Source: Patescibacteria group bacterium | GTDB taxonomy: Bacteria > Patescibacteriota > UBA1384 > 2-12-FULL-50-11 | Assembly: GCA_038058635.1 (NCBI GenBank) | Contig: JBBUAP010000001.1 | Coordinates: forward strand, 13,606 to 77,605 | DNA: 64,000 bases | Direction: 5' to 3' | Shown: piece after piece, positions 1-64,000 of the stretch | Numbering within the stretch: the first letter of the stretch is position 1 | Layout of the letters: the number at the start of each line of letters is the position of its first letter | The notes under the pieces: model-generated | The model's input: only the letters and a program-made list of their open reading frames with translations | What the model was told of the DNA's origin: nothing | Database searches by the model: none | Made by a program: the position numbers and the translations under genes

Positions 1-9
1 GGCCAAGAC

Positions 10-354
10 TTGGGCGTCGACTATGTCGTGGTCTCGCGCTGCCACTGGTTGGTGCGATCTCCCTGGGTTGGACTGGGACCGAAGACGAAAGCACATGCGA
101 CGGTCGATTTGTGGATCATTGAAGTGCCGAAATCTGAGTTTGCGCTCAAAGCCGACCAGGTCAAGAGCGATTCCACGGAAAAAGCGCCTGACTGGAGACT
201 GGCCGTTGACCTATTTCTGGCGCCGATCTCCGCCTTCTCTGGCGGACCCAAGACGAACCACGAGATCAAGTCGGGCGTACTGTCGCTCGGCAAGGCCATC
301 CAGCCCTGGCTGGAGAAGATGCAAACCACAAGCAAGATTCGCATCGGCGGCTAG
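10..354 (+). CDS. hypothetical protein (3' part; the 5' end may lie outside the window)
   Basis: Open frame running to a stop at 354, with GC-rich codon usage. No recognisable motif. A long antisense ORF (21..344) also exists, so the strand is uncertain. Confidence 0.25.
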   Translation: MGVDYVVVSRCHWLVRSPWVGLGPKTKAHATVDLWIIEVPKSEFALKADQVKSDSTEKAPDWRLAVDLFLAPISAFSGGPKTNHEIKSGVLSLGKAIQPWLEKMQTTSKIRIGG

Positions 355-474
355 CGCCATCCCGAACCTAACGGTCGGGCTGAGACTCATCGAATGAGTT
401 TTAGTCCGGCCGCTTTTTTAGTTACAGTAGGTTTAGTAGTGAAGGTTCGAACTTTCACAACATGGAGGATTGTT

Positions 475-1728
475 ATGGAATCATTGTCTCGTCGAAGGTT
501 TTTGATCTTATCGATGGGCGCTGTTGGTGGATCGATCATCGGTTGCGGCGGCGGCGGTGCGGGTGGTTTTGGGGGCTTCCAGTCGCGGCAAGATCCGTTC
601 ACTGTGGCCGCTAACCAGGCCGTGAGTAAGATGTTCGGTGAGATTGGTGTCGAAATCGCTGCCGGGACATATCCCGATGGCGCTCAATTGATGCTGAAGC
701 AGTCTGGTCAGGCACTGCAAATGCCACCGACGACTAACTTCAAACTGGGCGCACCGGCGCTGGAGTTAAGCTCGAACGCCACAGCCACTAAAGACGTGGT
801 TGTGACGATTCCCGACGATGGTAAGCAATACATTGCCGGCATCGAAGTTGACGGCGAATGGTTGCCACTCCTGAAGATCAGGGCCAATGGCCGGATCAGA
901 TTTACCCTACCCGCCACTTTTGGTCGTTCGGCCGAAGACGGACCAGGACAAGTCTGGCGGTGGGTGATCGGCCTGGTCAAAGACAATCTGTCCGACACTG
1001 GGTATGCCATCAAACAACTGACTCCCGGTGCCCCTTTTGCTAGTTATAGCACGGTTTTGTGTGCTCACGGCATCTTGGACAACTGGCAGTCAATGAGGAA
1101 CTTCATCGGTCCGGCCCAAGCAAAATATGAAGCAAACGGTGTTTACTCGTTTGCCTTTCCCTGGAAAGCGGGCGCCAAAGCAGCTGGTATCGAACTTGCA
1201 GCACTACTGGCGCCGTACAGAAACCAACTCAAACGCATCACCATCATCGGCTACTCACAGGGAGTGCTAGCGGTTCGTTACGCTCTTGAGCGATTAGGGG
1301 CGTCGGCGTCGGTCAAGAACTGCATTTATCTCATGGGGCCAAATTTGGGAAGTATGCTGGCCAACCCGGTCGATTTCAGCTTCAACATCGGCAAGTTCTG
1401 GCTGAACGCCAATCTCAGCGGCTCGCTGTTTGATGTTGATATCAACGACCCGGCTATCAAGGAGTTTATGCCAGGAAACTCTTTCTTGCATGAACTCAAT
1501 TCTTCTCACGGCCTGCCACGCGCTGATGTCAACTACTTTCTCATGAATGGTGGAAAAGACTGGGTGGTTGACGCCAATAGTGGCCAAGCCATAGGCGTTC
1601 CGCTCGGAGAGTTGGTCAGTGGCACGGTCTGGCGAGGAACCGCTCCCGAAGCGAATCACTTCAATATCAAGTCTGATATGAATGTCATGTACAGAACCTT
1701 CGACTTATTGCCGTATTTCTCGCTGTAA
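475..1728 (+). CDS. secreted alpha/beta-hydrolase, lipase/esterase-like
   Basis: N-terminus MESLSRRRFLILSMGAVGGSIIGCGG carries a twin-arginine-like SRRRFL signal plus a lipobox-like IGC. GYSQG matches the GxSxG nucleophile elbow. Start chosen at the ATG at 475 inside ORF 394..1728. Confidence 0.55.
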   Translation: MESLSRRRFLILSMGAVGGSIIGCGGGGAGGFGGFQSRQDPFTVAANQAVSKMFGEIGVEIAAGTYPDGAQLMLKQSGQALQMPPTTNFKLGAPALELSSNATATKDVVVTIPDDGKQYIAGIEVDGEWLPLLKIRANGRIRFTLPATFGRSAEDGPGQVWRWVIGLVKDNLSDTGYAIKQLTPGAPFASYSTVLCAHGILDNWQSMRNFIGPAQAKYEANGVYSFAFPWKAGAKAAGIELAALLAPYRNQLKRITIIGYSQGVLAVRYALERLGASASVKNCIYLMGPNLGSMLANPVDFSFNIGKFWLNANLSGSLFDVDINDPAIKEFMPGNSFLHELNSSHGLPRADVNYFLMNGGKDWVVDANSGQAIGVPLGELVSGTVWRGTAPEANHFNIKSDMNVMYRTFDLLPYFSL

Positions 1729-1740
1729 CTCGACCCTCAA

Positions 1741-1784
1741 CGCCCAGCTCCAGTTTGAAGAACTGGGTCTGGGCGGTTTTCATA
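1741..1784 (+). terminator. hairpin plus T-run after the hydrolase gene
   Basis: cgcccag...ctgggcg inverted repeat followed by gttttcat, 13 nt after the stop at 1728. Confidence 0.45.
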
Positions 1785-1809
1785 TCTGTTATTAGGAAAT
1801 CTAGGTTCG

Positions 1810-1853
1810 AATAAATAAAATAAAGGGGAGAGGCGGTCTGGGTTGACCGCCTC
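1810..1853 (-). terminator. rho-independent terminator (minus strand)
   Basis: Perfect 9-bp stem gaggcggtc/gaccgcctc. On the minus strand it is followed by tccccTTTATTTTATTTATT. Confidence 0.45.
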
Positions 1854-2111
1854 TTCGGGTGCCTCGATCGAGGCAGAGTATGAGTGCCACTGGGCCGCTT
1901 CGAGTGAATCTAGGCGACGCCCAGCTATTTCAAGATCATCCCTCCCTAGGGATCGCAACCCTGTTGGGTTGCTTCAACCAGCTCATCAATGGGAGCTTTC
2001 ACCTTATTGGGTTTTCGAGGTCCATTCATCTTGTCGCGCCCTCCTGAAAGATTGGAGAGACCAGCATGATTACCTACTCCAAAAGGTTACTCCTCCGTCT
2101 TAAATGTTGTC

Positions 2112-2196
2112 AACCCCGCACTTAACAGCCCTTGTTCTTGCTTCGCAAGAACTAATTAAAACACGGCGGGTTTTAGAGGGCTGTTTAGTGCGGGGC
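2112..2196. repeat. 18-bp inverted repeat with a nested hairpin, just downstream of ileS
   Basis: Arms ccccgcacttaacagccc and gggctgtttagtgcgggg differ by one mismatch. They enclose a second hairpin, ttcttgc-ttc-gcaagaa. Confidence 0.5.
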
Positions 2197-2203
2197 GAGG
2201 CAC

Positions 2204-5041
2204 CTATTCAAATTTGTAGGCCAGTTCTTCGCTGTCGAGTTTGGTTAGGTCGGCCGAGTCAGCGATTGGTTCAATCGAGCGGAGCGAGACAGTTTTAGCA
2301 AGTTCGGTCGAATGTTTTTCGATTAAATTACGCAGTTCGTCGTCACGAGTGAAATAGTGGAAACTGGCCAGTTCGCCGACTTTTAGCCCGGCTTGTTTGC
2401 GCGCTTCTTGGAGCTTACGAGCTAACTCGCGGTAACGGCCTTCACTCTGAAGCTCCGGCGTCAGCTCAGTATTGATTCTGGTCTCTTGGCCAAATTCGAC
2501 GCTCTCGACATTCATCTCGTCTCGTAAAACCTCGATCAAATCTTCTCGATTGGCCAAGTCTTGCGAGCCACCAACAATCAAGCAAGATAGCGGTTGACGC
2601 AGCGGCATCTTGGCTTCGGCCCGTTGCATATGAGCGATTGAAGCCACTTCGCGGACAGTCCGCATTACTTCAATTGTTTCTTTCTCTTGATTCAAAACCG
2701 ATTCGTCGACTGTTGGGTAATCTTCCAGATGGACTGACTCTTTCGAGCCACCCAGCTGTTGGTAAAAATACTCACCGGTGAATGGCAAAGTCGGGGCAAA
2801 GGCAATCGCTGAACGAAGCAAAACGCGCCCTAAGGTCGCCAAAGCCGCCTCGTCACCCGCAACAAACCGATCTCGGGAGCGGCGAATATACCAAGTCGAG
2901 AGATCTTCAATAAAAGGCCGAATGGCTTTGGTCGACGCTTGAAAATCGAACTTGTCCAATCCTTCGGCATATTCTTGAATTGCCTCTTCCAGTCGGGCAA
3001 TAATCCACCGATCCAGGACAGTTGGCTCGGCTGTCGAATCTTTACTCCCAGAAAAGTTAGCCACGCCGGCGTAGGTCAAATAGTATTTTAAAGCGTTGTG
3101 CCAGACATTGAGCAAGCGCGATTGCTCGCGAATATCATCTTCACTAATAGCCAAGTCTTCGCCAGCCATAATCTTTGACCCCATAAAATAGAGCCGCAGT
3201 GATTCGGCGCCGAACTTTTCAATCGTCCCGCGCGGGTCGGGATAGTTGCCGTACGACTTGCTCATCTTGCGGCCGTCGTTACCCATCAATACCCCGTTCA
3301 CAGCAACATTCTTGAAGGCAATATTTCCTTTAAGGGCATTAGATAGAACATGAAGGTAGTAAAACCAACCTCGGAGCTGTCCCGTATATTCAATAATAAA
3401 ATCTGTTGGGAAATGCGTTTCAAACTCTTCTTTGTTTTCAAAAGGATAGTGATCTTGGCCGTACGGCATCGAACCAGATTCAAACCAACAATCCAAGACT
3501 TCTTTTACCCTTTGAGCTTTTTTTCCGTTAGGTAGCGTTAGTACAACTTCGTCTATTTTAGGACGATGCAAATCTGTAATTGTTTGGCCGCTCAATTTTT
3601 CTAATTCTGCGACTGACTCTGGTACGAAGATCTCTCCGTCTTCTGTCTCCCAAACGGGTAGTGGTGTTCCCCAGTAGCGGGTACGACTAATGGACCAATC
3701 AGGGGCGTTAGCAATGTTGTGAGCGAATCTCTTGTCACCGAAATGTTTAGGAATCCAATTAATTTTCTTATTGCTCTCCAAGAGCTCGCTTCGAAGCGGT
3801 TCGATCGACATGTACCAAGAAACTTGAGCTTTATAGATTAGCGGCGTCGAACAGCGATAGCAGTGAGGATAGGAGTGAGTGATGACTTCTTCTTTGAACA
3901 GCAATCCCCTTTTCAGAAGTTCGGCTGAAATCAAGGGGTTGGCTTTTTTGTAATACATCCCCGCCCACGGCGTCACTTCGGCCACAAAATGGCCAGCTTC
4001 ATCAACTGTTTCGTGCAGTGACAAGCCAACCTGTTCGCCAAGCTTGGTATCTTCTTCACCAAAGCCCGGGGCAATATGAACAATCCCCGTGCCTTCGTCC
4101 ATCGCCACGAAGTCGGCGGCATAGACCTGAAAATCGGTTTTGGAATTAGTCGGCAAGAAATTGTAAAGCGGCTCAAACTTTTGTCCAACCAGTTTCTGGC
4201 CTTTGAAGGTTTCGAGTACTTCGAAATCGCTTTCGGAGTAACGCGGCAGGGCTTCGTGGGCTAGAATATAAAACTTTTTACCGTCAGTAACTTTTACGTA
4301 TTCGGTCTTTTCGTCCACTGCCAAGCCTAAGTTAGCTGGTAACGTCCAGGGAGTTGTCGTCCAGGCAAGTAGATACGTGTCTTGGGAAGTCATCTTAAAA
4401 GCTATCGTTACGGCCGGATCCTCAACGTCCCGGTACGAATCATCGTCCATCGTCACCTCAAACTTACTTAGGGCCGTGGCACAACGGGGACAGTACAACG
4501 AGGTTCGACGACCGCGATATATCAAACCCTTGTCGTAAAGTTGTTTGAAAACCCAGATTACTGACTCCATAAATTCCAAAGAATCGGTTCGGTAGGCGCC
4601 TGTCATATCTGCCCAACGCCCGATGTGGTCGATATACCATTTCCAGGCATCAGATACCTCACCGACATAAGCCCTACAAGCTTCAATAAACTTATCGACT
4701 CCCAGCGCTTCGATGTCTTTTTTAACTTTTAACCCTAGTTGCTTCTCAACTTGGTTTTCGGCAGGTAAGCCATGGGTGTCCCAACCCCAAATACGCCGAA
4801 CGTATTTACCTTTCATCGTTTGGTAACGAGGAACAATGTCCTTAGCAATCGAAGGTAAGAGGGTTCCGTAGTGAGGAATACCCGTTATAAACGGCGGTCC
4901 ATCGTAAAACGAAAAAGTGTTTTCCTTTGGGTTCTTGTCTAGAGATTTCTGAAAAATCTTTTGGTCTTCCCAAAACTTTAAAACTTTCTCTTCAATATCA
5001 AAAAGAGATTTTGTTTCACCGGAAAGGTCGGGCTTAGTCAT
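2204..5041 (-). CDS. ileS: isoleucyl-tRNA synthetase, type 2 (eukaryote/archaeal-like)
   Basis: 945 aa. Class I aaRS with N-terminal YDGPPFITGIPHYG (HYGH-type motif typical of type 2 IleRS) and KMSKS as KMSKSYGN. Its ATG overlaps the hisS stop by 1 nt. Confidence 0.75.
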   Translation of the reverse strand: MTKPDLSGETKSLFDIEEKVLKFWEDQKIFQKSLDKNPKENTFSFYDGPPFITGIPHYGTLLPSIAKDIVPRYQTMKGKYVRRIWGWDTHGLPAENQVEKQLGLKVKKDIEALGVDKFIEACRAYVGEVSDAWKWYIDHIGRWADMTGAYRTDSLEFMESVIWVFKQLYDKGLIYRGRRTSLYCPRCATALSKFEVTMDDDSYRDVEDPAVTIAFKMTSQDTYLLAWTTTPWTLPANLGLAVDEKTEYVKVTDGKKFYILAHEALPRYSESDFEVLETFKGQKLVGQKFEPLYNFLPTNSKTDFQVYAADFVAMDEGTGIVHIAPGFGEEDTKLGEQVGLSLHETVDEAGHFVAEVTPWAGMYYKKANPLISAELLKRGLLFKEEVITHSYPHCYRCSTPLIYKAQVSWYMSIEPLRSELLESNKKINWIPKHFGDKRFAHNIANAPDWSISRTRYWGTPLPVWETEDGEIFVPESVAELEKLSGQTITDLHRPKIDEVVLTLPNGKKAQRVKEVLDCWFESGSMPYGQDHYPFENKEEFETHFPTDFIIEYTGQLRGWFYYLHVLSNALKGNIAFKNVAVNGVLMGNDGRKMSKSYGNYPDPRGTIEKFGAESLRLYFMGSKIMAGEDLAISEDDIREQSRLLNVWHNALKYYLTYAGVANFSGSKDSTAEPTVLDRWIIARLEEAIQEYAEGLDKFDFQASTKAIRPFIEDLSTWYIRRSRDRFVAGDEAALATLGRVLLRSAIAFAPTLPFTGEYFYQQLGGSKESVHLEDYPTVDESVLNQEKETIEVMRTVREVASIAHMQRAEAKMPLRQPLSCLIVGGSQDLANREDLIEVLRDEMNVESVEFGQETRINTELTPELQSEGRYRELARKLQEARKQAGLKVGELASFHYFTRDDELRNLIEKHSTELAKTVSLRSIEPIADSADLTKLDSEELAYKFE

Positions 5042-6261
5042 TATATCTCGTCTCGTTTGACCACTTCTTGTTTACCGGTTTCTAGATTCTTGACCTCAAC
5101 ACATCCCTGCTTCCAAGCTTCTTCCAACGGAATGATAATTGTTTTGTAGCCGCGCTTGTCGGCGTACTTAATCTGTTTACCGAGCTCGACGGCCGAGTCT
5201 AAGTAAACCTCGACTTTCTTCCCCTTCTCGCGTAATTCAGTTGCCCAGCGACGAGTTTCAATCTCGTTTTCCGGCAGGCAAACAATAAAGAACGCTTCAG
5301 GAGATTCAAGTCGCATGACCTCGCCGATGCGATCGACGCCAAACGAAATACCAACCGCCGGCAATTTCTGGCCGATCAAGCTCTCCACCAAACCGTCGTA
5401 GCGACCGCCGCCCATCAGTGTCCCGCCACCGTAGCTTTCTTCGACGCATTCAAAAATCGTGCCAGTGTAGTAGTCTAGTCCGCGAACCATCGCCAGATCA
5501 AACTTCATCTCCAGACCGATCGACTGACCGTATTTAACTAATTGTTTCAGCTCCGTCAGGGCTTCGAACTGGCCGAGTAGTCTTTCGATCTCGTCGAACG
5601 GCTCTTCTCGATCCAAAAATAGGCCGTTGACAGTCTTTTTCTGTGCTACCGTCAATCCCAGATCGCTGATTTCAGTGCCGAGTCGCTCGGGAGTGATTTT
5701 GTCTTTTTTGTCGAGCAGGCGCAGTAACGATTGGCGAGACTCTATTTTAATCTTTAGGTCTTCGAAAACCGCCTCAACTATTCGTCGGTCATTAATAACA
5801 CAGGTGATGTTCAATCCAAATTCTTTGGCGGCAGTATTTACAATTTCTAGTATTTCTTTCTCTCCCCCTCCCGATCCAACAACATCGATATCGGCTTGAG
5901 TGAATTGGCGAAATCGTCCGGCTTGAGGTTTTTCGGCCCGGAAAACCGGCCCAATCTCAAATCGTTTAAACGGCAACGCTAACTCTTGATAATTACCGGC
6001 GACAAATCTTGATAGCGGGACTGTCAGGTCGTAGCGAAGACCAACTTTTCGCTTACCGTTGTCCTCAAATAAATAAAGTAACTTCTGGGCTTCAGCACCG
6101 TAATTGCCGAGTAGGATCTCTTCTTTCTCGATGACTGGTGTTTCCAGCTCCTGGTAACCAAAACTTTGAAAGATCTTTTTTAGACAATCTAAAATCGCCG
6201 ACTTACTCGGCTCTAATTGATCGCGAAACCCCGATAACGGCAATAAATTGTCTCGATTCAT
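5041..6261 (-). CDS. hisS: histidyl-tRNA synthetase
   Basis: 406 aa. Class II motifs, GGRYDGL motif 3 region, HisRS-like anticodon-binding C-terminus. Confidence 0.85.
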   Translation of the reverse strand: MNRDNLLPLSGFRDQLEPSKSAILDCLKKIFQSFGYQELETPVIEKEEILLGNYGAEAQKLLYLFEDNGKRKVGLRYDLTVPLSRFVAGNYQELALPFKRFEIGPVFRAEKPQAGRFRQFTQADIDVVGSGGGEKEILEIVNTAAKEFGLNITCVINDRRIVEAVFEDLKIKIESRQSLLRLLDKKDKITPERLGTEISDLGLTVAQKKTVNGLFLDREEPFDEIERLLGQFEALTELKQLVKYGQSIGLEMKFDLAMVRGLDYYTGTIFECVEESYGGGTLMGGGRYDGLVESLIGQKLPAVGISFGVDRIGEVMRLESPEAFFIVCLPENEIETRRWATELREKGKKVEVYLDSAVELGKQIKYADKRGYKTIIIPLEEAWKQGCVEVKNLETGKQEVVKRDEI

Positions 6262-6288
6262 TACCGTATTCTACCCGACTGGACAGAA

Positions 6289-7179
6289 TTAACCAAAGTG
6301 ACTAACTGGAGTGATCGGTAAGTCCCGATCTTCAGGGTTGACGCTGACGAGGACGCAATTGTGTTTCTGCTGCCAAACGCGCAGAGCTTGATGTCGGGCG
6401 ATTAAATTCGCTCCGCCAACAACGGCGGCCTTATCCAAATCGGCTTCGGCAAACTTGGGTGGCAGAAGCGTTTCTAGCTCTTTGGCGTTCAAACCAAACT
6501 GCGTCTGGTGAGGAAACACTTGGCTGTAAAGGTGCGTCCCTACTCCGACGGGTAAAACCGTTAGGAAACGAGTTTGTTCGCGGCTAATCTTTTGGAGTAG
6601 GGCTAACTGGATTTGATCAACATTGGGTTCCAGGACGACTATTCCTTCGATCTGATGTTTGGCGCAGGTAGATTTGTTGCCGTGAAGAAAGCTAGACGCA
6701 ATTGCCAGAGCCAAGTAACCATGCTCGGCTGATTTTTGGGACAAGGCGCGGAATTTAGCAATTTTTTCGTCGTCAACCAAGTTTTCGATCTGTTCCAGCG
6801 GTCCGACTAGAACCGACTGCTTCTTAGTGCCGAGTGCTAGTAAAGACTGTTCGGCCAGCGGCCCAACTGACTGATGTTCGACCAAGATTCCCGTAGTGGC
6901 CTTCGACTTGAGCCGGATCGATCCAGCCGCCGAGACGATGATTTGTTCGAGCAGTGTCCCCCTAGAAAGATTGCTGCTGGCCAGCACTTTGAAGAGCCGG
7001 GCGAGCGGTTGATTGTTTGGTTCGAACCGCGCCACTTGCCAGCTTGTGACCAACCAGCCAAGAGGTTCAAGCACTGTTAGTGGCTGTTTAGTTACCTGGC
7101 GAGCGAGAATGGCCAAAACCAACAGAATCAAAACTACCAACAGCACTACCGGCATCAGCCAGAAAACAATTACCTCCAT
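6289..7179 (-). CDS. membrane-anchored hypothetical protein downstream of the sigma factor gene
   Basis: N-terminal TM helix (VIVFWLMPVVLLVVLILLVLAIL). No recognisable catalytic motif. Lies 55 nt downstream of the sigma-70 gene, so co-transcription is possible. Confidence 0.4.
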   Translation of the reverse strand: MEVIVFWLMPVVLLVVLILLVLAILARQVTKQPLTVLEPLGWLVTSWQVARFEPNNQPLARLFKVLASSNLSRGTLLEQIIVSAAGSIRLKSKATTGILVEHQSVGPLAEQSLLALGTKKQSVLVGPLEQIENLVDDEKIAKFRALSQKSAEHGYLALAIASSFLHGNKSTCAKHQIEGIVVLEPNVDQIQLALLQKISREQTRFLTVLPVGVGTHLYSQVFPHQTQFGLNAKELETLLPPKFAEADLDKAAVVGGANLIARHQALRVWQQKHNCVLVSVNPEDRDLPITPVSHFG

Positions 7180-7203
7180 TTGTTCAGTATATCCTGATCA
7201 TCT

Positions 7204-7234
7204 AAAAAAACTGTCACGATGTTGGTCGTGACAG
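7204..7234 (-). terminator. rho-independent terminator after the sigma factor gene
   Basis: 9-bp hairpin ctgtcacga/tcgtgacag abutting the stop codon. On the minus strand it is followed by TTTTTTT. Confidence 0.55.
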
Positions 7235-8089
7235 CTAGGGGGGTGCTATTCCCAATTGAATCGCCTGCTTCAGCATCAGTTCCAAACTGGCAATTTGGAT
7301 TTTACGAACCGTGCTTGGCGACAAACCAAGTTGCTTACCGATGCTAGTCAGCGACTGACCATCAACCAGATAGTATTGAGTTACTACCTGGCGCTGGATG
7401 TCGCTCAAACAGGGGAGAAGAGAGTCGATGATCTGCCTGTCAATATTGATTTCGAAGGCCAATTCAGCTCTCTGATCGGGCAGTAAATCGCCCAATCGAC
7501 AACTTCCCTTGCCGCTACTCGAGGTGACCTCACAGTCTAACGAAACTGGTCGTCGGTTGTCCTTAAGTAAGGACATAATTATCTCCGCTTCTCTCACGGA
7601 CGGCTTGGTCGGTACCCCATCAATCTTTCTCAACATTTCTCGGCGATTGATGATCAATTCAAGGGTGGGTTCAAGCCCTTCACGATCGCAGATTCGCTCC
7701 ATTCTTTTGAGGCCGTTAACCACATAGGTTGGTAGGCGAAGCCGACAATCAGACAAATCATCGCTCGTTTCGCGATTGATCGCCTGTCTAATCCAGTAGG
7801 TTGCATAAGTCGAGAATTTGTACTTCTTTTCAACCTTGAATTTATCAATGGCCTTATTGAGGCCTTTGATCCCCCGCTGAAACCTGTCTTCCAGCTCATT
7901 ATTTGTCCGCATTGCTCTAGCAATCTTCCGAACCAGCCGAACATTGTGGTCAATGAGTATTGCCCGCGCCGCCGCTGCGGCGTCAGGATCGCCTTTCTTT
8001 AATTGCTCGAATAAAAATCTCTCTTGCTCCCGTGTCAAAAGAGGCAAGTCGAATGAGGCCTTAAGGACCTCGAGTGAGTCTGAATTCAT
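7235..8089 (-). CDS. RNA polymerase sigma-70 family factor
   Basis: Region 2 motifs DHNVRLVRKIA and STYATYWIRQAI. Region 4 HTH LTSIGKQLGLSPSTVRKI. Confidence 0.8.
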   Translation of the reverse strand: MNSDSLEVLKASFDLPLLTREQERFLFEQLKKGDPDAAAAARAILIDHNVRLVRKIARAMRTNNELEDRFQRGIKGLNKAIDKFKVEKKYKFSTYATYWIRQAINRETSDDLSDCRLRLPTYVVNGLKRMERICDREGLEPTLELIINRREMLRKIDGVPTKPSVREAEIIMSLLKDNRRPVSLDCEVTSSSGKGSCRLGDLLPDQRAELAFEINIDRQIIDSLLPCLSDIQRQVVTQYYLVDGQSLTSIGKQLGLSPSTVRKIQIASLELMLKQAIQLGIAPP

Positions 8090-8235
8090 AACAAGGTCCT
8101 CCTAATTGTAGTGTGCGCCGTAGCGCCCTTCGAATACCTCAGGGTTTTTAGCCCTTCGACTCCTTTCAGTCGCTCAGGGTAGTTCGGGTCTCTTCGTCCT
8201 CTCAGTTTACACTGAGGGAGCGAAGCGACTCGAAG

Positions 8236-8275
8236 TGCGGTCCCAGGGGGATTCGAACCCCCGATCTTCAGAATG
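8236..8275 (-). repeat. duplicated 3' half of tRNA-Glu (exact 40-nt copy of 8378..8417)
   Basis: tgcggtcccagggggattcgaacccccgatcttcagaatg is identical to the 3' portion of the intact tRNA-Glu 140 nt away, covering the anticodon loop through the acceptor 3' strand. Confidence 0.8.
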
Positions 8276-8290
8276 TCGCAGCAATTTACA

Positions 8291-8322
8291 TGGCGGCGTG
8301 TACGGGAGTCGAACCCGTGATC
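8291..8322 (-). pseudogene. orphan tRNA 3' fragment (T-arm, acceptor 3' strand, CCA)
   Basis: Minus strand reads GATCACGGGTTCGACTCCCGTACACGCCGCCA. This is a T-stem/loop (ACGGG-TTCGACT-CCCGT), a 7-nt acceptor strand, discriminator G and CCA. No matching 5' acceptor strand (GGCGTGT) is found nearby. Confidence 0.5.
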
Positions 8323-8379
8323 TCCTGGATGTCGTGCCTGCGGCACTCGCTCTTCGCTGGCGTTCAGAGTGAGAACCTG

Positions 8380-8453
8380 CGGTCCCAGGGGGATTCGAAC
8401 CCCCGATCTTCAGAATGAGAATCTGATGTCCTAGGCCTCTAGACGATGGGACC
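8380..8453 (-). tRNA. tRNA-Glu (anticodon CUC)
   Basis: GGTCCCATCGTCTAGAGGCCTAGGACATCAGATTCTCATTCTGAAGATCGGGGGTTCGAATCCCCCTGGGACCG. The 7-bp acceptor is perfect. Anticodon loop TTCTCAT with U33 and A37. T-loop TTCGAAT. Confidence 0.85.
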
Positions 8454-8493
8454 AAAGTAAACTTGCTCTGATAGTTTAGCTCAAAAAGTCTTC

Positions 8494-8568
8494 TTAGTCG
8501 AGCAGTTCCCTGACTTTGGCGACGAGCTCCTTGGGGGTGACTTCGATTTAAAGAAAATATCCCTGAAC
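8494..8568 (-). pseudogene. decayed copy of the response-regulator gene 3' end
   Basis: About 80% identical to the 3' end of CDS 11277..11651. Minus-strand translation is VQGYFL*IEVTPKELVAKVRELLD*, with an internal stop, versus VQGYYLKTEITPKELVEKIEVLLTSS in the intact gene. Confidence 0.6.
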
Positions 8569-8590
8569 CTAATTTCAGCGACGTCAGGAA

Positions 8591-9280
8591 CTATAGGACA
8601 TTACTGTTAAGAACCCCCCACTTCTTAAAAGAGAAGAGCTTGGCTGGCCGATAGATACTATTCTTCTGCCTGCCGACTATCTCAACGATATCGAGCGCAA
8701 TAAACTTGCGACGGAAGTTCCGCTTGTCTAGCGGTCGAGCGAGAATGATTTCGTAGAGCTCTTGGAGTTGTGGGAGGGTAAATTGCCTGGGTAGCAAGCT
8801 CGAAATGATAGTGGTGTTTATCAATTTCGATTTCAAGCTTTCAGCTGCAACCTTGATCATGTCTTTGTGGTCAAAGGCTAACTCCGGCAAGGCGGAAACC
8901 GGAAACCACTGGCCGCTTTCTGTTGAATTTATATCAGTGGCTACAGCAGGGACCAGGGCCAGAAAGGCGACGGAAATCGCCCGGCTCCGTTTATCACGAT
9001 CGGGATCGCTGAAGGTGTGGAATTGTTCAATATGAACATCTTTGACCCCTACTTTTTCACTGAGATGGCGCCTGGCCGAGGCCTCAGCCGATTCGTCAGA
9101 ACGAATAACCCCACCTGGTACGCCATGTTGATGTCGGTAGTGCGGCGGCCGGTGAACCGGCATCAGAAAAACTTGGACTTTATTTTTGAGCACACTTAAA
9201 AGCACGACATCGACGGCGGCGATTGCCACCCTGAGTCGAGCTACAGTCTCAACGAAAGATTCTTTTGATTGTTTTGTCAT
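8591..9280 (-). CDS. NUDIX hydrolase family protein with a C-terminal winged-helix-like domain (NrtR-like architecture)
   Basis: Nudix-box-like GGVIRSDESAEASARRHLSEKVGV followed by about 90 aa of C-terminal domain. 229 aa. Confidence 0.55.
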   Translation of the reverse strand: MTKQSKESFVETVARLRVAIAAVDVVLLSVLKNKVQVFLMPVHRPPHYRHQHGVPGGVIRSDESAEASARRHLSEKVGVKDVHIEQFHTFSDPDRDKRSRAISVAFLALVPAVATDINSTESGQWFPVSALPELAFDHKDMIKVAAESLKSKLINTTIISSLLPRQFTLPQLQELYEIILARPLDKRNFRRKFIALDIVEIVGRQKNSIYRPAKLFSFKKWGVLNSNVL

Positions 9281-9343
9281 CGTTTAATTGAAATATATCA
9301 TTTATAAGAACAGGGGGGCTATTCGCCCCCCTAAGGTTTTCTA

Positions 9344-10255
9344 TCAAACAACTCGGTGAACAACACGTTCACCAACGGTAACGGTCACGGTGCTACCGGC
9401 CGGCCAGTCGACACCCTTTTCGATAATGCCATCTGAGAAGATGACGCCGCCCCTGGGCATCTCAGAGGTTAGTTTCAGCAAGGACCCGACGACAACTCGT
9501 CCGGTCACGATTGTCGCGCCGGTCACCGGCGAGGGGAACGGATCGCGAACGACGAAGACTAGCTCTAAGTCGGTCGGACCCGGTAGCTGCGTCAAAAGAT
9601 GGCGCCCCCGTTCTGGGATTAGACCATCGACCATCGCCACGATTGAACGTAACCAGCCGTTGGTCCCGACGCCAGTTGAGACGATCACGCCGTCCGACGA
9701 GTGTCGTTCCTCCCGACTACCAAAGGCAATCTTGTATCGGGCCGAAATGTGATCCCGGCGGCCGATAAAGATGTCGTTGATGCCCCAGACGACTTTGTCG
9801 TCGCTCGTCGTCGCTTTGACGAACGGCAGGTCCTCGACGAGGTACTTGCCATTCTTGACGCGAGTAATGACATCGCCAACCTGAGTTGGTCCAAATGGCA
9901 TTAGGTTGCCGATGATGCTGCTGGGATCGGGATTGATTCCGAGCACCAGTTGGTTTGTGACGTATTGAGCCAGGTTGACAAACAGTCCATCCGGCCCGCA
10001 GACGATCACCAGATCGTCGTCTCGAAAGAGAAACGTCGGCAAGTCGTTCCGAGAAACGGTGGTGACCGCCAGATCATTGGGGATCTGGCGGCGGACCGTT
10101 ATCAGAGCGTCTTGGTAGGTTGTGTGTTCGTCTCGATACGGAGCGATGGAGTCGCCCTTCGTTTCGAGAATGAACTGGGCCATCCCTTCAGTGAGATGCT
10201 CCCGGATCAACTCCTCGAGCCGAGTTGGTTTCGTAACCACGACGACACGATCCAT
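9344..10255 (-). CDS. NAD kinase family protein (divergent: GPDG instead of GGDG)
   Basis: DLVIVCGPDGLF in place of the GGDGT motif. NAD-kinase C-terminal-like DGVIVSTGVGTNGW (compare DGxxxSTPTGSTAY). GC-rich. Its start is coupled to the upstream gene stop (TAA-AG-ATG). Confidence 0.5.
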   Translation of the reverse strand: MDRVVVVTKPTRLEELIREHLTEGMAQFILETKGDSIAPYRDEHTTYQDALITVRRQIPNDLAVTTVSRNDLPTFLFRDDDLVIVCGPDGLFVNLAQYVTNQLVLGINPDPSSIIGNLMPFGPTQVGDVITRVKNGKYLVEDLPFVKATTSDDKVVWGINDIFIGRRDHISARYKIAFGSREERHSSDGVIVSTGVGTNGWLRSIVAMVDGLIPERGRHLLTQLPGPTDLELVFVVRDPFPSPVTGATIVTGRVVVGSLLKLTSEMPRGGVIFSDGIIEKGVDWPAGSTVTVTVGERVVHRVV

Positions 10256-10257
10256 CT

Positions 10258-11136
10258 TTAGCCTCCTTTTCTGCCGTTACTGGTAACCGCAGCGAGTAGC
10301 TCCGTCGTCAGGGCGACCGATCCGAGTTTTCCTTCCTTGGCGGCGACCATCAGTGAGGCGGCCATCAGTTTGCCGGAGTCGATGTCGATCATTGGCTTCA
10401 GACGAAGCTCGGTAGCTTCGGCTTCCGACCCGGCAAGTGCGACCATGTTCTTGCCCTGCTCGGCGACGAACATGGAACGATCAACTTCGAGCTTGAGGTT
10501 GGTCTCAGCCTCAAAAGCTCTAACCCTTCGCTCGTTATCGGCGGCTTTGAGCCGACGCTCGTGCCGGGCAGTATCCGCCGCCGAGAGCAGACCCTCGCGC
10601 TCTTCAGAGCCGATCGCTTCGTTGACTTCATCGTCGGATGGCTCGACCGTCGAGACCGAGCAGCTTTCGATTGTGACGCCACGCGCTACCAACGAGTTGG
10701 TCTCGCCAGCGATCGCCCTACGGATCGTTTCCTCAAATTGCGGCTGAGAGGTGACGGCAGTCGAGATATCGAGCTCAAGCGCCTGGGTCCGGATTGGACC
10801 AAGAACCTGATCGATCATGCTCTGCTGGAGTAACGCCTCCCATCTGCTGCGGTAGCCACCGCTGTGGTTGTCGACGGTGAAGTCGAAAGTGCTCTTGGCA
10901 ACCTGGCCGTTAAGCCTGGCCTGAATGCAGCCACTGACGGTGATTTGCTGCTTGTCGCGCGAGTACGCTTCGACAGAAAAGTTAACAACCTGTGCAATGG
11001 TTGGAACGACGGCCACAGTGGTCATCGGGCCGATCAGTCCACCCCAGCCGATCCCTCGGTCCTGGAACGTTCCTCGACTCAGAGTGAAAACGTGGCCAGT
11101 AGCACCAGCCGCGTGAAACAGTGTGATACCAAACAT
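10258..11136 (-). CDS. SPFH/band-7 (flotillin/stomatin-like) domain protein
   Basis: PHB-domain-like N-terminal half followed by an ERRLKAADNERRVRAFEAE coiled-coil region. About 60% GC, well above the window average. SD CAGGAGG precedes the ATG. Confidence 0.45.
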   Translation of the reverse strand: MFGITLFHAAGATGHVFTLSRGTFQDRGIGWGGLIGPMTTVAVVPTIAQVVNFSVEAYSRDKQQITVSGCIQARLNGQVAKSTFDFTVDNHSGGYRSRWEALLQQSMIDQVLGPIRTQALELDISTAVTSQPQFEETIRRAIAGETNSLVARGVTIESCSVSTVEPSDDEVNEAIGSEEREGLLSAADTARHERRLKAADNERRVRAFEAETNLKLEVDRSMFVAEQGKNMVALAGSEAEATELRLKPMIDIDSGKLMAASLMVAAKEGKLGSVALTTELLAAVTSNGRKGG

Positions 11137-11212
11137 CTTAGCCTCCTGGAGAGTCTCTCCGTTTCGCTCCTACATTATGTGAAGCTACGTTAGTGTATTT
11201 ACTACACTATAT

Positions 11213-11246
11213 AAATGTATTATATACACTTACTACAGCTTGTCAA
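11213..11246 (-). promoter_or_regulatory. consensus sigma-70 promoter for the GC-rich three-gene operon
   Basis: On the minus strand: TTGACA, 16-nt spacer, TATAAT. It sits in an AT-rich 140-nt spacer, about 80 nt upstream of the ATG at 11136. Confidence 0.55.
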
Positions 11247-11276
11247 TACCCTTTCTTTAGTAAATATCCCGTAAAT

Positions 11277-11651
11277 TTAGCTGGACGTTAGCAACACTTC
11301 AATTTTCTCAACGAGCTCTTTGGGGGTGATTTCGGTTTTTAGATAGTATCCCTGAACACGATTCTTGGCTTGCTCTTTATAGTCCGGGTTGGGTAGAGCG
11401 GTGAGAATGATAATCGGGATATGTTTGGTCTCCGGCAAGGTCCGGAAAACTTTGAGAGCCCCCAGCCCACCTTGGCGAGGAAGCATCAAGTCTAGCAAAA
11501 TGATATCGGGGTTATTGTTCAAGGCGACATCAATAGCCGATAAGCCGTCCCCCGCCTCAATAACCGTAAAGTTATGATGAGTGAAGGCCTCCTTATAGAG
11601 CCAGCGCAGTTCCTCGTTATCCTCGACTAACAATATCTTTTTTTGGCTCAT
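11277..11651 (-). CDS. single-domain response regulator (CheY-like receiver)
   Basis: ILLVEDNEELRWLY...DIILLDLMLP...IPIIILTA. 124 aa with no output domain. Confidence 0.85.
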   Translation of the reverse strand: MSQKKILLVEDNEELRWLYKEAFTHHNFTVIEAGDGLSAIDVALNNNPDIILLDLMLPRQGGLGALKVFRTLPETKHIPIIILTALPNPDYKEQAKNRVQGYYLKTEITPKELVEKIEVLLTSS

Positions 11652-11660
11652 CTCAATTCA

Positions 11661-14381
11661 TCATCGTAAATCAATTAATGTCTGGGTTTTAGCCCAAGAC
11701 AGCATCATCACCCGAGTTAGTTTACGCAGCTCATCAACCAAGACAATTGACAGCGCCACCATCAAGCAGAGAACCAGCGTCGGCCAGTCCAGTGCGGTCA
11801 ACCCCAAGACGCTACTGACTGCAGGCCAGTAAAGGGCACCTAGTTGTAAAACTGAGGCGATGCCAAACATCAACAAAAGCCACTTGTTGTTAAACCGACC
11901 CATCACAAACACCGAGGCCGTCGCCGAACGACTATTAAATAAGTTAAAAAGCTGAAAGAAGACTAGCGTCGTCAGGGTGGCCGAGCGAGCGTACACAGGG
12001 CCACTAGCAAACTGTCCGTAGACAAACAGCGCCCCCAGCGCCATGACGACCGATACCAGCATCATCCGAGCGATGGCTGATTTCGAAAGAATCTGCTCGT
12101 TCGGGTTCCGGGGGGGTCGTTTCATCAGGTCCTCTTCGGCCGGCTCAACCGATAAGGCCATCGAAGTTACTCCATCGGTAACCAGATTCATCCACAATAT
12201 CTGCACCGCCAAGACCGGTAATGGCCAGCCGAGCAGAACGGCGCCGATAATGACCATGATTTCCCCCAGACTAGTGGAGACGAGGTAGTAGACGATTTTT
12301 TTAATGTTTTCCCAAATTAACCGCCCTTCGGCAATGGCTGAAACGATGCCGGTGATGTTGTCATCAAGCAGGACCATATGAGACGCCTCAACGGCGATGT
12401 CGCTACCGCCACGACCCATCGCCACACCGATGTCGGCCTTTTTCAAGGCCGGGGCGTCGTTAACGCCGTCGCCAGTCATGGCGACTAACTGACCTTGCCG
12501 TTGGAGCCGTTCAATAATGAGCAGCTTGTCTCTGGGGGTCGCCCGGGCAATGACCGATACTTTCGATAGATCATGTCCAGCGATGTCTTGAGCATGAATT
12601 ATCTCGCCTTGATCAGCCAGGCCAAGTTTGCGGGCAATGTGTGAGGCCGTCAGTAAGTGGTCGCCCGTAATCATCATCGTCCGGACGCCGGCGTCTAGGG
12701 CTAAACTAATCGCTTTTTTGGCCTCGGGACGAATCGGGTCAGCCAGCGCCATAAAACCGACCCAAGTCAGATGCTGAACTAATTTGGCATTAATACTACT
12801 GGCATCTGGGTAGTCAGCGTAGGCCAGGGCGACCAGCCGATAGCCAGATTCGGCCAGCGTATCGGCTTGGCGGGTCAGGTTGTCTCGATCGGTTGGCAAC
12901 AAGCGGCGTTTCTTGCTCCCGGCCACAAAATCGCAAAGCGCAATTAAGCGCTCCGGTGAGCCCTTGACGATAATTCGGTGATGATGATCAAACTGATGGA
13001 TTGAAGCCGAGTAGCGCAACTCTTGATCGAAGGGTATTTCTAGGAGCTCGGGATACTCCCGCTCCTCCTCAAAGGCGTAATAGCCCGCTTTGGCCGCCAC
13101 CACCGCCAGCGCTGTCTCGGTCGGGTCGGTCAGCTGTCTGGCCCGATTTTTCAGCAGATCGTCTTTGGAGATCGATGACATCGTCGCCAGGCTGGCCAGT
13201 TTTAAGATTAAATTAAGTTGTGGCACTTTAGTCTCGGCGATCTTGTCGCCTGCTTCAAAAAACGAACCGGTCAGATCGAATCCTCGGCCCGTGACAGTGT
13301 ATTCACCCCCTGGCAGGACAATCTTTTCGACCATCATCGCTCCCTCGGTCAGCGTGCCGGTTTTGTCAACGCAGAGCGTTGTGATGCTACCCAGCGTCTC
13401 CGTTGCCGAGAGCTGACGAATCAGCGAGTGGCGACGAAACAATCTCGTTAAACCGACCGAGAGCGTCACCGTTAGGGCGATCGGCAGACCTTCTGGCACG
13501 ACCGAAACCAATAGAGCTAGTGTCGTCCGAAACATCTCCAGAGCAGGCACGCCGTTAACACTCCCGATGACAAAAGAGATCATTGATAAAACGATCGCGC
13601 AGAGTAGCAGGGCGGAGCCCAATGTCTGTAACTTTTTCTGCAAGTCGCTCGGCGCTTCTTTAACACCCAATACTTCCCGGGCGATACTACCGAGCTCCGT
13701 TCCCATACCAGTTGAATTAACGACGGCGACCCCACGGCCGGTGACGACGAGCGTCGCCAGATAAATCATATTGTCCCGATCGAGCAATGCCGAGGCCGAG
13801 CCAATAATCGTGTCACGTTTGTGGGCCGGTAGCGATTCGCCCGTCAACGGCGCTTGATTAACGCGCAAGCTCCTGGCTTCAATTAAGCGGGCGTCGGCCG
13901 GGACGCGATCGCCAGCTTCAACGATAATGATGTCACCCAGTACTAAATAACGGGCGGATATTTTTTGTTCGACCGATTCGCGGATCACTCGAGCTTGGGG
14001 AGCGAGGATGCTTCGTAATTTGCTGATCGTTTGTTCGGCGCGATACTCTTCAAAGAACCCGATGACGGAGTTGGCTACTATAACTGCTAGAATCACCCCT
14101 AACTCGGTCCACTGTCGTTCGTAAAGCGAGATTGCCGAGGCGGCTAACAGTATGTAAACGAATGGGCTGTTGAGTTGACGAAATAGCAGTTTGAATGGTG
14201 ACGGTCGGTCAGTTTTTTTGAGTTCGTTGTAACCATGCGTAGTTAGTCGATGTCTGGCCTCCTGGTTGGTCAGGCCGTGATGTTCGTTACTGTGTAACTC
14301 AGTTAAAACCTGGGTCTTCGGTTGCGACCAAAAATCTTTCGGTACTGGTCGAGCATGGGTTAGGTGTATTGATACCATCAA
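11661..14381 (-). CDS. P-type cation-transporting ATPase (Ca2+/Mg2+-type, P2)
   Basis: Phosphorylation motif CVDKTGTLTEG, hinge MTGDGVNDAPALKKADIGVAMG, 10 predicted TM segments, 906 aa. Confidence 0.9.
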   Translation of the reverse strand: MMVSIHLTHARPVPKDFWSQPKTQVLTELHSNEHHGLTNQEARHRLTTHGYNELKKTDRPSPFKLLFRQLNSPFVYILLAASAISLYERQWTELGVILAVIVANSVIGFFEEYRAEQTISKLRSILAPQARVIRESVEQKISARYLVLGDIIIVEAGDRVPADARLIEARSLRVNQAPLTGESLPAHKRDTIIGSASALLDRDNMIYLATLVVTGRGVAVVNSTGMGTELGSIAREVLGVKEAPSDLQKKLQTLGSALLLCAIVLSMISFVIGSVNGVPALEMFRTTLALLVSVVPEGLPIALTVTLSVGLTRLFRRHSLIRQLSATETLGSITTLCVDKTGTLTEGAMMVEKIVLPGGEYTVTGRGFDLTGSFFEAGDKIAETKVPQLNLILKLASLATMSSISKDDLLKNRARQLTDPTETALAVVAAKAGYYAFEEEREYPELLEIPFDQELRYSASIHQFDHHHRIIVKGSPERLIALCDFVAGSKKRRLLPTDRDNLTRQADTLAESGYRLVALAYADYPDASSINAKLVQHLTWVGFMALADPIRPEAKKAISLALDAGVRTMMITGDHLLTASHIARKLGLADQGEIIHAQDIAGHDLSKVSVIARATPRDKLLIIERLQRQGQLVAMTGDGVNDAPALKKADIGVAMGRGGSDIAVEASHMVLLDDNITGIVSAIAEGRLIWENIKKIVYYLVSTSLGEIMVIIGAVLLGWPLPVLAVQILWMNLVTDGVTSMALSVEPAEEDLMKRPPRNPNEQILSKSAIARMMLVSVVMALGALFVYGQFASGPVYARSATLTTLVFFQLFNLFNSRSATASVFVMGRFNNKWLLLMFGIASVLQLGALYWPAVSSVLGLTALDWPTLVLCLMVALSIVLVDELRKLTRVMMLSWAKTQTLIDLR

Positions 14382-14409
14382 TACCAGGATATCCTAAATC
14401 AGTCACAGC

Positions 14410-14520
14410 GGGGAATTACTGAATAACTAAATTACGAAATTACTGAATTAAAAGCTTCCACAATTCAGTAGCTTCGAACGAAGTGAGAAGCGAGCGAAGC
14501 GACATTCAGTAATTGTATAA
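14410..14520. promoter_or_regulatory. array of ATTACTGAAT / ATTCAGTAAT dyad repeats upstream of the ATPase operon
   Basis: ATTACTGAAT occurs twice and its reverse complement ATTCAGTAAT twice within 110 nt, immediately upstream of the ATPase start. Confidence 0.4.
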
Positions 14521-14534
14521 TTTAGTAATTATCT

Positions 14535-14702
14535 TCAGTTTGATGTGGTTTTTTGCTCGGCGTCTTCAAGCTGGTCGGCATTGAAAGAGTCGCCAGTATT
14601 ATTGGTCTCGTTTTTTGTCGTCGTCTTCCGATCCGTCATCACGCCGAGAATGATCAACACCACGACCAAAACTACCGCCACGCCATAAAAGACTTTCTTC
14701 AT
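14535..14702 (-). CDS. small membrane protein (hypothetical)
   Basis: MKKVFYGVAVVLVVVLIILGVM is a single TM helix followed by a polar tail. Weak support. Confidence 0.3.
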   Translation of the reverse strand: MKKVFYGVAVVLVVVLIILGVMTDRKTTTKNETNNTGDSFNADQLEDAEQKTTSN

Positions 14703-14800
14703 GCTACTGACACTAGACTTGGGTGGAATGGTAGTCAAGACCATCTGCCGAAGAAGGATTGCCTTGATAAATATTTAGCTCAAATTTTGGGTCTAGGGTG

Positions 14801-14829
14801 TTGACTTTTTAACGATTATATGGTATAGT
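14801..14829 (+). promoter_or_regulatory. sigma-70 promoter for the plus-strand GC-rich gene
   Basis: TTGACT, 17-nt spacer, TATAGT. A 130-nt leader follows before the SD AGGAG and the ATG at 14960. Confidence 0.5.
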
Positions 14830-14959
14830 CATGACGCTAATACGAGGTATTGGTGGTCGTGGTTGTACCGAACAGCCAAAGAAATCAGTGCGTTACCTTC
14901 GGGTAGCGGCACAAACGGGAGGGATGTCACCCGGGAAAGACATCAGGAGCACGTTTACA

Positions 14960-15718
14960 ATGAAAACAACGATATGGTGGGTCGGTCTGACCCTTTTCGT
15001 CCTCGGCACCCTTGGAGCATTTGCCCCTCCGGAGAACTATCCGGGTTGGTGGGCCAAGGCGTGGGGAATGACCTTCCCCTATCAAACGGACGCGACGAAG
15101 ACGCAGTCGCATGATCCGGCCGTCGCCGGCCAGATTTGGACCGGTCGCGGACTCAAGGGAGTTGGCGGGAACACCCGTCTCGAGCTCGAACAGCCGGCGC
15201 TCCGCAAAGAAGCGGCAGCCGGCGACGCAAGGGTCGATGGCAGGGCGCAGCATCGAGTCTATCTCGTCCTCGTGGCGGTGATTGGACTCTTCCTGATGTA
15301 CCTCGGTCTTCGTCAAGAGGATCGTGAGCGTGAGGAAAGACGGTTTGAGCGGCTCGAGGGACAGCTGCCGAACCAAACCACGCCCGACAGCACTAAGACA
15401 TCGGTGCCCTCACAACCGACAGTCTCCCAAGGCAAGAGCACACCTCTCGAGCCGATGAACGACGATCCCGAGCCTAACTGGTGGCAGCTTCTATGGGCGC
15501 CTTGGCGGCGCACTTCACGCGAGCGCCAGTCCGTGATCGCAGCCCCGACAGAGCCGATCGATATCAACATCGTCGTTGAGTCGTTCGACGGAGACAAGTC
15601 GAAAGCACGACATGTGCTGACGGCGAGCTTGCCGGCAATGACCGTTCATTCGGTCAAAGCCCACCTCAGGGTGGGTACCAACGACACCGTCCAGGAGATG
15701 GGTCTCGACGTCCACTAA
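14960..15718 (+). CDS. hypothetical membrane protein, GC-rich (probably foreign)
   Basis: Start at the ATG at 14960 with SD AGGAGC 9 nt upstream, within ORF 14831..15718. Two TM helices. About 62% GC with G/C-ending codons. It is the only plus-strand gene in a minus-strand block. Confidence 0.45.
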   Translation: MKTTIWWVGLTLFVLGTLGAFAPPENYPGWWAKAWGMTFPYQTDATKTQSHDPAVAGQIWTGRGLKGVGGNTRLELEQPALRKEAAAGDARVDGRAQHRVYLVLVAVIGLFLMYLGLRQEDREREERRFERLEGQLPNQTTPDSTKTSVPSQPTVSQGKSTPLEPMNDDPEPNWWQLLWAPWRRTSRERQSVIAAPTEPIDINIVVESFDGDKSKARHVLTASLPAMTVHSVKAHLRVGTNDTVQEMGLDVH

Positions 15719-15736
15719 GACGTCCCCCATCTCCCC

Positions 15737-15770
15737 GAGCGCAGGAATAAACCCCTGCGCTCGTTTTTTA
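15737..15770 (+). terminator. rho-independent terminator
   Basis: gagcgcagg-aataaaccc-cctgcgctc 9-bp stem followed by gtttttta. Confidence 0.6.
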
Positions 15771-15780
15771 TACCTATTTG

Positions 15781-15851
15781 TTCCGGGACTTGGATTCGAA
15801 CCAAGGTTGCCAGGCTCAGAACCTGGAGGCCTACCACTAGCCGATCCCGGA
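15781..15851 (-). tRNA. tRNA-Gln (anticodon CUG)
   Basis: TCCGGGATCGGCTAGTGGTAGGCCTCCAGGTTCTGAGCCTGGCAACCTTGGTTCGAATCCAAGTCCCGGAA. Perfect acceptor. Anticodon loop TTCTGAG. Confidence 0.85.
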
Positions 15852-15854
15852 GTA

Positions 15855-16541
15855 TTAATCCTTCGAGAAAGATATTAATTCAATAAACTTCGCTACCTCC
15901 AACTTTCTTGCTAACCTCACATCTCGATGCCTGAACTGTGGATTGTAACCAAGTCTCAAAAGCGCATTGTAAACATCCTCAAGTAAACTATGGTTGTAGC
16001 TTGTGTATTTTATCACGCAAGTATGATTATTTGAATCAACACAGAGGTTTCCGTCACTCTCAAACATCCCCTTTAGACAACGGACTAGATGCAAATTACT
16101 TCTTTTTATCCACGCGGGTACCCGTAGCTCGTGTCGTATCTTAATACCGGTCGGAAAATCAAGCCTAGACGAAATATGTTTTTGGTATAGATATACATCA
16201 ACACATTTGGAGTCCTTCCGGATCCGGATTGTAGGCTTCTTCTTAAAGATTTCCTCGGTTAACTTCGCTAACCGCCCAATTCTCTTCTGCTCCTTGGAAT
16301 TGAAGCATAGCGTTAGTTTCTCTGTTCTTGGGTATCGCTCGACACAGCCATCCCCTAGAAGTACGCCATAGAATTCGGCAGAATCAGGGCTGCGTTCTAG
16401 TTGTGCATAATATACTGGGTGAGCTACCTCCCATTTTCGAAAATTGCTTTGCATCCTACCCGACATAGTGAGCGACATTTTCATCAGGCTGGGATGATTA
16501 TCTTTAGTGAGACCCTTATTCCAAGGAGTTCTACCTTTCAT
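15855..16541 (-). CDS. LAGLIDADG-family homing endonuclease (double-motif, freestanding)
   Basis: Two LAGLIDADG-type motifs, FYGVLLGDGCV and CLKGMFESDGNL. N-terminal GRTPWNKG. AT-rich relative to its neighbours. It ends 3 nt before tRNA-Gln. Confidence 0.7.
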   Translation of the reverse strand: MKGRTPWNKGLTKDNHPSLMKMSLTMSGRMQSNFRKWEVAHPVYYAQLERSPDSAEFYGVLLGDGCVERYPRTEKLTLCFNSKEQKRIGRLAKLTEEIFKKKPTIRIRKDSKCVDVYLYQKHISSRLDFPTGIKIRHELRVPAWIKRSNLHLVRCLKGMFESDGNLCVDSNNHTCVIKYTSYNHSLLEDVYNALLRLGYNPQFRHRDVRLARKLEVAKFIELISFSKD

Positions 16542-16626
16542 ACTATAAGTATAACCTGATATTTTCCTACCACTAGACGATCACCGGAATTCTTTGAAAT
16601 TCTATCTGAAACAGGTTTGCTAGCCA

Positions 16627-18099
16627 CTACCTAGCTGAAAGTTTCTTGATCGCTGTATTGAGGCGCTTGGTCGACTCTTCCTTACCAATTACAGATAATA
16701 ATTCGAAAGCACCTGGTGAGGCGTCGCGACCAGACAAGGCGACTCGAACAGCCCAGAGCAGTTCGCCGTCCTTAATTTTCAAGTCCTCGGCGGCCCCACG
16801 CAGAGCCGGCTCGACTTCATCAAGTCCCAATGTTTTTAGTTCACTCACGACCTTAACGGCCGATTTCAGGGCGGCCAAAGTATTGGCTTCGGTCGATTTC
16901 TTGGCGACTAATAATGATTGTTCATATTTCGGGCTAATGAAGAAGTAACCAATCTGATCTTCGATTTCACTCAGTAGCTTGAGCCGATCGTGGACCAAAG
17001 CAATCGCATTCAAATAGTAGTCGGGCTCTTCCGTGACGGCTTTTTGCAGTTCATTATTGGTGATGAATTCGCGTCCGGCATCGGCCACTTCACCGATCGA
17101 TTTTTGGCGAAGATAGTAGCCGTTCATCCAAAGCAATTTTTCGGAATCGAAAATAGATGGACTTGTGCCAACTCGGTTGATTTCAAACTCATCGATCAGT
17201 TCCGACATTGAAAATATTTCCCGTTCAGTGCCCGAATTCCAGCCCAAAAGCGCGATGTAATTTACCAGAGCATCTGGCAGAAAGCCCTTGGCTTTATAGT
17301 CGTCCGAGATCGAAACCGGATTTTTGCGCTTGCTCATTTTTGAGCGGTCTTTGTTGAAAATAAGCGGGAAGTGACCGAATTGTGGGCTCAAAAAATTGAG
17401 GGCGTCAGCCAAAAGTATTTGTTTAGCGGTGTTGACTAAATGCTCCTCGCCCCGCAGGACATGGCTAATTTTCATCAGATTATCGTCAATAACATTTGAC
17501 AGGACAAACAGCGGCATACCGTCCGAGCGTTGAATGACGAAATCGCCAAACAAGCCGGCATCAAATTCGACCTTGCCTTTGATTAGATCGTCAAAACTGA
17601 CCTTTTGCGGTTCAACAACAAAACGGACGGCGCTAGAACGATGTTCTCGCTCGAACTGGTCGATCTCTGTGGCCGACAAATGCCGACATCGGCCGGAGTA
17701 TTTTGGGGCGGAGCCCTGGCTCTGCTGGCTCTCCCGTTCGGCCGCTAACTCTTCCGGCGTACAGTAACAACGGTAAGCCAGTTTCTTATCGATGAGTTGC
17801 AACACGAACGGGTCGTAAAGCCCGAGCCGTTCCTTTTGAAAGTACGGCCCGTAAGGCCCGCCGACTTCCGGTCCTTCGTCCCAGTCCATGCCGAGCCACT
17901 TCAACCCGTCGAGGATATCTTTCAGCGATGAGTCGTCGTGTCGTTGTTGATCGGTATCCTCTACTCGCACAACAAACTTACCGCCAAATTTCTTGGCAAA
18001 CAAATAATTGAACAGGGCTGTACGGGCCGTGCCAATATGGAACTTGCCGGTTGGGCTAGGAGCAATCCTTACTCTGATTTCGTCAGCCATTGAATTCAA
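16627..18099 (-). CDS. gltX: glutamyl-tRNA synthetase
   Basis: HIGH as PSPTGKFHIGTART and KMSKS as KMSKRKN. 490 aa. Confidence 0.9.
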   Translation of the reverse strand: MNSMADEIRVRIAPSPTGKFHIGTARTALFNYLFAKKFGGKFVVRVEDTDQQRHDDSSLKDILDGLKWLGMDWDEGPEVGGPYGPYFQKERLGLYDPFVLQLIDKKLAYRCYCTPEELAAERESQQSQGSAPKYSGRCRHLSATEIDQFEREHRSSAVRFVVEPQKVSFDDLIKGKVEFDAGLFGDFVIQRSDGMPLFVLSNVIDDNLMKISHVLRGEEHLVNTAKQILLADALNFLSPQFGHFPLIFNKDRSKMSKRKNPVSISDDYKAKGFLPDALVNYIALLGWNSGTEREIFSMSELIDEFEINRVGTSPSIFDSEKLLWMNGYYLRQKSIGEVADAGREFITNNELQKAVTEEPDYYLNAIALVHDRLKLLSEIEDQIGYFFISPKYEQSLLVAKKSTEANTLAALKSAVKVVSELKTLGLDEVEPALRGAAEDLKIKDGELLWAVRVALSGRDASPGAFELLSVIGKEESTKRLNTAIKKLSAR

Positions 18100-18445
18100 T
18101 TATTCCTCTGTGGTGTTTTATTTTGGGCTCGTTTTCGGCATCGTCTACTGTCACAACATCAATCCGAATATTATCCCTCTTATATTTCATCATTAGTTCG
18201 TGAGCAAGCAAAATCAATTTCTCGCGTTTACGAGGAGTTATCATCTCAATCGCCGCTCCTCGGAAGTTAGAAGTTTTGGCTTTGACCTCGACAATCACCA
18301 GCGTTTTCCCGTCGCCAGCCAGAATGTCGATCTCGCCGAATTTAGTCCGGAAGTTTCGTTTCAGAATCCGGAACTTCTTCTGCTTCAGAAGTCGCTCCGC
18401 CCAGCTCTCCCCCGTCTGGCCCAGTAATTTGCTCTGAAACGTCAT
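18083..18445 (-). CDS. YraN/UPF0102 family endonuclease-like protein
   Basis: [44 protein letters not shown]. Start chosen at MTFQSK inside ORF 18083..18598. It overlaps the 3' tail of rplS in another frame. Confidence 0.55.
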   Translation of the reverse strand: MTFQSKLLGQTGESWAERLLKQKKFRILKRNFRTKFGEIDILAGDGKTLVIVEVKAKTSNFRGAAIEMITPRKREKLILLAHELMMKYKRDNIRIDVVTVDDAENEPKIKHHRGIIEFNG

Positions 18446-18995
18446 CAGATATATCCTCGCTTGTTTCGGACGTTTCGGCAACGGCGTCGGAAGATTCTGG
18501 TTTACCCCGAGCATCGTCGAGGGGCAACTCGTCATTAGTTTCTGGCTCGGCCTGAGAAGCTTCAATACTAGCTTCTTGCTCGGACTCCTCTTTGGCAATC
18601 TCCTTCTGTTCGGCCGCTACCTCTTCCCAAACCGTACCTTCGACGCCCTTGTCTTTGAGTTTGAAGCGGCGTGACATAGCGTATTCACGGACGAAGTTAA
18701 GCTTAGCGCGACGGACTTTGCCGGATTTGACGCGTTCAACTTTAGTGACCCACGGCGAATGAAACGGAAATGTTCGCTCGACTCCGACTCCGTCAACGAC
18801 CTTACGGACAGTGAACGAACCCTGAAATGATTTAGTCGCCTTAGTACCAATGACTAAACCCTCAAAAATCTGAATGCGTTCTTTGCCGCCCTCGCGGATC
18901 TTGTAGTGGACCTTAACTGTTTCACCCGGTCGAACTTCAGCAACCTTGGTCTTCATTTGGGTGGCCTGAAACTGGTCGATCACCGCACTGTTCAT
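18342..18995 (-). CDS. rplS: 50S ribosomal protein L19 with a roughly 100-aa acidic C-terminal extension
   Basis: The N-terminal 115 aa match L19 ([31 protein letters not shown]). A D/E/S-rich low-complexity tail follows. Confidence 0.8.
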
Positions 18996-19267
18996 GATTT
19001 TACGGAAACGAATTTCTTTGTAGACCTGTTACCAGCAAAATTGATGACTTTACGCTCGGTAAATTTAACTTCGCCGTCGGCAACGGCAAAAATTGTATCA
19101 TCATTTCCAGCCATCACCCCGTCACCTAGAAAATATTTACTGCCGCGTTGACGGACGATGATCATGCCCTTTTTAACAACTTCGCCACCAAACAACTTCA
19201 CTCCCAGTCGTTTCGACTGCGAGTCTCGGTTATTCTTACTAGAACCTTTCGCTTTGGTATGGGCCAT
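18992..19267 (-). CDS. rpmA: 50S ribosomal protein L27
   Basis: [31 protein letters not shown]...IVRQRGSKY. Confidence 0.9.
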
Positions 19268-19369
19268 ATGTAGGGAAAATTATATCGAATTACTTGGGAA
19301 GCGTCAACGAGCTCAAAAGAAAGGCTGGCAGATCGTGCCAGCCAAGGGATGTCGTAAAGTCGTGAGGGC

Positions 19370-19624
19370 CTACATCAGACCCTCGATGTAGCTGATGAGT
19401 TCTTTGACCGTCGTCGTTCCGCTGACTTTGCCTGGATCGTCGGGAATTTCGATAGCCAGCTCATTCTCCAACTCCATCTGCATATCAACGAGATCAAGAC
19501 TATCGAGCCCGAGTTCGCCCAGCGTTGTTGCATCACTGATTTCACCGGAGAATTTTGAGCTTCGGTTGTTCTCTAAGACTTTGAGAACAGTCTCTCGTAA
19601 CTGAACACTATCGATACGTGCCAT
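19370..19624 (-). CDS. acpP: acyl carrier protein
   Basis: LGLDSLDLVDMQMELE phosphopantetheine-attachment motif (DSLD). Start at MARIDS inside ORF 19370..19696. Confidence 0.65.
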   Translation of the reverse strand: MARIDSVQLRETVLKVLENNRSSKFSGEISDATTLGELGLDSLDLVDMQMELENELAIEIPDDPGKVSGTTTVKELISYIEGLM

Positions 19625-19783
19625 AGGACTAAACCTCCAGCGCAGGTAGCGCAAGATGAAGCTTACCAATTTCCACTCGAATGGTAAACCATACAACGGA
19701 GCCCTGGTTATGCGCCCGTCAGATATTTCTTTGCGAAAAGACTATGCCTTTGAAAATTAGTACACGAATTCGCAACCGAAACT

Positions 19784-20554
19784 TTATCCAGCTCTCTCAA
19801 GTCCCGTACCCAATTTCCAAAGTGCCTCGAACTGCTGCCGGTAGGACTCGGCAATATGGCGGTTCTCAATAATAACAATAGAGGTATTATCTGGATCCAT
19901 TACTTCAAGTGCAACTTTGTGGCCGTAGATGACAATCGCCACTGGACCAATGTATTCCCCAGGAAGCTCTCGTATCGTTAATAATGGCTGGGCTTGAAAC
20001 TGACGGCTAAAATCCTGACCAGCAAAGGCAATCATCCGAAGTGAGATATTTCGCTTTGCAAAAGTTTTGGCTGCTTTTTCGTATAAAGGCCAGATTCCAT
20101 CAAGTCGCTCGAATATTTCTCCCTGGCCTCCTAGAATCAGGTACTCGTTGTCTTTCTTCAAGGTATCCAACAGATCGTTAATCAATACCCCAAACCCTTC
20201 CGCACCCTCAATAACACGAACCACGTGCGGTTGCCGCTGGTGCATGCCCTTGAGAATTGGTTGTAGTGCTTCAGCTACATAAACTTTGTCCCGAACCTCC
20301 TTTATCAACAGATCTGTATCGGTTACAGAAAAATACAAGCGCTTGTGCTTTTCGTACTTTCTTACCAGCGCGGCCTCCTCCAAGCGCTTAAGCGCTCGGT
20401 AGGCTTGCTCTCGGTGAAGCTTAACGTGCTCTAGCATCATCCCCACCGACGCCTCTCCCTGACGCAATATTTCAACATAAAGAGCAGCCTCGTGTGAGGA
20501 CAGCCCTATTTCTTCAAGTTGTTTCGTCACGTTATTGTGATTCATTTCCGCCAT
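19784..20554 (-). CDS. TrmB-family transcriptional regulator
   Basis: N-terminal TrmB-type wHTH (LSSHEAALYVEILRQGEASVGMMLEHVKLHREQAYRALKRLEEAALV) plus a C-terminal effector-like domain. Confidence 0.55.
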   Translation of the reverse strand: MAEMNHNNVTKQLEEIGLSSHEAALYVEILRQGEASVGMMLEHVKLHREQAYRALKRLEEAALVRKYEKHKRLYFSVTDTDLLIKEVRDKVYVAEALQPILKGMHQRQPHVVRVIEGAEGFGVLINDLLDTLKKDNEYLILGGQGEIFERLDGIWPLYEKAAKTFAKRNISLRMIAFAGQDFSRQFQAQPLLTIRELPGEYIGPVAIVIYGHKVALEVMDPDNTSIVIIENRHIAESYRQQFEALWKLGTGLERAG

Positions 20555-20672
20555 CTTTTATCTTGTCTAGAACCAGTTTATAACAAGCTCGTGTCAATGT
20601 CAATAGTTGTAACAACAATGTGTTGACATTCTCTACTATTCTGTTAATATTCGACGTAGAAAGGAGAGTAAA

Positions 20673-20711
20673 TGAATAGCCCCATAAAACCGCAGTTACC
20701 AAGCGCGTAAA
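20673..20711 (+). CDS. 12-codon upstream ORF (MNSPIKPQLPSA) with a strong SD, upstream of the YcaO gene
   Basis: AAAGGAGAG then 4 nt then ATG. Stop 37 nt upstream of the nearest YcaO start candidate (the TTG at 20740 opening the ORF). Confidence 0.3.
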
Positions 20712-20757
20712 TAGAAACATCCAGCAGTCACCCAGGTGATTGCTGGTGCAAAAAACT

Positions 20758-22311
20758 ATGAAAAATTACTACCTCCAGCCAGGATGGGAGATTATCCCCC
20801 GTGAGTCAGGAGTTGAACTTCTGCCACTGAACGATAGCCAGAAACCTCTGTTTTTGGAGAATTGTCGTGAAGTTCCAAGTGTTGCGGGGCTTTTTGAGGC
20901 ACTCCGTTCAGGAATCAGCACCAAGTCCGTCCTTCCGGGTTATAAAAGCACCCTTTCGAAGTTGATCGATCGTAAAGTAGTTGTACTTCACGATGAGCCC
21001 ACTGCCGCCAAGAAGATTCCCGGTTACTTAGGCGCGCTTTATAATCACTGTGTTGGTCACAACGGAATCGTCCACTCGGTCTCGACAGTCACACATTGCG
21101 AGGCGATAACAATTTCGGAGGCAATTGGGTTGAGCTCCAAGCTCATCAAGTACCAACCAACCTTAAACTACGGCTGGGGAGCAGACCCGAGCGCTGTGAT
21201 GGCAAAAATAAAGGCGATCGTTGAGTGCGTGGAGAGATTTGCGCTCTCAAATTACAGTTCCGAAAACTTACGCCTGGCTACTTGGAAAGAGGTGCAAAGA
21301 CACTCACTGACCGCCCGCGAGCTAAACACCTCGCCAAATACTTTGATCAGCGCCGGGGCAATAGAATGGGGCAAGCTAGATGAGTTAAACGGCTCAGGAT
21401 CCATTTACGCGCCACTCGACTTTCTCTATCACCCAGTCGACTACTGGTCTCTTGGTCGTCTGCCGGTCTGCCCAATGAATATCTCTGGGGTTGCCGGCCA
21501 CCAAACAAAGGAGGCCGCCGCGGTCAATGCGATTCTAGAGCTTTGTGAGCACGAGGCACTTATGGTGACTTGGTTTGGCAAGCGCAAGACTTCTACGATA
21601 AAGCGCGGAAGCATGGACACGACGTCCAAGAATCTTATTGATCTTTCGGAGCGTAACGGTTGGCGGATAATCGTTAAAGATATCAGCCTCGATCTTGTGC
21701 CTGTCGTCATGGCAATTGGGCTGGGGCCGGCGGGCAAAAGGGCGCTGACCATCGGCTCGAGTGCGGCCTTTAGTTCTAAATACGCCATCAAGAAGGCCGT
21801 CCTTGAAGTAGTGCGAACCATTCTGATGGATGAATCTCGGCTGACCAAACCGTCCGAAATCGAAGAAGAAAAAGTAAACGACATATCCACCCACGCCCAG
21901 TATTACTCCGCCCACAAGCGCCTGAAGCAGGTGGAATGGTTGTGGGAGGGAAGTCGGGAAGTTGAGGCTAAAGACCTCATGACTCACGGCCGTTTCATGA
22001 ATCGTCCCTTGGGTGAAGTCGCAAAATTGTGGGAGAAAGGTGGAGATCCCGAAAGACGGGAGTTGGCCTATATAAGCGAAATTTTGGGGCAGGCTGGCCA
22101 AAGGGTTTATCTAGGTGACATAACGCCGAAATCCATAAAAGACTCTCCTTTGCCGCTGGTAGTTGTACGAGCTCTTGTGCCCGAAATGACTCGAATGGTT
22201 GTTGGCTATAACCTAAGACCCGCCCCAACAACGCGCTACCGCTCGTTGCTAAAAAGATACTGCCCGAATAAGCAGGCATCAGCCCCGGCAAAAGTCCATC
22301 CGTTTAGCTAG
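20758..22311 (+). CDS. YcaO-domain protein (standalone)
   Basis: KAIVECVERFA (ExxER ATP/Mg-binding region) and GVAGHQTKEAAAVNAILELCEHEALMVTWF (YcaO core). No E1-like, dehydrogenase or TfuA partner is adjacent. Start chosen at the ATG at 20758; ORF opens at a TTG at 20740. Confidence 0.6.
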   Translation: MKNYYLQPGWEIIPRESGVELLPLNDSQKPLFLENCREVPSVAGLFEALRSGISTKSVLPGYKSTLSKLIDRKVVVLHDEPTAAKKIPGYLGALYNHCVGHNGIVHSVSTVTHCEAITISEAIGLSSKLIKYQPTLNYGWGADPSAVMAKIKAIVECVERFALSNYSSENLRLATWKEVQRHSLTARELNTSPNTLISAGAIEWGKLDELNGSGSIYAPLDFLYHPVDYWSLGRLPVCPMNISGVAGHQTKEAAAVNAILELCEHEALMVTWFGKRKTSTIKRGSMDTTSKNLIDLSERNGWRIIVKDISLDLVPVVMAIGLGPAGKRALTIGSSAAFSSKYAIKKAVLEVVRTILMDESRLTKPSEIEEEKVNDISTHAQYYSAHKRLKQVEWLWEGSREVEAKDLMTHGRFMNRPLGEVAKLWEKGGDPERRELAYISEILGQAGQRVYLGDITPKSIKDSPLPLVVVRALVPEMTRMVVGYNLRPAPTTRYRSLLKRYCPNKQASAPAKVHPFS

Positions 22312-22358
22312 CAGTTCTTTGGACAAAAACCCCCCTTGTTGTTACAACAAGTATTGCC

Positions 22359-25300
22359 ATGGCGCAGCCTAATTTTGTCCATCTTCATGTTCACTCCCAC
22401 TACTCGTTGCTTGATGGGTTGGGGAAGGTGCCGGAGTTGGTGGGACGGGCCAAGGAGCTCGGGATGCCAGCTCTAGCCATAACAGATCATGGCGTGATGT
22501 ACGGGGCGATTGATTTTTATTTGGAGTGTCAGAAGCAGGGCATCAAGCCGATTATCGGCGTCGAGGCCTATGTGGCCAGACGCAAAATGACCGACCGGAC
22601 CCCGGGCGAGGATACCAAGCCGTACCACCTTTTGCTCCTGGCTAAAAACTTCCAGGGTTACCAGAATCTGATTAAGTTGACTTCCGCCGCCCACCTAGAT
22701 GGCTACTACTACAAGCCCCGAATTGATCGTGATTTGCTCTCCCGCCATCACGAAGGCTTAATCGCCACCACCGCTTGCTTGGCCAGCGAGACTTCTCGCT
22801 TGATTGAGAACAAAGATTTTAAGGGCTTGAACCAAACCGTCGGCGAATACAGCGAAATCTTCGGTAAGGACAATTACTACCTCGAGCTTCAACACCATCC
22901 GTCTATCCCCGAACAGCAAGTGCTCAACACTCATCTCAAAAATTTGGCCGCCAAAACTGGCCTGCCACTAATTGCCACCAACGATGTTCACTATGTTAAC
23001 TCCGACGATCGGGTCGCCCACGACCAACTGATTTGTATCCAAACCGGTAAATTGGTCAGCGATACCGATCGGATGGTCTACGGCGGCGACTTCTCGCTTA
23101 AAGCCCCTCAAGAATTATTGGAAGCCTTCGGCGATGTACCCGAAGCGCTGTCCAATACCTTGAAAATTGCCGAAATGGTTGACCTTGAGATTCCGCTCGG
23201 CCAAAGTCTTTTGCCCCACTTCCAACTGCCTAAGGGCGAAACCGAAGAATCTTATCTGCGCGCTTGGTGCGAACAAGGCTTACAGAAGCGCTACGGCGAG
23301 ATTACTCTCGAAATTCGGGCCCGCCTAGATTACGAGCTGGAAACGGTCATGAAAACCGGCTTCCCGGGCTACTTCCTGATTGTGGCAGATATGATTAAAT
23401 TCGCCCGCTCCAAAGGTATCTACGTTGGCCCTGGTCGTGGCTCGGCCGCCGGCTCAATTATCGCTTTCGTCACCGGCATTACCAATGTTGATCCGCTCAA
23501 GTACGGTCTGCTTTTTGAGCGATTTCTAGACTTAAATCGCATCTCGATGCCAGATATCGATATGGATTTTGAAGACACGCGTCGCGGTGAAGTGATCGAA
23601 TATCTCAAAGAGAAGTACGGCGCTAACCATGTCGCCGGCATTATTACCTTCGGGACGATTATGGCTCGCGCCGCCATTCGGGACGTCGGTCGGGTGTTGG
23701 GTGTGCCGTACTCAAAGGTCGATGCCCTGGCTAAGCTGGTACCGCCACCCGTTCAAGGCCGTCACACCCCCTTGAAACAAATGGTTGCGGCGGCGCCGGA
23801 GCTAAAGGCAGCTTATGACAGCGATCCAGAGAACAAGCAATTAGTTGACGCCGCCACCAATCTTGAGGGAACGATTAGACACGCATCTCAACACGCCTGC
23901 GCTATTGTTATCTCGAAAGAGCCGCTCGAAAACTACGTCGCCGTCCAACCCTCGCAAGGCGGCGATGTCCACCAAATTACTCAATACTCGATGCTACCGA
24001 TTGAGAAGATAGGTTTGCTAAAAATGGATCTGCTGGGCTTGTCGAACTTGACGACGATGCATCGAGCGACCGAAATTATTGAGGCGGTTTACGGCCCTAA
24101 GATCGACATAGAGAACCTACCGCTCGACGACAAGGAGACTTTCGAGTTGCTGGCGCGGGGCGATTGTGTCGGCGTTTTTCAGCTCGAGAGCAGTGGTATG
24201 CGGCGTTATATTAAGGAACTGCGCCCGACTAAATTTGAAGACATCACGGCGATGGTTTCGCTCTATCGACCCGGCCCGATGCAATGGATTCAGAGTTTTA
24301 TCGACCGCAAGAATGGCCTAGAGGAGGTTAGATATCTCCACCCATTAGCCGAAAGTGCCCTTAAAGAAACCTACGGCATTCCCGTTTACCAGGAGCAGGT
24401 CATGCGAATGTCTAAGGATATGTGCGGTTTCACCGGCGCTGAGGCCGACACCTTGCGTAAAGCAATGGGAAAGAAGATTCCCAAGTTGATGAAGGAGATG
24501 AAGACCAAATTCATCGAAGGCGCCATAAATAACGGCGTCAGCAAGGAACAAGCGACCGACATCTTTCGTCAGCTAGAAGACTTTGCCGCTTACGCTTTTA
24601 ACAAAAGCCACGCCACATGTTATGCGCTGATCGCATTTCAAACCGCTTACTTGAAAGCCCACTACCCTGACTGTTTTATGGCGGCGGTGATGACAAGCGA
24701 CTTGGGTGATACCGACCGATTATCGATCGAGATCAGCGAATGCGAACGATTAGGTCTGACGGTTTTACCGCCTGACGTCAACGAGTCGTTCACCGACTTT
24801 GCTGTCGTGAAGGAAAAGAAGGCCGTCCGTTTTGGCTTAGGAGCGATTAAAAATGTCGGCACCATTCCTGCCCAATCGATTGTCACTGAAAGAAAGAAGA
24901 ACGGAATATTTACTGATTTGAATGATTTTATGGTTCGGAACTCCGCTCATCTCAACAAAAAAGTCCTGGAGAATATAATCAAAGCCGGGGCGCTTGACCG
25001 GTTTGAAGAGCGAGCTCGCCTAAACGCTGGAGTGGAATTGTTAGCCAAGTTTGTCAGTAACAGCGGTAAGACCGATGCCAGCCAGCTATCGATCTTCGGT
25101 GAAGGAGCAAGCAATAGCGCCGCGCCGGTACTAGAGCTACCGCAGGTCGCCACCGATAAGGCCGCTTACTTAATTTGGGAGAAAGAGCTGCTCGGACTTT
25201 ATCTGTCCGATCATCCGCTCAAACAGTTTTCGACGCTCTTGGCCGAAATTGCCACACCGATCACCGAGTTAGACATTAGTCTGTCTGGCCAGGTTGTTCG

Positions 25301-25847
25301 AGTTGGCGGGATTATTCACGCCCTAAAGAAAATTACGACCAAAAACGGCCAGACGATGGGCTTTATTGAGCTGGAAGATCTCACCGGCACCTTAGAACTA
25401 ATTGTCTTTCCGTCGCACTTCCAAGAATTAACCCACCTCTGGAAACCGGATATGATGGTCCTGATCGAAGGGAAGATCTCCGATAAAGACAATTCCGTCA
25501 AAGTCCTAGTCGATCGTGCTTGGGCCTTAAACGGGTTGAATCCGGTGAACCTGCCGAAAATAAATCAGCCAACGGCTAACGGCAATCAGCGATCAGCAAA
25601 TTATCAATCTCCGAAAGCCGACAGCCGAAAGCCGACAGCCGAAAGCTTTGTTATCGATCTCCCCAAAACGGCTACTAAAGAAACGATATCTCGATTAAAA
25701 CAGGTGCTTGAAGCTCATCCCGGTGCCCTGCCAGTTGAGCTACATATGATGCAGGGCGAGAAGCTCAAAGTGTTCCCAACCAAAGTAGCCGTCAAAACCT
25801 CACCGGAATTGAAAGAGCAGCTGAATAAAATCCTAGACAATAATTAG
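22359..25847 (+). CDS. dnaE: DNA polymerase III alpha subunit
   Basis: PHP domain HVHSHYSLLDGL. Polymerase core and OB-fold C-terminus. 1162 aa. Confidence 0.95.
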   Translation: MAQPNFVHLHVHSHYSLLDGLGKVPELVGRAKELGMPALAITDHGVMYGAIDFYLECQKQGIKPIIGVEAYVARRKMTDRTPGEDTKPYHLLLLAKNFQGYQNLIKLTSAAHLDGYYYKPRIDRDLLSRHHEGLIATTACLASETSRLIENKDFKGLNQTVGEYSEIFGKDNYYLELQHHPSIPEQQVLNTHLKNLAAKTGLPLIATNDVHYVNSDDRVAHDQLICIQTGKLVSDTDRMVYGGDFSLKAPQELLEAFGDVPEALSNTLKIAEMVDLEIPLGQSLLPHFQLPKGETEESYLRAWCEQGLQKRYGEITLEIRARLDYELETVMKTGFPGYFLIVADMIKFARSKGIYVGPGRGSAAGSIIAFVTGITNVDPLKYGLLFERFLDLNRISMPDIDMDFEDTRRGEVIEYLKEKYGANHVAGIITFGTIMARAAIRDVGRVLGVPYSKVDALAKLVPPPVQGRHTPLKQMVAAAPELKAAYDSDPENKQLVDAATNLEGTIRHASQHACAIVISKEPLENYVAVQPSQGGDVHQITQYSMLPIEKIGLLKMDLLGLSNLTTMHRATEIIEAVYGPKIDIENLPLDDKETFELLARGDCVGVFQLESSGMRRYIKELRPTKFEDITAMVSLYRPGPMQWIQSFIDRKNGLEEVRYLHPLAESALKETYGIPVYQEQVMRMSKDMCGFTGAEADTLRKAMGKKIPKLMKEMKTKFIEGAINNGVSKEQATDIFRQLEDFAAYAFNKSHATCYALIAFQTAYLKAHYPDCFMAAVMTSDLGDTDRLSIEISECERLGLTVLPPDVNESFTDFAVVKEKKAVRFGLGAIKNVGTIPAQSIVTERKKNGIFTDLNDFMVRNSAHLNKKVLENIIKAGALDRFEERARLNAGVELLAKFVSNSGKTDASQLSIFGEGASNSAAPVLELPQVATDKAAYLIWEKELLGLYLSDHPLKQFSTLLAEIATPITELDISLSGQVVRVGGIIHALKKITTKNGQTMGFIELEDLTGTLELIVFPSHFQELTHLWKPDMMVLIEGKISDKDNSVKVLVDRAWALNGLNPVNLPKINQPTANGNQRSANYQSPKADSRKPTAESFVIDLPKTATKETISRLKQVLEAHPGALPVELHMMQGEKLKVFPTKVAVKTSPELKEQLNKILDNN

Positions 25848-25849
25848 CC

Positions 25850-26374
25850 CTAGACTTGTCTCGGGCTTCTTTCTGGCTGGAGGCTTTGTTTTTGGATTTG
25901 GACGATCGCCTGCTGGACATCGTAGGGGCTGGTGACATCTTCGAGATCGATTTTTGAGTCGTCAGAAGCGGTCTTAATGACCACGGTGCCAAAGTTGAGC
26001 ATTGTTCGAATCGGGCCCTTGATCTCCGTCGAAATCTCTTGGATCCGGTGAATCTCGGCTTCGGAAATGACTCGGCCGAACAGACTGACTTGATCAATCT
26101 TGATCACGCGTTGGTTGGTGACGATGTAGTCGCAGCCGTTCCACATGAACCAAAAGTAAAAGCTGTAAAGTGCGCCGATTATTATGGTTGCGACAATGAC
26201 AATAGAGGTTATTTTCGACGCTCCAAAACCGAGCAAGGCGACAGCGACAACCGCAATAATCACTAGCCAGACTAGCAGGATAGGCATCAATAGCCAGACA
26301 TGTTGTTTGGTCACTAACGCCACCGTTTCATCGGAGCGCTGACCACGGAAAGAGTAGCTTTCGTTATTCGTCAT
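25850..26374 (-). CDS. membrane protein with a bacterial PH (bPH_2/YdbS-like) domain
   Basis: Two TM helices followed by a GCDYIVTNQRVIKID beta-rich domain. Start at MTNNES inside ORF 25850..26461. Confidence 0.45.
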   Translation of the reverse strand: MTNNESYSFRGQRSDETVALVTKQHVWLLMPILLVWLVIIAVVAVALLGFGASKITSIVIVATIIIGALYSFYFWFMWNGCDYIVTNQRVIKIDQVSLFGRVISEAEIHRIQEISTEIKGPIRTMLNFGTVVIKTASDDSKIDLEDVTSPYDVQQAIVQIQKQSLQPERSPRQV

Positions 26375-26385
26375 TCTTAACTCTT

Positions 26386-27426
26386 CTATATCTTCGTCTT
26401 TCCTCGGGTCTGGGGCAAGATGAACAGGGCCATGATTACCATCGTCGCCAGAACAGCCCAAAACTTGCCAGTTGTTTGAGTGTTGAGAGCGATCAGGCCA
26501 AAAATCAGACTAATGGCGTAAAAGACAAGCAGGATTGTTTTCTTGCCATATCCTCGGTCTAGCAAGCGGTGCGATAGATGACGACGGTCGGCCAGAAACG
26601 GTGACTGATGATGGATGATTCGACTGACAAATACTACCAAGGCGTCCAAAAAAGGGATCGCTAAAACCAGAAAAACCGTCGCGACTTTTCCACCAGAAAT
26701 TATCGCTAAGACCCCAATCAAGAATCCGAGAAACATCGAGCCAGTATCGCCTAAGAACACTTTCCCTCTTAAGTTATAGAACAGGAAACCGACTGTGGCG
26801 CCGAAACCGATTATCGCTAACATAGCGTTAGAGGGCTGGCTAACGACGCTACTTATCGATAGCAAGAATAAGATCATTAACGTTATTGAGCTAACTCCTC
26901 CGGCAACACCGTCAATACTATCAAGCCAGTTAATAACATTGCTGATCACCACCAACCAAACGATGACGAGAATTGATGAGTAGCTGCCGATGATTATCTG
27001 CTGGCCAAACGGATTTGATAGGGTCGGAATTAAGATCCCAAAGCTAGTAATAATAATGGCGGCGACAACCTGGCTCACCAACTTGGTCTGCCAAGAGAGC
27101 CCTTTAAAGTCGTCGAAGATATTGATGATAGTAAGCCAAATAACAGCCAGTAAAAACCCTGCTAAATTACGATCAATTCCTAGTATCGTTGTATTACCGA
27201 AGTTGAGTTGATCAACCGAGACTATCAGAATCACTCCGGCTGTAATTAGGAAGGCGACGACAATGCCAATCCCACCAGTCCGTGGCGTCGGTTGGGTGTG
27301 CTGGTCGCGCGGTCGTATCGCCGGCACGAACCAACCTTTTTTGTGGCAGAGTTTAATCAACCAGCCGTTGATGGTAACCGAGAGAATCAACGACATCAAG
27401 CCAAAAAGCCAGTAGGCTCCGGCCAT
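26386..27426 (-). CDS. glycosyltransferase family 4 polyprenyl-phosphate sugar-1-phosphate transferase (MraY/WecA-like)
   Basis: NIFDDFKGL and NVINWLDSIDGVAGG motifs. About 10 TM segments. 346 aa. Confidence 0.7.
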   Translation of the reverse strand: MAGAYWLFGLMSLILSVTINGWLIKLCHKKGWFVPAIRPRDQHTQPTPRTGGIGIVVAFLITAGVILIVSVDQLNFGNTTILGIDRNLAGFLLAVIWLTIINIFDDFKGLSWQTKLVSQVVAAIIITSFGILIPTLSNPFGQQIIIGSYSSILVIVWLVVISNVINWLDSIDGVAGGVSSITLMILFLLSISSVVSQPSNAMLAIIGFGATVGFLFYNLRGKVFLGDTGSMFLGFLIGVLAIISGGKVATVFLVLAIPFLDALVVFVSRIIHHQSPFLADRRHLSHRLLDRGYGKKTILLVFYAISLIFGLIALNTQTTGKFWAVLATMVIMALFILPQTRGKTKI

Positions 27427-27428
27427 AC

Positions 27429-27941
27429 TTACCAGGTGTTAGACTGATGGACGGTTTGATAATCAACCAGCTCGTCAGGCGTAAACCAGAGAGCGATCTC
27501 ACGCTCGGGGTGTTCGTCGGGGTCGGAAGCGTGGACGAGGTTACGGACGGCTCGGTCGGACTCGTTGGCGTGTTGGCGGGTAACATGGGCAAACATACCG
27601 CGGATGGTGCCAAATTCTGATTCGTTCGGATAAGTCGATCCAGCCAGTCGCTTAACATACTCAATCGCCTTAACACCCTCGACCACCATCGCGACAACAG
27701 GACCGGACAGAAGAAAATCGATCATCTGGGCTTGAATTTTATCACCTTCAAGTCCCCGTTTGTTTAGCCTCTCGCCCAAACCGTCGTAATGATTATCGGC
27801 CAGTTGCTTGTCGGCGGTGGTCATTTTCAAGCCGATAATCTTCAGGCCGCGCTCTTCCAGCTGAGTGATGATTTTACCGACTACACCGCGCTCAACACCG
27901 TCGGGCTTGACCAGGAAAAGGGTTCGTTCAATATGTGACAT
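27429..27941 (-). CDS. ndk: nucleoside diphosphate kinase
   Basis: ERTLFLVKPDGVERGVVGKI and NLVHASD (active-site His). Confidence 0.85.
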   Translation of the reverse strand: MSHIERTLFLVKPDGVERGVVGKIITQLEERGLKIIGLKMTTADKQLADNHYDGLGERLNKRGLEGDKIQAQMIDFLLSGPVVAMVVEGVKAIEYVKRLAGSTYPNESEFGTIRGMFAHVTRQHANESDRAVRNLVHASDPDEHPEREIALWFTPDELVDYQTVHQSNTW

Positions 27942-27965
27942 GATTGTATTTTAGCTAATCTGACC

Positions 27966-29243
27966 TTAAATTCCAAGGAATGTTTTGAAAATCTTGTCGT
28001 CTTTGTATGGGCCGATAACGGCTAGGACTTGGCGACCCTTGACTAGTAAGCGTTTTGCCAGCACCTGAATTTCTTCGGCGGTGACGGCCTGAACATTCTT
28101 TTTGGCCGTCTCAAAGTCTTCGGCCTCGCCGAGTAGTCGATCGGTGCCGTACCACATGGCCAGATCAACTGGTCGATCGGAGCTCAAATCAAACGAACCG
28201 CAGATCAAGGCCTTAGCTTTAGCTAGCTCGGCGTCGCCAACCAACTTCTCGCGCAAGATGGCGAACTCGGCGTCGAGTGCTTCGAGGGTTTGAGCGATTT
28301 TAGCGGTGTTAACGCCCCCCGAAACTGTAATTAGGCCAGTATCCTCAAATGATTGAAGGGATGAGCTGATGGAATAAGCCAGTCCCTTTTTCTCTCGGAT
28401 ATTAAGAAACAATCGCGAACTCATGCCTCGACCCAAAACGGCGTTCAAGACGATACCGGTATACTCATCTTTGGCGTGAGATGCCAAATCTTGATCAGCG
28501 ACCGCCAGCTGAAAATGGGTTTGGTCGGTTTCTTTGTGATAAAAATTCAAGCCCGTCGCACTCGGACCAATAAAGGGTTTCGGTAAAGTGACCGCTTGAG
28601 GCGTCAGCGATTCGGTCAGCTTAAGCACTTCGGTTTTGATATCTTTTTGGCCAATATCACCAACGGCGATAAAAAGTGCTTGGCCGGGGTGATAGTATTT
28701 GGCTCGGTAGTCTTCGAATTGCTGAATCGTCATTTTTTGAATGTTCTCTTCGCTACCGATAACCGACTGGCCAAGTTGGTTGTTGGGAAAGAGTATCGGT
28801 CCGAGTAGCTCGTCAACGAAACTTGATGGGTCGTCTTTCATCCGACGAATCTCTTCTATTATAACGCCGCGTTCGCGCTCTAAATCAGCCGGACGCAACA
28901 AGGCCTTAAACGCCAGTTCGAACGGCACCGTCACCCCAGTCTGCCAAGCGGCCGACGGCACAGTATTCCAGTAGGCGGTATGGTCGTTAGCCGTCCAAGC
29001 GTTGAAGTAGCCGCCGACACCCTCAATCGCTTGAGCGACAGCCAGTGTGTCGGGGTATTTGGCGGTGCCCTTAAAAACCATGTGCTCAAGGAAATGAGCG
29101 ATACCGTTGTTGGCAGCATCTTCGTAGCGACTACCGCTGCGAATAACTAAGAAATTGGTGACGGAGTGAAAGCCAGGCAGATCGACGAGCACCAGCTGGA
29201 GGCCGTTGGGTAAGGTTTGGAATTGGGGAATAAGTTTGGCCAT
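27966..29243 (-). CDS. M16-family zinc peptidase (pitrilysin/insulinase-like)
   Basis: Inverted zinc motif HFLEHMVFKGT (HxxEH). 425 aa. Confidence 0.85.
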   Translation of the reverse strand: MAKLIPQFQTLPNGLQLVLVDLPGFHSVTNFLVIRSGSRYEDAANNGIAHFLEHMVFKGTAKYPDTLAVAQAIEGVGGYFNAWTANDHTAYWNTVPSAAWQTGVTVPFELAFKALLRPADLERERGVIIEEIRRMKDDPSSFVDELLGPILFPNNQLGQSVIGSEENIQKMTIQQFEDYRAKYYHPGQALFIAVGDIGQKDIKTEVLKLTESLTPQAVTLPKPFIGPSATGLNFYHKETDQTHFQLAVADQDLASHAKDEYTGIVLNAVLGRGMSSRLFLNIREKKGLAYSISSSLQSFEDTGLITVSGGVNTAKIAQTLEALDAEFAILREKLVGDAELAKAKALICGSFDLSSDRPVDLAMWYGTDRLLGEAEDFETAKKNVQAVTAEEIQVLAKRLLVKGRQVLAVIGPYKDDKIFKTFLGI

Positions 29244-29356
29244 GGGCTTGATTGTACCTCGTCAGGAGCTTGAACGGAAGAGTCCTCTGGATACTCCAAG
29301 GGTTGGGATTTGACACCGAAATATTGGTCAGTTAGTCTGAATGTAAGGAGGGGATT

Positions 29357-30829
29357 TTGATTAGTGTACCGATCGACAGAATTGTGCCGTTAACCGACGC
29401 CCGCGACAACTTTAGTCGCCTCATTAGTGATATCGAAACCCTTTCTGACGGCTTGTACGTCCTGACCAAAGGCGGGAAACCGGCCATCGCTTTGATTAAT
29501 ATCAAGTATTTAGAGGAGATAATGGATGGCAAGATTGGTGAGAATCACGAATCACGGATCACGAATGCCGGATCAGATCATAAGCCGGAAATTAGTCGCA
29601 AAGTTCACGAGCCAATCCATCGGCCAGCGCCAGTTAAGTTACCGGAACTACCTAAACCCCCAATCGTGTCTAAACCCGACTTCGCTAAAGCTACGACGGA
29701 CAAGCCCAATTTCGAGGTGCCGCGGATTACAACAGCGCCAATCGGTCCCTCGGCTGAGATTACTTCGACTCCACTCCTCTCGACTGGGCTCCCCTCGACA
29801 CAGCTCGGGGTAAACGGGGTAAACCAGTTGCCAGGAGCTTCTTTGCCGTCAAGCAACTACGATGTTAAACCGACCATTAACCCGACCTGGACTGGTGAGG
29901 AAGCGACCGCAAAGCCGCTAGCACCTAGCAGTCTAGCTCCTAGCCAAAGCCCAACTTCTTTTGCACCGGTTCCAAAGCCAGAAGCTAGTAGCCAGTTGCC
30001 AGTTGCTCCGCCAGCTGGCGGATTGCCCCCGATTGCCCAATTAGACAAGCCCTCGCCCCTCGACTCCGCTCTGGGTAAACCTCCGCCGCCTCCGACACCA
30101 AGCAAACCGACGATCAATCCCTGGCCAATCATCCCGCCGAGGTCACCCCAAGTGACCGAGAAGGGATACGAGTCTACGACGACTGTCCCGCCGCGTCGGG
30201 ACGACGCAAGGGATACGAGCCCCGCGACTGTCCCGCCGCGACCGGTCAATACCGCCCTGCCTCTAGCCCCTAGCAGTCTAGCTCCTAGCCCATCATCTTT
30301 TACGACAGTTCCAAAGCCAGAAGCTAGTAGCCCCTCGACTGGTCTCCCCTCGACACAGCTCGGGGTAAACGGGGTAAACCCGCTGCCAGAAGCTTCATAT
30401 CCCAAGATGGTCGCTCCGCCGCCACCACCACCGCCGTCATCGCTACCAAGAATCCCTAGCAGTTTTCAAACCGTGCCAGTACCAATCAACGGCAATAAAC
30501 CCCCAACTACAGCGCCAGCTCCACTTCCCCCTCCCCCTATAACGACTGCTCCAGCACCGTTTGCTAATACATCGCCAGAAGCTCCTGTTGTCACTCCCTC
30601 GACTCCGCTCGGGACAAACCCCAAACCGGCCGATAGCATCTCCTTCGACCAGCCCCCAACGACCATTCCTGAACCAGGAGAAGATCTTCCAATGCCTTCG
30701 GCGTCTACTAGCAATCAACTTCTAGCAACTAGCACCGATTCGGTTCCTGCTCCAAAGCCAGAAGCTAGTAGCCAGTTGCCAGTTGCTCCTCCACAAGGCC
30801 AGGCGTCAGTTCAAGACTTAGAAATCTAG
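29357..30829 (+). CDS. Phd/YefM antitoxin-like N-terminal domain fused to a roughly 430-aa Pro/Ser/Ala-rich repeat region
   Basis: TTG start with AAGGAGG 7 nt upstream. N-terminus VPLTDARDNFSRLISDIETLSDGLYVLTKGGKPAIALINIKYLEEI. Three copies of the VPKPEASSQLPVAPP / TGLPSTQLGVNGVN repeat block, visible at the DNA level. Confidence 0.55.
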   Translation: MISVPIDRIVPLTDARDNFSRLISDIETLSDGLYVLTKGGKPAIALINIKYLEEIMDGKIGENHESRITNAGSDHKPEISRKVHEPIHRPAPVKLPELPKPPIVSKPDFAKATTDKPNFEVPRITTAPIGPSAEITSTPLLSTGLPSTQLGVNGVNQLPGASLPSSNYDVKPTINPTWTGEEATAKPLAPSSLAPSQSPTSFAPVPKPEASSQLPVAPPAGGLPPIAQLDKPSPLDSALGKPPPPPTPSKPTINPWPIIPPRSPQVTEKGYESTTTVPPRRDDARDTSPATVPPRPVNTALPLAPSSLAPSPSSFTTVPKPEASSPSTGLPSTQLGVNGVNPLPEASYPKMVAPPPPPPPSSLPRIPSSFQTVPVPINGNKPPTTAPAPLPPPPITTAPAPFANTSPEAPVVTPSTPLGTNPKPADSISFDQPPTTIPEPGEDLPMPSASTSNQLLATSTDSVPAPKPEASSQLPVAPPQGQASVQDLEI

Positions 30830-31413
30830 CTGTAGTGGCTGAAAAACCAGGCTGCAATCAGAGTTAATCCGGCACCAAGAATTGTGCCGGCGATAAGTTG
30901 ATTCGGCGAATGCTGTTTTAGCTGCAAGCGCGACCAAATGACCGGCAGTAAGACCAAGTACCCAAGCACAAACCAATTCCCTTGATAAACTACCAACAGA
31001 CTACTTAGGCCAGCAATGGTGGCGGCATGCAGGCTAATTTTCCAAACTGTCGTCACCACCGTCAGCGCCGCCAGCATCGTCACGAGAATGTAGCTCATCT
31101 CGGTAAAGGTGGCGTTTTGAAGTTTCGATTGAACAAGGAAACTACCGATCACCGCCCCCAGGGTTGAGAGCATCAGCGGTACAATTCGGTCGTGTCGTTC
31201 GGTCAGATCCAGGTCGACTGCCCCCTCTTTACGCCAGATATAAACGCTGTAAATAATCCCCGGCAGAACCAATAAACCGATACCGATAATGCTACCTTGC
31301 CAGAATTTTTCAAATGAATCGGTGTAACGACCGACCACCGTCACGACACTGACCGAAACCACCAGTGCTGGGTTAGTTAATAATGAAACTGTTTTAGCTA
31401 GTTTCAGGTGCAT
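30826..31413 (-). CDS. polytopic membrane protein (hypothetical)
   Basis: 5 to 6 TM helices. No diagnostic motif. Confidence 0.4.
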   Translation of the reverse strand: MHLKLAKTVSLLTNPALVVSVSVVTVVGRYTDSFEKFWQGSIIGIGLLVLPGIIYSVYIWRKEGAVDLDLTERHDRIVPLMLSTLGAVIGSFLVQSKLQNATFTEMSYILVTMLAALTVVTTVWKISLHAATIAGLSSLLVVYQGNWFVLGYLVLLPVIWSRLQLKQHSPNQLIAGTILGAGLTLIAAWFFSHYS

Positions 31414-32047
31414 TAGTTGACTGATATTTCTTTCTGCTGACTAGATTCCAAATCTTTTCGAGCAGTCTCTGTAAAGGACGATCAAGAGCAACTAATAATC
31501 CAAACCCGATCACTCCGATCAGCCAGCCACCTAGAATATCGCCAACGAAATGAAAACCGATAGCCACTCTGGCGATGCTCGATAAAACAGTTGCGACTAG
31601 AAAGATCCAGGCCCAGGTTTTTTGGCGGTAGTAAAACAGGGCGCAAGTCACAAATAGTAAGACCGCGGCGTGGTCAGATGGGAAAGCTTTTTGGGGTTGC
31701 TCCAGTAATAGCTCCTTGATGCCAGCAAAGGCAAACGGCCGATCACGAAAACCAAATTGAGTGTAAAAGAACTCACCGGCCAGCTTACTCATCACTTGCC
31801 AGGTAAAAATCGCCCCGATAAATATCTTCACCGCCACCCAACGGCTGGTTTTTTGCCAGACCAACCAAACTAAAGCGATTGGCAGTAAAAAGATCGGGTA
31901 TGAGGCAAAGATATAAGCTATCTTTTGAAGAGCGAGATTGTCTCTGGTAAAGCGGTACATTTCCTCCGTCAGATTTTGATCAACCACGATTAGTGACATA
32001 TCTGCTAAAGTATATCCGATGAAGCCAACTTGCCCAAGCAATGTCAC
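31394..32047 (-). CDS. PAP2-family phosphatase (undecaprenyl-diphosphatase-like)
   Basis: PAP2 motifs PSDHA and ARVAIGFHFVGD (SRxxxxxHxxxD-like). Membrane protein. Confidence 0.7.
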   Translation of the reverse strand: MTLLGQVGFIGYTLADMSLIVVDQNLTEEMYRFTRDNLALQKIAYIFASYPIFLLPIALVWLVWQKTSRWVAVKIFIGAIFTWQVMSKLAGEFFYTQFGFRDRPFAFAGIKELLLEQPQKAFPSDHAAVLLFVTCALFYYRQKTWAWIFLVATVLSSIARVAIGFHFVGDILGGWLIGVIGFGLLVALDRPLQRLLEKIWNLVSRKKYQSTNAPETS

Positions 32048-32085
32048 TCACAAGCTCGTTCGTCTTACTCACCAGCGTTCGTAAG

Positions 32086-33024
32086 ATGACAATCAGTCGA
32101 GCTGTTAAAGACTACCTTCGATTTCTAGCCACCGCCCGTGGCGCTTCAGCGCACACCGTTAAAAACTATCGCCACTACTTAGCTAGTTTCCAGAGCTGGG
32201 CCGAGTCGAACAGGGTGGAACATATCGAGAAGCTGACTGGCGAAGAAATCATCGACTACCAACTGGTTTTGCTTGACCCGGGCGGAGTTAAACGGAGCCG
32301 AGCGACTGTCAACTACTATTTAATCGCCCTACGATCGTTACTCAAATACTTGATTGGCCGCGATCTGGTAGTCTTACCGCCAGAAAAGGTAACTTTAAGT
32401 AAGGTGCCGGGGCGACAGGTTCACTTTTTGTCGCCAGAGGAGATGGGGGAGATGATCTCGTCAGAACCGCTTGAAAATATGTCCGACTACCGCGACCGAG
32501 CCATCATCTCTGTTTTATTTTCGACTGGCCTGCGAATTAGCGAGCTATTAGCTCTGAAGCGCAACCAAATTAATCTAGCCACCGGCGAATTTTCCGTTCG
32601 CGGTAAGGGCGGCAAAGTTCGACCGGTGTTTCTTTCTGAAAGTGCCCTTGACGCTCTCGGTGAGTATATCGATCAGCGCGCCGACACCAATCCGTTTGTC
32701 TTTGTCAGGCACCACAAAAAAAGTGCGCTCGATTCAACGAAGCTGCCGCTTTCCGGTCGAACTGTTCAGCGCTCTATTCGCGACATCGCCGCTCGAGCCG
32801 GCATTACCAAGCCAATCAGCCCCCATAAAATCCGCCATTCATTCGCCACCGATTTACTTCGCAACGGAGCCGATCTGCGCTCGGTCCAGGCCTTGCTTGG
32901 CCACTCGTCAATCACCACCACCCAAATTTATACTCATGTCACCGACAAAAGCCTGAAAGACATCCATCAGCGCTTCCACTCACCGAAAGCGAACTTGCCT
33001 CTTGATAGCGAGCAACATTCCTGA
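32086..33024 (+). CDS. tyrosine recombinase XerC/XerD family
   Basis: Core-binding domain plus catalytic LFSTGLRISEL...HKIRHSFATDLLRNGADLRSVQALLGHSSITTTQIYTHV (R..HxxR..Y). Start at MTISR inside ORF 32041..33024. Confidence 0.8.
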   Translation: MTISRAVKDYLRFLATARGASAHTVKNYRHYLASFQSWAESNRVEHIEKLTGEEIIDYQLVLLDPGGVKRSRATVNYYLIALRSLLKYLIGRDLVVLPPEKVTLSKVPGRQVHFLSPEEMGEMISSEPLENMSDYRDRAIISVLFSTGLRISELLALKRNQINLATGEFSVRGKGGKVRPVFLSESALDALGEYIDQRADTNPFVFVRHHKKSALDSTKLPLSGRTVQRSIRDIAARAGITKPISPHKIRHSFATDLLRNGADLRSVQALLGHSSITTTQIYTHVTDKSLKDIHQRFHSPKANLPLDSEQHS

Positions 33025-33040
33025 TAGAATTTTGAAAGAA

Positions 33041-33508
33041 ATGCCAACTAAGGAAAAAGAAATTGTAGAAACAGCGCCGGAAGTTGCGGAAGTAACTGCC
33101 GGTGATGTTGAAGTGGTTGAGGATCAAACATTAGAAGCTTCTGGTGCGACCGAAACCAAATCCGAGACAACAAATGCCCGGATGTATTTGCTGTCAGCTT
33201 TGGCAAAAGACGCCACCGGTGCTCTGGCCGAATTGACTGCTTTGGTCTCGACAGTTGGCTCAAGAGTTGAAAAAGCCGAAGACCTGGGTTTGAAAAAACT
33301 AGCTTTTCCAATTAATAAACATCTCGAACTATCGTTGGTATCGGTCTTTTTCAACGCCGACGCTCCAACTATAAAAGCCCTGGAAAGCGAACTTAAGCAC
33401 GCCGACACAATCGAGCGCCATCTGCTCTCCACCTGGCGAGCCGGTCTCGAAGAGCCAAAGCGCCGTCTAGCCGAACGACAGAAGCGAGAGGCAAGAGTCG
33501 ATGTTTAG
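33041..33508 (+). CDS. rpsF: 30S ribosomal protein S6 (start ambiguous; possible acidic N-terminal extension)
   Basis: S6 core KKLAFPINKHLELSLVSVFFNADAPTIKALESELKHADTIERHLL. Alternative start at the ATG at 33182 (MYLLS) gives 108 aa. No clear SD at either start. Confidence 0.65.
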   Translation: MPTKEKEIVETAPEVAEVTAGDVEVVEDQTLEASGATETKSETTNARMYLLSALAKDATGALAELTALVSTVGSRVEKAEDLGLKKLAFPINKHLELSLVSVFFNADAPTIKALESELKHADTIERHLLSTWRAGLEEPKRRLAERQKREARVDV

Positions 33509-33947
33509 TTTAAATCGCGCCACTATCGTTGGTAATCTGACTCGCGATCCAGAAACCCGAGCCATTCCGAGCGGTCAGACTGTCTGCTCTTTTGCAGTAG
33601 CCACCAATCGTCGCTGGAAAGACAAGGAAGGCAACACCAAAGAAGACACCCAGTACCACGAGGTAACCGCTTGGGGCAAGTTAGGCGAGTTAGCGGCCCA
33701 AATGCTCTCTAAGGGTAAAAAAGTTTACGTTGAAGGGCGTCTCCAGACCAATTCATGGGAAGGTACTGATGGCGCTAAACGAAGCCGGACCGAAATCGTC
33801 GCCGAGAACTTCATTCCCCTTTCACCAAAAGGCGATCTGCCAGTTAGTGATTTTGTTCCGAGTGCCAGCGACGAAAGTCCCAAAGAGAAGAAGGCCGATA
33901 AAACTGACACCGCCGAAGAAATAAACTTGGATGATATTCCTTTTTAG
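33501..33947 (+). CDS. ssb: single-stranded DNA-binding protein
   Basis: OB-fold N-terminus and the acidic C-terminal tail DDIPF. Confidence 0.9.
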   Translation: MFSLNRATIVGNLTRDPETRAIPSGQTVCSFAVATNRRWKDKEGNTKEDTQYHEVTAWGKLGELAAQMLSKGKKVYVEGRLQTNSWEGTDGAKRSRTEIVAENFIPLSPKGDLPVSDFVPSASDESPKEKKADKTDTAEEINLDDIPF

Positions 33948-33977
33948 AAATACCAATAACGAATAACGAAAAATATA

Positions 33978-34187
33978 ATGAAAAGACGAGTTGATTGTTA
34001 CTTTAAGAAAAACCGGGTGAAGGAGATCGATTATCGCGATACCCAAATGCTTAACCGCTACATCACTAGCTGGGGCAAGATTAAGTCTGCCCGTGAAACC
34101 AATACTTCTACCAAATATCAGCGTGTACTAGCGATAGCTATCAAACGCGCCCGCTACATGGGACTGCTCTCGGCCGCTAAACGCTAA
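33978..34187 (+). CDS. rpsR: 30S ribosomal protein S18
   Basis: [48 protein letters not shown]. Confidence 0.9.
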
Positions 34188-34189
34188 AA

Positions 34190-34741
34190 ATGCTTTCTTT
34201 AGCCCAGGTGAAGGTCGGCTCAAAGATAATGTTTCGTGATACGCCGCACGAAGTGATGAGCGCTAACCAGGTTCAAGCCGGACGGGGACAGGCCAAGCTC
34301 GACACTAAATTGCGCAATCTCTTGACCCAAGCGATTTTTGAACAAACTTTTCAGGGCAACGACAGGATTGAGGAAGCGTCTTTGCAATACAAAAATGCCA
34401 CATATCTTTACCCAGAAGGTGAGCTGGCCCAAGCGATGCTCGCCGATACCTTCGAACAAGTGCCGGTCAAACTCCCGCCCGAACGATTTAAATATTTAAA
34501 AGAAGGTCAGCCGATTGATCTCTTGTTCTGGCGTGATCAAGTAATTGATGTCCGCTCGCCGAAAAAAGTTGAACTGGAGGTCACCTACGCCGAACCAGCC
34601 GAAAAGGGCAACACCGTCAACGCCGCCCTCAAGCCGGCCACGCTGGAAACCGGCGCCACCGTCAACGTTCCTCTGTTTATAAAAACCGGCGACAAAATCA
34701 CTGTTAATACCGAGACCGGCCAGTACGACAGCCGAGCGTAG
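34190..34741 (+). CDS. efp: elongation factor P
   Basis: KIMFRDTPHEVMSANQVQAGRGQAKLDTKLRNLLT...YLYPEGE and the three-domain length (183 aa). Confidence 0.85.
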   Translation: MLSLAQVKVGSKIMFRDTPHEVMSANQVQAGRGQAKLDTKLRNLLTQAIFEQTFQGNDRIEEASLQYKNATYLYPEGELAQAMLADTFEQVPVKLPPERFKYLKEGQPIDLLFWRDQVIDVRSPKKVELEVTYAEPAEKGNTVNAALKPATLETGATVNVPLFIKTGDKITVNTETGQYDSRA

Positions 34742-34818
34742 CTCGGCAAGAATAAAGATTCTAGAATTATGAGTCAGGAAGGGATCTTGTTCCTTAATTC
34801 CTAATTCTCCTGACCTTG

Positions 34819-37800
34819 TCAGGGTACGATCTCGTACACTTTGGGGAGGGTGCCGGAGACGGAGGTGACGAGGTAACCGCGCTTGACCCCGCCGTAGTAG
34901 CCGACGACTTTGTAAGTATCGGTGGCGCCGAGGGCTTGGGCAGCGTTCAACACAAAGAGCAAGTCTTCGGCATCTGGTAATGTTGGCAGGTAGCGGGTGG
35001 CATCTGACTTACACTGGTAAAGATTGTTAAGTAACTCTGGGTCACCGTTGGCATCTTTTTTAATGTCACTTTTAGCACAGTAGCTATACCAGCCAGCTGT
35101 GGTACCCGTACTACCGCCCCGACTGCTGGCGATGGCATTTCCGACACCGACGCTGGTGGCCAAAATCGCTCCCCCTTTGTCGGTCGCGTTATTAATAGCC
35201 GTGTAGGCAACCAGGCCGGCGGATTTATCGCCATAATTCGTTGTCGCTCGACCGTAAAGCGTAGTGGCAGTACAGCCAAAGCTGAGGAGTTTGTCACAGC
35301 GGTACGGGCGGTAGCCGTCTTGATCCCAACGGCCATTAACACCAGCCCCTGACAGAGTCGGGACAGACATAATTAAACTGGCTAGAGGCGTACTTCCCTG
35401 GCTTTTAAATCTGGCACCTAAATCGCTTAAAATTGCCGTTCGGCCCCAACTCCAACCGTTATAAGGATTAGGATCGTTCGAATCAATTTGACTATTATTA
35501 CGACCCATACCACCCAACTGAGATAGTAATGGCTTTGAAGAGCAGACCGTACCAGCAGAACCATTGACTTGGCCAAGATAAGTACATACCTTGTTAGTGC
35601 CCCGATCGCTGCCCTGGAACTTCAGGGATTTATCAACGCCGCTAGGCCAGCCGGTAGCGTTGTCCTCGATGGTTTTAGTTAGAGAGACGGCGGTCGGATC
35701 GTTAGCGGCAAAGTTGTCGATAATATAGAAGCTGTTGTCGATATTATTTCCGCTATCGGGCCGGCCGAGCATTTTGGCACCGATCGAACTACCGTAGTCA
35801 GCGCTGGAAATGTCGGTTTTTTGTTTGCCTCCAAAGTAGACCAGTTTGGTTAATCCGCCGGATTTGTAGGCGACGAGTGAGCCACCAAATAGATTAGGGA
35901 TGTCGCTGGCCGAGTTGGGCGAGACATACTGGGGCGTCCAAGCGGCGTTACCAAAAGTCGGATTTGCTCCAGCGTTATCTTGTTTCCAGAGCGAGCCGTA
36001 CTGACCGAATGTCCCACCAACCATAAATAACTTACTGGCATTCTGAATGACTCTTGCCCCTGCAGTAAATATACTAGCCACCGCTCCGGCTCGTCGAGGT
36101 GAGGGGCGGTAAAGAAGGGTAGGATTTTTAGCGGAGAGGCGAATCTTCCAGGCCCCATTACCAACAACATCTTTGACCCACTCTGGAGCGTTGGTGGAAT
36201 CGTAATAATTCATTTGATGATCGGTGATAGTAACGAGACGATCGGTTCCACCAGCATTGGCAATTTGACTCGAGCTATAGCCGAACGGATGGGGAGAAGC
36301 GATCAGTTTGTCAAAGTAAATATTGAAAGTATTGTTTACAAAAGTTCGTCTTGTAACGATAAAGGTATAGGCGTTGACCGGGAAAGTCCCGGGTGGGTTA
36401 CCAGTATTAAGCCAAATCATCACCATCGCCCCGACACCCGGAACCCGACCAAGATTTGGCACGTTTTGGAGCGAGACATGATCAGAATAACCCTTGAAGG
36501 TACCTCCAATAGTCGTAGTTGTGTCAAACGACGGGGTCATAGTGACTTTGACGTTCTTTGAATCACCAGAAAGGCCGGAATCCCCTGGATAGTCCGGGTT
36601 ATGCCTCAGGCAGAGCTGTTTAGTTTCGTAGACTACACCACATGGCGAATTAGTAAACATGTCCTCAACAATGCCATGAAAAGTTTCGCGACTACCATCA
36701 CTTGTTCGTCGCTCTAGCGTTGCCCAGGCTCCAACAACAACTTTATCGGCATCATTGGGATCAATTTCCATTCGCCATTTCTTACTGTCGTCCCAGATTT
36801 TGTAAGTAATATTATTACGATCGGTGTAATCCTTATCTTTGACTGCCCCAAGGTTCACACCGCCACCTGTAATATTGCTAGTAGCAACTTGATAAGTGTA
36901 ATTCGACCGAATAACCTGAAAGTTGTAAACGCTACTAGTGGTAAAGTTGGGGTCGATTGTATTGTCCGTTGGCTGGGGCAACCAGGCGGCGCTAAGGGGC
37001 CCGGGATTAGTAGCCTTGTTCTTAAACTCTACATTCCACAAATCAGCGAAGCGTAGATTGTAGTTGATGTTTTTAGCGGCGCCTTCCCAGTATGAGGCCT
37101 TGGTTGGCGCTAGCGGTTGGAGAGCAAGGGTGGCACCGTAACGAGGCGAGGGGAAGGCGATAGCCGAATCGCTGGCAGCGATAGCACTGCCTTGATCTTG
37201 TACCACAAAGTCAGCAACGGCACTTTTGGTCTCATCGGAGACAAAATAGGCCTTACCATAAATATCGATATAGTTTATAAAGCCGGACAGGGTGTTGGTC
37301 AGACTAGTTGCGTCGTACTGCTCCAAGACAACCGAGTCTCCAACAGCGTAGCCGGTCGAGTCGCCACTCGAATCTAGTTGGCAAAAATAATGGCCAGCAT
37401 CTATGCCACCAACGCAGGTGTTGGTGGTGATCTGTCGCTTGACCACTTGGATCGCTAGAGACTTCATCGTAATCGATCCTTCAGAACCGTTATAACCGTA
37501 GACCATGAGTTCAACCATGTTGTTATTGTTGTAAACATTTTTTACTTTGCCCCAGGCGTAAAATTTACTGTCATCGGCTTTATTGCCGTACAGATAGACT
37601 TCATCGCCTTTGGCAAGCCCTGCGACGGCAGGATTAAGATAAATGAGCGAAGAAGCAGTACCATCAACCACAAGATCTTGGGATTCACCAGGTTTATTTT
37701 TTACTATCCAATTCCATCGCTCTAAGCCAGAGCGATCAGCCAGTGTTGAGGTAACACGAACGGTATAGCGTAGCCCACTCTGAATTTTCTTTGTTACGTC

Positions 37801-39981
37801 AATGGTTGAAGCATAGTCAATCTTTTCCCATGTATTAACCGCTGGACTCGCAGGATTTAGATCGAAGGCATAAACATCGTTGGTCACTCGCTTAGCAATC
37901 CTTAAACCCGGTCTGTTAGTGTAGAGACAGGTTGATTGGTTAGTCTCGCAGTTAATGTTGTTTGGTGCTAGCATTACTGCCTGGTGATAATAGCCGCCGA
38001 TCATCACTAAACGCTGGTTAACTGAATCGTATACCATCGAAGCGCCAGCGCGCTTACCAGGATTTGTATTACTTGGGGCCTTAAAAGTCCAAGCGAGATT
38101 CTGATCAGCCACTTCCGGATCGTAGATCCATAATTGATCGGATTCCGAGGCGTAGCCGCCATCGTAGTCGTTCATATTCACAGCCCCGCCGTAGTAAGCT
38201 ATTTTCGGGCCATTTTGTTCAAAATAAGTATAAGCCATCTCCCGGATTGGCAATGGGCTCTGGCGGAGTTTGTCAACGGTGAAATTAGTGAAGGATGTAC
38301 CGCTGCCGAAATTAACATTCGTCACTTTACCCCAAACCGGCTTATTGGGCGCTTTCGTCAAGCTAACTAAGTCGCCGACAGCCGGACAGATGGTCGCACA
38401 ATCGTGTCCGTTGGCGGGAGTAATGACAGTACCATTACTACCAATGCTGACCGAATCTATTGAATTAGCTGTTGAGAACTGCGGCGGCGCAAGCACAACG
38501 ATCGTGTCAACATCCGCCCCGGTTACCCAACCACCCGAAGCTTTATGTGGCGTATTATAATAGTTACCACTGAGATCATCACCACTACCCAACTTGAAGT
38601 CAACGCTAATCGCATCGACACCGTTACTGGTTGTGATTGGACCGATTTTTGTGAACTCTGCACTGTACAGTCGTCCCTGGTCTTGACCTCGGTACTTAGT
38701 TTCTAGTGACAGTGGTTGCTGATTTTTGTCAAGCAACAGCAAGGTAATCGATTGATTGAGACGCAATCCCTCAAGTGAGCCATAAACAAAACCACTAATG
38801 GTAGCACTGTTACTTCCGCCGGAAAATGTTTGGTTGTTGTCGGCCAATTTAATAAACGAAAAAGATTTTGCTCCCTTAACGATCGCCGTTCTCCAGCCTG
38901 AATCGGCGCTCGTCATCACTGGCTGGCTTTTCTTCGCCCAAGCTAGCGTGGCGTTTTCGGCATCATCAGTTTTGTACGGTGTTGAAAGATCGTCAGCCTC
39001 CGGGGTGTCGTTCCAGAGAGAGGGCTGAAGCCATTTCAGTTTGTAGTCGGTCGAGTTAACGAATAGGTCGCCAAAGCCGTATTGATAAAGTTGCGCATCA
39101 GATATTGAGGCGTCAATCCAGACCTTGAAATTGTTTTCTTTAATCGTTTTTTCAAATTTCTCTCGTAAATCTGTCGCTGTAATCCTATCGAACTTCGAAC
39201 CTGGAATAGTTGGAGGAAGCCCTGTGTCACTCCAGCGCGGCAAATAAGGAATATAGACAAAATCGACATTCTTGTAAAACGAGCTTACCCCGTCGGTGTC
39301 TTTTCTGGTTAAGAACTGATCTTGTGGTCCGCCGAGCTTAACCGTCCAATAATTCAGATCTTTTTGTTTGGCGCCAACTGGGGCGAAGGGATTGTAGAAG
39401 TGTCCCATATTGGTCAGCTGGGAAACGGTTTTGGCTTTGTCGGTGTCCGGAAGGGCGCCGTTACCAGGAATAATCCCCAGCGGGGTGTCGTTGACGATAT
39501 TGGCGTAGTTAAAAATCATCGCTGGGTTGGCGTCGTTGGTCTGGTTTTGTAAATACTGGCCGTCATTGGTCCATGGCAGTAAGACGATGACGCCGTTACA
39601 CCGTGGCAGAGAGGTGGAAATCTTTTGGTAAGTGGAGACGATTTTGCGCGGGCTGGGGCGAAAGGGAGTTGAGATCGGGGTCGTTTCTTCATTTTTATCA
39701 AGATCGAAAACCGTCCCGGTCGTCGCCGGCGGCGTGCCAGCGGCCAGTTTTTCTTTGAGCTTGACCAAAGCCGAGTCAGCGGCAGATTTGGCGACAGTGG
39801 CGTTAGCAATTTTGTCGGTCGAGGCCAGTTGGTCAAACCTAACCGCAATCGACGCCAAAGTCGTCGTCGTCAAAATGGCGATAATCATTACAGTCAAAAG
39901 CAACGCTGAAGCTGGACGGTTACTTTGATTAAACATCGTCGCCTCCCTCGATTCGTCCTTGATTCTCACATTGCTGCGCAA
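34819..39981 (-). CDS. giant (1720 aa) membrane-anchored surface protein, last gene of the pilus-like operon
   Basis: N-terminal signal anchor ASALLLTVMIIAILTTTTLASIAV followed by about 1650 aa of Gly/Asn/Thr/Ser-rich beta-type sequence. No catalytic motif. Co-directional with, and 78 nt downstream of, the pilin-like genes. Confidence 0.55.
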   Translation of the reverse strand: MRSNVRIKDESREATMFNQSNRPASALLLTVMIIAILTTTTLASIAVRFDQLASTDKIANATVAKSAADSALVKLKEKLAAGTPPATTGTVFDLDKNEETTPISTPFRPSPRKIVSTYQKISTSLPRCNGVIVLLPWTNDGQYLQNQTNDANPAMIFNYANIVNDTPLGIIPGNGALPDTDKAKTVSQLTNMGHFYNPFAPVGAKQKDLNYWTVKLGGPQDQFLTRKDTDGVSSFYKNVDFVYIPYLPRWSDTGLPPTIPGSKFDRITATDLREKFEKTIKENNFKVWIDASISDAQLYQYGFGDLFVNSTDYKLKWLQPSLWNDTPEADDLSTPYKTDDAENATLAWAKKSQPVMTSADSGWRTAIVKGAKSFSFIKLADNNQTFSGGSNSATISGFVYGSLEGLRLNQSITLLLLDKNQQPLSLETKYRGQDQGRLYSAEFTKIGPITTSNGVDAISVDFKLGSGDDLSGNYYNTPHKASGGWVTGADVDTIVVLAPPQFSTANSIDSVSIGSNGTVITPANGHDCATICPAVGDLVSLTKAPNKPVWGKVTNVNFGSGTSFTNFTVDKLRQSPLPIREMAYTYFEQNGPKIAYYGGAVNMNDYDGGYASESDQLWIYDPEVADQNLAWTFKAPSNTNPGKRAGASMVYDSVNQRLVMIGGYYHQAVMLAPNNINCETNQSTCLYTNRPGLRIAKRVTNDVYAFDLNPASPAVNTWEKIDYASTIDVTKKIQSGLRYTVRVTSTLADRSGLERWNWIVKNKPGESQDLVVDGTASSLIYLNPAVAGLAKGDEVYLYGNKADDSKFYAWGKVKNVYNNNNMVELMVYGYNGSEGSITMKSLAIQVVKRQITTNTCVGGIDAGHYFCQLDSSGDSTGYAVGDSVVLEQYDATSLTNTLSGFINYIDIYGKAYFVSDETKSAVADFVVQDQGSAIAASDSAIAFPSPRYGATLALQPLAPTKASYWEGAAKNINYNLRFADLWNVEFKNKATNPGPLSAAWLPQPTDNTIDPNFTTSSVYNFQVIRSNYTYQVATSNITGGGVNLGAVKDKDYTDRNNITYKIWDDSKKWRMEIDPNDADKVVVGAWATLERRTSDGSRETFHGIVEDMFTNSPCGVVYETKQLCLRHNPDYPGDSGLSGDSKNVKVTMTPSFDTTTTIGGTFKGYSDHVSLQNVPNLGRVPGVGAMVMIWLNTGNPPGTFPVNAYTFIVTRRTFVNNTFNIYFDKLIASPHPFGYSSSQIANAGGTDRLVTITDHQMNYYDSTNAPEWVKDVVGNGAWKIRLSAKNPTLLYRPSPRRAGAVASIFTAGARVIQNASKLFMVGGTFGQYGSLWKQDNAGANPTFGNAAWTPQYVSPNSASDIPNLFGGSLVAYKSGGLTKLVYFGGKQKTDISSADYGSSIGAKMLGRPDSGNNIDNSFYIIDNFAANDPTAVSLTKTIEDNATGWPSGVDKSLKFQGSDRGTNKVCTYLGQVNGSAGTVCSSKPLLSQLGGMGRNNSQIDSNDPNPYNGWSWGRTAILSDLGARFKSQGSTPLASLIMSVPTLSGAGVNGRWDQDGYRPYRCDKLLSFGCTATTLYGRATTNYGDKSAGLVAYTAINNATDKGGAILATSVGVGNAIASSRGGSTGTTAGWYSYCAKSDIKKDANGDPELLNNLYQCKSDATRYLPTLPDAEDLLFVLNAAQALGATDTYKVVGYYGGVKRGYLVTSVSGTLPKVYEIVP

Positions 39982-40058
39982 GGTTCGAATTAATCATCAC
40001 GGTAAGGAGAAGTGCGGATCCTGTTTTTGACAGTTCTTGTTCGTACATCTTTTTCATT

Positions 40059-41732
40059 TTAACCGGGCTCCAATCCACCGCCACAAACTGCAAGTGGGTC
40101 GCTGATAGTCAGATTAAAACTTTTGGTTGCGGTTTTAAGTGGGTCGGCGTTATCACGCACCCTAATGGTGAGACTATAAGAGTAAGGATACAATTTGCCG
40201 GCATCACAAGTCGGAGTACCGGAGATTATACCGCCAGTACTTAAAGCCAGCCCTGGCGGTAAACTGCCGGAATCAACTGTCCAAGTGTAAGATCCGCTCC
40301 CGCTAGCGGTCAGTTGGAATGGGACATAGACAGCATTGATACTGCCACTTGGCAGAGGGCTTGATGTCGTAATTGTCAGTGTTTGGCCACCACTTGGCGA
40401 GACCGTTAGAGAGAAAGTTTTCTCCGCATAGTTAGTTAGATTACTACTTTCGGCAGCCCTGATAAGGAAGCTGTAAACGCCAGCCGTCGTGGGAGTGCCG
40501 TCAATTTTACCACCAGCACTCATACTCATGCCGTTAGGCAAACCGCCGGATATAATCGTCCAGGTGCAGCTGCAAGGCATGGCAGGATCAACGCCTCTAT
40601 CAGCTTTTAATTGTCCCCCGGGTAATAGCACCCCCGGATTGTAACTTACTCCCACGGTGGCGTCTGGCAGTGGGGTAGTAGTTGTGATTACTATTTGATC
40701 ATCAATGACAAAGATCGACAGAGGTTGGGAGGCAGTACCAATGATGGGGGTGGCACTATCCGTAACCGTCACAGTAAAGTTATAGGTATGGCCAGCAGTG
40801 GGCGGGTTTGGTGTACCGGTAATTACTCCGGTAGTCGTCGACAAAGCCAGACCGTTGGGCAGAGACCCTGAAGTTATCGCCCAAGTGTATGGTGGCATAC
40901 CACCACTAACGACAACGCTTGTAGCATATGGCGGAGTACCGGCATGAGCATTCGGCAAGGTTGTCGTCTCAATTTTGAAAACGACTGTTGCTTCGTTGAC
41001 CAAGCCAATCGGCAATCCCTCCTGAATGGTTAGGGTTGGTTTTCGGGCCTCGCTAGTGCCGCCACTGCCTTTTTGGGCCGCCTCCAGCGTCAGCGAATAG
41101 CGCAGGAGCTGTTTGGTCACACAGGAGGAGGTAATGGTAGTGCAACCAACACTTTTCACTGCAAACTGGGCGGCTTTAACCACGGCCTGAACATTGGTTA
41201 GGCGATTTTGATAAATCGGACTAGTTGTCGGACAGAGACCGCCGGAATCGACATTATAAATCAGGATAGCGATGACTGTTCCGACTTTATTGATGGTATA
41301 TTTCTCCTCGCCTGTGGAGTCGGTAGTGGCGATGGCTCGGCCGATCACAGTACAGGTGTTGCCGGATTGTAAGTCGGAAAAAGCTTTGACCTGAATGGCG
41401 GCAAATGTCGTACCACCGTCGTTGGGAATAATTGGGGTGACTGCACCAACTGGAGCGTTAGCGACAGTTCGCCGAATGGCCTCGCCCACCCCGCGAGTGC
41501 TCTCGCTAATCGATGAACGGGCATCGGCTTTTTGAATCATGCCGTTAGTACCGACAACGGCGAATAGAGCAATACTTAAGGCGACAAGCAGTAAGGCGAC
41601 ACTGACAATAAGCTCAATCAAGGTGAATGCTCGGGTACGAGAATTTCTAATTTCGAATTTCGAATTTCGAAAATTTTGAGTTTTGAGTTTTAGTTTTGAC
41701 TTTTGACTTTTGACTTTTAAGTTAACTTTCAT
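40059..41732 (-). CDS. prepilin-like protein with a 35-aa Lys-rich leader and tandem Ig-like (He_PIG/cadherin-like) repeats
   Basis: Start at MKVNLK, overlapping the upstream stop (ATGA). Leader MKVNLKVKSQKSKLKLKTQNFRNSKFEIRNSRTRA then FTLIELIVSVALLLVAL. Three LPNGLALS..G.I.GTP repeats. Confidence 0.6.
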   Translation of the reverse strand: MKVNLKVKSQKSKLKLKTQNFRNSKFEIRNSRTRAFTLIELIVSVALLLVALSIALFAVVGTNGMIQKADARSSISESTRGVGEAIRRTVANAPVGAVTPIIPNDGGTTFAAIQVKAFSDLQSGNTCTVIGRAIATTDSTGEEKYTINKVGTVIAILIYNVDSGGLCPTTSPIYQNRLTNVQAVVKAAQFAVKSVGCTTITSSCVTKQLLRYSLTLEAAQKGSGGTSEARKPTLTIQEGLPIGLVNEATVVFKIETTTLPNAHAGTPPYATSVVVSGGMPPYTWAITSGSLPNGLALSTTTGVITGTPNPPTAGHTYNFTVTVTDSATPIIGTASQPLSIFVIDDQIVITTTTPLPDATVGVSYNPGVLLPGGQLKADRGVDPAMPCSCTWTIISGGLPNGMSMSAGGKIDGTPTTAGVYSFLIRAAESSNLTNYAEKTFSLTVSPSGGQTLTITTSSPLPSGSINAVYVPFQLTASGSGSYTWTVDSGSLPPGLALSTGGIISGTPTCDAGKLYPYSYSLTIRVRDNADPLKTATKSFNLTISDPLAVCGGGLEPG

Positions 41733-42193
41733 TCTATTATCCTCGCCGTAGTCATCTGTCTCTGCACCCCTTTGCCCCAAGAGGTGGTGGCGTTGACGAG
41801 GTAGCTAGTACCGGTCAAACGGATGACGACTGATGGCACAAATTGTAGTTTGCTCGTTCCAATTTGAATAGTGGCTTTGGTTTTCTGTAGGACACAGGAT
41901 CCGCTGGTGTCCACCGGGCAGACAACATAGCAAGTTTTACCTTCGCCAATACAATCAAGACCGGGGGGGGCTGGAGTGCCGTAGGTCGTTGCGAAATTTG
42001 CTCCTTTAGTCCTTTTCTCCAGCGCCACGAAAGAGAGTGACTGCTCGTTCAATCCTAGGGCAATTTGTTTGAGCTCCGTCGTTTCGGTCAGCCGGGCGGC
42101 GGCGTTATTGAGCGTTGCCATGGCCACCCCGACCATAATCAAAAAGGCAATCGCAAAAATCACCTCGATTAATGAGAATGATCGCTTCATCAT
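41729..42193 (-). CDS. minor pilin/pseudopilin-like protein
   Basis: MMKRS then FSLIEVIFAIAFLIMV class III-type N-terminus with E5. 154 aa. Start overlaps the upstream stop by 4 nt. Confidence 0.6.
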   Translation of the reverse strand: MMKRSFSLIEVIFAIAFLIMVGVAMATLNNAAARLTETTELKQIALGLNEQSLSFVALEKRTKGANFATTYGTPAPPGLDCIGEGKTCYVVCPVDTSGSCVLQKTKATIQIGTSKLQFVPSVVIRLTGTSYLVNATTSWGKGVQRQMTTARIIE

Positions 42194-43530
42194 TGTGGGG
42201 TTTCCACACAGGGATTAATTATTTGAGCCAACCCCCGACCAACGAACAATTGGGCTAATCTGTTCTTCAAGCGATCGGTAGACCTAGTAATTGGAACAAT
42301 CGGATTGCAGGCGGTGGCGTTACCGCCCGGGTCAATCTGCACAATCGGCGGTGGCAGGACATCGCTGGGCGGGTCAGAGATTATCGAGCCGCAAGAAAGG
42401 ACGAAGTCCTTAGACCTCGGTTTGAGTCGGAGGTCAGTCAGATTATCACGACCATTGACCGAAGGCTGAGTAAGCTTAATTGCATCAAGTGCTGATACTA
42501 TCACGGTCACTGTTTTGGGTTGGTTGGCAACTGTAAAAGTGTCAGTCGTAAATTGGAAGCGAACCGGGTATTTGGTTGGGTCACCAGGGTCATATGGAGC
42601 CAGGTCATAAAAGTAGCTGATAGCTAGTGGCTGTGAAGGCGCCGTACCAACTTTCCATTCAATGTTGTAGGCAACAAATAAATTAGGGTCGCCTTCGGAG
42701 GTAGCGTCATTAACCCGGTCATTGGCTCTCGGATAGCTTATGGTGATATCTGATTGCGAAGTACCACAGGCAACTGATACCGTAAATTTGCTCGCATCAG
42801 CCACATCGGTCCATTTTGGAACGAGATCGTCAACAACTGGCGTGAAATAACTTTGGGGGTTAGAGCGAGAGATAGCGACTTGATGAGTGACACGATCGAG
42901 CGTCACATAGCGTTTGTCGCCGACTTTTTGGCTTCCTAGAGTGACAACTAAATAGCGAGCGACGGTGGCGCCGTTATCTTTGTCTTTGCCTGCCCAGTTG
43001 GCCAAGAAAAGTTGGCCAGATTTGAACGCCGGGTTGGCAAAACTGCCACAACTGAAGCCGTTCTCGCCGACGGCAAATCGTATCACCGCCTGGTCGTCAT
43101 CGACAGTTTGATTGGAGGGGTAGAACGACGAAACATAAATTCCGCGCGGCAATTTGATGTTGCGCAGGGTGGTAAATCCGCCCGGCACATCACTGCCATC
43201 GCATTGGACTAGCCCGCGTTCGAGAGCGACGGTGTTGGTCGTCACTTCGCCGTTAGCCGTACCGTTGGTGGCGGCTTTGGTAAACTTGCCGAACGAGACC
43301 TGGAACACCTGTGGAGCGCCCGAGCTGTCGTTTTTGTCCGGTGCTTGAGAGCGAGTCTGGGCTTCGATAATCACCTGACGAACTTGGCTGGCGCTGGAAT
43401 CCAATAACATTCGATCGCTCCGATTGAAGAAATTGGGGATACTAGTAATGCCAATAACGGTGATGACGGCAATCACCACTAAAAGCTCGACCAGGGAGTA
43501 GGCAGAACGATTAGTAGGCCACGACAACAT
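42190..43530 (-). CDS. prepilin-like protein (large)
   Basis: ...TNRSA then YSLVELLVVIAVITVIGI N-terminus. Start ambiguous (ATGs at 43593, 43548, 43530), all overlapping the upstream gene end. Confidence 0.5.
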   Translation of the reverse strand: MLSWPTNRSAYSLVELLVVIAVITVIGITSIPNFFNRSDRMLLDSSASQVRQVIIEAQTRSQAPDKNDSSGAPQVFQVSFGKFTKAATNGTANGEVTTNTVALERGLVQCDGSDVPGGFTTLRNIKLPRGIYVSSFYPSNQTVDDDQAVIRFAVGENGFSCGSFANPAFKSGQLFLANWAGKDKDNGATVARYLVVTLGSQKVGDKRYVTLDRVTHQVAISRSNPQSYFTPVVDDLVPKWTDVADASKFTVSVACGTSQSDITISYPRANDRVNDATSEGDPNLFVAYNIEWKVGTAPSQPLAISYFYDLAPYDPGDPTKYPVRFQFTTDTFTVANQPKTVTVIVSALDAIKLTQPSVNGRDNLTDLRLKPRSKDFVLSCGSIISDPPSDVLPPPIVQIDPGGNATACNPIVPITRSTDRLKNRLAQLFVGRGLAQIINPCVETPQ

Positions 43531-44452
43531 CGAGGTCTCCTGCCACATCTTTGCAATCTGGGTTAGCAATATAGCTACTTGCACTACTGACAATTGGCTC
43601 GTAAGTTACTTTATTATCGGGAGTAATAACCGAGCTATCCGCAGACTTTCTTTTGCATTGGTACAGGTATTTGCCGTCATAAACATTAGCACCGCCCAGG
43701 ACATATAGAGAACCGTAAAAGTTGTAATTAATGTCAGTCAGGACATTGGAATCTGAATCTGAATCGTCGTCAAGATGGCGAACAACTGAACCAGAGCCAC
43801 GATAGTAGCGTTTTAGCGCAGTAGTTTGGTTGAATAAGAAACTTGCGTCAGAGTCGGTAGCCGAGTTTTCTAGATTTGAGGTCACGACCACATCGCCATA
43901 GTCATAAGAAACTCGATACTGGTATTTATCCCAAGCATTGGCCGACATCGGCTTGGGATCGGCCAGCAGGCGGTCCATATAACGCAGGCAGATCAGAAAA
44001 TGATTTACTGAAACGAACCCAGGCTTGAGCGTAATCTTTGGCGCACCCGCCGTCGCATTATTAAGTTGATCGATTGTTGGGTCGAGTGGGTTAGTGCTGG
44101 AGAATTGGGCGGAGTCGCCGCCGCTAGCTGGTAAACCATTGCAGGCCACAATATCGGTGCCGAGACCGAAGTTTGAGTTAATATTCAAGTCGGTTGCGTT
44201 GCCCTGATCGCCTAGGCTAAATGTCGGATTCGGATAAATCTTGAAGTCGGCTTTGAACAGATTGATTCCTGATAAGAAACTGTTGATCTCGGCTTTGCGT
44301 TTGGCATCACGACTCCGTTTCTGAACCGGCACAACGGCGACCGTTACTAGGGTGATCAGTATGCCGATAATGGTAATGACAACCAACAATTCGATCAGCG
44401 TGAACGCAGATCGAGAATTTAGAATTTTGAATTTAGAATTTAGAATTTTCAT
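43511..44452 (-). CDS. type IV pilin-like protein (probable major subunit) with a repetitive Lys-rich leader
   Basis: MKILNSKFKILNSRSA then FTLIELLVVITIIGILITL. The leader is encoded by (AAATTCT)5 on the coding strand. Confidence 0.65.
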   Translation of the reverse strand: MKILNSKFKILNSRSAFTLIELLVVITIIGILITLVTVAVVPVQKRSRDAKRKAEINSFLSGINLFKADFKIYPNPTFSLGDQGNATDLNINSNFGLGTDIVACNGLPASGGDSAQFSSTNPLDPTIDQLNNATAGAPKITLKPGFVSVNHFLICLRYMDRLLADPKPMSANAWDKYQYRVSYDYGDVVVTSNLENSATDSDASFLFNQTTALKRYYRGSGSVVRHLDDDSDSDSNVLTDINYNFYGSLYVLGGANVYDGKYLYQCKRKSADSSVITPDNKVTYEPIVSSASSYIANPDCKDVAGDLDVVVAY

Positions 44453-44564
44453 TTCCCCTCGAATTCCATACTAACAGGATTCATGACTTACTTCTTGATT
44501 CTTGATTCATAACTGCGAGGCATTGCCGAGAAGCGAGCGTTAGCGACATTCTTGATTCTTCCTG

Positions 44565-45770
44565 CTAGAATGATCCCGTTAAGCTGTAGATTGGTTGAAG
44601 AACAGATATAACAATAAACGCCACTGCTCCACCGAGGATGACGATGATAAAAGGCTCGATAAGAGCCGAGAAAGTGCGCAGTTTACCGTCGACTTCCTGC
44701 TCAAAATAATCCGCCAAGGTTGAGGCCGAGCCGCCCAAATCGCCTGACTGCTGACCAACAAAAAGTAACTGGGTCATCATCTTTGGGAAATATTTGTTAT
44801 CTTGCATCGTTGAAGTCACGGCCGCGCCTTGTTCGAGCGAGTGCATTAGTAATTTGAGCGTCCGGCGGAAGATTGTATTAGGGGTGGAGTCGGCGATGAT
44901 GCCAACGGCTTCCAGAATCGGCACGCCTGCCGCCAGCAATAGTGACAGCGTTCGATTGAAACGAGCCAGATAAACCTGGAGAGTCAGCGGTCCGAAGATC
45001 GGAAAATGTAATCCGAGATAGCTACTAACTTCCTTGCCTGGCTTGGTCATGGTGAAGAGTTTGATAATTACGACCAGCCCGATGACGATAGCAATCAACA
45101 GTACCCACTCGTTAATCAAAAAGTCGGTGATCGCTAGTAAAATCTTCGTCGAAACCGGCAATTCGGTTTCTTGGGAGCTGAAAATGTCTTTAATCGGCGG
45201 GATAACTTTGGTCAAGATAATTGCTCCGACGACAATCATCACCACGAAGATAAATGCCGGGTAAATCATCGCCCCACGAACCTTGCCGACGAACTCGGCC
45301 GCTCGAGCGGTGCTCGAGGCCAAATCGTCCAGAACCTTAACCATGTTACCCGTCGCTTCACCAGCTCGGACTACCCCAACCTCCACTTCGGGAAAGGTCT
45401 TGGGCTGACCAGCCATTGCCACCGACAGCGCAAAGCCGTTTTCCAGCGACTGGTGGATTTGACGCATCACTTTGCGGAGTCGCTTGTTCGGTGTCTCGGC
45501 GACTATATCAATTGCTTGAGTAATACCAACGCCAGCTTTCAACATTGTTGAAAGCTCCCGGTACATAATCGACCGGTCTTTGGCCGAAACTTTGCCGGCC
45601 GAGAACTTGCCTAAAACCGACCCCTCTTCAACGATCGAGATGACAGTGTAATTGCGGCTTTGAAGTAGCCGACGAACTGCCGCAAGCGTACCAGTCGCTC
45701 GGCCAGAGCGGATATGACCTTTTTCATCTTTGACTTTATACCGAAAAAAAGGCTTTGCTGTTTTCTTCAT
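44565..45770 (-). CDS. pilC: type IV pilus assembly platform protein PilC (GspF family)
   Basis: Two GspF-type repeats and three TM segments. Start at MKKTAK with GGAGGG immediately upstream, inside ORF 44565..45911. Confidence 0.8.
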   Translation of the reverse strand: MKKTAKPFFRYKVKDEKGHIRSGRATGTLAAVRRLLQSRNYTVISIVEEGSVLGKFSAGKVSAKDRSIMYRELSTMLKAGVGITQAIDIVAETPNKRLRKVMRQIHQSLENGFALSVAMAGQPKTFPEVEVGVVRAGEATGNMVKVLDDLASSTARAAEFVGKVRGAMIYPAFIFVVMIVVGAIILTKVIPPIKDIFSSQETELPVSTKILLAITDFLINEWVLLIAIVIGLVVIIKLFTMTKPGKEVSSYLGLHFPIFGPLTLQVYLARFNRTLSLLLAAGVPILEAVGIIADSTPNTIFRRTLKLLMHSLEQGAAVTSTMQDNKYFPKMMTQLLFVGQQSGDLGGSASTLADYFEQEVDGKLRTFSALIEPFIIVILGGAVAFIVISVLQPIYSLTGSF

Positions 45771-45824
45771 CCCTCCATAAAAAAGTGTAAAGCATTGAAG
45801 GGGAATTAGAAATACTAGAAAGAC

Positions 45825-45915
45825 ATACGGGCGCTTGAAATACATCGCTACGAGCGGGACTTGGAGTACCAAAAGCCCGTATCGATATATTTCAAGCGCC
45901 CGTATCGACATATAT
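45825..45915. promoter_or_regulatory. 18-bp perfect inverted repeat plus direct repeats in the pilC/PRC-barrel divergent intergenic region
   Basis: atacgggcgcttgaaata (45825..45842) and its reverse complement tatttcaagcgcccgtat (45888..45905). Also direct repeats gcccgtatcga(t/c)atat, two copies 23 nt apart. Confidence 0.45.
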
Positions 45916-45972
45916 TAAGTTTTCGTATCTCATCACTTGAAACTTGCCAGTTGATGCTGAATACTTGATGTA

Positions 45973-46476
45973 ATGATCTTGGAGGTCTCGCAATTATTAA
46001 GTGCGGCGGTCCGTTCGGCTGATGGCAAGAAAATTGCTTCGGTTGATCGGGTGATTATTGACGGCCGCGACGCTCGTATCGCCGGATTTCAAACCAGTGC
46101 TCGGACGGTCTTAACGCGTTTTGGCCGAATTGATTACGTTGACACCCTGGCGGTGGAGAGGGGTGAAGTCGTGATTGATGGCGATAAGGTAATTCAGAAA
46201 GATTTGAAACCGTTTGATTTGTTGCGACGACAGTACGGCGTCGTTTTGGGCGTGACTGCTAAGACTGAATCGGGTCGCAAAATCGGTAAAGTTACTGACC
46301 TAGCGATTGATGCCGACACCGGGCTGATTGTCCGCTTTTACCTCGGCCAGTTCCTGAATGAGCGGATTATTCCTCGTCAATTTCTGGTTTCTATCACCCC
46401 TAAACAAGTTGTATTTAAGGATATCGTCATCGCTCCGACTTTCGACCAGATTGCCGTTAGCCAGTCCGCCGCCTAG
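45973..46476 (+). CDS. PRC-barrel domain protein
   Basis: Two PRC-barrel-like segments (VDRVIIDGRDARIAGFQ and GKVTDLAIDADTGLIVRFYL). Confidence 0.45.
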   Translation: MILEVSQLLSAAVRSADGKKIASVDRVIIDGRDARIAGFQTSARTVLTRFGRIDYVDTLAVERGEVVIDGDKVIQKDLKPFDLLRRQYGVVLGVTAKTESGRKIGKVTDLAIDADTGLIVRFYLGQFLNERIIPRQFLVSITPKQVVFKDIVIAPTFDQIAVSQSAA

Positions 46477-46511
46477 AAATCTCTATTTTTCCGGTCATAT
46501 GGATTGACTAA

Positions 46512-46796
46512 ATGCAATTATTTCCATATACTTACCCTGCCTTGATCCTGCCCGAGGAGACACCTATGGAAAATATTCATGTGGTTAACAAAAAGCTTGG
46601 GAAAGGGGAAGTTCGCCTTGAGTGTGGGGAAATATTACGGACACCTCACCGCAGAACGATCGATGATCTCCCATCGCTAGACGGCGAAGGAGTCTGTCTC
46701 GATTGCCGACGCCAATGGAACAAGGAAGTTTTGAATCACTCTCCCGAGTATGTCACCGGCACGATCGTCAAACGACCATTTGCCGCTGCCGCCTAG
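46512..46796 (+). CDS. small zinc-ribbon protein (hypothetical)
   Basis: CxxC pairs: RLECGE and VCLDCRRQ. Confidence 0.35.
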   Translation: MQLFPYTYPALILPEETPMENIHVVNKKLGKGEVRLECGEILRTPHRRTIDDLPSLDGEGVCLDCRRQWNKEVLNHSPEYVTGTIVKRPFAAAA

Positions 46797-46812
46797 CCCC
46801 CGCCCGAATCAT

Positions 46813-46862
46813 CCGCCCGCCACTGGGGCGGATTTTTAAAAAAGTGGGGCCCGAAGGCCCCG
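46813..46862. terminator. bidirectional terminator (two hairpins flanking a T/A tract)
   Basis: ccgccc-gccactg-gggcgg, then atttttaaaaaa, then ggggcc-cgaa-ggcccc. Confidence 0.5.
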
Positions 46863-47054
46863 GAGTCTCTGACTTTCTTGACGTCAGATAGGACAAGCAA
46901 ATCAAAAGTGCAAATGCAATGACACAGAACCACAACGCTTTCCTTTTTCTCGGGTCGCGTCCGTAATTTTCCACTTCTACCTCCCAGTAAAACGGAGATT
47001 TCACGATACCACACCGCTCAATAAAAGTTAACCCAGCTAGTTTTTCGCCCGAGA

Positions 47055-47267
47055 CTAGCTCGGGCGATTTTGATCGTATAGCTCATTGAATTCTGCAAGA
47101 TCGTGCTCCAGAGCGTTCCAGTCACGAGTTACCCCAAATTCCTGCATCCGTCTCGAACTGTACAGATACAGTTCCTTCCAAAACTTGGCTTGCTCGTTTT
47201 TCGCCTGAGCGTATGCTCCCAAGAGTATCAAGGCCGCTACAAGGGCGTAGGTCATCGTCCCCTTCAC
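47055..47267 (-). CDS. small secreted/membrane protein (hypothetical)
   Basis: Signal-peptide-like MTYALVAALILLGAYAQA. 70 aa. Confidence 0.35.
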   Translation of the reverse strand: MKGTMTYALVAALILLGAYAQAKNEQAKFWKELYLYSSRRMQEFGVTRDWNALEHDLAEFNELYDQNRPS

Positions 47268-47356
47268 CTCCTCATTTTCTAAATCAATTTTACCTCTATC
47301 CCCGCAAAAATCCAGCCAGCGGAACCTGACTGACAGTGATTAAATTGTGGCTGAAG

Positions 47357-47623
47357 CTAGCTGTCTTCGCCGGTTCGGAAGCCGATGCTCTTTTTCTCGT
47401 CGGTGTCGGTGCCAATGACTTTTGTCATCACTTCCAACAAGGCCTTGGCGTGTTCCAGCGACATCCCGATTCGGGCCACCACTTGTTGCTTCTGGTGACT
47501 GCCAAGACTCTGGGCAATCTCTAGATTAATCCCAAACGGCGTTCTGTTCACTAAAACTGAATCGGTGTAGAGAACGGGGGTAGCATTACTCATCATGATT
47601 TCTGGTTTTTGTTCTTCTGTCAT
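47357..47623 (-). CDS. small hypothetical protein (DUF3467-like)
   Basis: 88 aa. PFGINLEIAQSLG...ARIGMSLEHAKAL resembles DUF3467-type small proteins (from memory). Confidence 0.35.
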   Translation of the reverse strand: MTEEQKPEIMMSNATPVLYTDSVLVNRTPFGINLEIAQSLGSHQKQQVVARIGMSLEHAKALLEVMTKVIGTDTDEKKSIGFRTGEDS

Positions 47624-47693
47624 TTATCTCCTTTCGTCTGTTTGACAATGCAATTAATTTGATACGGCCAGTATACCACTCGGAGTGTCCGCG

Positions 47694-47709
47694 CCGTTTT
47701 CTTTTGGCG
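47694..47709 (+). repeat. 16-nt motif CCGTTTTCTTTTGGCG, copy 1
   Basis: Perfect 16-mer. Four copies within 1.5 kb, all in the same orientation. Confidence 0.8.
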
Positions 47710-47771
47710 AAATTATCACATTAAAAAATGCCCGCCGAAAGTTCGGGGGCAAGTAAACAAGGCGTAAGACC

Positions 47772-48188
47772 TTAACGCATGCTGACGATCGGGTTACCGA
47801 GGTGATTCTGTGAGTAGGCAGGTAATCCAAACAAAGTCTCAGGCTGCCAGAGCTCATAAGGACGAAGTCCCATTGCTGCTTCAAGCGCAACGGGGACGCA
47901 ACGCGCAGACGGAGGGATTCCCCATTTTGCCTCAAGAGTTGCCAAAGACAAAGTCCCGTCTCCGTGATCTACGATGCGCCAACTACCCGAGGGAAGTGTT
48001 AGCCGGAGAGCAGCGTCTTGCGTAAGGTAGTAAGTCCTCACACTTCTTTTCATCAGACCGAAATTACCCTCGTGACCCAAATCAGAACGCTTGGCTTTGA
48101 ACCTGGTGGTAGTGCCATCGTCATGAACTACGTAAGTTGAGCCCCGAGCTGTTTGAAATCCACACTCAGACTTTTCTGGTTCGCTCAC
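47772..48188 (-). CDS. hypothetical protein
   Basis: 138-aa ORF with no recognisable motif. Preceded by the 16-nt motif. Confidence 0.35.
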   Translation of the reverse strand: MSEPEKSECGFQTARGSTYVVHDDGTTTRFKAKRSDLGHEGNFGLMKRSVRTYYLTQDAALRLTLPSGSWRIVDHGDGTLSLATLEAKWGIPPSARCVPVALEAAMGLRPYELWQPETLFGLPAYSQNHLGNPIVSMR

Positions 48189-48278
48189 TTTCTATGTGCA
48201 CCTCCTAAAGATGTGAGTTGATTATACAGAATCTGAAGCGACTAATCAATGACTCCTCTTGCCTATAGCAAGGTAAAA

Positions 48279-48294
48279 CCGTTTTCTTTTGGCG
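48279..48294 (+). repeat. 16-nt motif CCGTTTTCTTTTGGCG, copy 2 (followed by GGGAAAT)
   Basis: Perfect 16-mer in a divergent intergenic region. Confidence 0.8.
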
Positions 48295-48379
48295 GGGAAA
48301 TGCTTCTGTTGTCTTGAATCTTTCACGCCGATCTCTTATAATACTGCCAACGTTGCATCAGCAGATATTGGAGGAAAAC

Positions 48380-48715
48380 ATGCTAGCAATTCTGATCGTT
48401 CTAGGATTCGTCTGCGCTATTGGAAGCTTGTTGCTCTTTGCACATTTAGCGTCATATCCCGAGCCCCGCGGCCCCAAACCAAAGGGCCTCACCATGTTCT
48501 TTCTCGGGATGGCCGCACTCACCTTCTTCACGGCCGCCCTGCTTGTTTCAGCCATCGGGAGCAGCTCACAAAAGCCAGCATTCCAAGACGGTTCCCCCAA
48601 TCGGGTGGAGCCGTTTTCTTTTGGCGGGGAAATTAGTCGCCTAGGATTTTGTGGTAAAACTCGTACTTGGCACGGTGGTAATCTCGGTAAGGCTTCCCGT
48701 CATATTTCAGCTTGA
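48380..48715 (+). CDS. small two-TM membrane protein (hypothetical)
   Basis: SD GGAGG 6 nt upstream of the ATG. Two hydrophobic helices. The 3' end overlaps the convergent gene and motif copy 3. Confidence 0.3.
   Translation: MLAILIVLGFVCAIGSLLLFAHLASYPEPRGPKPKGLTMFFLGMAALTFFTAALLVSAIGSSSQKPAFQDGSPNRVEPFSFGGEISRLGFCGKTRTWHGGNLGKASRHISA
48611..48626 (+). repeat. 16-nt motif CCGTTTTCTTTTGGCG, copy 3 (followed by GGGAAAT)
   Basis: Perfect 16-mer at the convergent junction of the 48380..48715 and 48633..49139 genes. Confidence 0.8.
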
Positions 48716-49139
48716 TCGCTTCGAATTCCTTGGTGATCTTTTGGTCGCTAGTCATTATCTCCGTCACCTTTAACTGACGTGCCATACTCTCGTCTACTTC
48801 CGACAGATAGAACTCCACCTCAAACCCTTCTCGCTTAAATAGCCATTCGTAGAAATTTTTACCAACATGTGACGGCTCGCCGTATAAACCCTTGAGAGCT
48901 GGCAGTAGCTTGGGATGATCTGACTGTGGTGCCAAGGTGTAGACATCTATATCGTTCTGACCGGCAATCTTGGCCGCCGCTGAACCAATCATCACAATAT
49001 TGGCAACCGGTAAAACTCGGTGAACTTCGTCAATAATCTGCTGGCCGATTTCGGTTGTCTTTGGATCGTATGACTGAATCTTAACGATCTTGTTGGCTGG
49101 AAAGTGAAGTAAAAACTTTTCTTCGTTATCGGTTAGCAT
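48633..49139 (-). CDS. GrpB-like nucleotidyltransferase-fold protein
   Basis: IVMIGSAAAKIAGQNDIDVYTLAP (compare GrpB hIGStavpGlaAKPiIDI). 168 aa. Confidence 0.45.
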   Translation of the reverse strand: MLTDNEEKFLLHFPANKIVKIQSYDPKTTEIGQQIIDEVHRVLPVANIVMIGSAAAKIAGQNDIDVYTLAPQSDHPKLLPALKGLYGEPSHVGKNFYEWLFKREGFEVEFYLSEVDESMARQLKVTEIMTSDQKITKEFEAIKLKYDGKPYRDYHRAKYEFYHKILGD

Positions 49140-49165
49140 ACTGGCAGTTTAGCAAAAACTCCGAG

Positions 49166-49181
49166 CCGTTTTCTTTTGGCG
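49166..49181 (+). repeat. 16-nt motif CCGTTTTCTTTTGGCG, copy 4
   Basis: Perfect 16-mer, 27 nt upstream of the minus-strand start at 49139. Confidence 0.8.
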
Positions 49182-49197
49182 TACAATTCGCCTCTTA

Positions 49198-50094
49198 CTA
49201 TCTAAGACCGTGACACCGCTTGTACTTCTCAGGCTGGCCGTTCGCCCTTTTCTTAGTCATACACGGACATGGGTCGTTTACAGATACGTTAATGAGGTTA
49301 AGTGACTTCGACAAATAGTAGTAAGGATCTGTAAGACTCTTGAGATTCACGTCTGCAATTTCCCTTAGGGTGTTGGAGTATATCTCCATATTCACCAAGA
49401 TCTTTCTCAGTGACTTCTCTTCATCAGCACGGAGTCTAATCAATCGGGAGGTACAAATAATATCCTTCTCAGTAAGTCCCTTACGTGTAGGGAAAGAGGT
49501 GATTTTTTTCTTGCCCGATAGCACTACGTAGTCATTGTTATCAAATTTAAGCGTCTGATTCGATAGATCAGACACGTAAACAACTTTATACCCGTGCTTA
49601 ACATTATTGTTACCAATTAGTACCGACGTAGACCCGTCATAGAGTGCGCCTAGCATCATCAGGTTTTTCTGTGCTGCCGCCACCCCTAGCGCTGAGCGCT
49701 TTTTGAGCTTACTGAGGTCTACCTTATAAACCTTAGCCACCCTTTCTTCAGAGATACCCTTGCCACATTCCTCATAAAACTCTTTCGTGTGAGAGGTGCT
49801 GGATTCTAGATAACTCATCCACCTACTTGACTCAGCTAGCACAAAAACAAGGTGTAGTTGGTCGCACAACTCAAACCATAGATTAAAGATTTTGTTTAGC
49901 GCATTGATTTGTAACTTCCTTTCTTCGGCGTTTTGGTACAAATCGAACATATAGGCTGCGATGTCGAGTTGGGATCTGTAGTTATAGTCAGTTATCGACT
50001 CGTAGATAATTCGGAGGTAACGGTTCGAGTTGTGCTTTCTCAACTCACACTGTTCTTGCTTTGTTAGAGATTTGTATTCGATAGGATCGTTCAT
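49198..50094 (-). CDS. hypothetical protein with a C-terminal SEC-C-like metal-binding motif, AT-rich
   Basis: C-terminal NDPCPCMTKKRANGQPEKYKRCHG resembles the SEC-C motif. About 42% GC, against more than 50% for its neighbours. Confidence 0.4.
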   Translation of the reverse strand: MNDPIEYKSLTKQEQCELRKHNSNRYLRIIYESITDYNYRSQLDIAAYMFDLYQNAEERKLQINALNKIFNLWFELCDQLHLVFVLAESSRWMSYLESSTSHTKEFYEECGKGISEERVAKVYKVDLSKLKKRSALGVAAAQKNLMMLGALYDGSTSVLIGNNNVKHGYKVVYVSDLSNQTLKFDNNDYVVLSGKKKITSFPTRKGLTEKDIICTSRLIRLRADEEKSLRKILVNMEIYSNTLREIADVNLKSLTDPYYYLSKSLNLINVSVNDPCPCMTKKRANGQPEKYKRCHGLR

Positions 50095-50161
50095 TTACTA
50101 ACGAAGTGCGGGTGGGATTTTCCCCCCGCACCACTTATATTCTTGCTAGTTCATCCTCCGC

Positions 50162-52082
<1,921 letters not shown>

Positions 52083-52112
52083 TGAACCTCCTTTGGAATT
52101 TTTACTCATTTT

Positions 52113-52193
52113 GCAAACGAAAGTTTGCGAAAGAAAAAGTTTTCTTTTTCATATTATGTTGCCTTATTGTAAAGCTCACTTTACATTTGTCAA
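52113..52193 (-). promoter_or_regulatory. groESL sigma-70 promoter (TTGACA-16-TACAAT) with a 6-bp-arm inverted repeat in the 5'UTR
   Basis: On the minus strand: TTGACA (52193..52188), 16-nt spacer, TACAAT (52171..52166). IR GCAAAC-gaaa-GTTTGC at 52113..52128. It does not match the CIRCE consensus. Confidence 0.5.
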
Positions 52194-52389
52194 CATGAGT
52201 CGCAAAAGGTGCCTCCGCCGCAATGAGTGGTACGACGGAGGCTATGGAAGGTATCGGACCAGGTATCTCGGTCGTTGCCGAGACGCTATTGGTCAGTAAG
52301 CCGTTGACTCTAACATGCACCGAAGCGATGCGTTTGGCAAGACAAAGAAGTGGTCGCGGGTTTACCCCGCGACCTTAAGATTGATCGAC

Positions 52390-53010
52390 TCACTTGGGCT
52401 TCGCCACACCTTTGGCAAAAACCAGTAGGTGGCTGGGAACTACCATGCCCGGCGAAATCGATGAACCTCCATCTAGGTGGATGATCGATTCAAATCCCCA
52501 TTTATGAGCCAACCAGGCGCAAGTGTCGGCACTGCCTTTGACCACTACCCGAAAGTAGTAATGGTTTTTGACAGCGACGAACTGACGCCAGTGACTATCT
52601 CCGGGACGAGGCGGTGAACGCATCCCGCCGATCGCCCAGTTTGGCATGCCCCAAGGCAACATCGTCTGATAATCGGCAAAGATCTTAACGGTGTTATCGA
52701 GGTAGACAGCCAATACTGGCCGCTTGGGCCGGGCGGGGATGATCACCTGCCGGTGCTTGATGTAGAGATCGACTTGATAAGGCACCTTGGCTCCATCGAT
52801 CGATTTCTTGCCGAAAAAACAGGCGTTTCTGGCAACTGTCGCGTCGTTTTCTGTCTCAACCCACTTGGCAGTTCGGCCGCCCGGGTAGTGGCGAAACTCC
52901 AGTCGATCAGTCTGCATATCGAAAGTCTCAACCGAGAAGTTCAGCTTCCTTGCGGCGGCGCTAGCGCAAAGCAACAGAAGCGTGACAATAGTGCCGATGA
53001 TGTAGCGCAT
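52390..53010 (-). CDS. secreted phosphodiester glycosidase-like protein (NAGPA/DUF2233-like)
   Basis: Signal peptide. IHLDGGSSISPG resembles the LDGGGSS motif of the phosphodiester glycosidase family. Confidence 0.4.
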   Translation of the reverse strand: MRYIIGTIVTLLLLCASAAARKLNFSVETFDMQTDRLEFRHYPGGRTAKWVETENDATVARNACFFGKKSIDGAKVPYQVDLYIKHRQVIIPARPKRPVLAVYLDNTVKIFADYQTMLPWGMPNWAIGGMRSPPRPGDSHWRQFVAVKNHYYFRVVVKGSADTCAWLAHKWGFESIIHLDGGSSISPGMVVPSHLLVFAKGVAKPK

Positions 53011-53506
53011 GGCTTCCTCCTTGCGAAGTACGATTAACTAAAGGTAGCGCCGAAATAGCGGCTCGGCAAACTTGTCAAGAAACACTGCTCTATAACAGAG
53101 CCGACTTTTCGGGTAAACCTTGGTGTTATGAAAAGTTTACCCGAAATAGCGGTACGACAAGATTGTCAAGAATGACTACTCTTCGGCAAAGTGAACTGGA
53201 TCTACACAAGTATTAAAGGGATTAACAAGCCAATCCCAGCTGCAAGCAGCTGGGACGGGGTGGTTAGGTCGGCCTCTAGTCGTGCCTCGTCACGAGCCTC
53301 CAAAGGTCGTGGAGTCCTGCCCTGAGATAGTCCCACCAAGGGTGGTGGGGCCGTTCTTTCGGGAAAGTGTCGATGCTGTAGTCATGCCCATTCACAGTAG
53401 CCATGTTAGCCTCACTTCAAATCGACCGTACTCTACCACGGTATCACAAAAAAGTCAAGGGTTTAACACTACATTTTTCAAGAGTCGTCAGAACGGCTAC
53501 AATCGA

Positions 53507-54484
53507 CATGACATGGAAAAAAGATTGGTCAGCGGTATCAAGCCATCAGGCACCCTCCATATCGGTAACTATTTGGGAGCGATTAAACAGTGGGTTGATC
53601 TGCAGAGCGACTACGACTGCTACTTTTTTGTTGCTGACTATCATGCGTTGACGCAAAAGCCGTCACCGGAAGTGATTCACGAGCAGACACTAGGGACAGT
53701 GGCGATGCTGGTTGCTCTCGGAGTTGACCCAAAAAACTGCGTCCTCTTTGTTCAGTCCCAGATTCCCGAACAGGCGGAGCTGAATTGGTTACTTTCGCCG
53801 TTTGTGACAGTTGGCCAACTCAACCGGATGACTCAATACAAGGAAAAGTCTGACCGCCACGGCCAAAATGTTGGCCTGCTGACTTACCCGGTTTTAATGG
53901 CCGCCGATATTCTTATCTACGACGCCGAAGTTGTGCCGGTTGGTGACGATCAGGTCCAGCATTTAGAATTGGCTAGGGAAGTTGTGCGTAGCTTTAATGC
54001 TCACGCTGGCAAAACTTTCACCGAGCCCAAACCACTTTTGACCAAGGCCGCTCGGATTATGGCTTTGAACGATCCGAAACATAAGATGTCTAAATCCATC
54101 CCTGGCTCCGCCATCGGCTTGCTCGACGACGAGGCCACCGTTACCGCGACTATTCGCAAAGCAGTGACCGATTCCGATCCCAATTCCACCAAGAGGAGTC
54201 CGGGAGTAGAGAATTTATTTACAATTCTTGAGGGCTTTAGTGACGAAGAGACTGTTCAGCAATTTCAGGATAAATATAAAGATGGCCAGCTCAAATACTC
54301 CGAGCTCAAAGAGCAGTTGATCGAAGATGTGATGGCGTTTCTGGGTCCAGTTCAGAAAGCTTATGCAAGTTTGCTGGCCCAGCCTGACCAACTGGAGCTG
54401 ATCATTAACGAGGGCACGGCCAAGGCCCGTCCGATTGCGAGCGCCAAGCTGGCAATCGTCAAAAAAAACCTCGGCCTACTTTAA
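53507..54484 (+). CDS. trpS: tryptophanyl-tRNA synthetase
   Basis: HIGH as GTLHIGNYLG and KMSKS as KMSKSIPGSAIGL. Start at MEKRLVSG inside ORF 53282..54484. Confidence 0.85.
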   Translation, partial: HDMEKRLVSGIKPSGTLHIGNYLGAIKQWVDLQSDYDCYFFVADYHALTQKPSPEVIHEQTLGTVAMLVALGVDPKNCVLFVQSQIPEQAELNWLLSPFVTVGQLNRMTQYKEKSDRHGQNVGLLTYPVLMAADILIYDAEVVPVGDDQVQHLELAREVVRSFNAHAGKTFTEPKPLLTKAARIMALNDPKHKMSKSIPGSAIGLLDDEATVTATIRKAVTDSDPNSTKRSPGVENLFTILEGFSDEETVQQFQDKYKDGQLKYSELKEQLIEDVMAFLGPVQKAYASLLAQPDQLELIINEGTAKARPIASAKLAIVKKNLGLL

Positions 54485-54566
54485 CCCCTTGAATTCTCGG
54501 CCAATTTTGTTATCATTTTTCCCTACGCACGAAGCGTACAAGCACATCGAGTCAAGGAGGACAAAA

Positions 54567-54917
54567 GTGTCAGATCGAGAACGACCGATCTCTCAACCGA
54601 ACCACGGCCAACATCATTTCGCAGCGGGACTGGGTGAATTAGGTGTTCATCCTCGCAAATTGGGCGACGCGGACAATGAGCTGCTGGACTGTCGACGAAA
54701 CTGCTTTTTCTGCGGGACGCCGACTTGCTACGCGATCTTAGAGGAGCGGATTGTGGAAGTTGAGGCTGGTGTGGAGATGGCCTGTCCAGGAAAGAGCAAG
54801 CCATTCATAGCCGACATCGACTACTTCTGCGCAGTCTGCGCCACTTGTCGGGAGCGACACAACATCCCGCCAGCGCCAACAACAGCTATCAGTGCCCACA
54901 AGACGCTCAAGGGCTAA
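54567..54917 (+). CDS. small Cys-rich protein (putative zinc-binding), GTG start
   Basis: AAGGAGG then 6 nt then GTG. CRRNCFFCGTPTC...CPGK...CAVCATC. Confidence 0.4.
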   Translation: MSDRERPISQPNHGQHHFAAGLGELGVHPRKLGDADNELLDCRRNCFFCGTPTCYAILEERIVEVEAGVEMACPGKSKPFIADIDYFCAVCATCRERHNIPPAPTTAISAHKTLKG

Positions 54918-54925
54918 CGCCCTCT

Positions 54926-54950
54926 CGGGGTTGGGTCGATCAGGCCCAAC
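54926..54950. terminator. bidirectional terminator hairpin
   Basis: gggttggg-tcgatcagg-cccaaccc between convergent genes. Confidence 0.5.
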
Positions 54951-54951
54951 C

Positions 54952-56352
54952 CTATTTCTTTGAATTGGTCGAATTGACTAACTCTGTCAGTTCGGCGGTT
55001 TTTTGGTCGCAAGTAGATTTATCTTTGGCCTCGACATTTAAGCGCAGAAGATTTTCGGTATTGCTGGCGCGGAGATTGAAGCGCCAAGATTCAAAAGTAA
55101 TTGACAGCCCCTCGGTGCGGTCGATCGAGCCGTCGGCATATTGTTGTTCGATTTTGGCTAGCATTTTATCCTTGTCGGATACTTCGAAGTTGATTTCACC
55201 AGAGATGATATACTTTTCTTCCATTAGTCTGACCATTTCAGAGACCGATTCCTTGGTTTTGGCGACAATATTTAGAAACAGTAAAAACGGGATTAAACCG
55301 TTATCAGCGAAATAGAAATCCCGGAAAAAGAAGTGGCCGGAAAGTTCGCCGCCGAAAACAGCGTCATTTTCTCGCATAGTGCTTTTATAAAAAGCGTGTC
55401 CAACCCTACTAAGAACTGGTGTCCCGCCAGCAGTGGTAATGACTTTGGTGTTGACCCAGGCAGTCCGTTGATCGTAGGCAATCTTCTGACCCGGATTTTC
55501 TTGTAGAATATGGTTGGTGAGTAATGCCGATAAGTAACAGCTTTCGATGGCCTTACCTTTTTCATCGACAACGAAGAAACGATCGCCATCTGCATCCCAG
55601 GCAACCCCAAAATCGGCCTTAGTTTCAATGATTAACTCACTTGTCTCTTGACGATTTTCCGGCCGTGATGGGTCGGGTCGGCCTTTGGGGAATGTACCGT
55701 CGGGCTGGAAATTGAGTTCGATTAAATTGATGTGGTTGCTGTTCAAGCGCTCGAGAAATCTTTGGGCTAACGGGCCAGACAAGCCAAAATTATTGTTGGC
55801 GACGATCTTCAGAGCCGGGGCAGAGTCAAAGTGAACGAATTTGGTTAAATAGTCGAAATAATCTTCTTCGACATCTCGAGTTTCAACGGTCCCTTCGGTT
55901 AGCGAAGCTAAGTTGTCGTCAGATTCGGCTAACGCTTGAATCTCTTTCAGGCCGCTGTCGCTTGAAATCGCTTCGACGCCGGATCGAACCAACTTCAGGC
56001 CGTTGAATTCGGCTGGATTGTGAGAAGCCGATACCTGGATACCGCCGTCAAAGTGGTAGAAACCAACGGCAAAATAAAGCATCTCGGTTGGCACTGGCCC
56101 GATGTCTTCGACATTAACGCCAGCTTCAGTCAGGCCATCAATAACCGCTTTTTGTAGCTTTGGCCCACTCAATCGAACGTCTCGACCGACAGCAATGCGC
56201 AGGGACTGGGAGCTAGGTACTGGGGGTTGGTTGCTATCCTTCAATAAAAATCTCGCGTAGGCCATGGTGATACGCTTAACTTTCTTTTCGTCAATTTCAT
56301 CCGGATAAACGCCGCGGATGTCATATGCTTTGAAGATTTGGTCAAAATTCAT
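54952..56352 (-). CDS. phosphoglucomutase/phosphomannomutase (alpha-D-phosphohexomutase)
   Basis: Active-site SASHNPAEFNGLK, metal-binding DADGDR and sugar-binding GGELSGH. Confidence 0.9.
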   Translation of the reverse strand: MNFDQIFKAYDIRGVYPDEIDEKKVKRITMAYARFLLKDSNQPPVPSSQSLRIAVGRDVRLSGPKLQKAVIDGLTEAGVNVEDIGPVPTEMLYFAVGFYHFDGGIQVSASHNPAEFNGLKLVRSGVEAISSDSGLKEIQALAESDDNLASLTEGTVETRDVEEDYFDYLTKFVHFDSAPALKIVANNNFGLSGPLAQRFLERLNSNHINLIELNFQPDGTFPKGRPDPSRPENRQETSELIIETKADFGVAWDADGDRFFVVDEKGKAIESCYLSALLTNHILQENPGQKIAYDQRTAWVNTKVITTAGGTPVLSRVGHAFYKSTMRENDAVFGGELSGHFFFRDFYFADNGLIPFLLFLNIVAKTKESVSEMVRLMEEKYIISGEINFEVSDKDKMLAKIEQQYADGSIDRTEGLSITFESWRFNLRASNTENLLRLNVEAKDKSTCDQKTAELTELVNSTNSKK

Positions 56353-56425
56353 ATTCTGATTCTATTAAATTAAAGGGTAAAAAGGAACCGCCCCGGGTTA
56401 GGGGGCGGCAGATTCGCTGGTTGGG

Positions 56426-56824
56426 TTAGTCGACCCACCAAGCTACACTTCGTGATCGACGTTCATCCCGAGTCACGTACTCGACTTCGACTTCAGGAGA
56501 GGGCTCCTGCAAGCCCAGGTGAGCGATCATCTTCTTGAGCCCAGTCTCGTAAGCTTTGACAAAGCCCCACTCTCCCCCTTTTTCGTTTCCGGCCTTGCTA
56601 CGTTTCCAGGCAAGCTTTCTTGCCGCTTCGAGAACGATGGGATTCGCTTCGCTGCGGTGTTTCATCTCGGAAAATGGCTTCTGCTCTGGAATGGCCTTGA
56701 CCGGCACACCCTCTGGGCAAAGCACAGTATTCAGAATGAGATACTCACTTTTCGACAGGATCCCACCCTTCCATGCGAGCTTATCCTTTCTGCTCAAAAG
56801 CAGGCCCGTAATTTGTTCTATCAA
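56426..56824 (-). CDS. hypothetical protein
   Basis: 132-aa ORF with no recognisable motif. Confidence 0.35.
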   Translation of the reverse strand: MIEQITGLLLSRKDKLAWKGGILSKSEYLILNTVLCPEGVPVKAIPEQKPFSEMKHRSEANPIVLEAARKLAWKRSKAGNEKGGEWGFVKAYETGLKKMIAHLGLQEPSPEVEVEYVTRDERRSRSVAWWVD

Positions 56825-56950
56825 GCTGCTTCCACCTCCTTGTGTGGTATGACAAAAATACTAGCACAAACAGGGTAAAAAGTCAAGGAGAACGCCTGTA
56901 ATTTCCGGTTTCTTGACGGTGCGTTAAACTAACCGTAGTGTGGCCAGAGT

Positions 56951-58561
56951 ATGGCAACGAGGGTGATTGTCGTTACCGGCGGGGTATTATCCGGCCTTGG
57001 AAAAGGTATTATCGCTGCCTCCCTGGGCAATCGCCTCCAAGCCCGAGGATACTCCGTTTTCACTCAAAAATTTGACCCGTACCTCAACGTCGATGCCGGC
57101 ACCCTTAACCCCGGTGAGCACGGCGAATGTTTTGTGACTGTTGACGGCGCCGAAACCGATTTAGACCTCGGCCACTACGAACGCTTCTTGGATGTCGAAC
57201 TGTCACGCGATTCTTCAATTATGAGCGGCCAAATCTACCAAGCCGTGATCGAGAAAGAACGGCGCGGCGAATACTTAGGCAAAACTGTTCAAGTCATTCC
57301 TCACATTACTAACGAGATTAAAAGCCGCATCGATCAAACTTGTCGACAAACTAAGGTCGATTTTTTGATTATTGAAATTGGTGGCACGGTCGGTGACATT
57401 GAGGGTCGACATTTTCTGGAAGCCGTCCGCCAATACGCCATTGAGCATCCGCGTAAAGTTGCCTTTGTCCATCTGGCCTATCTGCCCTATTTACATACCT
57501 CCAAAGAAATTAAAACCAAACCAGTCCAGAACTCGCTCCGCGACTTACAGTCGCTCGGTATTCAACCGCAGCTAGTGTTCTGCCGAGCCGATTACCCAGT
57601 TGCCCTGGAACACTTGGAAAAAATTGCCATGTTTGCCGGTTTGCCCAAGAATGCCGTCATCACCATCCCGACCGTCGAAACCATTTACGAAGTACCGTTG
57701 TTGCTGGAAAAAGCTGGGGCCGATTGGTTACTGCTGAAATATTTCGGTTTGCGAAGTCCGCGTGAGCCAAAACCTCTCTGGCACGATTTAGTCAGACGCA
57801 TCAAGGCACCGAAAAAGCACGCTGTCCGCATTGCCATGGTCGGCAAGTATCTAACGATGAACGACACCTATTTTTCCGTTGTCGAAGCTTTAAAGGCTGC
57901 TTGCTGGGCTCACAATTGCGACCTCGTCCTAGACTTTGTTGATGCTGAAAAAATTGTTGTCTCTGGAACTCGTGCTTTGACTAAATACAACGGTATCTGT
58001 GTTCCTGGTGGTTTTGGCGGTCGGGGTGTCGAGGGGATAATTAAAGCGATTCAATGCGCTCGAGTCAAAAATATTCCTTATCTGGGCTTGTGTTACGGCT
58101 TGCAGTTGGCCGTCATCGAGTTTGCCCGTAACGCCTTGAAGCTTGGAGGTGCTCACACAACGGAGATTAACAAAAAAAGTCCGCACCCAGTGATCAGTAC
58201 TATGGCCGAGCAAGAAGCGATCCTCAAAGAAAGTAATTACGGCGGTAGTATGCGGCTGGGCTCGTACCCCTGCGAGCTCGCCAAAGGTAGTCTAGCTCAC
58301 CATCTATACAAACAACCTCTCGTTCACGAACGACATCGGCATCGCTATGAGTTCAATAACGGTTACCGAGATCAGTTTGAAAGGACGGGTACTTGGCGCT
58401 TTAGTGGTAGCTCTCCAGACGGCAAGCTAATTGAGATTATCGAGCTGATCGATCATCCGTTTTTCATCGCCTGCCAATTTCATCCGGAATTTGCCAGCCG
58501 TCCCCACCGACCGCATCCGCTATTTTTGGGCTTAGTGGCAGCAGCCCTAGCAATCCAGTAA
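56951..58561 (+). CDS. pyrG: CTP synthase
   Basis: N-terminal VVTGGVLSGLGKGI and a C-terminal GATase domain with GLCYGLQ. Confidence 0.95.
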   Translation: MATRVIVVTGGVLSGLGKGIIAASLGNRLQARGYSVFTQKFDPYLNVDAGTLNPGEHGECFVTVDGAETDLDLGHYERFLDVELSRDSSIMSGQIYQAVIEKERRGEYLGKTVQVIPHITNEIKSRIDQTCRQTKVDFLIIEIGGTVGDIEGRHFLEAVRQYAIEHPRKVAFVHLAYLPYLHTSKEIKTKPVQNSLRDLQSLGIQPQLVFCRADYPVALEHLEKIAMFAGLPKNAVITIPTVETIYEVPLLLEKAGADWLLLKYFGLRSPREPKPLWHDLVRRIKAPKKHAVRIAMVGKYLTMNDTYFSVVEALKAACWAHNCDLVLDFVDAEKIVVSGTRALTKYNGICVPGGFGGRGVEGIIKAIQCARVKNIPYLGLCYGLQLAVIEFARNALKLGGAHTTEINKKSPHPVISTMAEQEAILKESNYGGSMRLGSYPCELAKGSLAHHLYKQPLVHERHRHRYEFNNGYRDQFERTGTWRFSGSSPDGKLIEIIELIDHPFFIACQFHPEFASRPHRPHPLFLGLVAAALAIQ

Positions 58562-58574
58562 GTCGCTAGGGACA

Positions 58575-58607
58575 TTGTAGGGCCAGGCCCTACAGACTTT
58601 TACGGTG
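58575..58607 (+). terminator. hairpin plus T-run after pyrG
   Basis: gtagggcc-a-ggccctac followed by agacttttac. Confidence 0.45.
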
Positions 58608-60486
58608 TTGGTGGGTTGGTCGGTAGGAGCGACTCGTTCGTGCCGACTAAGAAACGGGCGGGCCAGACTTTGTAAACCGATTTAAAAACTTGCTTGTTGA
58701 TGACCTGGCCGGCTCTGGTAACGGTATAAGTGACAACGGCCGTGGCGCCGGCGTGGGGTTTCTCAATCTGTTTCTGCTCACCTTTGGGCAGGGTGTCGGT
58801 ATCGGCGTAAATCGGCTCGCCGGGTTGAATGATATTGGAGACGATCGGCGCGGTAATACTGGAAGTTCGACCGTCGCTGGTCCCCCAAAATTCGAACTGG
58901 ACTTTGCTACCAACCACTCGACCCTGAATCAGGATATAACCAGGGGTATCGTTGACAAATTTTAAGTCTGGTTTTGGAAAATATATCGTCGCGTCCAGCC
59001 CGACTGGCGGCTCGTAGTAACTAACGCGGTAGGAGTGATTTTTTCGTTCGGTGACCGGTAGTCCAGCGTTCATCATCGCTCGAAACAGCGTCGTCGACAC
59101 CTGACACAAACCGCCGCCAAACTCCGGCGTCGTTCGATTTTCTTTGATCACTAACTCCGGTAGATAGCCAGTTGTATTGTCGATAGCACCGAGCTTGGCG
59201 ATAGTTGAAAAAGTTTCACCCGGCTTGATTAGAGCGCTTTGTAAAATAGAAACGCCGTTAGTAATGTTGTGCCGGCGGTTGGCTGGTGAGCCGGCAAAGC
59301 TGGTTTCGCCGTAACCGATTCGCTCTTTGATGCCGAGCGTTGCCAGATTGGCTTCGTTGATGGTTGGGGTTTGGGTTTTCATAGTTAGTTCGATGGTTGG
59401 ATTGACATCGGTTCCCTCCAAGGCCCCTAAAATGGCCTCGGCCGAAACGGCTAGATCGACGACCGTACCGATCTTCGAAGCTTTGACGATTGCTAGCTGA
59501 CCATCTTTGATGACCAACTGCGGTTCGGCGGCCGGGGAGTCGGTTTGATCGCTAATGCCCGTCAAATAATTCTGGACTTTCTCGGCCGTAAACGCGACCG
59601 TTAAGAACTTGGGGCTGGCGCTTTCGGAAGTCTGACCTCCGCCCGCCGGCGGATATCCCACCAGTTGGCGGATCTCTTTTCGATTTAGTTTTTTATTGCC
59701 GGTAGCCCACTTCAGCGTCAGTTGGCGTACGGATAATAATTCTAGTTTGGCCGTTAGCTCGTCAACATTGCCCAAAACAATCGTTGGGGTGTCGAGCCTC
59801 TTCTCAATCGTGATCGTCCCGCCGGTAAAACTATTGAGGAAAGCCAGGGCTTGGTTGGTCACATTCGCCTCATCGACAACTTCACCAGACTTCTCTGTGG
59901 TCGTCACTAATTTATCACTGACTAACTCGGCCGAGGCATTGATGGCCGGATTGTTGATTTTGTCGGCAATCTGGCTGACTTTGGCCGCCAACAGGTCTTC
60001 ATCATAGTTACTGACTGGGTCTAGATGGGTTTTGATAAATGCTGAACGGAGCTGGTGGAAAAAACTAATTAATCGGCTGGTATCTTCGCGGCCGTAGCCG
60101 AATATTTGGTTGGCGGTTGTTTCCAGATCAACCTGCCAGTCGATATCTTTAGAACTAAACTCAAGCGTCTCTTCGCCTTGTCGGAGAATGATCTTCTGCT
60201 CGCCTTGAGCGATCGTTAATTTGGTTAGTTCACTAGTCAATTGCTCTCGAGTCATCCCCTGAAATTGGTTAGAACCAATCACAACATTCGGATAGACCCG
60301 ATCGAGATAGCGCAAGCTAAAGCCAAGATAGCCGAGCGCCAAAACAGCGACGACCGATAAAGTCCAAGCGCTGTATTTGATCGCCGGTTTGGTTGATCTG
60401 TACAGCCCAACTACCCGTCCCCAGACGGTTTTTTTCGTCTCTCCACCCATTATGGTTTGAAAGTAACGGTTTAGAGCTCTGCGCAC
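58600..60486 (-). CDS. VanW-family protein with an N-terminal membrane anchor
   Basis: FGGGLCQVSTTLFRAMMNAGLPVTERKNHSY (VanW core). 628 aa. Confidence 0.65.
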   Translation of the reverse strand: MRRALNRYFQTIMGGETKKTVWGRVVGLYRSTKPAIKYSAWTLSVVAVLALGYLGFSLRYLDRVYPNVVIGSNQFQGMTREQLTSELTKLTIAQGEQKIILRQGEETLEFSSKDIDWQVDLETTANQIFGYGREDTSRLISFFHQLRSAFIKTHLDPVSNYDEDLLAAKVSQIADKINNPAINASAELVSDKLVTTTEKSGEVVDEANVTNQALAFLNSFTGGTITIEKRLDTPTIVLGNVDELTAKLELLSVRQLTLKWATGNKKLNRKEIRQLVGYPPAGGGQTSESASPKFLTVAFTAEKVQNYLTGISDQTDSPAAEPQLVIKDGQLAIVKASKIGTVVDLAVSAEAILGALEGTDVNPTIELTMKTQTPTINEANLATLGIKERIGYGETSFAGSPANRRHNITNGVSILQSALIKPGETFSTIAKLGAIDNTTGYLPELVIKENRTTPEFGGGLCQVSTTLFRAMMNAGLPVTERKNHSYRVSYYEPPVGLDATIYFPKPDLKFVNDTPGYILIQGRVVGSKVQFEFWGTSDGRTSSITAPIVSNIIQPGEPIYADTDTLPKGEQKQIEKPHAGATAVVTYTVTRAGQVINKQVFKSVYKVWPARFLVGTNESLLPTNPPTP

Positions 60487-60491
60487 AAGAG

Positions 60492-62507
60492 CTACTTGAG
60501 AATCAAGGCGATTATCAGGATCGCCACGATGTTGACGATCTTAATCATCGGATTGATGGCGGGGCCGGCGGTGTCTTTGTACGGATCGCCGACGGTGTCG
60601 CCGGTGATTGAAGCTTTGTGAGCTTCCGAGCCCTTGCCACCGTGATGGCCTTCTTCGATATATTTCTTGGCGTTGTCCCAGGCGGCGCCGCCGTTAGTCA
60701 TGGAGAGAGCGACGAAGATACCGGTGACAATTGAGCCGATCAGTAAGCCACCCAAGGCGGCCGGACCGAGCAAGTAACCGACAGCGATTGGCACGACGAC
60801 CGGGATCAAAGCCGGGACAATCATTTCTTTGAGAGCGGCGGCGGTGACGATATCGACCGCTCGGGCGTAATCGGGCTTGACTTTACCCTCGAGAATTCCC
60901 CGGCGTTCGCTGAACTGGCGACGAACTTCGGTCACCACTGCGCCAGCGGCTCGGCCGACGGCTTCCATCGAGATAGCGCTAAAGATATACGGCAACATGC
61001 CGCCGATAAATAGGCCAACGATAACATACGGATCAGATAGATCAAAGGAGATTGTTTTACCTTGTGCGATTATTTCTTGGGTGTATGAGCCGAACAGTAC
61101 TAGTGCGGCCAATCCGGCTGAAGCGATAGCATAACCCTTAGTGACAGCTTTGGTGGTGTTGCCAACGGCATCGAGCTCATCAGTAACTTTGCGGACATTC
61201 TCTGGCAAGCCGCTCATTTCAGCAATCCCACCAGCGTTATCGGTGATGGGCCCAAAAGCGTCGATGGCGACAATCATACCGGTCAACGACAGCATCGAGA
61301 AAGCCGAAACAGCGACGCCGAACAGGCCGGCCAGCTTGAAGGCGACCAGTGAACCGATGGCAATTACTAGCACCGGCAACATCGTTGAGCGCATCGATAG
61401 AGCCAGGCCAGCAATAATATTAGTGCCGTGCCCAGTCTCTGATGCTTGAGCAACTTTTTTGACAGGAGAATATCGAGTCGAAGTGTAGTACTCGGTAATC
61501 AACATCATCGCGGCCGTAACAATTATGCCGATTATTGAAGTGGCGAAAATTTTGTTGATATCAAAATTGGTTGAAGATCCCAACAACCATTTGGTAACGG
61601 GGAAAAAGCCGGCGGCAGCTAGGACAGCGGTGACAATCAAGCCTTTATACATCGCCCCCATAATGTTTTCTTTTCGTCCGAGACGGACAAACCAACTACC
61701 GATGATTGAAGCGATAACGGAGACAGCACCAAGAGCGAGCGGGAAGAGAATGACATTTTGGTTGTCTTTGAAGATAATTGAGCCGAGCAGCATCGCCGAA
61801 ACAGCGGTAACGACATAGGTTTCGAACAGATCAGCGGCCATACCGGCACAGTCGCCAACATTGTCGCCGACATTGTCAGCAATAACGGCTGGGTTACGAG
61901 GATCGTCTTCAGGAATACCAGCCTCGAGTTTACCGACTAAATCGGCACCAACGTCAGCCGCTTTGGTAAAAATGCCGCCACCGAGCCGAGCAAAGATTGA
62001 AATCAGTGAACCCCCGAAGGCCAAACCGACCATGGCCGGAACATCTTTCGTCGCCCAGTAAAAGAGGGTGGTGCCGAGCAATCCTAGGCCAACAACCATT
62101 AGGCCAGTGACTGCTCCGCCACGAAAAGATAAAGACAGGGCTTTGGCTAGGCCAGTCTTGGCTGCTTCGGCTGTTCGAACATTAGCTCGAACCGAAACAT
62201 TCATTCCAATGTAGCCACAGAGGCCGGACAAAATTGCGCCGGTCAAGAAGCCAAGAGCAATAGTCCAGTTGAGTAAAAAGCCAAGTAGTGCAAAAACGAG
62301 AATAGCAACCACGGCAACAGTTCGGTACTGGCGGTTCAAGTAGGCTTTTGCGCCCTGCTGGATCGCTTCGGAAATTTCAATCATCTTGGCGTCGCCCTTG
62401 GGCTGTTTATTAATCCAGGTCACCAGCCATAAACTATAAAGCACGGTTAAAACGCCGGCTCCGGTTGCTCCATATAAAACTGTTTGCAATGTGGACATTC
62501 CTCTCAA
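60492..62507 (-). CDS. hppA: membrane-bound proton/sodium-translocating pyrophosphatase
   Basis: [18 protein letters not shown] and [14 protein letters not shown]. About 16 TM segments. Confidence 0.95.
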
Positions 62508-62678
62508 CTCCTTTCAGTAATTCTTAACAGGTCAAATATTAGCGGATGTTTGGGGTATAGGCAAGAGATTGAGGAAAGTGGGCTTGCCCCGCACCATCTG
62601 CTCCGGGCAAGAACAGGACGAAGTCCGTTTTGCCGGAAAGTTTGGTGCGTGGGTTTACTTTCGGGCGGTTTTGCCTTA

Positions 62679-63797
62679 ATGATTAATCTGATGCGCGCTA
62701 AAACTGCACCGGAAATTTACCTGACTATCGAAGATAAACAGCTCGGCATGACTGGCTTCTTGGTCGTTGAGAGCACAGCTGTTGGCCCAGGTAAGGGTGG
62801 GATGCGAATGACGGCCAATGTCACTCTCGAAGAAGTAGCGCGTTTAGCCGACACTATGACCTGGAAGAATAGTTTATTTGAGTTACCGTTTGGTGGCGCT
62901 AAGTCTGGAATTGTTTGGGAAGGTGGGGACGCGAAGAAGAAAGAACAATTTGTCCGCTCCTTTGCCCGTCAAATCAAAAAATATATCCCCAAACAGTATG
63001 TCGCTGGACCGGATGTAAACTCCGGGGAGGAAGAAATGGTGTGGATTGCTGACGAATTGAAACTCTGGGGCGCCTCCACCGGTAAACCGGCGAGTTTCTG
63101 CGAGACAAAGAATGGCAAGAAGTTCTGCGGCCTGCCGCACGAACTCGGCAGTACTGGTTACGGCGTCGCTGTCTCCGCCGGTGTCACCGCCAAACTACTT
63201 GAAATGGATCCGTCGCAAACTTCGGTTGGAATACATGGCTTCGGCAATGTTGGAACTTTTGCCGCCAAGCATCTCTTAGAAGCTGGCTTCAAGGTTGTGC
63301 TAATCGCTGGCTCTAAGGGAGGCCTTTATCGACCCAAGGGCTTTACCTTGGCAGAAATCGAGGCCGTCATCGCCCGGCGTCAGACCCTCTTCGACCTGCC
63401 GGGAAAGAAATTAACCGACGACCAATTCTGGTCCACACCCATTGACATCTTGATTCCGGCTTCGGTCACTAATGTCATTAACGAAACCAACTTTAAAACT
63501 ATCCAAGCCAAGCTGATCGTCGAGGGCGGCAACATTCCGATGACTGAAGATATCGAGCAACAGCTCCACCGTCACGGCAAGGTGATCGTCCCCGATTTCG
63601 TCGCTAATGGCGGCGGCATCATTTCTTCCTACGCCGAATTGCAAGGATTCAGTCCAGATCAGATGTTTACATTAGTAGAAGAAAAAATCACTCGGGCCAC
63701 GACCGAAGTAATGGAAAAAAGCATCTCCGCTAGCCATTACGCTCGCGATGTCGCCATCAAACTTGCCAAGACCAACCTAGCTAAGCTGTCGGCTTAA
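62679..63797 (+). CDS. Glu/Leu/Phe/Val dehydrogenase family (glutamate dehydrogenase-like)
   Basis: KGGMRMT and GGAKSGIVWEG (catalytic Lys region), with a Rossmann GFGNVG. Start at MINLMRAK inside ORF 62484..63797. Confidence 0.75.
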   Translation: MINLMRAKTAPEIYLTIEDKQLGMTGFLVVESTAVGPGKGGMRMTANVTLEEVARLADTMTWKNSLFELPFGGAKSGIVWEGGDAKKKEQFVRSFARQIKKYIPKQYVAGPDVNSGEEEMVWIADELKLWGASTGKPASFCETKNGKKFCGLPHELGSTGYGVAVSAGVTAKLLEMDPSQTSVGIHGFGNVGTFAAKHLLEAGFKVVLIAGSKGGLYRPKGFTLAEIEAVIARRQTLFDLPGKKLTDDQFWSTPIDILIPASVTNVINETNFKTIQAKLIVEGGNIPMTEDIEQQLHRHGKVIVPDFVANGGGIISSYAELQGFSPDQMFTLVEEKITRATTEVMEKSISASHYARDVAIKLAKTNLAKLSA

Positions 63798-64000
63798 GAG
63801 AGCCTTCTCCTGTCTCATCAACCTGTCTCAAAGCTAATCCCGCAAAAAGTAAGACTAGCCAGATTGCGGCCTGACCGGTGTAGTGGTTGATAAAAATTCC
63901 AGCCACTGCCAGCCCAAGTGTTGCGGCACCGATTACGATTGTCGTAATGGTTTTGGTACGCAGTAACGACCAAACGAGCGTGATCCAAAAACCCAAATAA
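63781..64000 (-). CDS. membrane protein fragment (3' part; truncated by the window end)
   Basis: Hydrophobic ORF running off the window. Confidence 0.25.
   Translation of the reverse strand, partial: YLGFWITLVWSLLRTKTITTIVIGAATLGLAVAGIFINHYTGQAAIWLVLLFAGLALRQVDETGEGSLKPTA

Follow-up and report, generated by a model that had tools for sequence, protein, structure and literature searches.

The locus examined here raises the question of whether a row of genes for pilin-like proteins, none of which carries glycine immediately before its predicted cleavage site, belongs to a type IV pilus, and what part the giant protein encoded at the end of the row might play. CPR/Patescibacteria are believed to lead a life attached to other cells, and among attachment organelles only type IV pili have, to our knowledge, been demonstrated by experiment in these bacteria, namely in the Saccharibacteria. 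The genes in question belong to a groundwater bacterium, Candidatus Berkelbacteria, of a class for which we know of no cultured member, and lie within a stretch of 64 kb that was analysed as a whole (hereafter, the window).

ORF analysis of the minus strand between positions 34819 and 45770 (or 45911, depending on the start of the first gene) recovers the six co-directional genes described in the original prediction, all of them intact, which encode a PilC protein, four prepilins and a giant protein. This combination of PilC with four prepilins supports the initial description of the cluster as type IV pilus-like. Start/stop overlaps, which had been claimed for all of the genes, are present at three junctions (20 nt between pilin1 and pilin2, and 4 nt each at pilin2/3 and pilin3/4), but PilC is separated from pilin1 by 112 nt and pilin4 from the giant gene by 122 nt, the latter gap containing a 42-codon ORF. 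The 4.76-kb pilin block is base for base the same in five independent assemblies of this Hainich groundwater Patescibacteria (Berkelbacteria) genome, which rules out an assembly error. Furthermore, the arrangement of pilC, four pilin genes and the giant gene is syntenic in 18 related genomes, where it adjoins efp-rpsR-ssb-rpsF-xerC, and extends to relatives with 32% identity in the giant protein and 49% in PilC. In every relative operon, the giant gene is the last of the pilin row, frequently with translational coupling to pilin4. The G+C content of the operon equals that of its surroundings. We read the cluster as a conserved, probable type IV pilus operon.

The platform gene (44565..45770, minus strand) encodes a polytopic inner-membrane protein of the PilC/GspF family, 401 aa long from Met48, the start from which its orthologues are annotated, within an ORF open to 45911. 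It contains two T2SSF stretches (PF00482, 170 bits against a gathering threshold of 25.2, E 2.4e-50), as is characteristic of platform proteins of ~400 aa. Among NCBIfam models, it scores best with GspF (285 bits), followed by PilC (257 bits), and reaches 129 bits with ComGB (cut-off 240), missing every equivalog cut-off (GspF, PilC, HofC and ComGB). The search for PilC homologues returned orthologues in the same operon layout only, and no second PilC.

Each of the next four genes encodes a protein with Arg or Lys at positions -2 to -4, Phe or Tyr at +1, Glu at +5 and a hydrophobic run, the N-termini reading RSA/FTLIE, RSA/YSLVE, KRS/FSLIE and TRA/FTLIE for pilins 1 to 4, respectively (slashes mark the predicted cleavage sites). 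A six-frame scan of the window for [FY][ST]L[IVLM]E with a hydrophobic stretch directly behind it gave exactly four instances, all within these genes, and none in 100 shuffles, confirming the four prepilin-like N-termini noticed initially. Pilin1 (43511..44452, minus strand; 313 aa), with the leader MKILNSKFKILNSRSA and a mature sequence beginning FTLIELLVV, is probably the major pilin, judging from sequence comparisons. It matches the N_methyl family (PF07963, 28.6 bits; gathering threshold 21.2) and TIGR02532 (26 bits; cut-off 16.3), its best NCBIfam match is the GspG N-terminus, and the profile of its orthologues matches major pilins of solved filaments, including Geopilin (7e-9), Myxococcus xanthus PilA (1e-7), Thermus PilA4 and PulG (8.6e-6). 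Its gene also comes directly after that for the platform, ahead of the other pilin genes. At 297 mature residues, pilin1 is bigger than expected of a major pilin, and a different one may be encoded outside this locus.

The remaining three prepilins resemble minor pilins. Pilin2 (42190..43530, minus strand; 446 aa, from MLSWPTNRSA/YSLVELLVV) scores just under the N_methyl threshold (19.0 against 21.2 bits), shows weak NCBIfam matches to the N-termini of ComGC, PpdA-type proteins and ComGE, and is kept in all orthologous operons. The small pilin3 (41729..42193, minus strand; 154 aa), in which MMKRS precedes FSLIEVIFAIAF, has no match in Pfam; its motif, hydrophobic helix and four invariant Cys residues are kept in 11 orthologues, and its size and position are those of GspI/ComGE. 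Pilin4 (40059..41732, minus strand; 557 aa) is modular, with a 35-aa leader ending in TRA/FTLIELIVSV, a core of ~200 aa and three Ig-like He_PIG domains. Searches with this protein recovered both the N_methyl segment (25.0 bits, threshold 21.2; TIGR02532, 20 bits, cut-off 16.3) and the three He_PIG domains (E 7e-26), the Ig region resembling the SraP adhesin (4m03, 2.4e-7), alongside weak NCBIfam matches to GspJ, XpsI and the Verru_Chthon cassette protein C. The mature orthologues range from 201 to 522 residues, corresponding to zero to three Ig modules.

The residue at -1 is Ala, Ala, Ser and Ala in pilins 1 to 4 (codons GCG, GCC, TCA and GCA, that of pilin1 at 44405-44407), whichever start codon is used. 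The absence of Gly noted originally is thus genuine, and with the Ala of the giant protein included, all five sites of this genome lack the residue that a strict definition of prepilins demands. Since the codon before Phe/Tyr at +1 is GCN or TCA, no shift of the start site can restore Gly, and the proposal that the proteins are type II secretion pseudopilins with ordinary G-1 leaders concealed by misplaced starts fails in this genome. A scan across 18 related operons, in which any residue was permitted, found G at 51, A at 20 and S at 10 of the 81 orthologous sites, and nothing else. Gly is therefore the usual residue (63%) and probably the ancestral one, with small residues apparently tolerated; in the related operon L012, for example, the pilin1 leader is that of the window except for Gly in place of Ala. 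The window genome departs from Gly at five out of five sites, compared with ~33% of sites in the 17 others, a difference that may call for an explanation of its own. Three genomes carry mostly non-Gly residues at these sites.

An alternative reading is that the pilins are uncleavable, the operon decaying or its products working unprocessed. The dominance of Gly at -1 in bacterial pilins and its absence from all five sites here speak for this reading, but none of the six ORFs is disrupted, their sequences agree between five assemblies, and the restriction of the 81 sites to G, A and S argues for continued selection for cleavage. Moreover, PilD cuts after Gly or Ala, and both Ala and Ser belong to the published motif of Gram-positive pilins, [GAS]-x4-[DE] (PMC3244431). 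We therefore consider loss of cleavage very improbable. The residues, interchangeable among orthologues and allowed by that motif, do not breach the requirement of prepilin peptidases, as had been suspected; from the alignments, Ala or Ser at -1 is a tolerated variant and not a new rule. The exchange of G, A and S over 81 sites amounts to a natural mutagenesis series, suggesting that in this clade the prepilin peptidase is satisfied by any small residue, and pilin-prediction tools requiring Gly would overlook such proteins.

The last gene (34819..39936, minus strand) encodes a protein of 1705 aa from ATG 39936, or 1720 aa from TTG 39981, in which a leader ending in NRPA precedes SALLLTVMIIAILTTTTL. 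Its 39 full-length homologues are all about 1500-1760 aa long; among 1.84 billion proteins, no more than 34 representatives of the family were found, and public records label it 'hypothetical protein'. The protein was initially thought to have no pilin N-terminus, but in 37 homologues, a basic leader ends in G (27) or A (10) followed by S[AVI]LLLTVM. HMM searches returned no direct match to Pfam PilX_N (PF14341) or to GspK, and the link to these families is transitive or lies under curated cut-offs: the orthologue in L009 matches GspK weakly (E 0.0033, 17 bits against a cut-off of 130), whereas a profile of the N-terminus finds proteins P0055, P0054 and P0057, of which P0055 exceeds the gathering threshold of PilX_N (26.2 versus 25.5) and aligns with the giant N-terminus over 58 residues at 94% hhalign probability. 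The predicted fold of residues 1-560 had no PDB match, and a conserved N-terminal region of ~330 residues gave no solved-structure match in the searches run. The C-terminal ~120 residues are conserved as well. Residues ~560-1370 (35827..38259) are confidently modelled as a six-bladed beta-propeller of Kelch-type repeats with inserted beta domains. Identity with PilY1 or Neisseria PilC was rejected, given that there was no match to PF05567 and PilY1 was not among the top structural matches.

These data have to be weighed against the possibility that the giant protein stands outside the filament as a co-transcribed, membrane-anchored surface adhesin, its N-terminal hydrophobic segment serving as an uncleaved signal anchor. 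The missing direct Pfam match to a pilin family is consistent with such an anchor, as are the lack of Glu5 and of a pilin fold in the model of the N-terminal 560 residues; for PilX1 and PilX2 of TM7x, too, cleavage by PilD is not predicted (PMC11623550). On the other hand, the restriction to G or A before S-A-L-L-L after a basic leader has the form of a class III cleavage site and repeats the exchange seen at -1 in the true pilins of the operon. The alignment to a PilX_N member and the invariable position of the gene at the end of the pilin row, often coupled to pilin4, also disagree with an anchored adhesin, which we regard as unlikely. The protein is thus better read, on its N-terminal features, as a giant minor pilin of PilX_N/GspK type than as a separate surface protein; the earlier idea of a pilus-associated adhesin stands in the form of a probable tip adhesin.

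The genes that would power and process such a pilus are not nearby. Pfam searches covering every ORF from 150 aa upwards in the 64-kb window revealed no PilB, PilT, PilD or PilM, motif scans of all loci compared revealed no pilB, pilT or pilD, and none of these three was present in the 10 kb beyond the low-coordinate end of the window, in agreement with the original observation. The lack of an ATPase or a peptidase in the window and these 10 kb counts against the pilus explanation. Across CPR bacteria, PilB, PilT, PilC, PilM, PilN, PilO and PilD are widespread and PilQ is absent (PMC6744442).

Two related machineries share the gene order of the cluster. In a type II secretion pseudopilus module, the order gspF-G-H-I-J-K would be identical, and the best NCBIfam matches of PilC and pilin1 agree with such an assignment. 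However, all equivalog cut-offs are missed (GspG 37/88.85, GspH 29/80, GspJ 19/295), no secretin, GspC, GspL, GspM or GspE was found in the window, pseudopilins do not carry external domains of 1,400 residues, and CPR bacteria have neither PilQ/secretins nor an outer membrane (PMC6744442), which makes a secretion module scarcely credible. A short competence (Com-type) pseudopilus, serving DNA uptake instead of adhesion, deserves more weight and is nonetheless improbable. The succession of platform, major and four minor pilins, the last without Glu5, equals comGB-GC-GD-GE-GF-GG, there are weak NCBIfam matches to the N-termini of ComGC, ComGD and ComGE, and CPR bacteria, in which competence genes are widespread, are thought to depend on DNA uptake (PMC6744442). 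Nevertheless, ComG equivalogs score far under their cut-offs (ComGB 129/240, ComGC 24/75, ComGD 19/70, ComGE 20/49), PilC fits the GspF and PilC models better than ComGB, neither comGA nor any other ATPase gene is adjacent, and the 1,705-aa propeller protein and the Ig-like modules, which resemble ligand-binding modules of adhesins, have no Com counterpart.

Collectively, these considerations lead us to favor, with some reservation, a reading of the cluster as the membrane platform together with every filament component of a type IV pilus in a monoderm-like CPR bacterium. PilC would form the inner-membrane platform and pilin1 the major subunit. Pilin2, pilin3, pilin4 and the 1,705-aa protein would correspond to the 'core' set of minor pilins (H-, I-, J- and K-like, respectively, in type II secretion terms), and these four would assemble first, on PilC, to prime polymerisation and finally make up the complex at the tip. 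The giant protein may cap the filament because, like GspK, PilX_N proteins and ComGG, it lacks Glu5. At the tip, its Kelch propeller and the Ig-like He_PIG modules of pilin4 would be displayed, both presumably binding a host or surface ligand. A PilD-type prepilin peptidase, putatively encoded elsewhere in the genome, would cut all five precursors, and a PilB-type ATPase, likewise encoded elsewhere, would extend the filament. If this peptidase is indifferent to which small residue (G, A or S) stands at -1, then Ala and Ser would be functional variants of an ancestral Gly.

The DNA encoding the leaders has features of its own. The long, Lys-rich leaders of 16 and 35 aa pointed out originally are real, the ATG of pilin4 having a GAGGA ribosome-binding site and overlapping the pilin3 stop codon (ATGA), and are encoded by 7-nt tandem repeats. 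According to TRF, the pilin1 leader DNA (44414..44448, minus strand) is an (AAATTCT)x5 repeat (5.0 copies, 92% match), which is also found in L012 and L022, whereas that of pilin4 (41641..41723, minus strand) comprises two 7-nt arrays, (TTCGAAA)x4.4 and (AAAGTCA/AAACTCA)x7.3, with different 7-8-nt arrays at this site in L007, L022 and L023. The 42-codon ORF upstream of the giant gene (39929..40057, minus strand) holds a second copy of the giant-protein leader, ending in Gly (MKKMYEQELSKTG, followed by SALLLTVMI). It is followed by an insert of ~80 nt, in a layout common to L022 and L023, that is kept at the DNA level and shows no sign of a structured RNA (z-score +1.13, no covariation signal and no Rfam match). 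These features could be two DNA-level devices that vary the expression and identity of pilus subunits in the lineage. Slippage in the leader arrays of pilin1 and pilin4 would bring the translationally coupled start codon into frame or take it out again, resulting in phase variation, and the 5' end of the giant gene would be an exchangeable cassette, the old Gly-ending leader persisting as the conserved 42-codon ORF. We offer this idea as a speculation with long odds. If true, a contingency-locus system would govern a pilin-type tip adhesin of 1,705 residues; we know of no such system previously described in a CPR bacterium, so that it would be the first.

The operon, with its core-genome conservation next to efp, provides a concrete candidate for a host-recognition device in Berkelbacteria, consisting of a giant Kelch-propeller pilin-type protein and a minor pilin with Ig modules. 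As in T2SS gspF-gspGHIJK and Bacillus comGB-comGCDEFG, a platform gene is followed by genes for a major (pseudo)pilin and four further members, of which the first three are minor pilins that have Glu5 and the final one lacks it, and the G/xALL N-terminus of the giant family recalls GspK. Unlike in those systems, no ATPase, secretin or L/M components are adjacent, and the pilins are much larger and modular. The Verru_Chthon cassette (TIGR02596-TIGR02600) similarly combines three prepilin-type proteins with a ~1,300-aa protein A that has a similar hydrophobic N-terminus, and weak matches link pilin1 to its proteins C and D, pilin4 to C and an orthologue of the giant protein to A (E 0.04), but the scores are far under the cut-offs and the cassette occurs in other taxa. 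In Streptococcus sanguinis, which has no outer membrane, PilB and PilC likewise consist of adhesive domains joined to a pilin N-terminal module (PMC8179133); the present proteins carry different modules (Kelch propeller and He_PIG) and are much larger.

The closest published analogues appear to be PilY1 and PilX2 of TM7x (Saccharibacteria). In Pseudomonas and Myxococcus, the four core minor pilins FimU-PilV-PilW-PilX prime assembly and form the tip, and PilY1, a large beta-propeller protein, serves as the tip adhesin; PilY1 is a separate non-pilin protein with a propeller family of its own, whereas here the propeller is fused to a PilX_N-like pilin segment. The minor-pilin locus of the T4P-2 pilus of Nanosynbacter lyticus TM7x (PilA2, PilV2, PilW2, others and PilX2), also from Patescibacteria, is a row of about five pilin genes, several of whose minor pilins resemble T2SS pseudopilins, as they do here. 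Its largest member, the minor pilin PilX2, combines a non-canonical signal peptide with a beta-propeller at the C-terminus and is required for host binding; its role as the tip adhesin that binds the host has been proposed and in part demonstrated (PMC11623550). Going by the published description, the likeness has its bounds: PilX2 carries a seven-bladed RCC1 propeller, as opposed to the six-bladed Kelch propeller with inserted domains, and the giant protein is far larger (1,705 aa), with its conserved N-terminal region of ~330 residues. The Berkelbacteria cluster, which in contrast to the TM7x locus includes PilC in the same operon, is a variation on known type IV pilus systems.

The six ORFs of the operon all lie on the minus strand of a Patescibacteria (CPR) genome, surrounded by housekeeping genes (efp, rpsR, ssb, rpsF, xerC, tRNA synthetases, dnaE, and GroEL) and sharing the G+C content of their flanks (0.47-0.51). 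pilC (44565-45770, open to 45911), which encodes two T2SSF domains, is followed by pilin1 (43511-44452), pilin2 (42190-43530), pilin3 (41729-42193), and pilin4 (40059-41732), with the prepilin N-termini RSA/FTLIE, RSA/YSLVE, KRS/FSLIE, and TRA/FTLIE, respectively (slashes mark cleavage sites), and by the gene for a giant protein (34819-39936). Start/stop overlaps, originally described for the whole operon, join three of the gene pairs (by 20, 4, and 4 nt); gaps of 112 and 122 nt separate the other two. When the whole window is translated in six frames, the extended prepilin motif occurs 4 times, always within the four pilin genes; 0 of 100 shuffles contain it. The 4.76-kb block of pilin genes is identical in 5 independent assemblies, and Hainich groundwater metagenomes contain the window DNA on contigs 13 to 423 kb long. 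At 100% identity, the 1,705-aa giant protein matches "hypothetical protein AAB669_00225" from the MAG of a "Patescibacteria group bacterium", and its closest relatives are labeled Candidatus Berkelbacteria. Divergent from pilC is a gene for a PRC-barrel protein (45973-46476, plus strand), a position kept in the related loci L007, L008, L021, and L023.

As originally noted, none of the four pilins has Gly at -1: the residues A, A, S, and A are fixed by the codons GCG, GCC, TCA, and GCA directly preceding the +1 residue, so that no start-codon choice yields Gly and correcting the start sites does not recover G-1 leaders. Starting from the giant protein and PilC, we reached 17 more operons that share all six genes and their synteny, related operons extending to 32% giant-protein identity and the sister lineage to 49% PilC identity. 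A scan placing no restriction on the -1 residue returned, for the 18 genomes including that of the window, G, A, and S at 51, 20, and 10 of 81 sites in all five proteins (pilin1, 13/3/0; pilin2, 8/4/4; pilin3, 8/3/3; pilin4, 12/3/3; giant protein, 10/7/0). Given these counts, Gly at 5/5 sites in the most distant operon (L009), and a pilin1 leader in L012 that differs from ours only by Gly for Ala, Gly is the usual state and probably the ancestral one. The window genome lies at the extreme, non-Gly at 5/5 sites, and two relatives sharing its giant-gene leader cassette have non-Gly at 4/5. Judging from these sequences, Ala and Ser have arisen repeatedly, with only small residues permitted, as expected if cleavage is maintained. 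Cleavage by PilD after Gly or Ala is already in the literature, and the motif derived for Gram-positive pilins is [GAS]-x4-[DE] (PMC3244431); Ala or Ser at -1 is thus a tolerated variant rather than a breach of the rule. In pilin1 of another related operon (L015, 3576-3660), the cleavage motif is duplicated in tandem and in frame (MPRRA/FTLIELLMPNRRFGRGVRKNG/FTLIELLIV), a further sign that pilin 5' ends are rearranged.

The two very long Lys-rich leaders noted originally are real and are translated from AT-rich tandem repeats, which encode Lys/Asn-rich stretches of 16 aa in pilin1 ((AAATTCT)x5, 44414-44448) and 35 aa in pilin4 ((AAAGTCA/AAACTCA)x7.3 plus (TTCGAAA)x4.4, 41641-41723). Translation of the latter is indicated by its ATG, which follows GAGGA and overlaps the pilin3 stop (ATGA). 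In other genomes, different arrays of 7-8-nt units occupy this position, and leaders in distant genomes are only 3-12 aa. In several genomes, heptanucleotide repeats of differing unit fall within the leader-coding DNA or immediately upstream of it (window 41641-41723, 44414-44448, and 44492-44508; L007 8606-8683; L012 4974-5008; L017 6662-6690; L019 2056-2185). In the related operon L022, the pilin3-coupled ATG is not in the reading frame of pilin4, and pilin4 begins instead at an internal ATG, an arrangement compatible with slipped-strand switching though no proof of it; the leader repeats could be a phase-variation device.

The giant protein was thought to lack a pilin N-terminus, but it does carry one of pilin type: 37 homologues share a short basic leader ending in G (27) or A (10), followed by S-[AVI]-L-L-L-T-V-M and a hydrophobic helix without Glu5. 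Direct Pfam scans of the giant protein gave no pilin-family match, and a GspK model matches an orthologue at E 0.0033. Out of 1.84 billion proteins, a profile of residues 1-560 recovers no more than 34 representatives. These include sister-lineage proteins of 1,470-1,840 aa with the same N-terminus, Kelch matches, and the C-terminal motif V-T/V-G-Y-Y-G-G-V. The profile reaches some small proteins; one of these scores above the Pfam PilX_N threshold and aligns with the giant profile over the first 58 residues (hhalign, 94% probability). An AF2 model of residues 1-560 (pLDDT 71) had no PDB match. Conservation is highest in the N-terminal ~340 and C-terminal ~120 residues, which we infer to be the filament-docking part, the variable middle being the predicted ligand-binding head. 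About 4-10 kb beyond the low-coordinate end of the window, the same genome encodes a second giant candidate surface protein (2,238 aa; L020 16988-22838), with PA14 and weak RHS/YD-shell matches.

Between pilin4 and the giant gene sits a 42-codon ORF (39929-40057, minus strand) that contains a second giant leader, with Gly at -1, and the first nine residues of the mature protein (SALLLTVMI). An ~80-nt insert then precedes the working start of the giant gene, whose ATG is overlapped by the stop of the ORF. As DNA, the insert is more conserved than the codons flanking it, and an RNA structure for it was unsupported. The layout recurs in L022 (~4359-4490) and L023 (~8359-8495); the three genomes are not each other's closest relatives, and relatives closer overall to the window lack it. 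It looks as if recombination replaced the 5' end while preserving the chain of translational coupling.

pilin1, as the first pilin gene in the operon, likely encodes the major subunit; across its first 60-110 residues, its profile hits the major pilins of filaments with solved structures. Four Cys are invariant in the small pilin3, and pilin4 has a core of about 200 residues weakly similar to GspJ/XpsI and, depending on the genome, 0 to 3 He_PIG Ig modules, a region resembling the SraP adhesin. As originally stated, pilB, pilT, and pilD are not adjacent: neither these nor PilM were found among window ORFs of at least 150 aa, by motif scan, or within 10 kb past the low-coordinate end. The ATPase(s) and peptidase would have to be encoded elsewhere in the genome; in CPR, PilB, PilT, and PilD are reported to be widespread and PilQ absent (PMC6744442).

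Elsewhere, the window encodes a 490-aa protein (29357-30829, plus strand) whose N-terminus weakly resembles Phd/YefM antitoxins (E 0.003, below cut-off) and is followed by a long, internally repetitive low-complexity region rich in Pro, Ser, and Ala; a free-standing LAGLIDADG endonuclease ORF (15855-16541, minus strand) adjoining tRNA-Gln; and, in this very small genome, a YcaO cyclodehydratase-family gene (20740-22311, plus strand) beside a TrmB-type regulator gene. The xerC-like integrase of locus L024 (9964-12171; 735 aa) contains an intein bearing a LAGLIDADG domain.

The original observation holds and the pilus-operon interpretation was largely right; its two odd points, Ala/Ser at -1 and the giant N-terminus, are explained. 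On balance, we favor the view that this cluster supplies a CPR type IV pilus with its platform and all of its filament subunits, with a predicted priming/tip complex ending in a giant putative PilX_N-type pilin, which would display a propeller. Of main interest are this predicted giant tip protein and, speculatively, the leaders encoded by repeats. The gene order (platform, major, H/I/J-like, K-like) is that of gspF-GHIJK and comGB-GG; membership in T2SS or ComG is not supported, scores falling below the curated cut-offs and the defining partners being missing from the window. PilY1 is an analogue of the giant protein in function, not a relative. The closest published analogue of the operon is the T4P-2 minor-pilin locus of TM7x, whose PilX2, required for the host to be bound efficiently, combines a C-terminal beta-propeller with a non-canonical signal peptide (PMC11623550).

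Follow-up and report, generated by a model that had tools for sequence, protein, structure and literature searches.

The window, i.e. the whole 64-kb stretch of DNA analysed here, derives from an uncultured Berkelbacteria-like (CPR/Patescibacteria) groundwater bacterium. It contains a type IV pilus operon with a PilC/GspF gene at its head and, further downstream, the prepilin-like gene 2 with three further pilin-like genes adjacent to it (Table 1). Translation of gene 2 starts at the ATG at 41732, which overlaps the TGA stop codon of the upstream 154-aa gene (ATGA), and proceeds in frame through a series of heptamer arrays into ...RTRA/FTLIEL (slashes mark predicted cleavage sites).

The gene-2 leader with the beginning of the mature protein reads MKVNLKVKSQKSKLKLKTQNFRNSKFEIRNSRTRA/FTLIEL. 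The leader is hydrophilic (12 Lys/Arg, 1 Glu), and the mature N-terminus (FTLIELIVSVALLLVALSIALFAVVG) has Phe+1, Glu+5 and ~21 hydrophobic residues past the cleavage site. Both PF07963 (N_methyl; 25.0 bits, cutoff 21.2) and TIGR02532 (20.1, cutoff 16.3) match the translated gene. The product thus appears to be a minor-pilin-like protein that carries a class III signal-peptide leader, for which cleavage after Ala-1 is predicted. Position -1 is Ala in both gene 1 and gene 2, and is occupied by G or A about equally often in orthologues. A prepilin peptidase gene was not identified among the scanned ORFs of the window.

Table 1. Positions of the pilin genes, leaders and repeat arrays within the window
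Feature	Position	Strand	Remark
PilC/GspF platform protein, first gene of the pilus operon	44565..45911	-	T2SSF domain, E 2.4e-50
53-nt block: ribosome-binding site, ATG, whole gene-1 array, CGATC	44409..44461	-	identical in related species L129
Gene 1, 313-aa prepilin, directly 3' of PilC	43511..44452	-	leader MKILNSKFKILNSRSA/FTLIEL
Gene-1 array, 5 AAATTCN units, seventh bases T, T, A, T, T	44414..44448	-	encodes KILNSKFKILNS
154-aa pilin-like gene upstream of gene 2 (MMKRSFSLIEV...)	41729..42193	-	translationally coupled to gene 2
Shine-Dalgarno GAGGA, 7 nt 5' of gene-2 ATG	41740..41744	-	read from sequence
Gene 2, prepilin-like, 557 aa	40059..41732	-	N_methyl motif (residues 31-56), three He_PIG Ig-like domains
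Gene-2 leader-coding region, 35 codons, ATG 41732-41730 to Ala-1	41628..41732	-	
(AAAGTCA)3 array and partial units, leader 5' end	41694..41723	-	encodes KVKSQKS
AAACTA 6-mer, then (AAACTCA)2	41674..41693	-	encodes KLKLKTQ
AAATTCN array: AAATTCG, AAATTCG, AAATTAG, AAATTCT	41641..41671	-	encodes NSKFEIRNS

Heptamer arrays in two prepilin leaders

On the minus strand, positions 41641-41723 form a near-continuous period-7 tract consisting of (AAAGTCA)3, AAACTA, (AAACTCA)2 and ~4 AAATTCN units. The first-pass annotation of this DNA had reported three heptamer arrays at 41649-41714, and these were recovered both in the plus-strand reading, as (AATTTCG)3 (41649-41669), AAAA, (TTTTGAG)2 (41674-41687), TTTTAG and (TTTTGAC)3 (41694-41714), and with Tandem Repeats Finder, as GAATTTC x4.4 (41641-41671) and TTTTGAG/TTTTGAC x7.3 (41674-41723). 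Note that the array at 41641-41671 can alternatively be read as (TTCGAAA)3 in another register. The peptide quoted for the arrays is their minus-strand translation, MKVNLKVKSQKSKLKLKTQNFRNSKFEIRNSRTRAFTLIEL, and the annotation was also right to place them in the leader (5' coding end) of another prepilin-like gene that belongs to the same operon.

These arrays are genuine heptanucleotide simple-sequence repeats that are translated as most of the 35-residue leader. The units, whose length is not divisible by 3, fall inside codons 6-31 of gene 2; the array of gene 1 starts at codon 2 and that of gene 2 at codon 6. Their GC content is 25-29%, compared to 50% for the genome; the whole leader-coding region of gene 2 has a GC content of 0.29 vs 0.51 in the remainder of the gene. 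The window has three perfect period-7 runs (at least two copies plus 5 bases; 41649-41671, 41694-41718, 44429-44448), all of them within the two pilin leaders, whereas 0.0 were expected from Markov shuffles. Similarly, AAATTCNAAATTC with at most one mismatch occurs seven times (0.96 expected) and is confined to the same two leaders.

The gene-1 leader (16 residues) contains (AAATTCN)5, and the NSKFxIxNS motif is therefore genuinely common to genes 1 and 2; the other pilin-like genes of the operon do not have it. The A in the third unit of gene 1 removes a TAA stop codon, which in (AAATTCT)3 would arise in all frames. The last AAATTCN unit begins 16 nt (gene 1) or 19 nt (gene 2) 5' of the Phe+1 codon. 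When the gene-1 region was compared with that of a related species (L129), the longest exact run had 53 nt and the next one 16 nt, at an overall nucleotide identity of 57.5%.

At the RNA level, the folds predicted for both start regions leave the arrays unpaired, and the fold z-scores of these regions are unremarkable (-0.4 for both). A riboswitch or attenuator was dropped as an explanation, as no stable structure is predicted, and Rfam gave no match at either leader at the gathering threshold or at E<=1. A scan for promoters and terminators revealed no excess over shuffled sequences (7 vs 7.3; 9 vs 7.0), and an antisense promoter formed by the TTGAC units was dropped for that reason. The array junction A_AAT_TTT fits the X_XXY_YYZ pattern of programmed frameshifting; this candidate was rejected, since neither a downstream structure nor an alternative ORF accompanies it.

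Leader variation in orthologues and within the population

Assemblers can collapse or expand low-complexity repeats, and one metagenomic pilin (L157) has its array in the 5' UTR. Nevertheless, an artefact of assembly or sequencing is extremely improbable for gene 2, as is a wrongly called start that would leave the arrays in an untranslated 5' UTR. Its ATG has a Shine-Dalgarno sequence and is tied to the stop codon of the upstream gene, no ATG, GTG or TTG is present between the arrays and FTLIE, and the identical sequence is found in independent ENA and Logan assemblies of different runs. In fact, the DNA of the gene-2 leader is identical in five fetched loci from different runs, and all 11 contigs with the exact 154-aa neighbour also encode the identical 557-aa gene-2 product with the same block distribution (consensus assemblies); the arrays are thus not an assembly artefact.

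Among orthologues the picture is different. The gene-2 arrays are absent in all six retrieved orthologues (38-73% identity), whose leaders of 5-35 aa comprise MFKRRG, MRLKKG, MPYLTFEIRSWTRA and leaders of 21 aa (with a 13-bp hairpin), 27 aa and 35 aa (made of 8-mers). The leaders of 61 gene-1 orthologues are 5-52 aa long and mostly unrelated to one another, and canonical leaders of 5-6 residues are present among the orthologues of both genes. One orthologue (L127) retains five heptamers, with altered units, and the same 16-aa leader. In homologous pilins (L133, L137, L172, L216, L152, L226), 4-5 units are kept and the seventh base is homogenised in each array, which implies that slippage or conversion operates over evolutionary time. 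This array-bearing family has diverged to 35-57% amino-acid identity with the AAATTC hexamer kept and the seventh base variable; the arrays have therefore been retained longer than pure neutrality predicts. Furthermore, junctions of the type AAATTCTCG(A/T).. recur in gene 1, gene 2, L128, L183/L196 and L206.

The first-pass annotation had taken the two repeat-bearing genes to argue for a shared mechanism (phase or length variation of leaders) rather than chance. A contingency locus, in which slipped-strand mispairing alters the number of 7-nt units, shifts the frame and switches both pilins ON or OFF, is improbable, even though several features invite such a reading. The unit is not a multiple of 3, the arrays lie in the 5' coding end of genes for surface filaments, and the units are homogenised within the arrays of the homologous pilin family. 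A one-unit shift in any of the arrays truncates the protein to 8-35 aa, so that the sequence could in principle switch. Heptanucleotide repeats also underlie phase variation in Haemophilus influenzae (PMC2651432), and an enrichment of simple repeats close to N-termini has been reported (Lin and Kussell, cited in PMC4692102). However, the heptamer tracts of H. influenzae listed in PMC2651432 have 13-38 units, compared to only 2-3 perfect units per array here, and the insertion of one or three AAATTCT units ahead of the AAATTCA unit of gene 1, or the loss of one unit, results in an 8-aa product. The gene-1 array is identical in the species with only 57.5% overall identity in this region, and, as described above, all 11 assemblies agree for gene 2.

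The same conclusion is reached with metagenomic sites at which an AAATTCN array is followed by FTLIE (110 unique sites among the matches listed). In 92 of them an in-frame ATG is present 5' of the array, in 12 an in-frame TTG or GTG, and an ATG in either of the other frames was found in only 7. Frameshifted (OFF) alleles were absent from all 107 evaluable sites listed. Moreover, 15 of the 16 clusters with downstream DNA at least 75% identical show point changes only, without any difference in copy number; the exception contains a member (L235) with 2 units vs 4. Invariance in the population and absence of the arrays from homologues, which had been named as observations that would speak against the proposal, are thus largely what was found. 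A shared cause stands: the NSKF(K/E)I(L/R)NSR motif is present in both genes, in part of the homologues and, among the matches listed, in over 100 unrelated prepilins, which argues against chance. Phase variation is not supported, and variation in leader length applies on the evolutionary timescale only.

AAATTCN arrays outside the operon

The AAATTCN array is a generic bacterial repeat. (AAATTCN)3 was found at at least 120 genomic loci in many phyla, and the genome scan detected such arrays in Nostoc, Bacteroidota, Acidobacteriota, Verrucomicrobiota and CPR. In a sample of 126 of these genomic arrays, 81 are intergenic and the contexts are varied; none is followed by a true prepilin motif (the sole regex match lies 147 nt away and does not belong to a pilin). 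In the literature searched, neither the peptide motifs nor heptanucleotide repeats in leaders of pilins were found. A protein query composed of a synthetic leader and helix (MKIQNSKFKIQNS...GFTLIELLVV) was uninformative, its top matches being spurious short ORFs that run through intergenic arrays, and short pilins of the Geobacter type that lack arrays.

In the metagenomic prepilins the arrays are not placed at random. The distance from the array to the cleavage site is 9, 16, 23 or 30 nt in 49 of the 110 sites listed, compared to 1/7 expected, and this phase preference of the last AAATTC unit has a binomial p of ~2e-14, with sites that are not fully independent. Pure neutrality does not predict a preferred array phase relative to the cleavage site. 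In addition, AT-rich arrays are located within the leaders of GC-rich genomes as well.

These observations could be explained by a conserved cis-acting element, i.e. a functional RNA or DNA site through which the array controls pilin translation in many phyla, with a cold-shock protein or S1 OB-fold bound to each heptamer or with a dedicated regulator. The phase preference, the arrays in GC-rich genomes, the retention of arrays in the diverged pilin family and in L127, and the exact 53-nt block of gene 1 fit this explanation, and there is a precedent in the proposal that TAACTGA heptamers beside start codons bind cold-shock protein, one per heptamer (PMC4679880). We nevertheless regard it as unlikely. 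The gene-2 arrays are missing in all retrieved orthologues and most leaders of gene-1 orthologues are unrelated, the arrays elsewhere are mostly intergenic, Rfam has no match, and no binding factor was identified. Note also that an array homogenised by slippage alone can look conserved at the nucleotide level.

As a tentative possibility, the AAATTCN arrays may be a previously undescribed cis-element in the leader-coding regions of type IV filament subunits of many unrelated kinds (GspG pseudopilins, DUF1559-like proteins, CPR pilins and minor pilins), acting on mRNA. Its favoured phase with respect to the cleavage site would be kept while the arrays are renewed by concerted evolution, and one OB-fold domain per heptamer, or a structure-free initiation enhancer, would set the pilin output. 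If so, a cross-phylum pilin element with 7-nt periodicity would provide a new handle on the expression of type IV filament subunits and would bear on why heptamer repeats are in excess in the genomes of bacteria, a long-noted but unexplained observation.

Alternatively, the peptide itself could be the signal, with the NSKFxIxNS heptad being recognised by prepilin peptidase, a chaperone or a sorting step and marking a subset of pilins. In many prepilins unrelated to each other the motif does lie 2-4 residues before the cleavage site (...NS-x-x-G/FTLIE), and genes 1 and 2 both end in NSR..A/F. However, the periodicity is 7 nt and not 21 nt, and the peptide repeat is therefore a by-product of one heptamer being read in three frames. 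The seventh base is free to vary, exchanging K/E/Q and Q/R/P, orthologues of both genes manage with canonical leaders of 5-6 residues, and the remaining pilin-like genes of the operon are without the motif. A peptide signal is accordingly quite improbable.

Probable origin of the arrays and comparison with known systems

The arrays are probably a leader extension that was built by slippage in a permissive region and is translated and cleaved off; it varies in length over evolution and is not a switch. The leader, with its abundance of Lys/Arg, would stay cytoplasmic and be removed by prepilin peptidase, so that its sequence would be constrained only to remain open, hydrophilic and positively charged. 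Replication slippage may have expanded A-rich heptamers in this stretch, starting from an older AAATTCN (NSKFxIxNS) leader module common to the pilin paralogues, which was probably exchanged between them next to the conserved anchor coding for FTLIELLVV. The arrays would now be stable, and on/off switching does not seem to take place in the sampled population, as judged at the consensus level. Their likeliest benefit, if any, would be an A/U-rich, structure-free mRNA start that favours translation (re)initiation; such a benefit would fit gene 1 better than gene 2. For gene 1, the conserved block of ribosome-binding site, ATG and array hints at a role at the mRNA level.

If this explanation is correct, the locus is a clean natural example of a cleaved signal-peptide leader serving as a sink for simple repeats. 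It would also explain the odd N-termini of the KFKIQNS/KFEIRNS type that are called on pilins of uncultured bacteria, and would be a warning against inferring phase variation from repeat geometry alone.

Phase-variable repeats occur in the coding regions of leaders or signal peptides, or in promoters, as with the CTCTT repeats of Neisseria opa genes and the CT repeats of Helicobacter. Like these loci and those of H. influenzae, the arrays described here have a unit that is not a multiple of 3 and lie at the 5' end of genes for surface structures, where a change by one unit would abolish the product. In contrast to them, only 2-5 units are present, the 11 contigs of the same population show no copy-number polymorphism, and the listed sites include no OFF alleles.

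Type IVb pilins have a residue other than Phe at position +1. Gene 2 shares the long leader with them but has Phe+1 and the type IVa consensus FTLIELxV, i.e. its mature N-terminus is type IVa-like, and its leader, unlike those of type IVb and Flp pilins, is encoded almost wholly by 7-nt tandem repeats. With class III prepilins in general (including type IVb and Flp) it has in common a hydrophilic, positively charged leader, F-T-L-I-E, a hydrophobic helix and an adjoining PilC gene. Prepilin leaders vary in length from 6 to 26 aa and Gly-1 has been stated to be invariable in bacteria (PMC4471445), whereas the gene-2 leader has 35 aa and ends in Ala-1.

Over-represented heptanucleotide direct repeats are known as cyanobacterial STRR and as GGGAATC of Xanthomonas and Nostoc (PMC4692102), and TAACTGA repeats adjoin start codons in Beggiatoaceae (PMC4679880). 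They resemble the present arrays in being direct tandem repeats of 7 nt, usually with 2-6 units, often near starts and in many phyla. Unlike STRR and TAACTGA repeats, the arrays of the window are inside an ORF and translated rather than intergenic, and their units (AAATTCN, AAAGTCA, AAACTCA) are different. A/U-rich, weakly structured 5' coding regions raise translation initiation. The two leaders resemble such regions in their low GC content, their position in the early codons and their predicted unpaired state, and differ from them in their strict periodicity.

Heptamer arrays in two pilin leaders

From 41649 to 41714 the plus strand consists of (AATTTCG)3, AAAA, (TTTTGAG)2, TTTTAG, (TTTTGAC)3, just as the first-pass annotation had described it, and the peptide that it had read from these arrays in the leader (the part before the predicted prepilin cleavage site) of a prepilin-like gene, gene 2, is correct. 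The coding strand carries AAAGTCA x3, AAACTA, AAACTCA x2, AAAATTT, TTCGAAA x3, TAGAAAT and TCTCG, a tract of ~80 nt with period 7 nearly without breaks. The arrays are non-random: the window has 3 perfect period-7 runs of such length versus 0.0 in Markov shuffles, all of them in two pilin leaders (genes 1 and 2), to which AAATTCNAAATTC (≤1 mismatch; 7 copies versus 0.96 expected) is likewise confined.

Features of the window (Tandem Repeats Finder, TRF)
Feature	Position	Strand	Remark
PilC/GspF	44565-45911	minus	
Gene-1 upstream ORF	44449-44469	minus	7 codons
Gene 1	43511-44452	minus	313-aa prepilin
Gene-1 Ala codon before cleavage site	44405-44407		
GAGGA	41744-41740	minus	7 nt 5' of gene-2 ATG
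Gene-2 ATG	41732-41730	minus	
Gene 2	40059-41732	minus	557-aa product
TTTTGAG/TTTTGAC x7.3	41674-41723		TRF
GAATTTC x4.4	41641-41671		TRF
Gene-2 Ala codon before cleavage site	41628-41630		
~1,700-aa protein gene	34819-39981	minus	last of pilus operon; weak Kelch/beta-propeller matches
490-aa Pro-rich ORF	29357-30829		no Pfam match
GAATCAC x3.6	29542-29575		in-frame, in 490-aa ORF
CCGAAAGCCGACAG x2.6	25611-25646		in-frame, near C-terminus of 1162-aa ORF
ATTTAGTA x3.4	14504-14530		period 8
AATTACTG/AATTACGA x4.6	14414-14450		period 8

The pilus operon (minus strand) comprises, in order, PilC/GspF, the gene-1 prepilin, a 446-aa and a 154-aa pilin-like protein, gene 2 and a ~1,700-aa protein, a candidate pilus-associated adhesin, whose gene keeps its position in all related loci. 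The gene-2 ATG overlaps the TGA of the 154-aa gene as ATGA. Its product starts with MKVNLKVKSQKSKLKLKTQNFRNSKFEIRNSRTRA/FTLIELIVSVALLLVALSIALFAVVG (slash, predicted cleavage site), exceeds the curated cut-offs for both PF07963 (N_methyl) and TIGR02532, and has three He_PIG Ig-like domains. Of the 35 leader residues, 12 are Lys/Arg and 1 is Glu; the leader DNA has a GC content of 0.29, versus 0.51 in the remaining gene. Translation must include the arrays, since no ATG, GTG or TTG is available downstream of them before FTLIE.

Both leaders have Ala, not Gly, at position -1, as do roughly half of the Berkelbacteria orthologues (set P0008-P0098); a review states that Gly-1 is invariable in bacteria (PMC4471445). 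In a related species (L129:2027-3291), the PilC gene just 5' of the pilin is split in annotation into a 326-aa ORF with T2SSF and an 89-aa ORF, perhaps owing to a frameshift or to an error in assembly. Elsewhere in the window, the period-8 arrays lie shortly 3' of a P-type ATPase gene start, and the 490-aa ORF has long internal duplications (e.g., CGGGGTAAA at 29806 and 30361; AGTTGCC at 29987 and 30767).

Gene-1 start region and leaders of orthologues

The gene-1 leader, MKILNSKFKILNSRSA/FTLIEL, is encoded by ATG, AAAATTCT AAATTCT AAATTCA AAATTCT AAATTCT and CGATCTGCG. The motif NSKF(K/E)I(L/R)NSR, proposed as common to both genes, is real, and corresponds to one AAATTCN unit translated in all three frames. 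Pure (AAATTCT)n with n≥3 has TAA in every frame; the gene-1 frame is kept open by the A in unit 3, and gain of one or three AAATTCT before the AAATTCA unit, or loss of one, gives an 8-aa product. In predicted folds, the arrays of both genes are unpaired.

Compared with L129 (GCA_964362925.1), the window's gene-1 region shows 57.5% overall identity, with unalignable intergenic DNA upstream. Against this background the longest exact run, a sign of constraint, measures 53 nt and spans CGAGGGGAA-ATG, the complete 35-nt array and CGATC; the second-longest measures 16 nt. In a third species (L127) the leader has 16 residues and five point-mutated heptamers (AAAATCT/TAAATCT). An upstream ORF, ATG GAA TTC GAG GGG AAA TGA (MEFEGK-stop), has a stop codon overlapping the gene-1 start codon as ATGA, and short upstream ORFs with the same kind of ending are present in L129 (MDYEGK-stop) and L127 (MGK-stop). 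Lacking a preceding SD, the window's ORF may have arisen as a side effect of the conserved GGGGAAATGA.

Leaders of gene-2 orthologues (38-73% identity) include MFKRRG, MRLKKG, MPYLTFEIRSWTRA and MEQKLRNGKHQKLSSSAILKFRNSEPA. In the closest one, the DNA of the leader MTVKSNHHLHLAGGGGSAPRG holds a 13-bp perfect hairpin, ACCACCTCCACCT-GGC-AGGTGGAGGTGGT; in L128, the leader MNYKITKLRNYGITECGKIKFSDLVIQKFSNSRSG is encoded by four AATTACGN 8-mers, which the window's period-8 arrays resemble, and degenerate TAATTCN. In most loci the start remains tied to the 3' end of the preceding gene, L126 being an exception with a 50-nt gap between the two, and the stretch from the start to FTLIE is free to change. 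Within this set, AAAGTCA, AAACTCA and AAATTCG arrays are found in this species only and their units are perfect, which points to recent expansion.

Leaders of 61 gene-1 orthologues range from 5 to 52 residues and are mostly unrelated, many being canonical (MRNRKA, MHKRA). P0015 (60% identity to gene 1) has an identical leader; P0009-P0013 have closer bodies (63-75%) and unrelated leaders. The mismatch between leader and body relatedness (P0008-P0015 versus L129) is what recombination at the conserved N-terminal helix could produce.

The window was matched in Hainich groundwater assemblies (wells H43/H51, 0.1 µm fraction); annotated homologues carry the names Candidatus Berkelbacteria or Patescibacteria. 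The exact 154-aa neighbour and the exact gene-2 product were each found on 11 contigs, with equal size-class distribution, and both leaders were identical base for base in five retrieved loci (different runs and assemblers). The suggested length variation of leaders holds between species; within the population, the arrays are invariant at consensus level.

AAATTCN arrays in genomes and metagenomes

A scan for (AAATTCN)3 or longer arrays in one genome per species gave at least 120 loci (L006-L125), those listed covering Nostoc and other cyanobacteria, Bacteroidota, Acidobacteriota, Verrucomicrobiota, Planctomycetota and many CPR lineages. Because it occurs in many phyla, is mostly intergenic (81 of the 126 arrays listed) and precedes a genuine prepilin motif in none of these 126, the array in itself is a heptamer repeat of general occurrence in bacteria, in line with the excess of heptameric simple repeats reported by Mrazek (2007, as cited in PMC4692102) and with the heptamer repeats described as adjoining start codons (PMC4679880). 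The lone regex match, 147 nt from its array, was rejected as not a pilin. Listed arrays often lie beside other heptamer arrays, their own inverted copies or terminator-like hairpins.

In metagenomes, (AAATTCN)2 followed within 30 nt by FTLIE codons was found at no fewer than 117 loci (at least 110 unique sites), carried among the listed sites by unrelated filament subunits, including GspG equivalogs, DUF1559-like proteins and minor pilins. An in-frame ATG 5' of the array with a frame open to FTLIE is present in 92 of the 110 listed sites, and an in-frame TTG/GTG right before the array in 12, several with SD; the others are contig edges (3), a 5' UTR array (L157), an ATG to AGG change relative to a twin (L185 versus L151) and a non-pilin (L227). 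Several ATG-less leaders (L135, L153, L161, L176, L198, L223) start with the junction TTG-ATT-CAA-AAT-TC, which suggests that translation begins at a TTG set right on the first repeat unit. GC-rich perfect hairpins (e.g., TCCGCCGACTGGCGGA, TCCCGAGCACTCGGGA and the one in the closest gene-2 orthologue) occur in prepilin leader DNA (L129:6001-6070; L153, L174, L155, L177, L218, L214, L231, L193, L236), often between or right after AAATTCN units, and array plus hairpin looks like a recurrent composite.

In 29 of the 110 sites the last AAATTC unit starts 16 nt ahead of the Phe codon (the distance is 16 nt in gene 1 and 19 nt in gene 2), and in 49 it starts at 9, 16, 23 or 30 nt, versus 1/7 expected (p about 2e-14 by binomial test, with sites not fully independent); the preferred phase gives ...NS-x-x-G/FTLIE. 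Members of one pilin family (L133, L137, L172, L216, L152, L226; 35-57% amino-acid identity, conserved 5' UTR) retain 4-5 units, with a seventh base uniform per array and differing between arrays (A, G, C, C, A, A, respectively), a pattern of concerted evolution with array length kept constant. Phase preference and constant-length homogenised arrays are features that pure neutrality leaves unexplained.

Origin of the repeats

The junction AAATTCTCG(A/T).. recurs 5' of the cleavage site in gene 1, gene 2, the L128 orthologue, L206 and an unrelated pilus operon (L183/L196, with NSKFEIRNSRTRG), which suggests a leader module moving among pilin genes beside the conserved FTLIELLVV-coding anchor. 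Such an AAATTCN-type module would be the cause common to both genes' repeats, with local slippage adding to it, and the leader, being cleaved off, would tolerate almost any open, basic sequence. The first-pass annotation had argued for a shared mechanism rather than chance; the shared cause stands in this form. In the searchable literature we found no description of what retains interest here: that the gene-1 start region is conserved at the nucleotide level, and that AAATTCN arrays in prepilin leaders recur across phyla, have a preferred phase and evolve in concert.

Programmed phase variation, close to one of the two mechanisms that the first-pass annotation had named, is not supported by any dataset examined (consensus-level sequences, frame test, clusters). 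An ATG in either alternative frame is present in only 7 of the 110 listed sites, and no frameshifted allele turned up among the 107 evaluable ones; in 15 of 16 clusters (≥75% identity in downstream DNA) members differ by substitutions only, the exception being L235 with 2 units versus 4 in its relatives. Finally, the arrays described here have 2-5 units, whereas PMC2651432 lists H. influenzae heptamer tracts of 13-38 units.

Follow-up and report, generated by a model that had tools for sequence, protein, structure and literature searches.

The 16-nt motif CCGTTTTCTTTTGGCG is probably (at a rough probability of 0.6) the core of a directional recombination site of ~30 bp that marks cassette junctions at one hypervariable locus in a groundwater clade of Patescibacteria. 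The site is present at essentially every cassette boundary of the array locus. Comparison of genomes shows that cassettes are gained, lost and re-ordered among species and also among strains that are nearly identical, and that the homology breaks lie at the site or within it. All of the evidence for recombination is comparative. The array is best read as working like an integron or an att-accretion array while belonging to neither family. The motif appears in no paper of the literature searched, and no description of cassette arrays in Patescibacteria was found there.

The motif and the cassettes of the window

The window, which is the whole stretch of DNA analysed and is 64 kb in length, contains four exact copies of CCGTTTTCTTTTGGCG on the + strand. 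These are located at 47694–47709 (copy 1), 48279–48294 (copy 2), 48611–48626 (copy 3) and 49166–49181 (copy 4). The chance expectation for the motif in a window of this size is 0.06, and four copies were reached in 0 of 100 shuffles. No further copy with three or fewer mismatches is present anywhere in the window, and a profile search of the same 64 kb finds no site beyond these four. The site consensus is ~30 nt long and is made up of cGGAG, the invariant core CCGTTTTCTTTTGGCG and GGAAAATT, in that order. The profile matches the four copies at 47689–47717, 48272–48301, 48604–48634 and 49161–49189, respectively. The left flank is of the GGTAAAA type in copy 2 and of the GGAG type in copy 3, and these two copies share a longer identity that extends to GGCGGGGAAAT. 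The same sequence is found in independent ENA and Logan assemblies and is therefore not an assembly artefact. Among the matches listed for the bare 16-mer in the genome collection, chance single matches dominate.

The array is flanked by an 88-aa gene (47357–47623, − strand) that has a weak Pfam match to DUF3467 and a motif copy on one side only. Copy 1 lies between the promoter side of this gene and the terminator of the 138-aa gene in cassette 1 (47710–48278, − strand). The 138-aa gene (47772–48188) has its own promoter at 48221–48249 and a terminator, identified by eye, near 47725–47752. It has no match in Pfam, NCBIfam or PADLOC and no homolog among the other sampled arrays. Copy 2 lies between the divergent promoters of the 138-aa and 111-aa genes, which read TTGATT-17-TATAAT (48249–48221, − strand) and TTGAAT-17-TATAAT (48314–48342, + strand). 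Cassette 2 (48295–48610, + strand) carries the 111-aa gene (48380–48715 as called), a predicted small membrane protein. Its reading frame continues 89 nt past copy 3 and overlaps the convergent 168-aa gene; the last ~30 codons come from the motif and the neighbouring cassette. Copy 3 is within the 3' part of this frame, 7 nt from the stop codon of the 168-aa gene, and forms the left boundary of cassette 3 (48627–49165, − strand). The 168-aa gene (48633–49139) is GrpB-like (Pfam GrpB, E 4e-7) and has a candidate extended −10 element, TGcTAAACT, read by eye. Copy 4 forms the right boundary of this cassette, 26 nt upstream of the gene start on the opposite strand.

Between copy 4 and groEL is an AT-rich 298-aa gene (49198–50094, − strand), which lies in a kilobase with 42.8% GC, adjoins a motif copy on one side only and has no counterpart in the other arrays. 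Its junction with groEL is the end point of three Logan contigs. A relationship of this gene to TrmB-like proteins was considered and rejected, as there is no similarity. The cassette genes of the window have no match in NCBIfam or PADLOC, and their Pfam matches, to DUF3467 and GrpB, are weak. A search of the window against Rfam returns two tRNAs only, with nothing credible over the array even at a permissive E-value. Within-strain cassette polymorphism in this array was also rejected, all contigs with the 88-, 168- and 298-aa proteins being arranged identically.

The preliminary description of this DNA reported four identical 16-nt copies in one orientation, two of them with a longer shared extension, set among small genes of 88, 138, 111, 168 and 298 aa. 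It also placed one copy inside the 3' end of a reading frame at a convergent junction. The copies and gene layout are as described, the extended copies being copies 2 and 3 and the internal one copy 3. The view that the motif is not a fixed promoter element is congruent with its mapping relative to gene starts, from which it is separated by 26–90 nt in the window, and with genes in both orientations relative to the motif. The repeat is local rather than genome-wide, as had been expected, with 0 copies in ~92 kb of flanks from four genomes.

Related arrays and homology breaks at the motif

The variable locus is a single chromosomal interval that extends from the PRC-barrel and pilC genes to groEL. 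In the window, the PRC-barrel gene (45973–46476, + strand) is the conserved left anchor, with synteny in loci L138, L159, L225, L227, L229 and L233, and pilC (T2SSF; 44565–45911, − strand) lies beyond it. The conserved right anchor is groEL-groES (50162–52109, − strand), with synteny in L125, L062, L202, L217, L225, L227 and L233. Neither end of the arrays has a conserved platform gene. Syntenic arrays with three to 11 co-oriented copies are present in related Patescibacteria MAGs (L125/L159, L062, L138, L225, L227, L228 and L229). The largest, L225, has 11 copies in a single orientation. In L225, L227 and L138, no motif copy occurs outside the groEL-to-PRC interval. The orientation of the site is constant relative to the flanking core genes, and cassette genes are found on both strands. 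Homologous cassettes keep their orientation relative to the motif in every case. The typical spacing from copy to copy is 510–720 nt, with intervals of 189–3899 nt, and some copies are followed by the next at 160–190 nt with no gene between. A CRISPR array, which would have repeats of 23–50 nt, spacers of about 30–40 nt and a leader or cas genes, was rejected as an identity for the locus; the 189–3899-nt intervals hold promoter-bearing genes, and there is no cas gene in the Pfam lists.

The genes between copies differ largely among syntenic arrays. The cargo includes Phd and Doc toxin-antitoxin pairs, GNAT and GrpB proteins, TrmB-like regulators, small membrane proteins and unknowns. Arrays that were located by way of their GrpB protein, and not through the motif, contain 22 copies, of which 12 are exact and the others differ by one to four changes. 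The GGAG and GGAAAATT flanks are conserved alongside these 22 copies. Cassette interiors diverge by ~20% while the core stays identical. The GrpB homologs of other organisms (34–43% identity), which serve as a negative control, have no such site. The L233 GrpB-like gene, which has 72% nucleotide identity to that of L227, lies beside groEL without flanking sites; the motif of this locus has decayed, and no substitute junction repeat was found there.

The GrpB-like cassette has the clearest boundaries. From motif to motif, 571 nt of the window (48611–49181) align with L200 (2029–2597) at 79% identity. The flanks are unrelated, and the homology begins exactly at copy 3 and stops exactly at copy 4. 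This unit is found with its flanking sites in at least three other neighbourhoods at 79–83% identity: the window is 79% identical to L200 and L227, and L227 is 83% identical to L225, motif to motif, with the unit differing in its rank in the array. One cassette is common to L139 and L202, where its neighbourhoods differ, and L138 differs from L139 by one cassette plus one motif copy. Between L227 and L228, identity is 99.7% across 6079 nt and is lost inside a motif copy; between L227 and L229, it is 98.5% across 8706 nt and is lost immediately after GGAGCC. In the array zones, copies contain 40% of the homology-block ends, compared with 3% for random positions, and 50% lie within 10 nt of a copy, compared with 5%; many of the arrays are related, and these breakpoint counts are therefore not independent events, and BLAST blocks tend to stop in any short conserved island with unrelated flanks.

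Proposed mechanism and known gene-capture systems

In the proposed mechanism, the site itself would be the place of recombination, and each cassette would supply the sequence that flanks the core on both sides. A sequence-specific enzyme encoded elsewhere in the genome would join and separate cassettes at the core. The analogy is with integron cassettes, or with the tandem accretion of integrase-less elements at an att core. A broader proposal, possible at somewhat short of even odds, is a gene-capture system of Patescibacteria that has not been described before. In this system, a trans-encoded recombinase would act on a directional ~30-bp site with an invariant core of 16 bp, and one-gene cassettes with their own promoters would thereby be stacked, excised and shuffled at a fixed chromosomal locus. 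The core is also that of a ~290-nt element. The genomes of Patescibacteria are tiny, with few recognised mobile elements, and the acquisition and exchange of accessory genes in this group are poorly understood. If true, the proposal would describe an integron-like evolvability device with a different site architecture. A dedicated recombinase, if it exists, would recognise a short asymmetric site and may be of biotechnological interest.

The sole recombinase seen in the window is an Xer-like tyrosine recombinase (32041–33024, + strand), the called 312-aa product of which matches PF02899 and PF00589. It is encoded 15 kb from the array and is a candidate for the trans-acting enzyme. No integrase is present in the Pfam lists within ±10 kb of the array, and tblastn finds no such recombinase near any other motif locus. 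The inverted binding arms of tyrosine or serine recombinases were not found in the site. No circular cassette contig, excised circle or empty site was seen in the contigs examined. A phage or plasmid origin was also considered: 0 viral contigs match the flanked motif, and there are no plasmid or phage BLAST matches. One viral contig matches a looser motif pattern, which looks like chance.

The array resembles sedentary chromosomal integrons and CALINs, which are attC clusters without an integrase, in several respects. In both, co-oriented short sites at one chromosomal locus separate cassettes of one or two genes, with a typical spacing of 0.5–0.7 kb and turnover of content between close strains. 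The cargo is likewise rich in toxin-antitoxin pairs, acetyltransferases and small unknowns, and both sides of the shared core are carried by each cassette. Integrons and CALINs are recognised by at least two co-oriented sites between short cassettes, and here the window has four and L225 up to 11. There is no IntI nearby, which is required for an integron but not for a CALIN. The sites themselves are not congruent with attC, which is an imperfect palindrome of 57–141 bp with RYYYAAC and GTTRRRY boxes that pair when the strand folds, whereas the site here is a conserved, non-palindromic 16–30-mer. Its core reads GTTTTCT, not GTTRRRY, and has no inverse copy upstream, as judged by inspection and folding. 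Integron cassettes are mostly promoterless and co-directional, whereas those described here are on both strands and have their own sigma-70-like promoters. The host phylum, Patescibacteria, is a further difference.

The second group of systems consists of CIME/ICE accretion and islands at tRNA genes. Here too, an identical core of 15–25 bp is directly repeated at junctions, integrase-less elements can be moved in trans, and the lambda-type core is also T-rich and asymmetric. The array differs in having units of 0.2–1 kb with one gene, up to 11 in a row. It also differs in that no integrase-bearing partner is seen and the target is not a tRNA or gene end.

Alternative explanations

Unlikely, though the most probable of the alternatives, is an explanation without a dedicated recombinase. 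The site would be kept for another purpose, for example as a terminator, an insulator or a protein-binding site and, because it is the sole sequence common to otherwise unrelated cassettes, would act as a short homology patch for RecA-dependent or homology-facilitated illegitimate exchange after natural transformation. Natural competence is known in Saccharibacteria, which take DNA into their genomes by homologous recombination (PMC10633639). The arrays adjoin type IV pilus genes, between the strongly conserved groEL and PRC/pilC anchors, and no recombinase is encoded in cis. Homology-driven exchange would likewise break at a shared island. The minimal mobile elements of Neisseria provide a parallel, in which a naturally competent lineage has a hypervariable site flanked by conserved core genes, but these have no internal junction repeat and are exchanged through long flanking genes, whereas a junction repeat is present here. 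With 16–30 bp, the site barely reaches, or falls short of, the length that RecA usually needs for efficient exchange. Exchange at a homology patch also does not account for the retention of a non-palindromic 16-mer with GGAG and GGAAAATT at hairpin-less boundaries, for the single orientation of copies despite genes that run both ways, or for the acquisition of the site on both sides by new cassettes. If there is no recombinase, a short conserved terminator-like island would organise modular exchange in naturally competent bacteria. Either way, the site is a simple sequence tag with which the accessory-gene pool of the clade could be harvested from metagenomes.

A shared operator for a local regulon was one of two readings, next to a short dispersed repeat, that the preliminary description preferred to a fixed promoter element. 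Extended to a sequence-specific DNA-binding protein that occupies each junction and either silences the accessory genes or regulates them together, the operator explanation is improbable. The sharp conservation of 16 nt implies a sequence-specific binder, for which TrmB-like regulators are candidates. TrmB-like genes (PF01978) are present in or near most arrays (L125, L138, L205/L155, L201, L200, L139, L225, L227 and L228), and a distant TrmB-like paralog is encoded in the window (19784–20554). For many co-directional downstream genes, the −35 box is located 16–22 nt past the site. The site is, however, asymmetric and non-palindromic and has no fixed position relative to promoters; its distance to opposite-strand genes varies from 25 to 125 nt. 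Some copies are at convergent gene ends (copy 3) or precede the next copy by 160–190 nt with no gene in the interval. The sites of the window array are intact, yet this array contains no TrmB-like cassette. Co-conservation of the flanked genes, which the preliminary description had named as a check, is absent, and cassettes are replaced one by one between related genomes. Regulation alone also leaves the homology breaks at the site unexplained. A shared operator is not the best-supported role for the motif.

In a still less probable explanation, the motif is a dif-like Xer site and the cassettes are tiny modules that exploit Xer in tandem, in the manner of IMEX or pdif, with the Xer-like gene at 32041–33024 as the enzyme. 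Modules of the pdif type are small gene modules bounded by short Xer sites. The Xer modules of Acinetobacter plasmids (pdif) and of IMEX at dif thus resemble the cassettes described here, and they are served in trans by a housekeeping recombinase, as an Xer-like gene in the window, 15 kb away, might do. The presence of one locus per genome, direct repeats and no dedicated integrase is also as expected. The pdif site is 28 bp long, with two inverted arms and alternating orientation, and is found on plasmids, whereas the site here is direct, asymmetric and chromosomal. It does not have 11-bp inverted arms around a spacer of 6–8 bp. The sole dyad in the consensus of 22 copies is a 5-bp TTTTC/GAAAA pair, 9 bp apart (TTTTC-N9-GAAAA), and the site presumably bears no resemblance to the conserved XerD arm. 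A dif site is expected once per chromosome, at the replication terminus; the cumulative GC skew of the window has several small turning points, none of which can be assigned as a terminus, and gives no clear sign of one at the array. Chromosome dimer resolution would also be endangered by as many as 11 competent dif sites.

The motif has some features of intrinsic terminators. A GC-rich stem-loop, GGTTCCCCCaatcGGGTGGAGCC (48590–48612, + strand), with a fold energy of −17.0 kcal/mol, runs directly into GTTTTCTTTT of copy 3, and the two likely form an intrinsic terminator for the co-directional 111-aa gene. In other arrays the same hairpin arrangement, with compensating stem changes, is found only behind genes that are co-directional with the motif. 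Hairpins of −17 to −30 kcal/mol are located directly upstream of the site only where the upstream gene is co-directional. At copies 1, 2 and 4, where the upstream genes are on the opposite strand, the hairpins are weak (−5.6 to −7.5 kcal/mol; −7.4 kcal/mol upstream of copy 1). The predicted structures point to a secondary role for the site, in which the TTTTCTTTT tract and a cassette-specific hairpin ending in GGAGCC may act as an intrinsic terminator for genes in the motif direction. A consensus terminator scan of the window flags no motif copy.

That the copies are nothing other than ordinary intrinsic terminators, or a generic repeat of the REP/BIME type, with no role in gene turnover, is highly unlikely. 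Terminators and REP/BIME repeats share with many copies a GC-rich hairpin followed by a T-run behind co-directional genes, including the compensating stem changes. The Rfam match to ctRNA_p42d over copy 3 (E 0.81) is at chance level and far under the gathering score. In contrast to such repeats, the motif is confined to one locus, with no copy in the ~92 kb of flanks outside it, and also occurs without an adequate hairpin (copies 1, 2 and 4). The GGCG and GGAAAATT parts are conserved outside the structure, where they have no structural role, and the orientation is constant and independent of genes that run both ways. The other predicted terminators of the window have different T-tracts, and none contains the motif.

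An equally slight probability attaches to the 16-mer as a long target-site duplication, regenerated with every insertion by a target-specific transposase or a casposase-like integrase that makes 16-nt staggered cuts at one chromosomal target: the sharp 16-nt edge of identity with cassette-specific flanks fits, and tandem insertions at one target would yield such an array, but the cassettes have no terminal inverted repeats, transposase or Cas1 gene, neither of the conserved flanks, GGAG and GGAAAATT, is an inverted copy of the other, and the same 20-mer occurs inside an unrelated 290-nt element.

For this element, nothing credible is found in Rfam, even at a permissive E-value. Its left flank appears tRNA-like by eye, and a tRNA 3' end was considered as an att site and rejected, ARAGORN finding no tRNA. 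A coding function was likewise rejected, since it contains only short or overlapping reading frames and no consistent frame. The element is structured and ~290 nt long, is closed by the CCGTTTTCTTTTGGCG core and brackets restriction-modification islands in other Saccharibacteria. This suggests that one recognition sequence may serve two kinds of accessory-gene platform, the cassette array and the ~290-nt element.

Motif copies and neighboring genes in the window

In the window, the 16-mer CCGTTTTCTTTTGGCG is present in four perfect copies on the + strand (47694-47709, 48279-48294, 48611-48626 and 49166-49181; 0.06 expected by chance). A direct count and the gene calls confirm that the copies lie between small genes, as reported in the preliminary description. 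No further copy is present in the 64 kb with three or fewer mismatches or by profile search. In the ungapped alignment of the flanks, the 16-mer is a sharp edge of identity, and copies 2 and 3 have the right flank GGGAAAT in common. The copies set apart five small genes of 88 aa (47357-47623, - strand, weak DUF3467 match), 138 aa (47772-48188, -, no family match), 111 aa (48380-48715, +, small membrane protein), 168 aa (48633-49139, -, weak GrpB match) and 298 aa (49198-50094, -, AT-rich, no family match). This patch is flanked on the left by a PRC-barrel gene with pilC and on the right by groEL-groES. Independent assemblies of Hainich groundwater samples, from both ENA and Logan, contain the array sequence as well. 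The source contig is 423 kb long, and relatives of the source carry the submitter labels Saccharibacteria, Berkelbacteria or "Patescibacteria group".

The 298-aa protein has no Pfam, NCBIfam or PADLOC match and no homolog in other arrays; by eye, its C-terminus (...DPCPCMTKKRANGQPEKYKRCHGLR) is like a SEC-C-type zinc-binding tail. Three Logan contigs stop exactly where this gene meets groEL, a hint that strains differ at this point. The stretch 45825-45915 combines two overlapping repeats, an inverted one of 31 nt (90% complementary, 19 nt apart) and a tandem direct one of 23 nt. They cover the pilC start (45911), reach the first bases of the intergenic region that separates the divergent pilC and PRC-barrel genes, and could be an operator.

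Arrays at the same locus and their cassettes

When species-representative genomes are scanned for the bare 16-mer, most of the matches listed are single chance hits. The same scan contains L125, a Saccharibacteria MAG with four co-oriented copies, and L062, a second MAG with three. Both are syntenic with the window, with the array just past groEL, and their GroEL proteins are ~98% (L125) and ~92% (L062) identical to that of the window over most of the length. Their inter-copy genes are unrelated to those of the window, and the co-conservation of flanked genes raised in the preliminary description is not observed. A metagenome scan (motif plus N0-3 AAAT) yields 92 loci, ~12 of which are window-type arrays; several of these contain the PRC-barrel/pilC or groEL anchor.

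Arrays reached through homologs of the 168-aa GrpB-like protein, and thus not ascertained through the motif, give complete groEL-to-PRC intervals. These contain 11 (L225), 6 (L227), 8 (L228) and 6 (L229) copies, and only 2-3 decayed copies in L233. Within an array all copies point one way, and this direction relative to groEL and the PRC-barrel gene does not change between arrays. Outside the interval, no copy is present in ~92 kb of flanking DNA (window, L225, L227 and L138), which upholds the earlier view of a local repeat. The earlier view that the motif is not a fixed promoter also holds. The L233/L234 interval (7716-13430) retains the GrpB-like gene and another shared cassette. Its junction motif has decayed to 2-3 fragments, no substitute repeat is present in it, and it looks like a fossil array.

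The inter-copy units act as modules, and homologous segments always keep their orientation relative to the motif. From the first base of copy 3 through the final base of copy 4, the GrpB-like unit of the window is 79% identical to that of locus L200 (571 nt), and the sequences beyond these two points are unrelated. The L227 and L225 versions of this unit are 83% identical to each other from motif to motif. Its rank varies: L227 has it third from groEL, and in L225 it lies deep inside the array. The L233 version adjoins groEL and its sites are lost. Another complete cassette is common to loci L139 and L202, where its neighborhoods differ. L138 and L139 have the same left flank and Phd+Doc cassette and differ by exactly one 1-kb cassette and one motif copy. 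L227 matches L228 at 99.7% identity for 6079 nt, up to a point within a motif copy, and matches L229 at 98.5% for 8706 nt, up to ...GGAGCC. In the array zones of 15 loci, 40% of homology-block ends lie inside a copy (3% of random positions) and 50% lie within 10 nt of one (5% of random positions), counts that include non-independent events because several of the 15 arrays are related. The site is absent beside GrpB homologs of 34-43% identity in unrelated contexts, and the motif therefore goes with the locus rather than the gene. Judged from these alignments, the site is shown to mark cassette boundaries at which gene content turns over cassette by cassette, even among near-identical strains.

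The window cargo has no NCBIfam or PADLOC match and, except for the GrpB-like gene, no homolog in other arrays. Elsewhere the cargo includes Phd/YefM+Doc pairs within one unit, a GNAT acetyltransferase and DUF350. L227 has a weak match to an RNAP alpha-CTD-like protein between groEL and the first copy, and L125 has a methyltransferase and a SocA/Panacea antitoxin in the variable stretch from the last copy to groEL. Cassette genes are on either strand, and many cassettes contain good sigma-70-type promoters (by scan in the window, by eye elsewhere). TrmB-like winged-helix regulators are especially common. They are present in L125 (3388-4176), L138 (847-1596), L205, L155, L201 (two copies), L200, L139, L225 (4949-5692) and L227 (9434-10198 and 11250-12014). 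These proteins are ~250 aa long, with 28-36% identity across lineages and up to 92% among close relatives, and their stop codon is often just ~6 nt ahead of a motif copy. The only TrmB-family protein of the window (19784-20554) is a distant paralog (22% identity over the full length) beside a YcaO gene, 28 kb from the array.

Site structure and possible mechanisms

In the unbiased arrays, 12 of 22 non-redundant copies are exact and the remainder have 1-4 changes. The consensus of these 22 is cGGAG-CCGTTTTCTTTTGGCG-GGAAAATTa, and spacing is typically 510-720 nt (range 189-3899 nt). A second left-flank type, GGTAAA (seen in window copy 2, for example), differs from the GGAGCC type by a ~31-nt insert ahead of CCGTTTTC. 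A segment of ~95 nt directly after the motif (GGAAAATTTTGGGGTGTCACCATTGACAAC...), with a TTGACA box inside, is common to otherwise different cassettes (L062 6787-6881, L138 4226-4320, L135 31-124, L200 2616-2708, L202 85-179, L139 1018-1107 and L227/L228) and looks like a reused promoter/leader module.

Recombination probably occurs at the 16-bp core or within it. With ...cGGAG at the right end of each cassette and GGAAAATT... at the left, excision of a unit would rebuild one full site, as in integron cassettes and in att-core accretion of integrase-less elements. Because the asymmetric 16-mer is sharply and deeply conserved, its sequence implies recognition by a sequence-specific protein. Candidates are a trans-encoded recombinase, the Xer-like recombinase at 32041-33024 and the array-borne TrmB-like proteins. 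The main rival starts from natural transformation, a process documented for Saccharibacteria (PMC10633639): DNA would be exchanged by short homology, and the site would be kept for a regulatory or insulating role. No excised circle or empty site is found in the assemblies searched, and no within-strain polymorphism of the window array is found among ENA and Logan assemblies. The data fit either a site-specific recombinase or short-homology exchange and do not separate them.

The Xer-like tyrosine recombinase gene (32041-33024, +; Phage_int_SAM_1 and Phage_integrase) lies directly upstream of rpsF-ssb-rpsR. No other recombinase is seen in the window. The cumulative GC skew is lowest at ~33 kb.

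An operator of a local regulon, as proposed in the preliminary description, is not the best reading; gene content switches cassette-wise at the site.

When the upstream gene is co-directional with the motif, a GC-rich hairpin (-17 to -30 kcal/mol) with terminal GGAGCC is followed directly by GTTTTCTTTT. Hairpin stems vary in sequence between cassettes with complementarity retained. Upstream genes on the opposite strand go with a weak fold (mostly -4 to -8 kcal/mol, about -3 to -13 overall). In the window, such a hairpin is present at copy 3 (48590-48612, -17.0 kcal/mol) and not at copies 1, 2 and 4. Since hairpin and T-tract are combined only with a co-directional upstream gene, the T-tract is, from predicted folds, probably used as an intrinsic terminator for such genes. 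A plain terminator is unlikely: some copies have no hairpin, the motif always points the same way, GGCG and GGAAAATT stay conserved with no structural role, other gene ends all lack the motif, and the T-tracts of the other predicted terminators are different. The 111-aa ORF (48380-48715) crosses copy 3 into the antisense of the convergent GrpB-like gene (48633-49139; 83-nt overlap), and this tail is thus an accident of juxtaposition. If transcription ends at the copy 3 hairpin and T-tract, the message of the 111-aa gene would lack a stop codon, and the called C-terminus is uncertain.

By inspection and folding, the core departs from GTTRRRY, lacks an inverse core and falls outside any palindrome, and it is therefore not an attC site. 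The inverted arms of dif, lox or att cores are likewise missing, and the sole dyad is TTTTC-N9-GAAAA. No integron integrase or other recombinase is present within 10 kb of the window array, and none near any other array. The motif has no Rfam match, no occurrence with the GAG...G flank in IMG/VR, no BLAST match in plasmid and phage collections, and no paper containing it was found. The array works like an integron or att-accretion array but lacks defining features of integrons, Xer/dif sites, CRISPR and plain terminators.

A dispersed element and other features

A dispersed non-coding element of ~200-295 nt is present in other Saccharibacteria (~60 copies; reference copy L175 1693-1984, also L013, L084 and L126-L216). 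It ends in ...GCTCCAT CCGTTTTCTTTTGGCG AAATTCGGGGCGGACA, so the 16-mer and AAAT are common to the element and the arrays. The element has strong folding on both strands (z -7.7 and -6.0), no Rfam match and variants with an internal deletion, and the genes outside it vary from copy to copy. Inverted pairs with motif ends inward (L127, L131, L140, L162, L169, L186, L188, L192, L194, L196 and L213) enclose segments of 3-8 kb. The scanned segments carry restriction-modification genes, one with a Bsp6I-like endonuclease, a C5 methylase and an XRE C-protein, and another with a LexA/S24::N6_N4 methylase fusion and HNH.

In the 15780-16541 region of the window, tRNA-Gln (15780-15851) and a class I (Glu/Gln-type) aminoacyl-tRNA synthetase gene flank a free-standing 228-aa ORF that matches LAGLIDADG_3 weakly. 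The type IV pilus/pseudopilin gene block is headed by a 1720-aa ORF (34819-39981, -) for which no Pfam hit is recorded.
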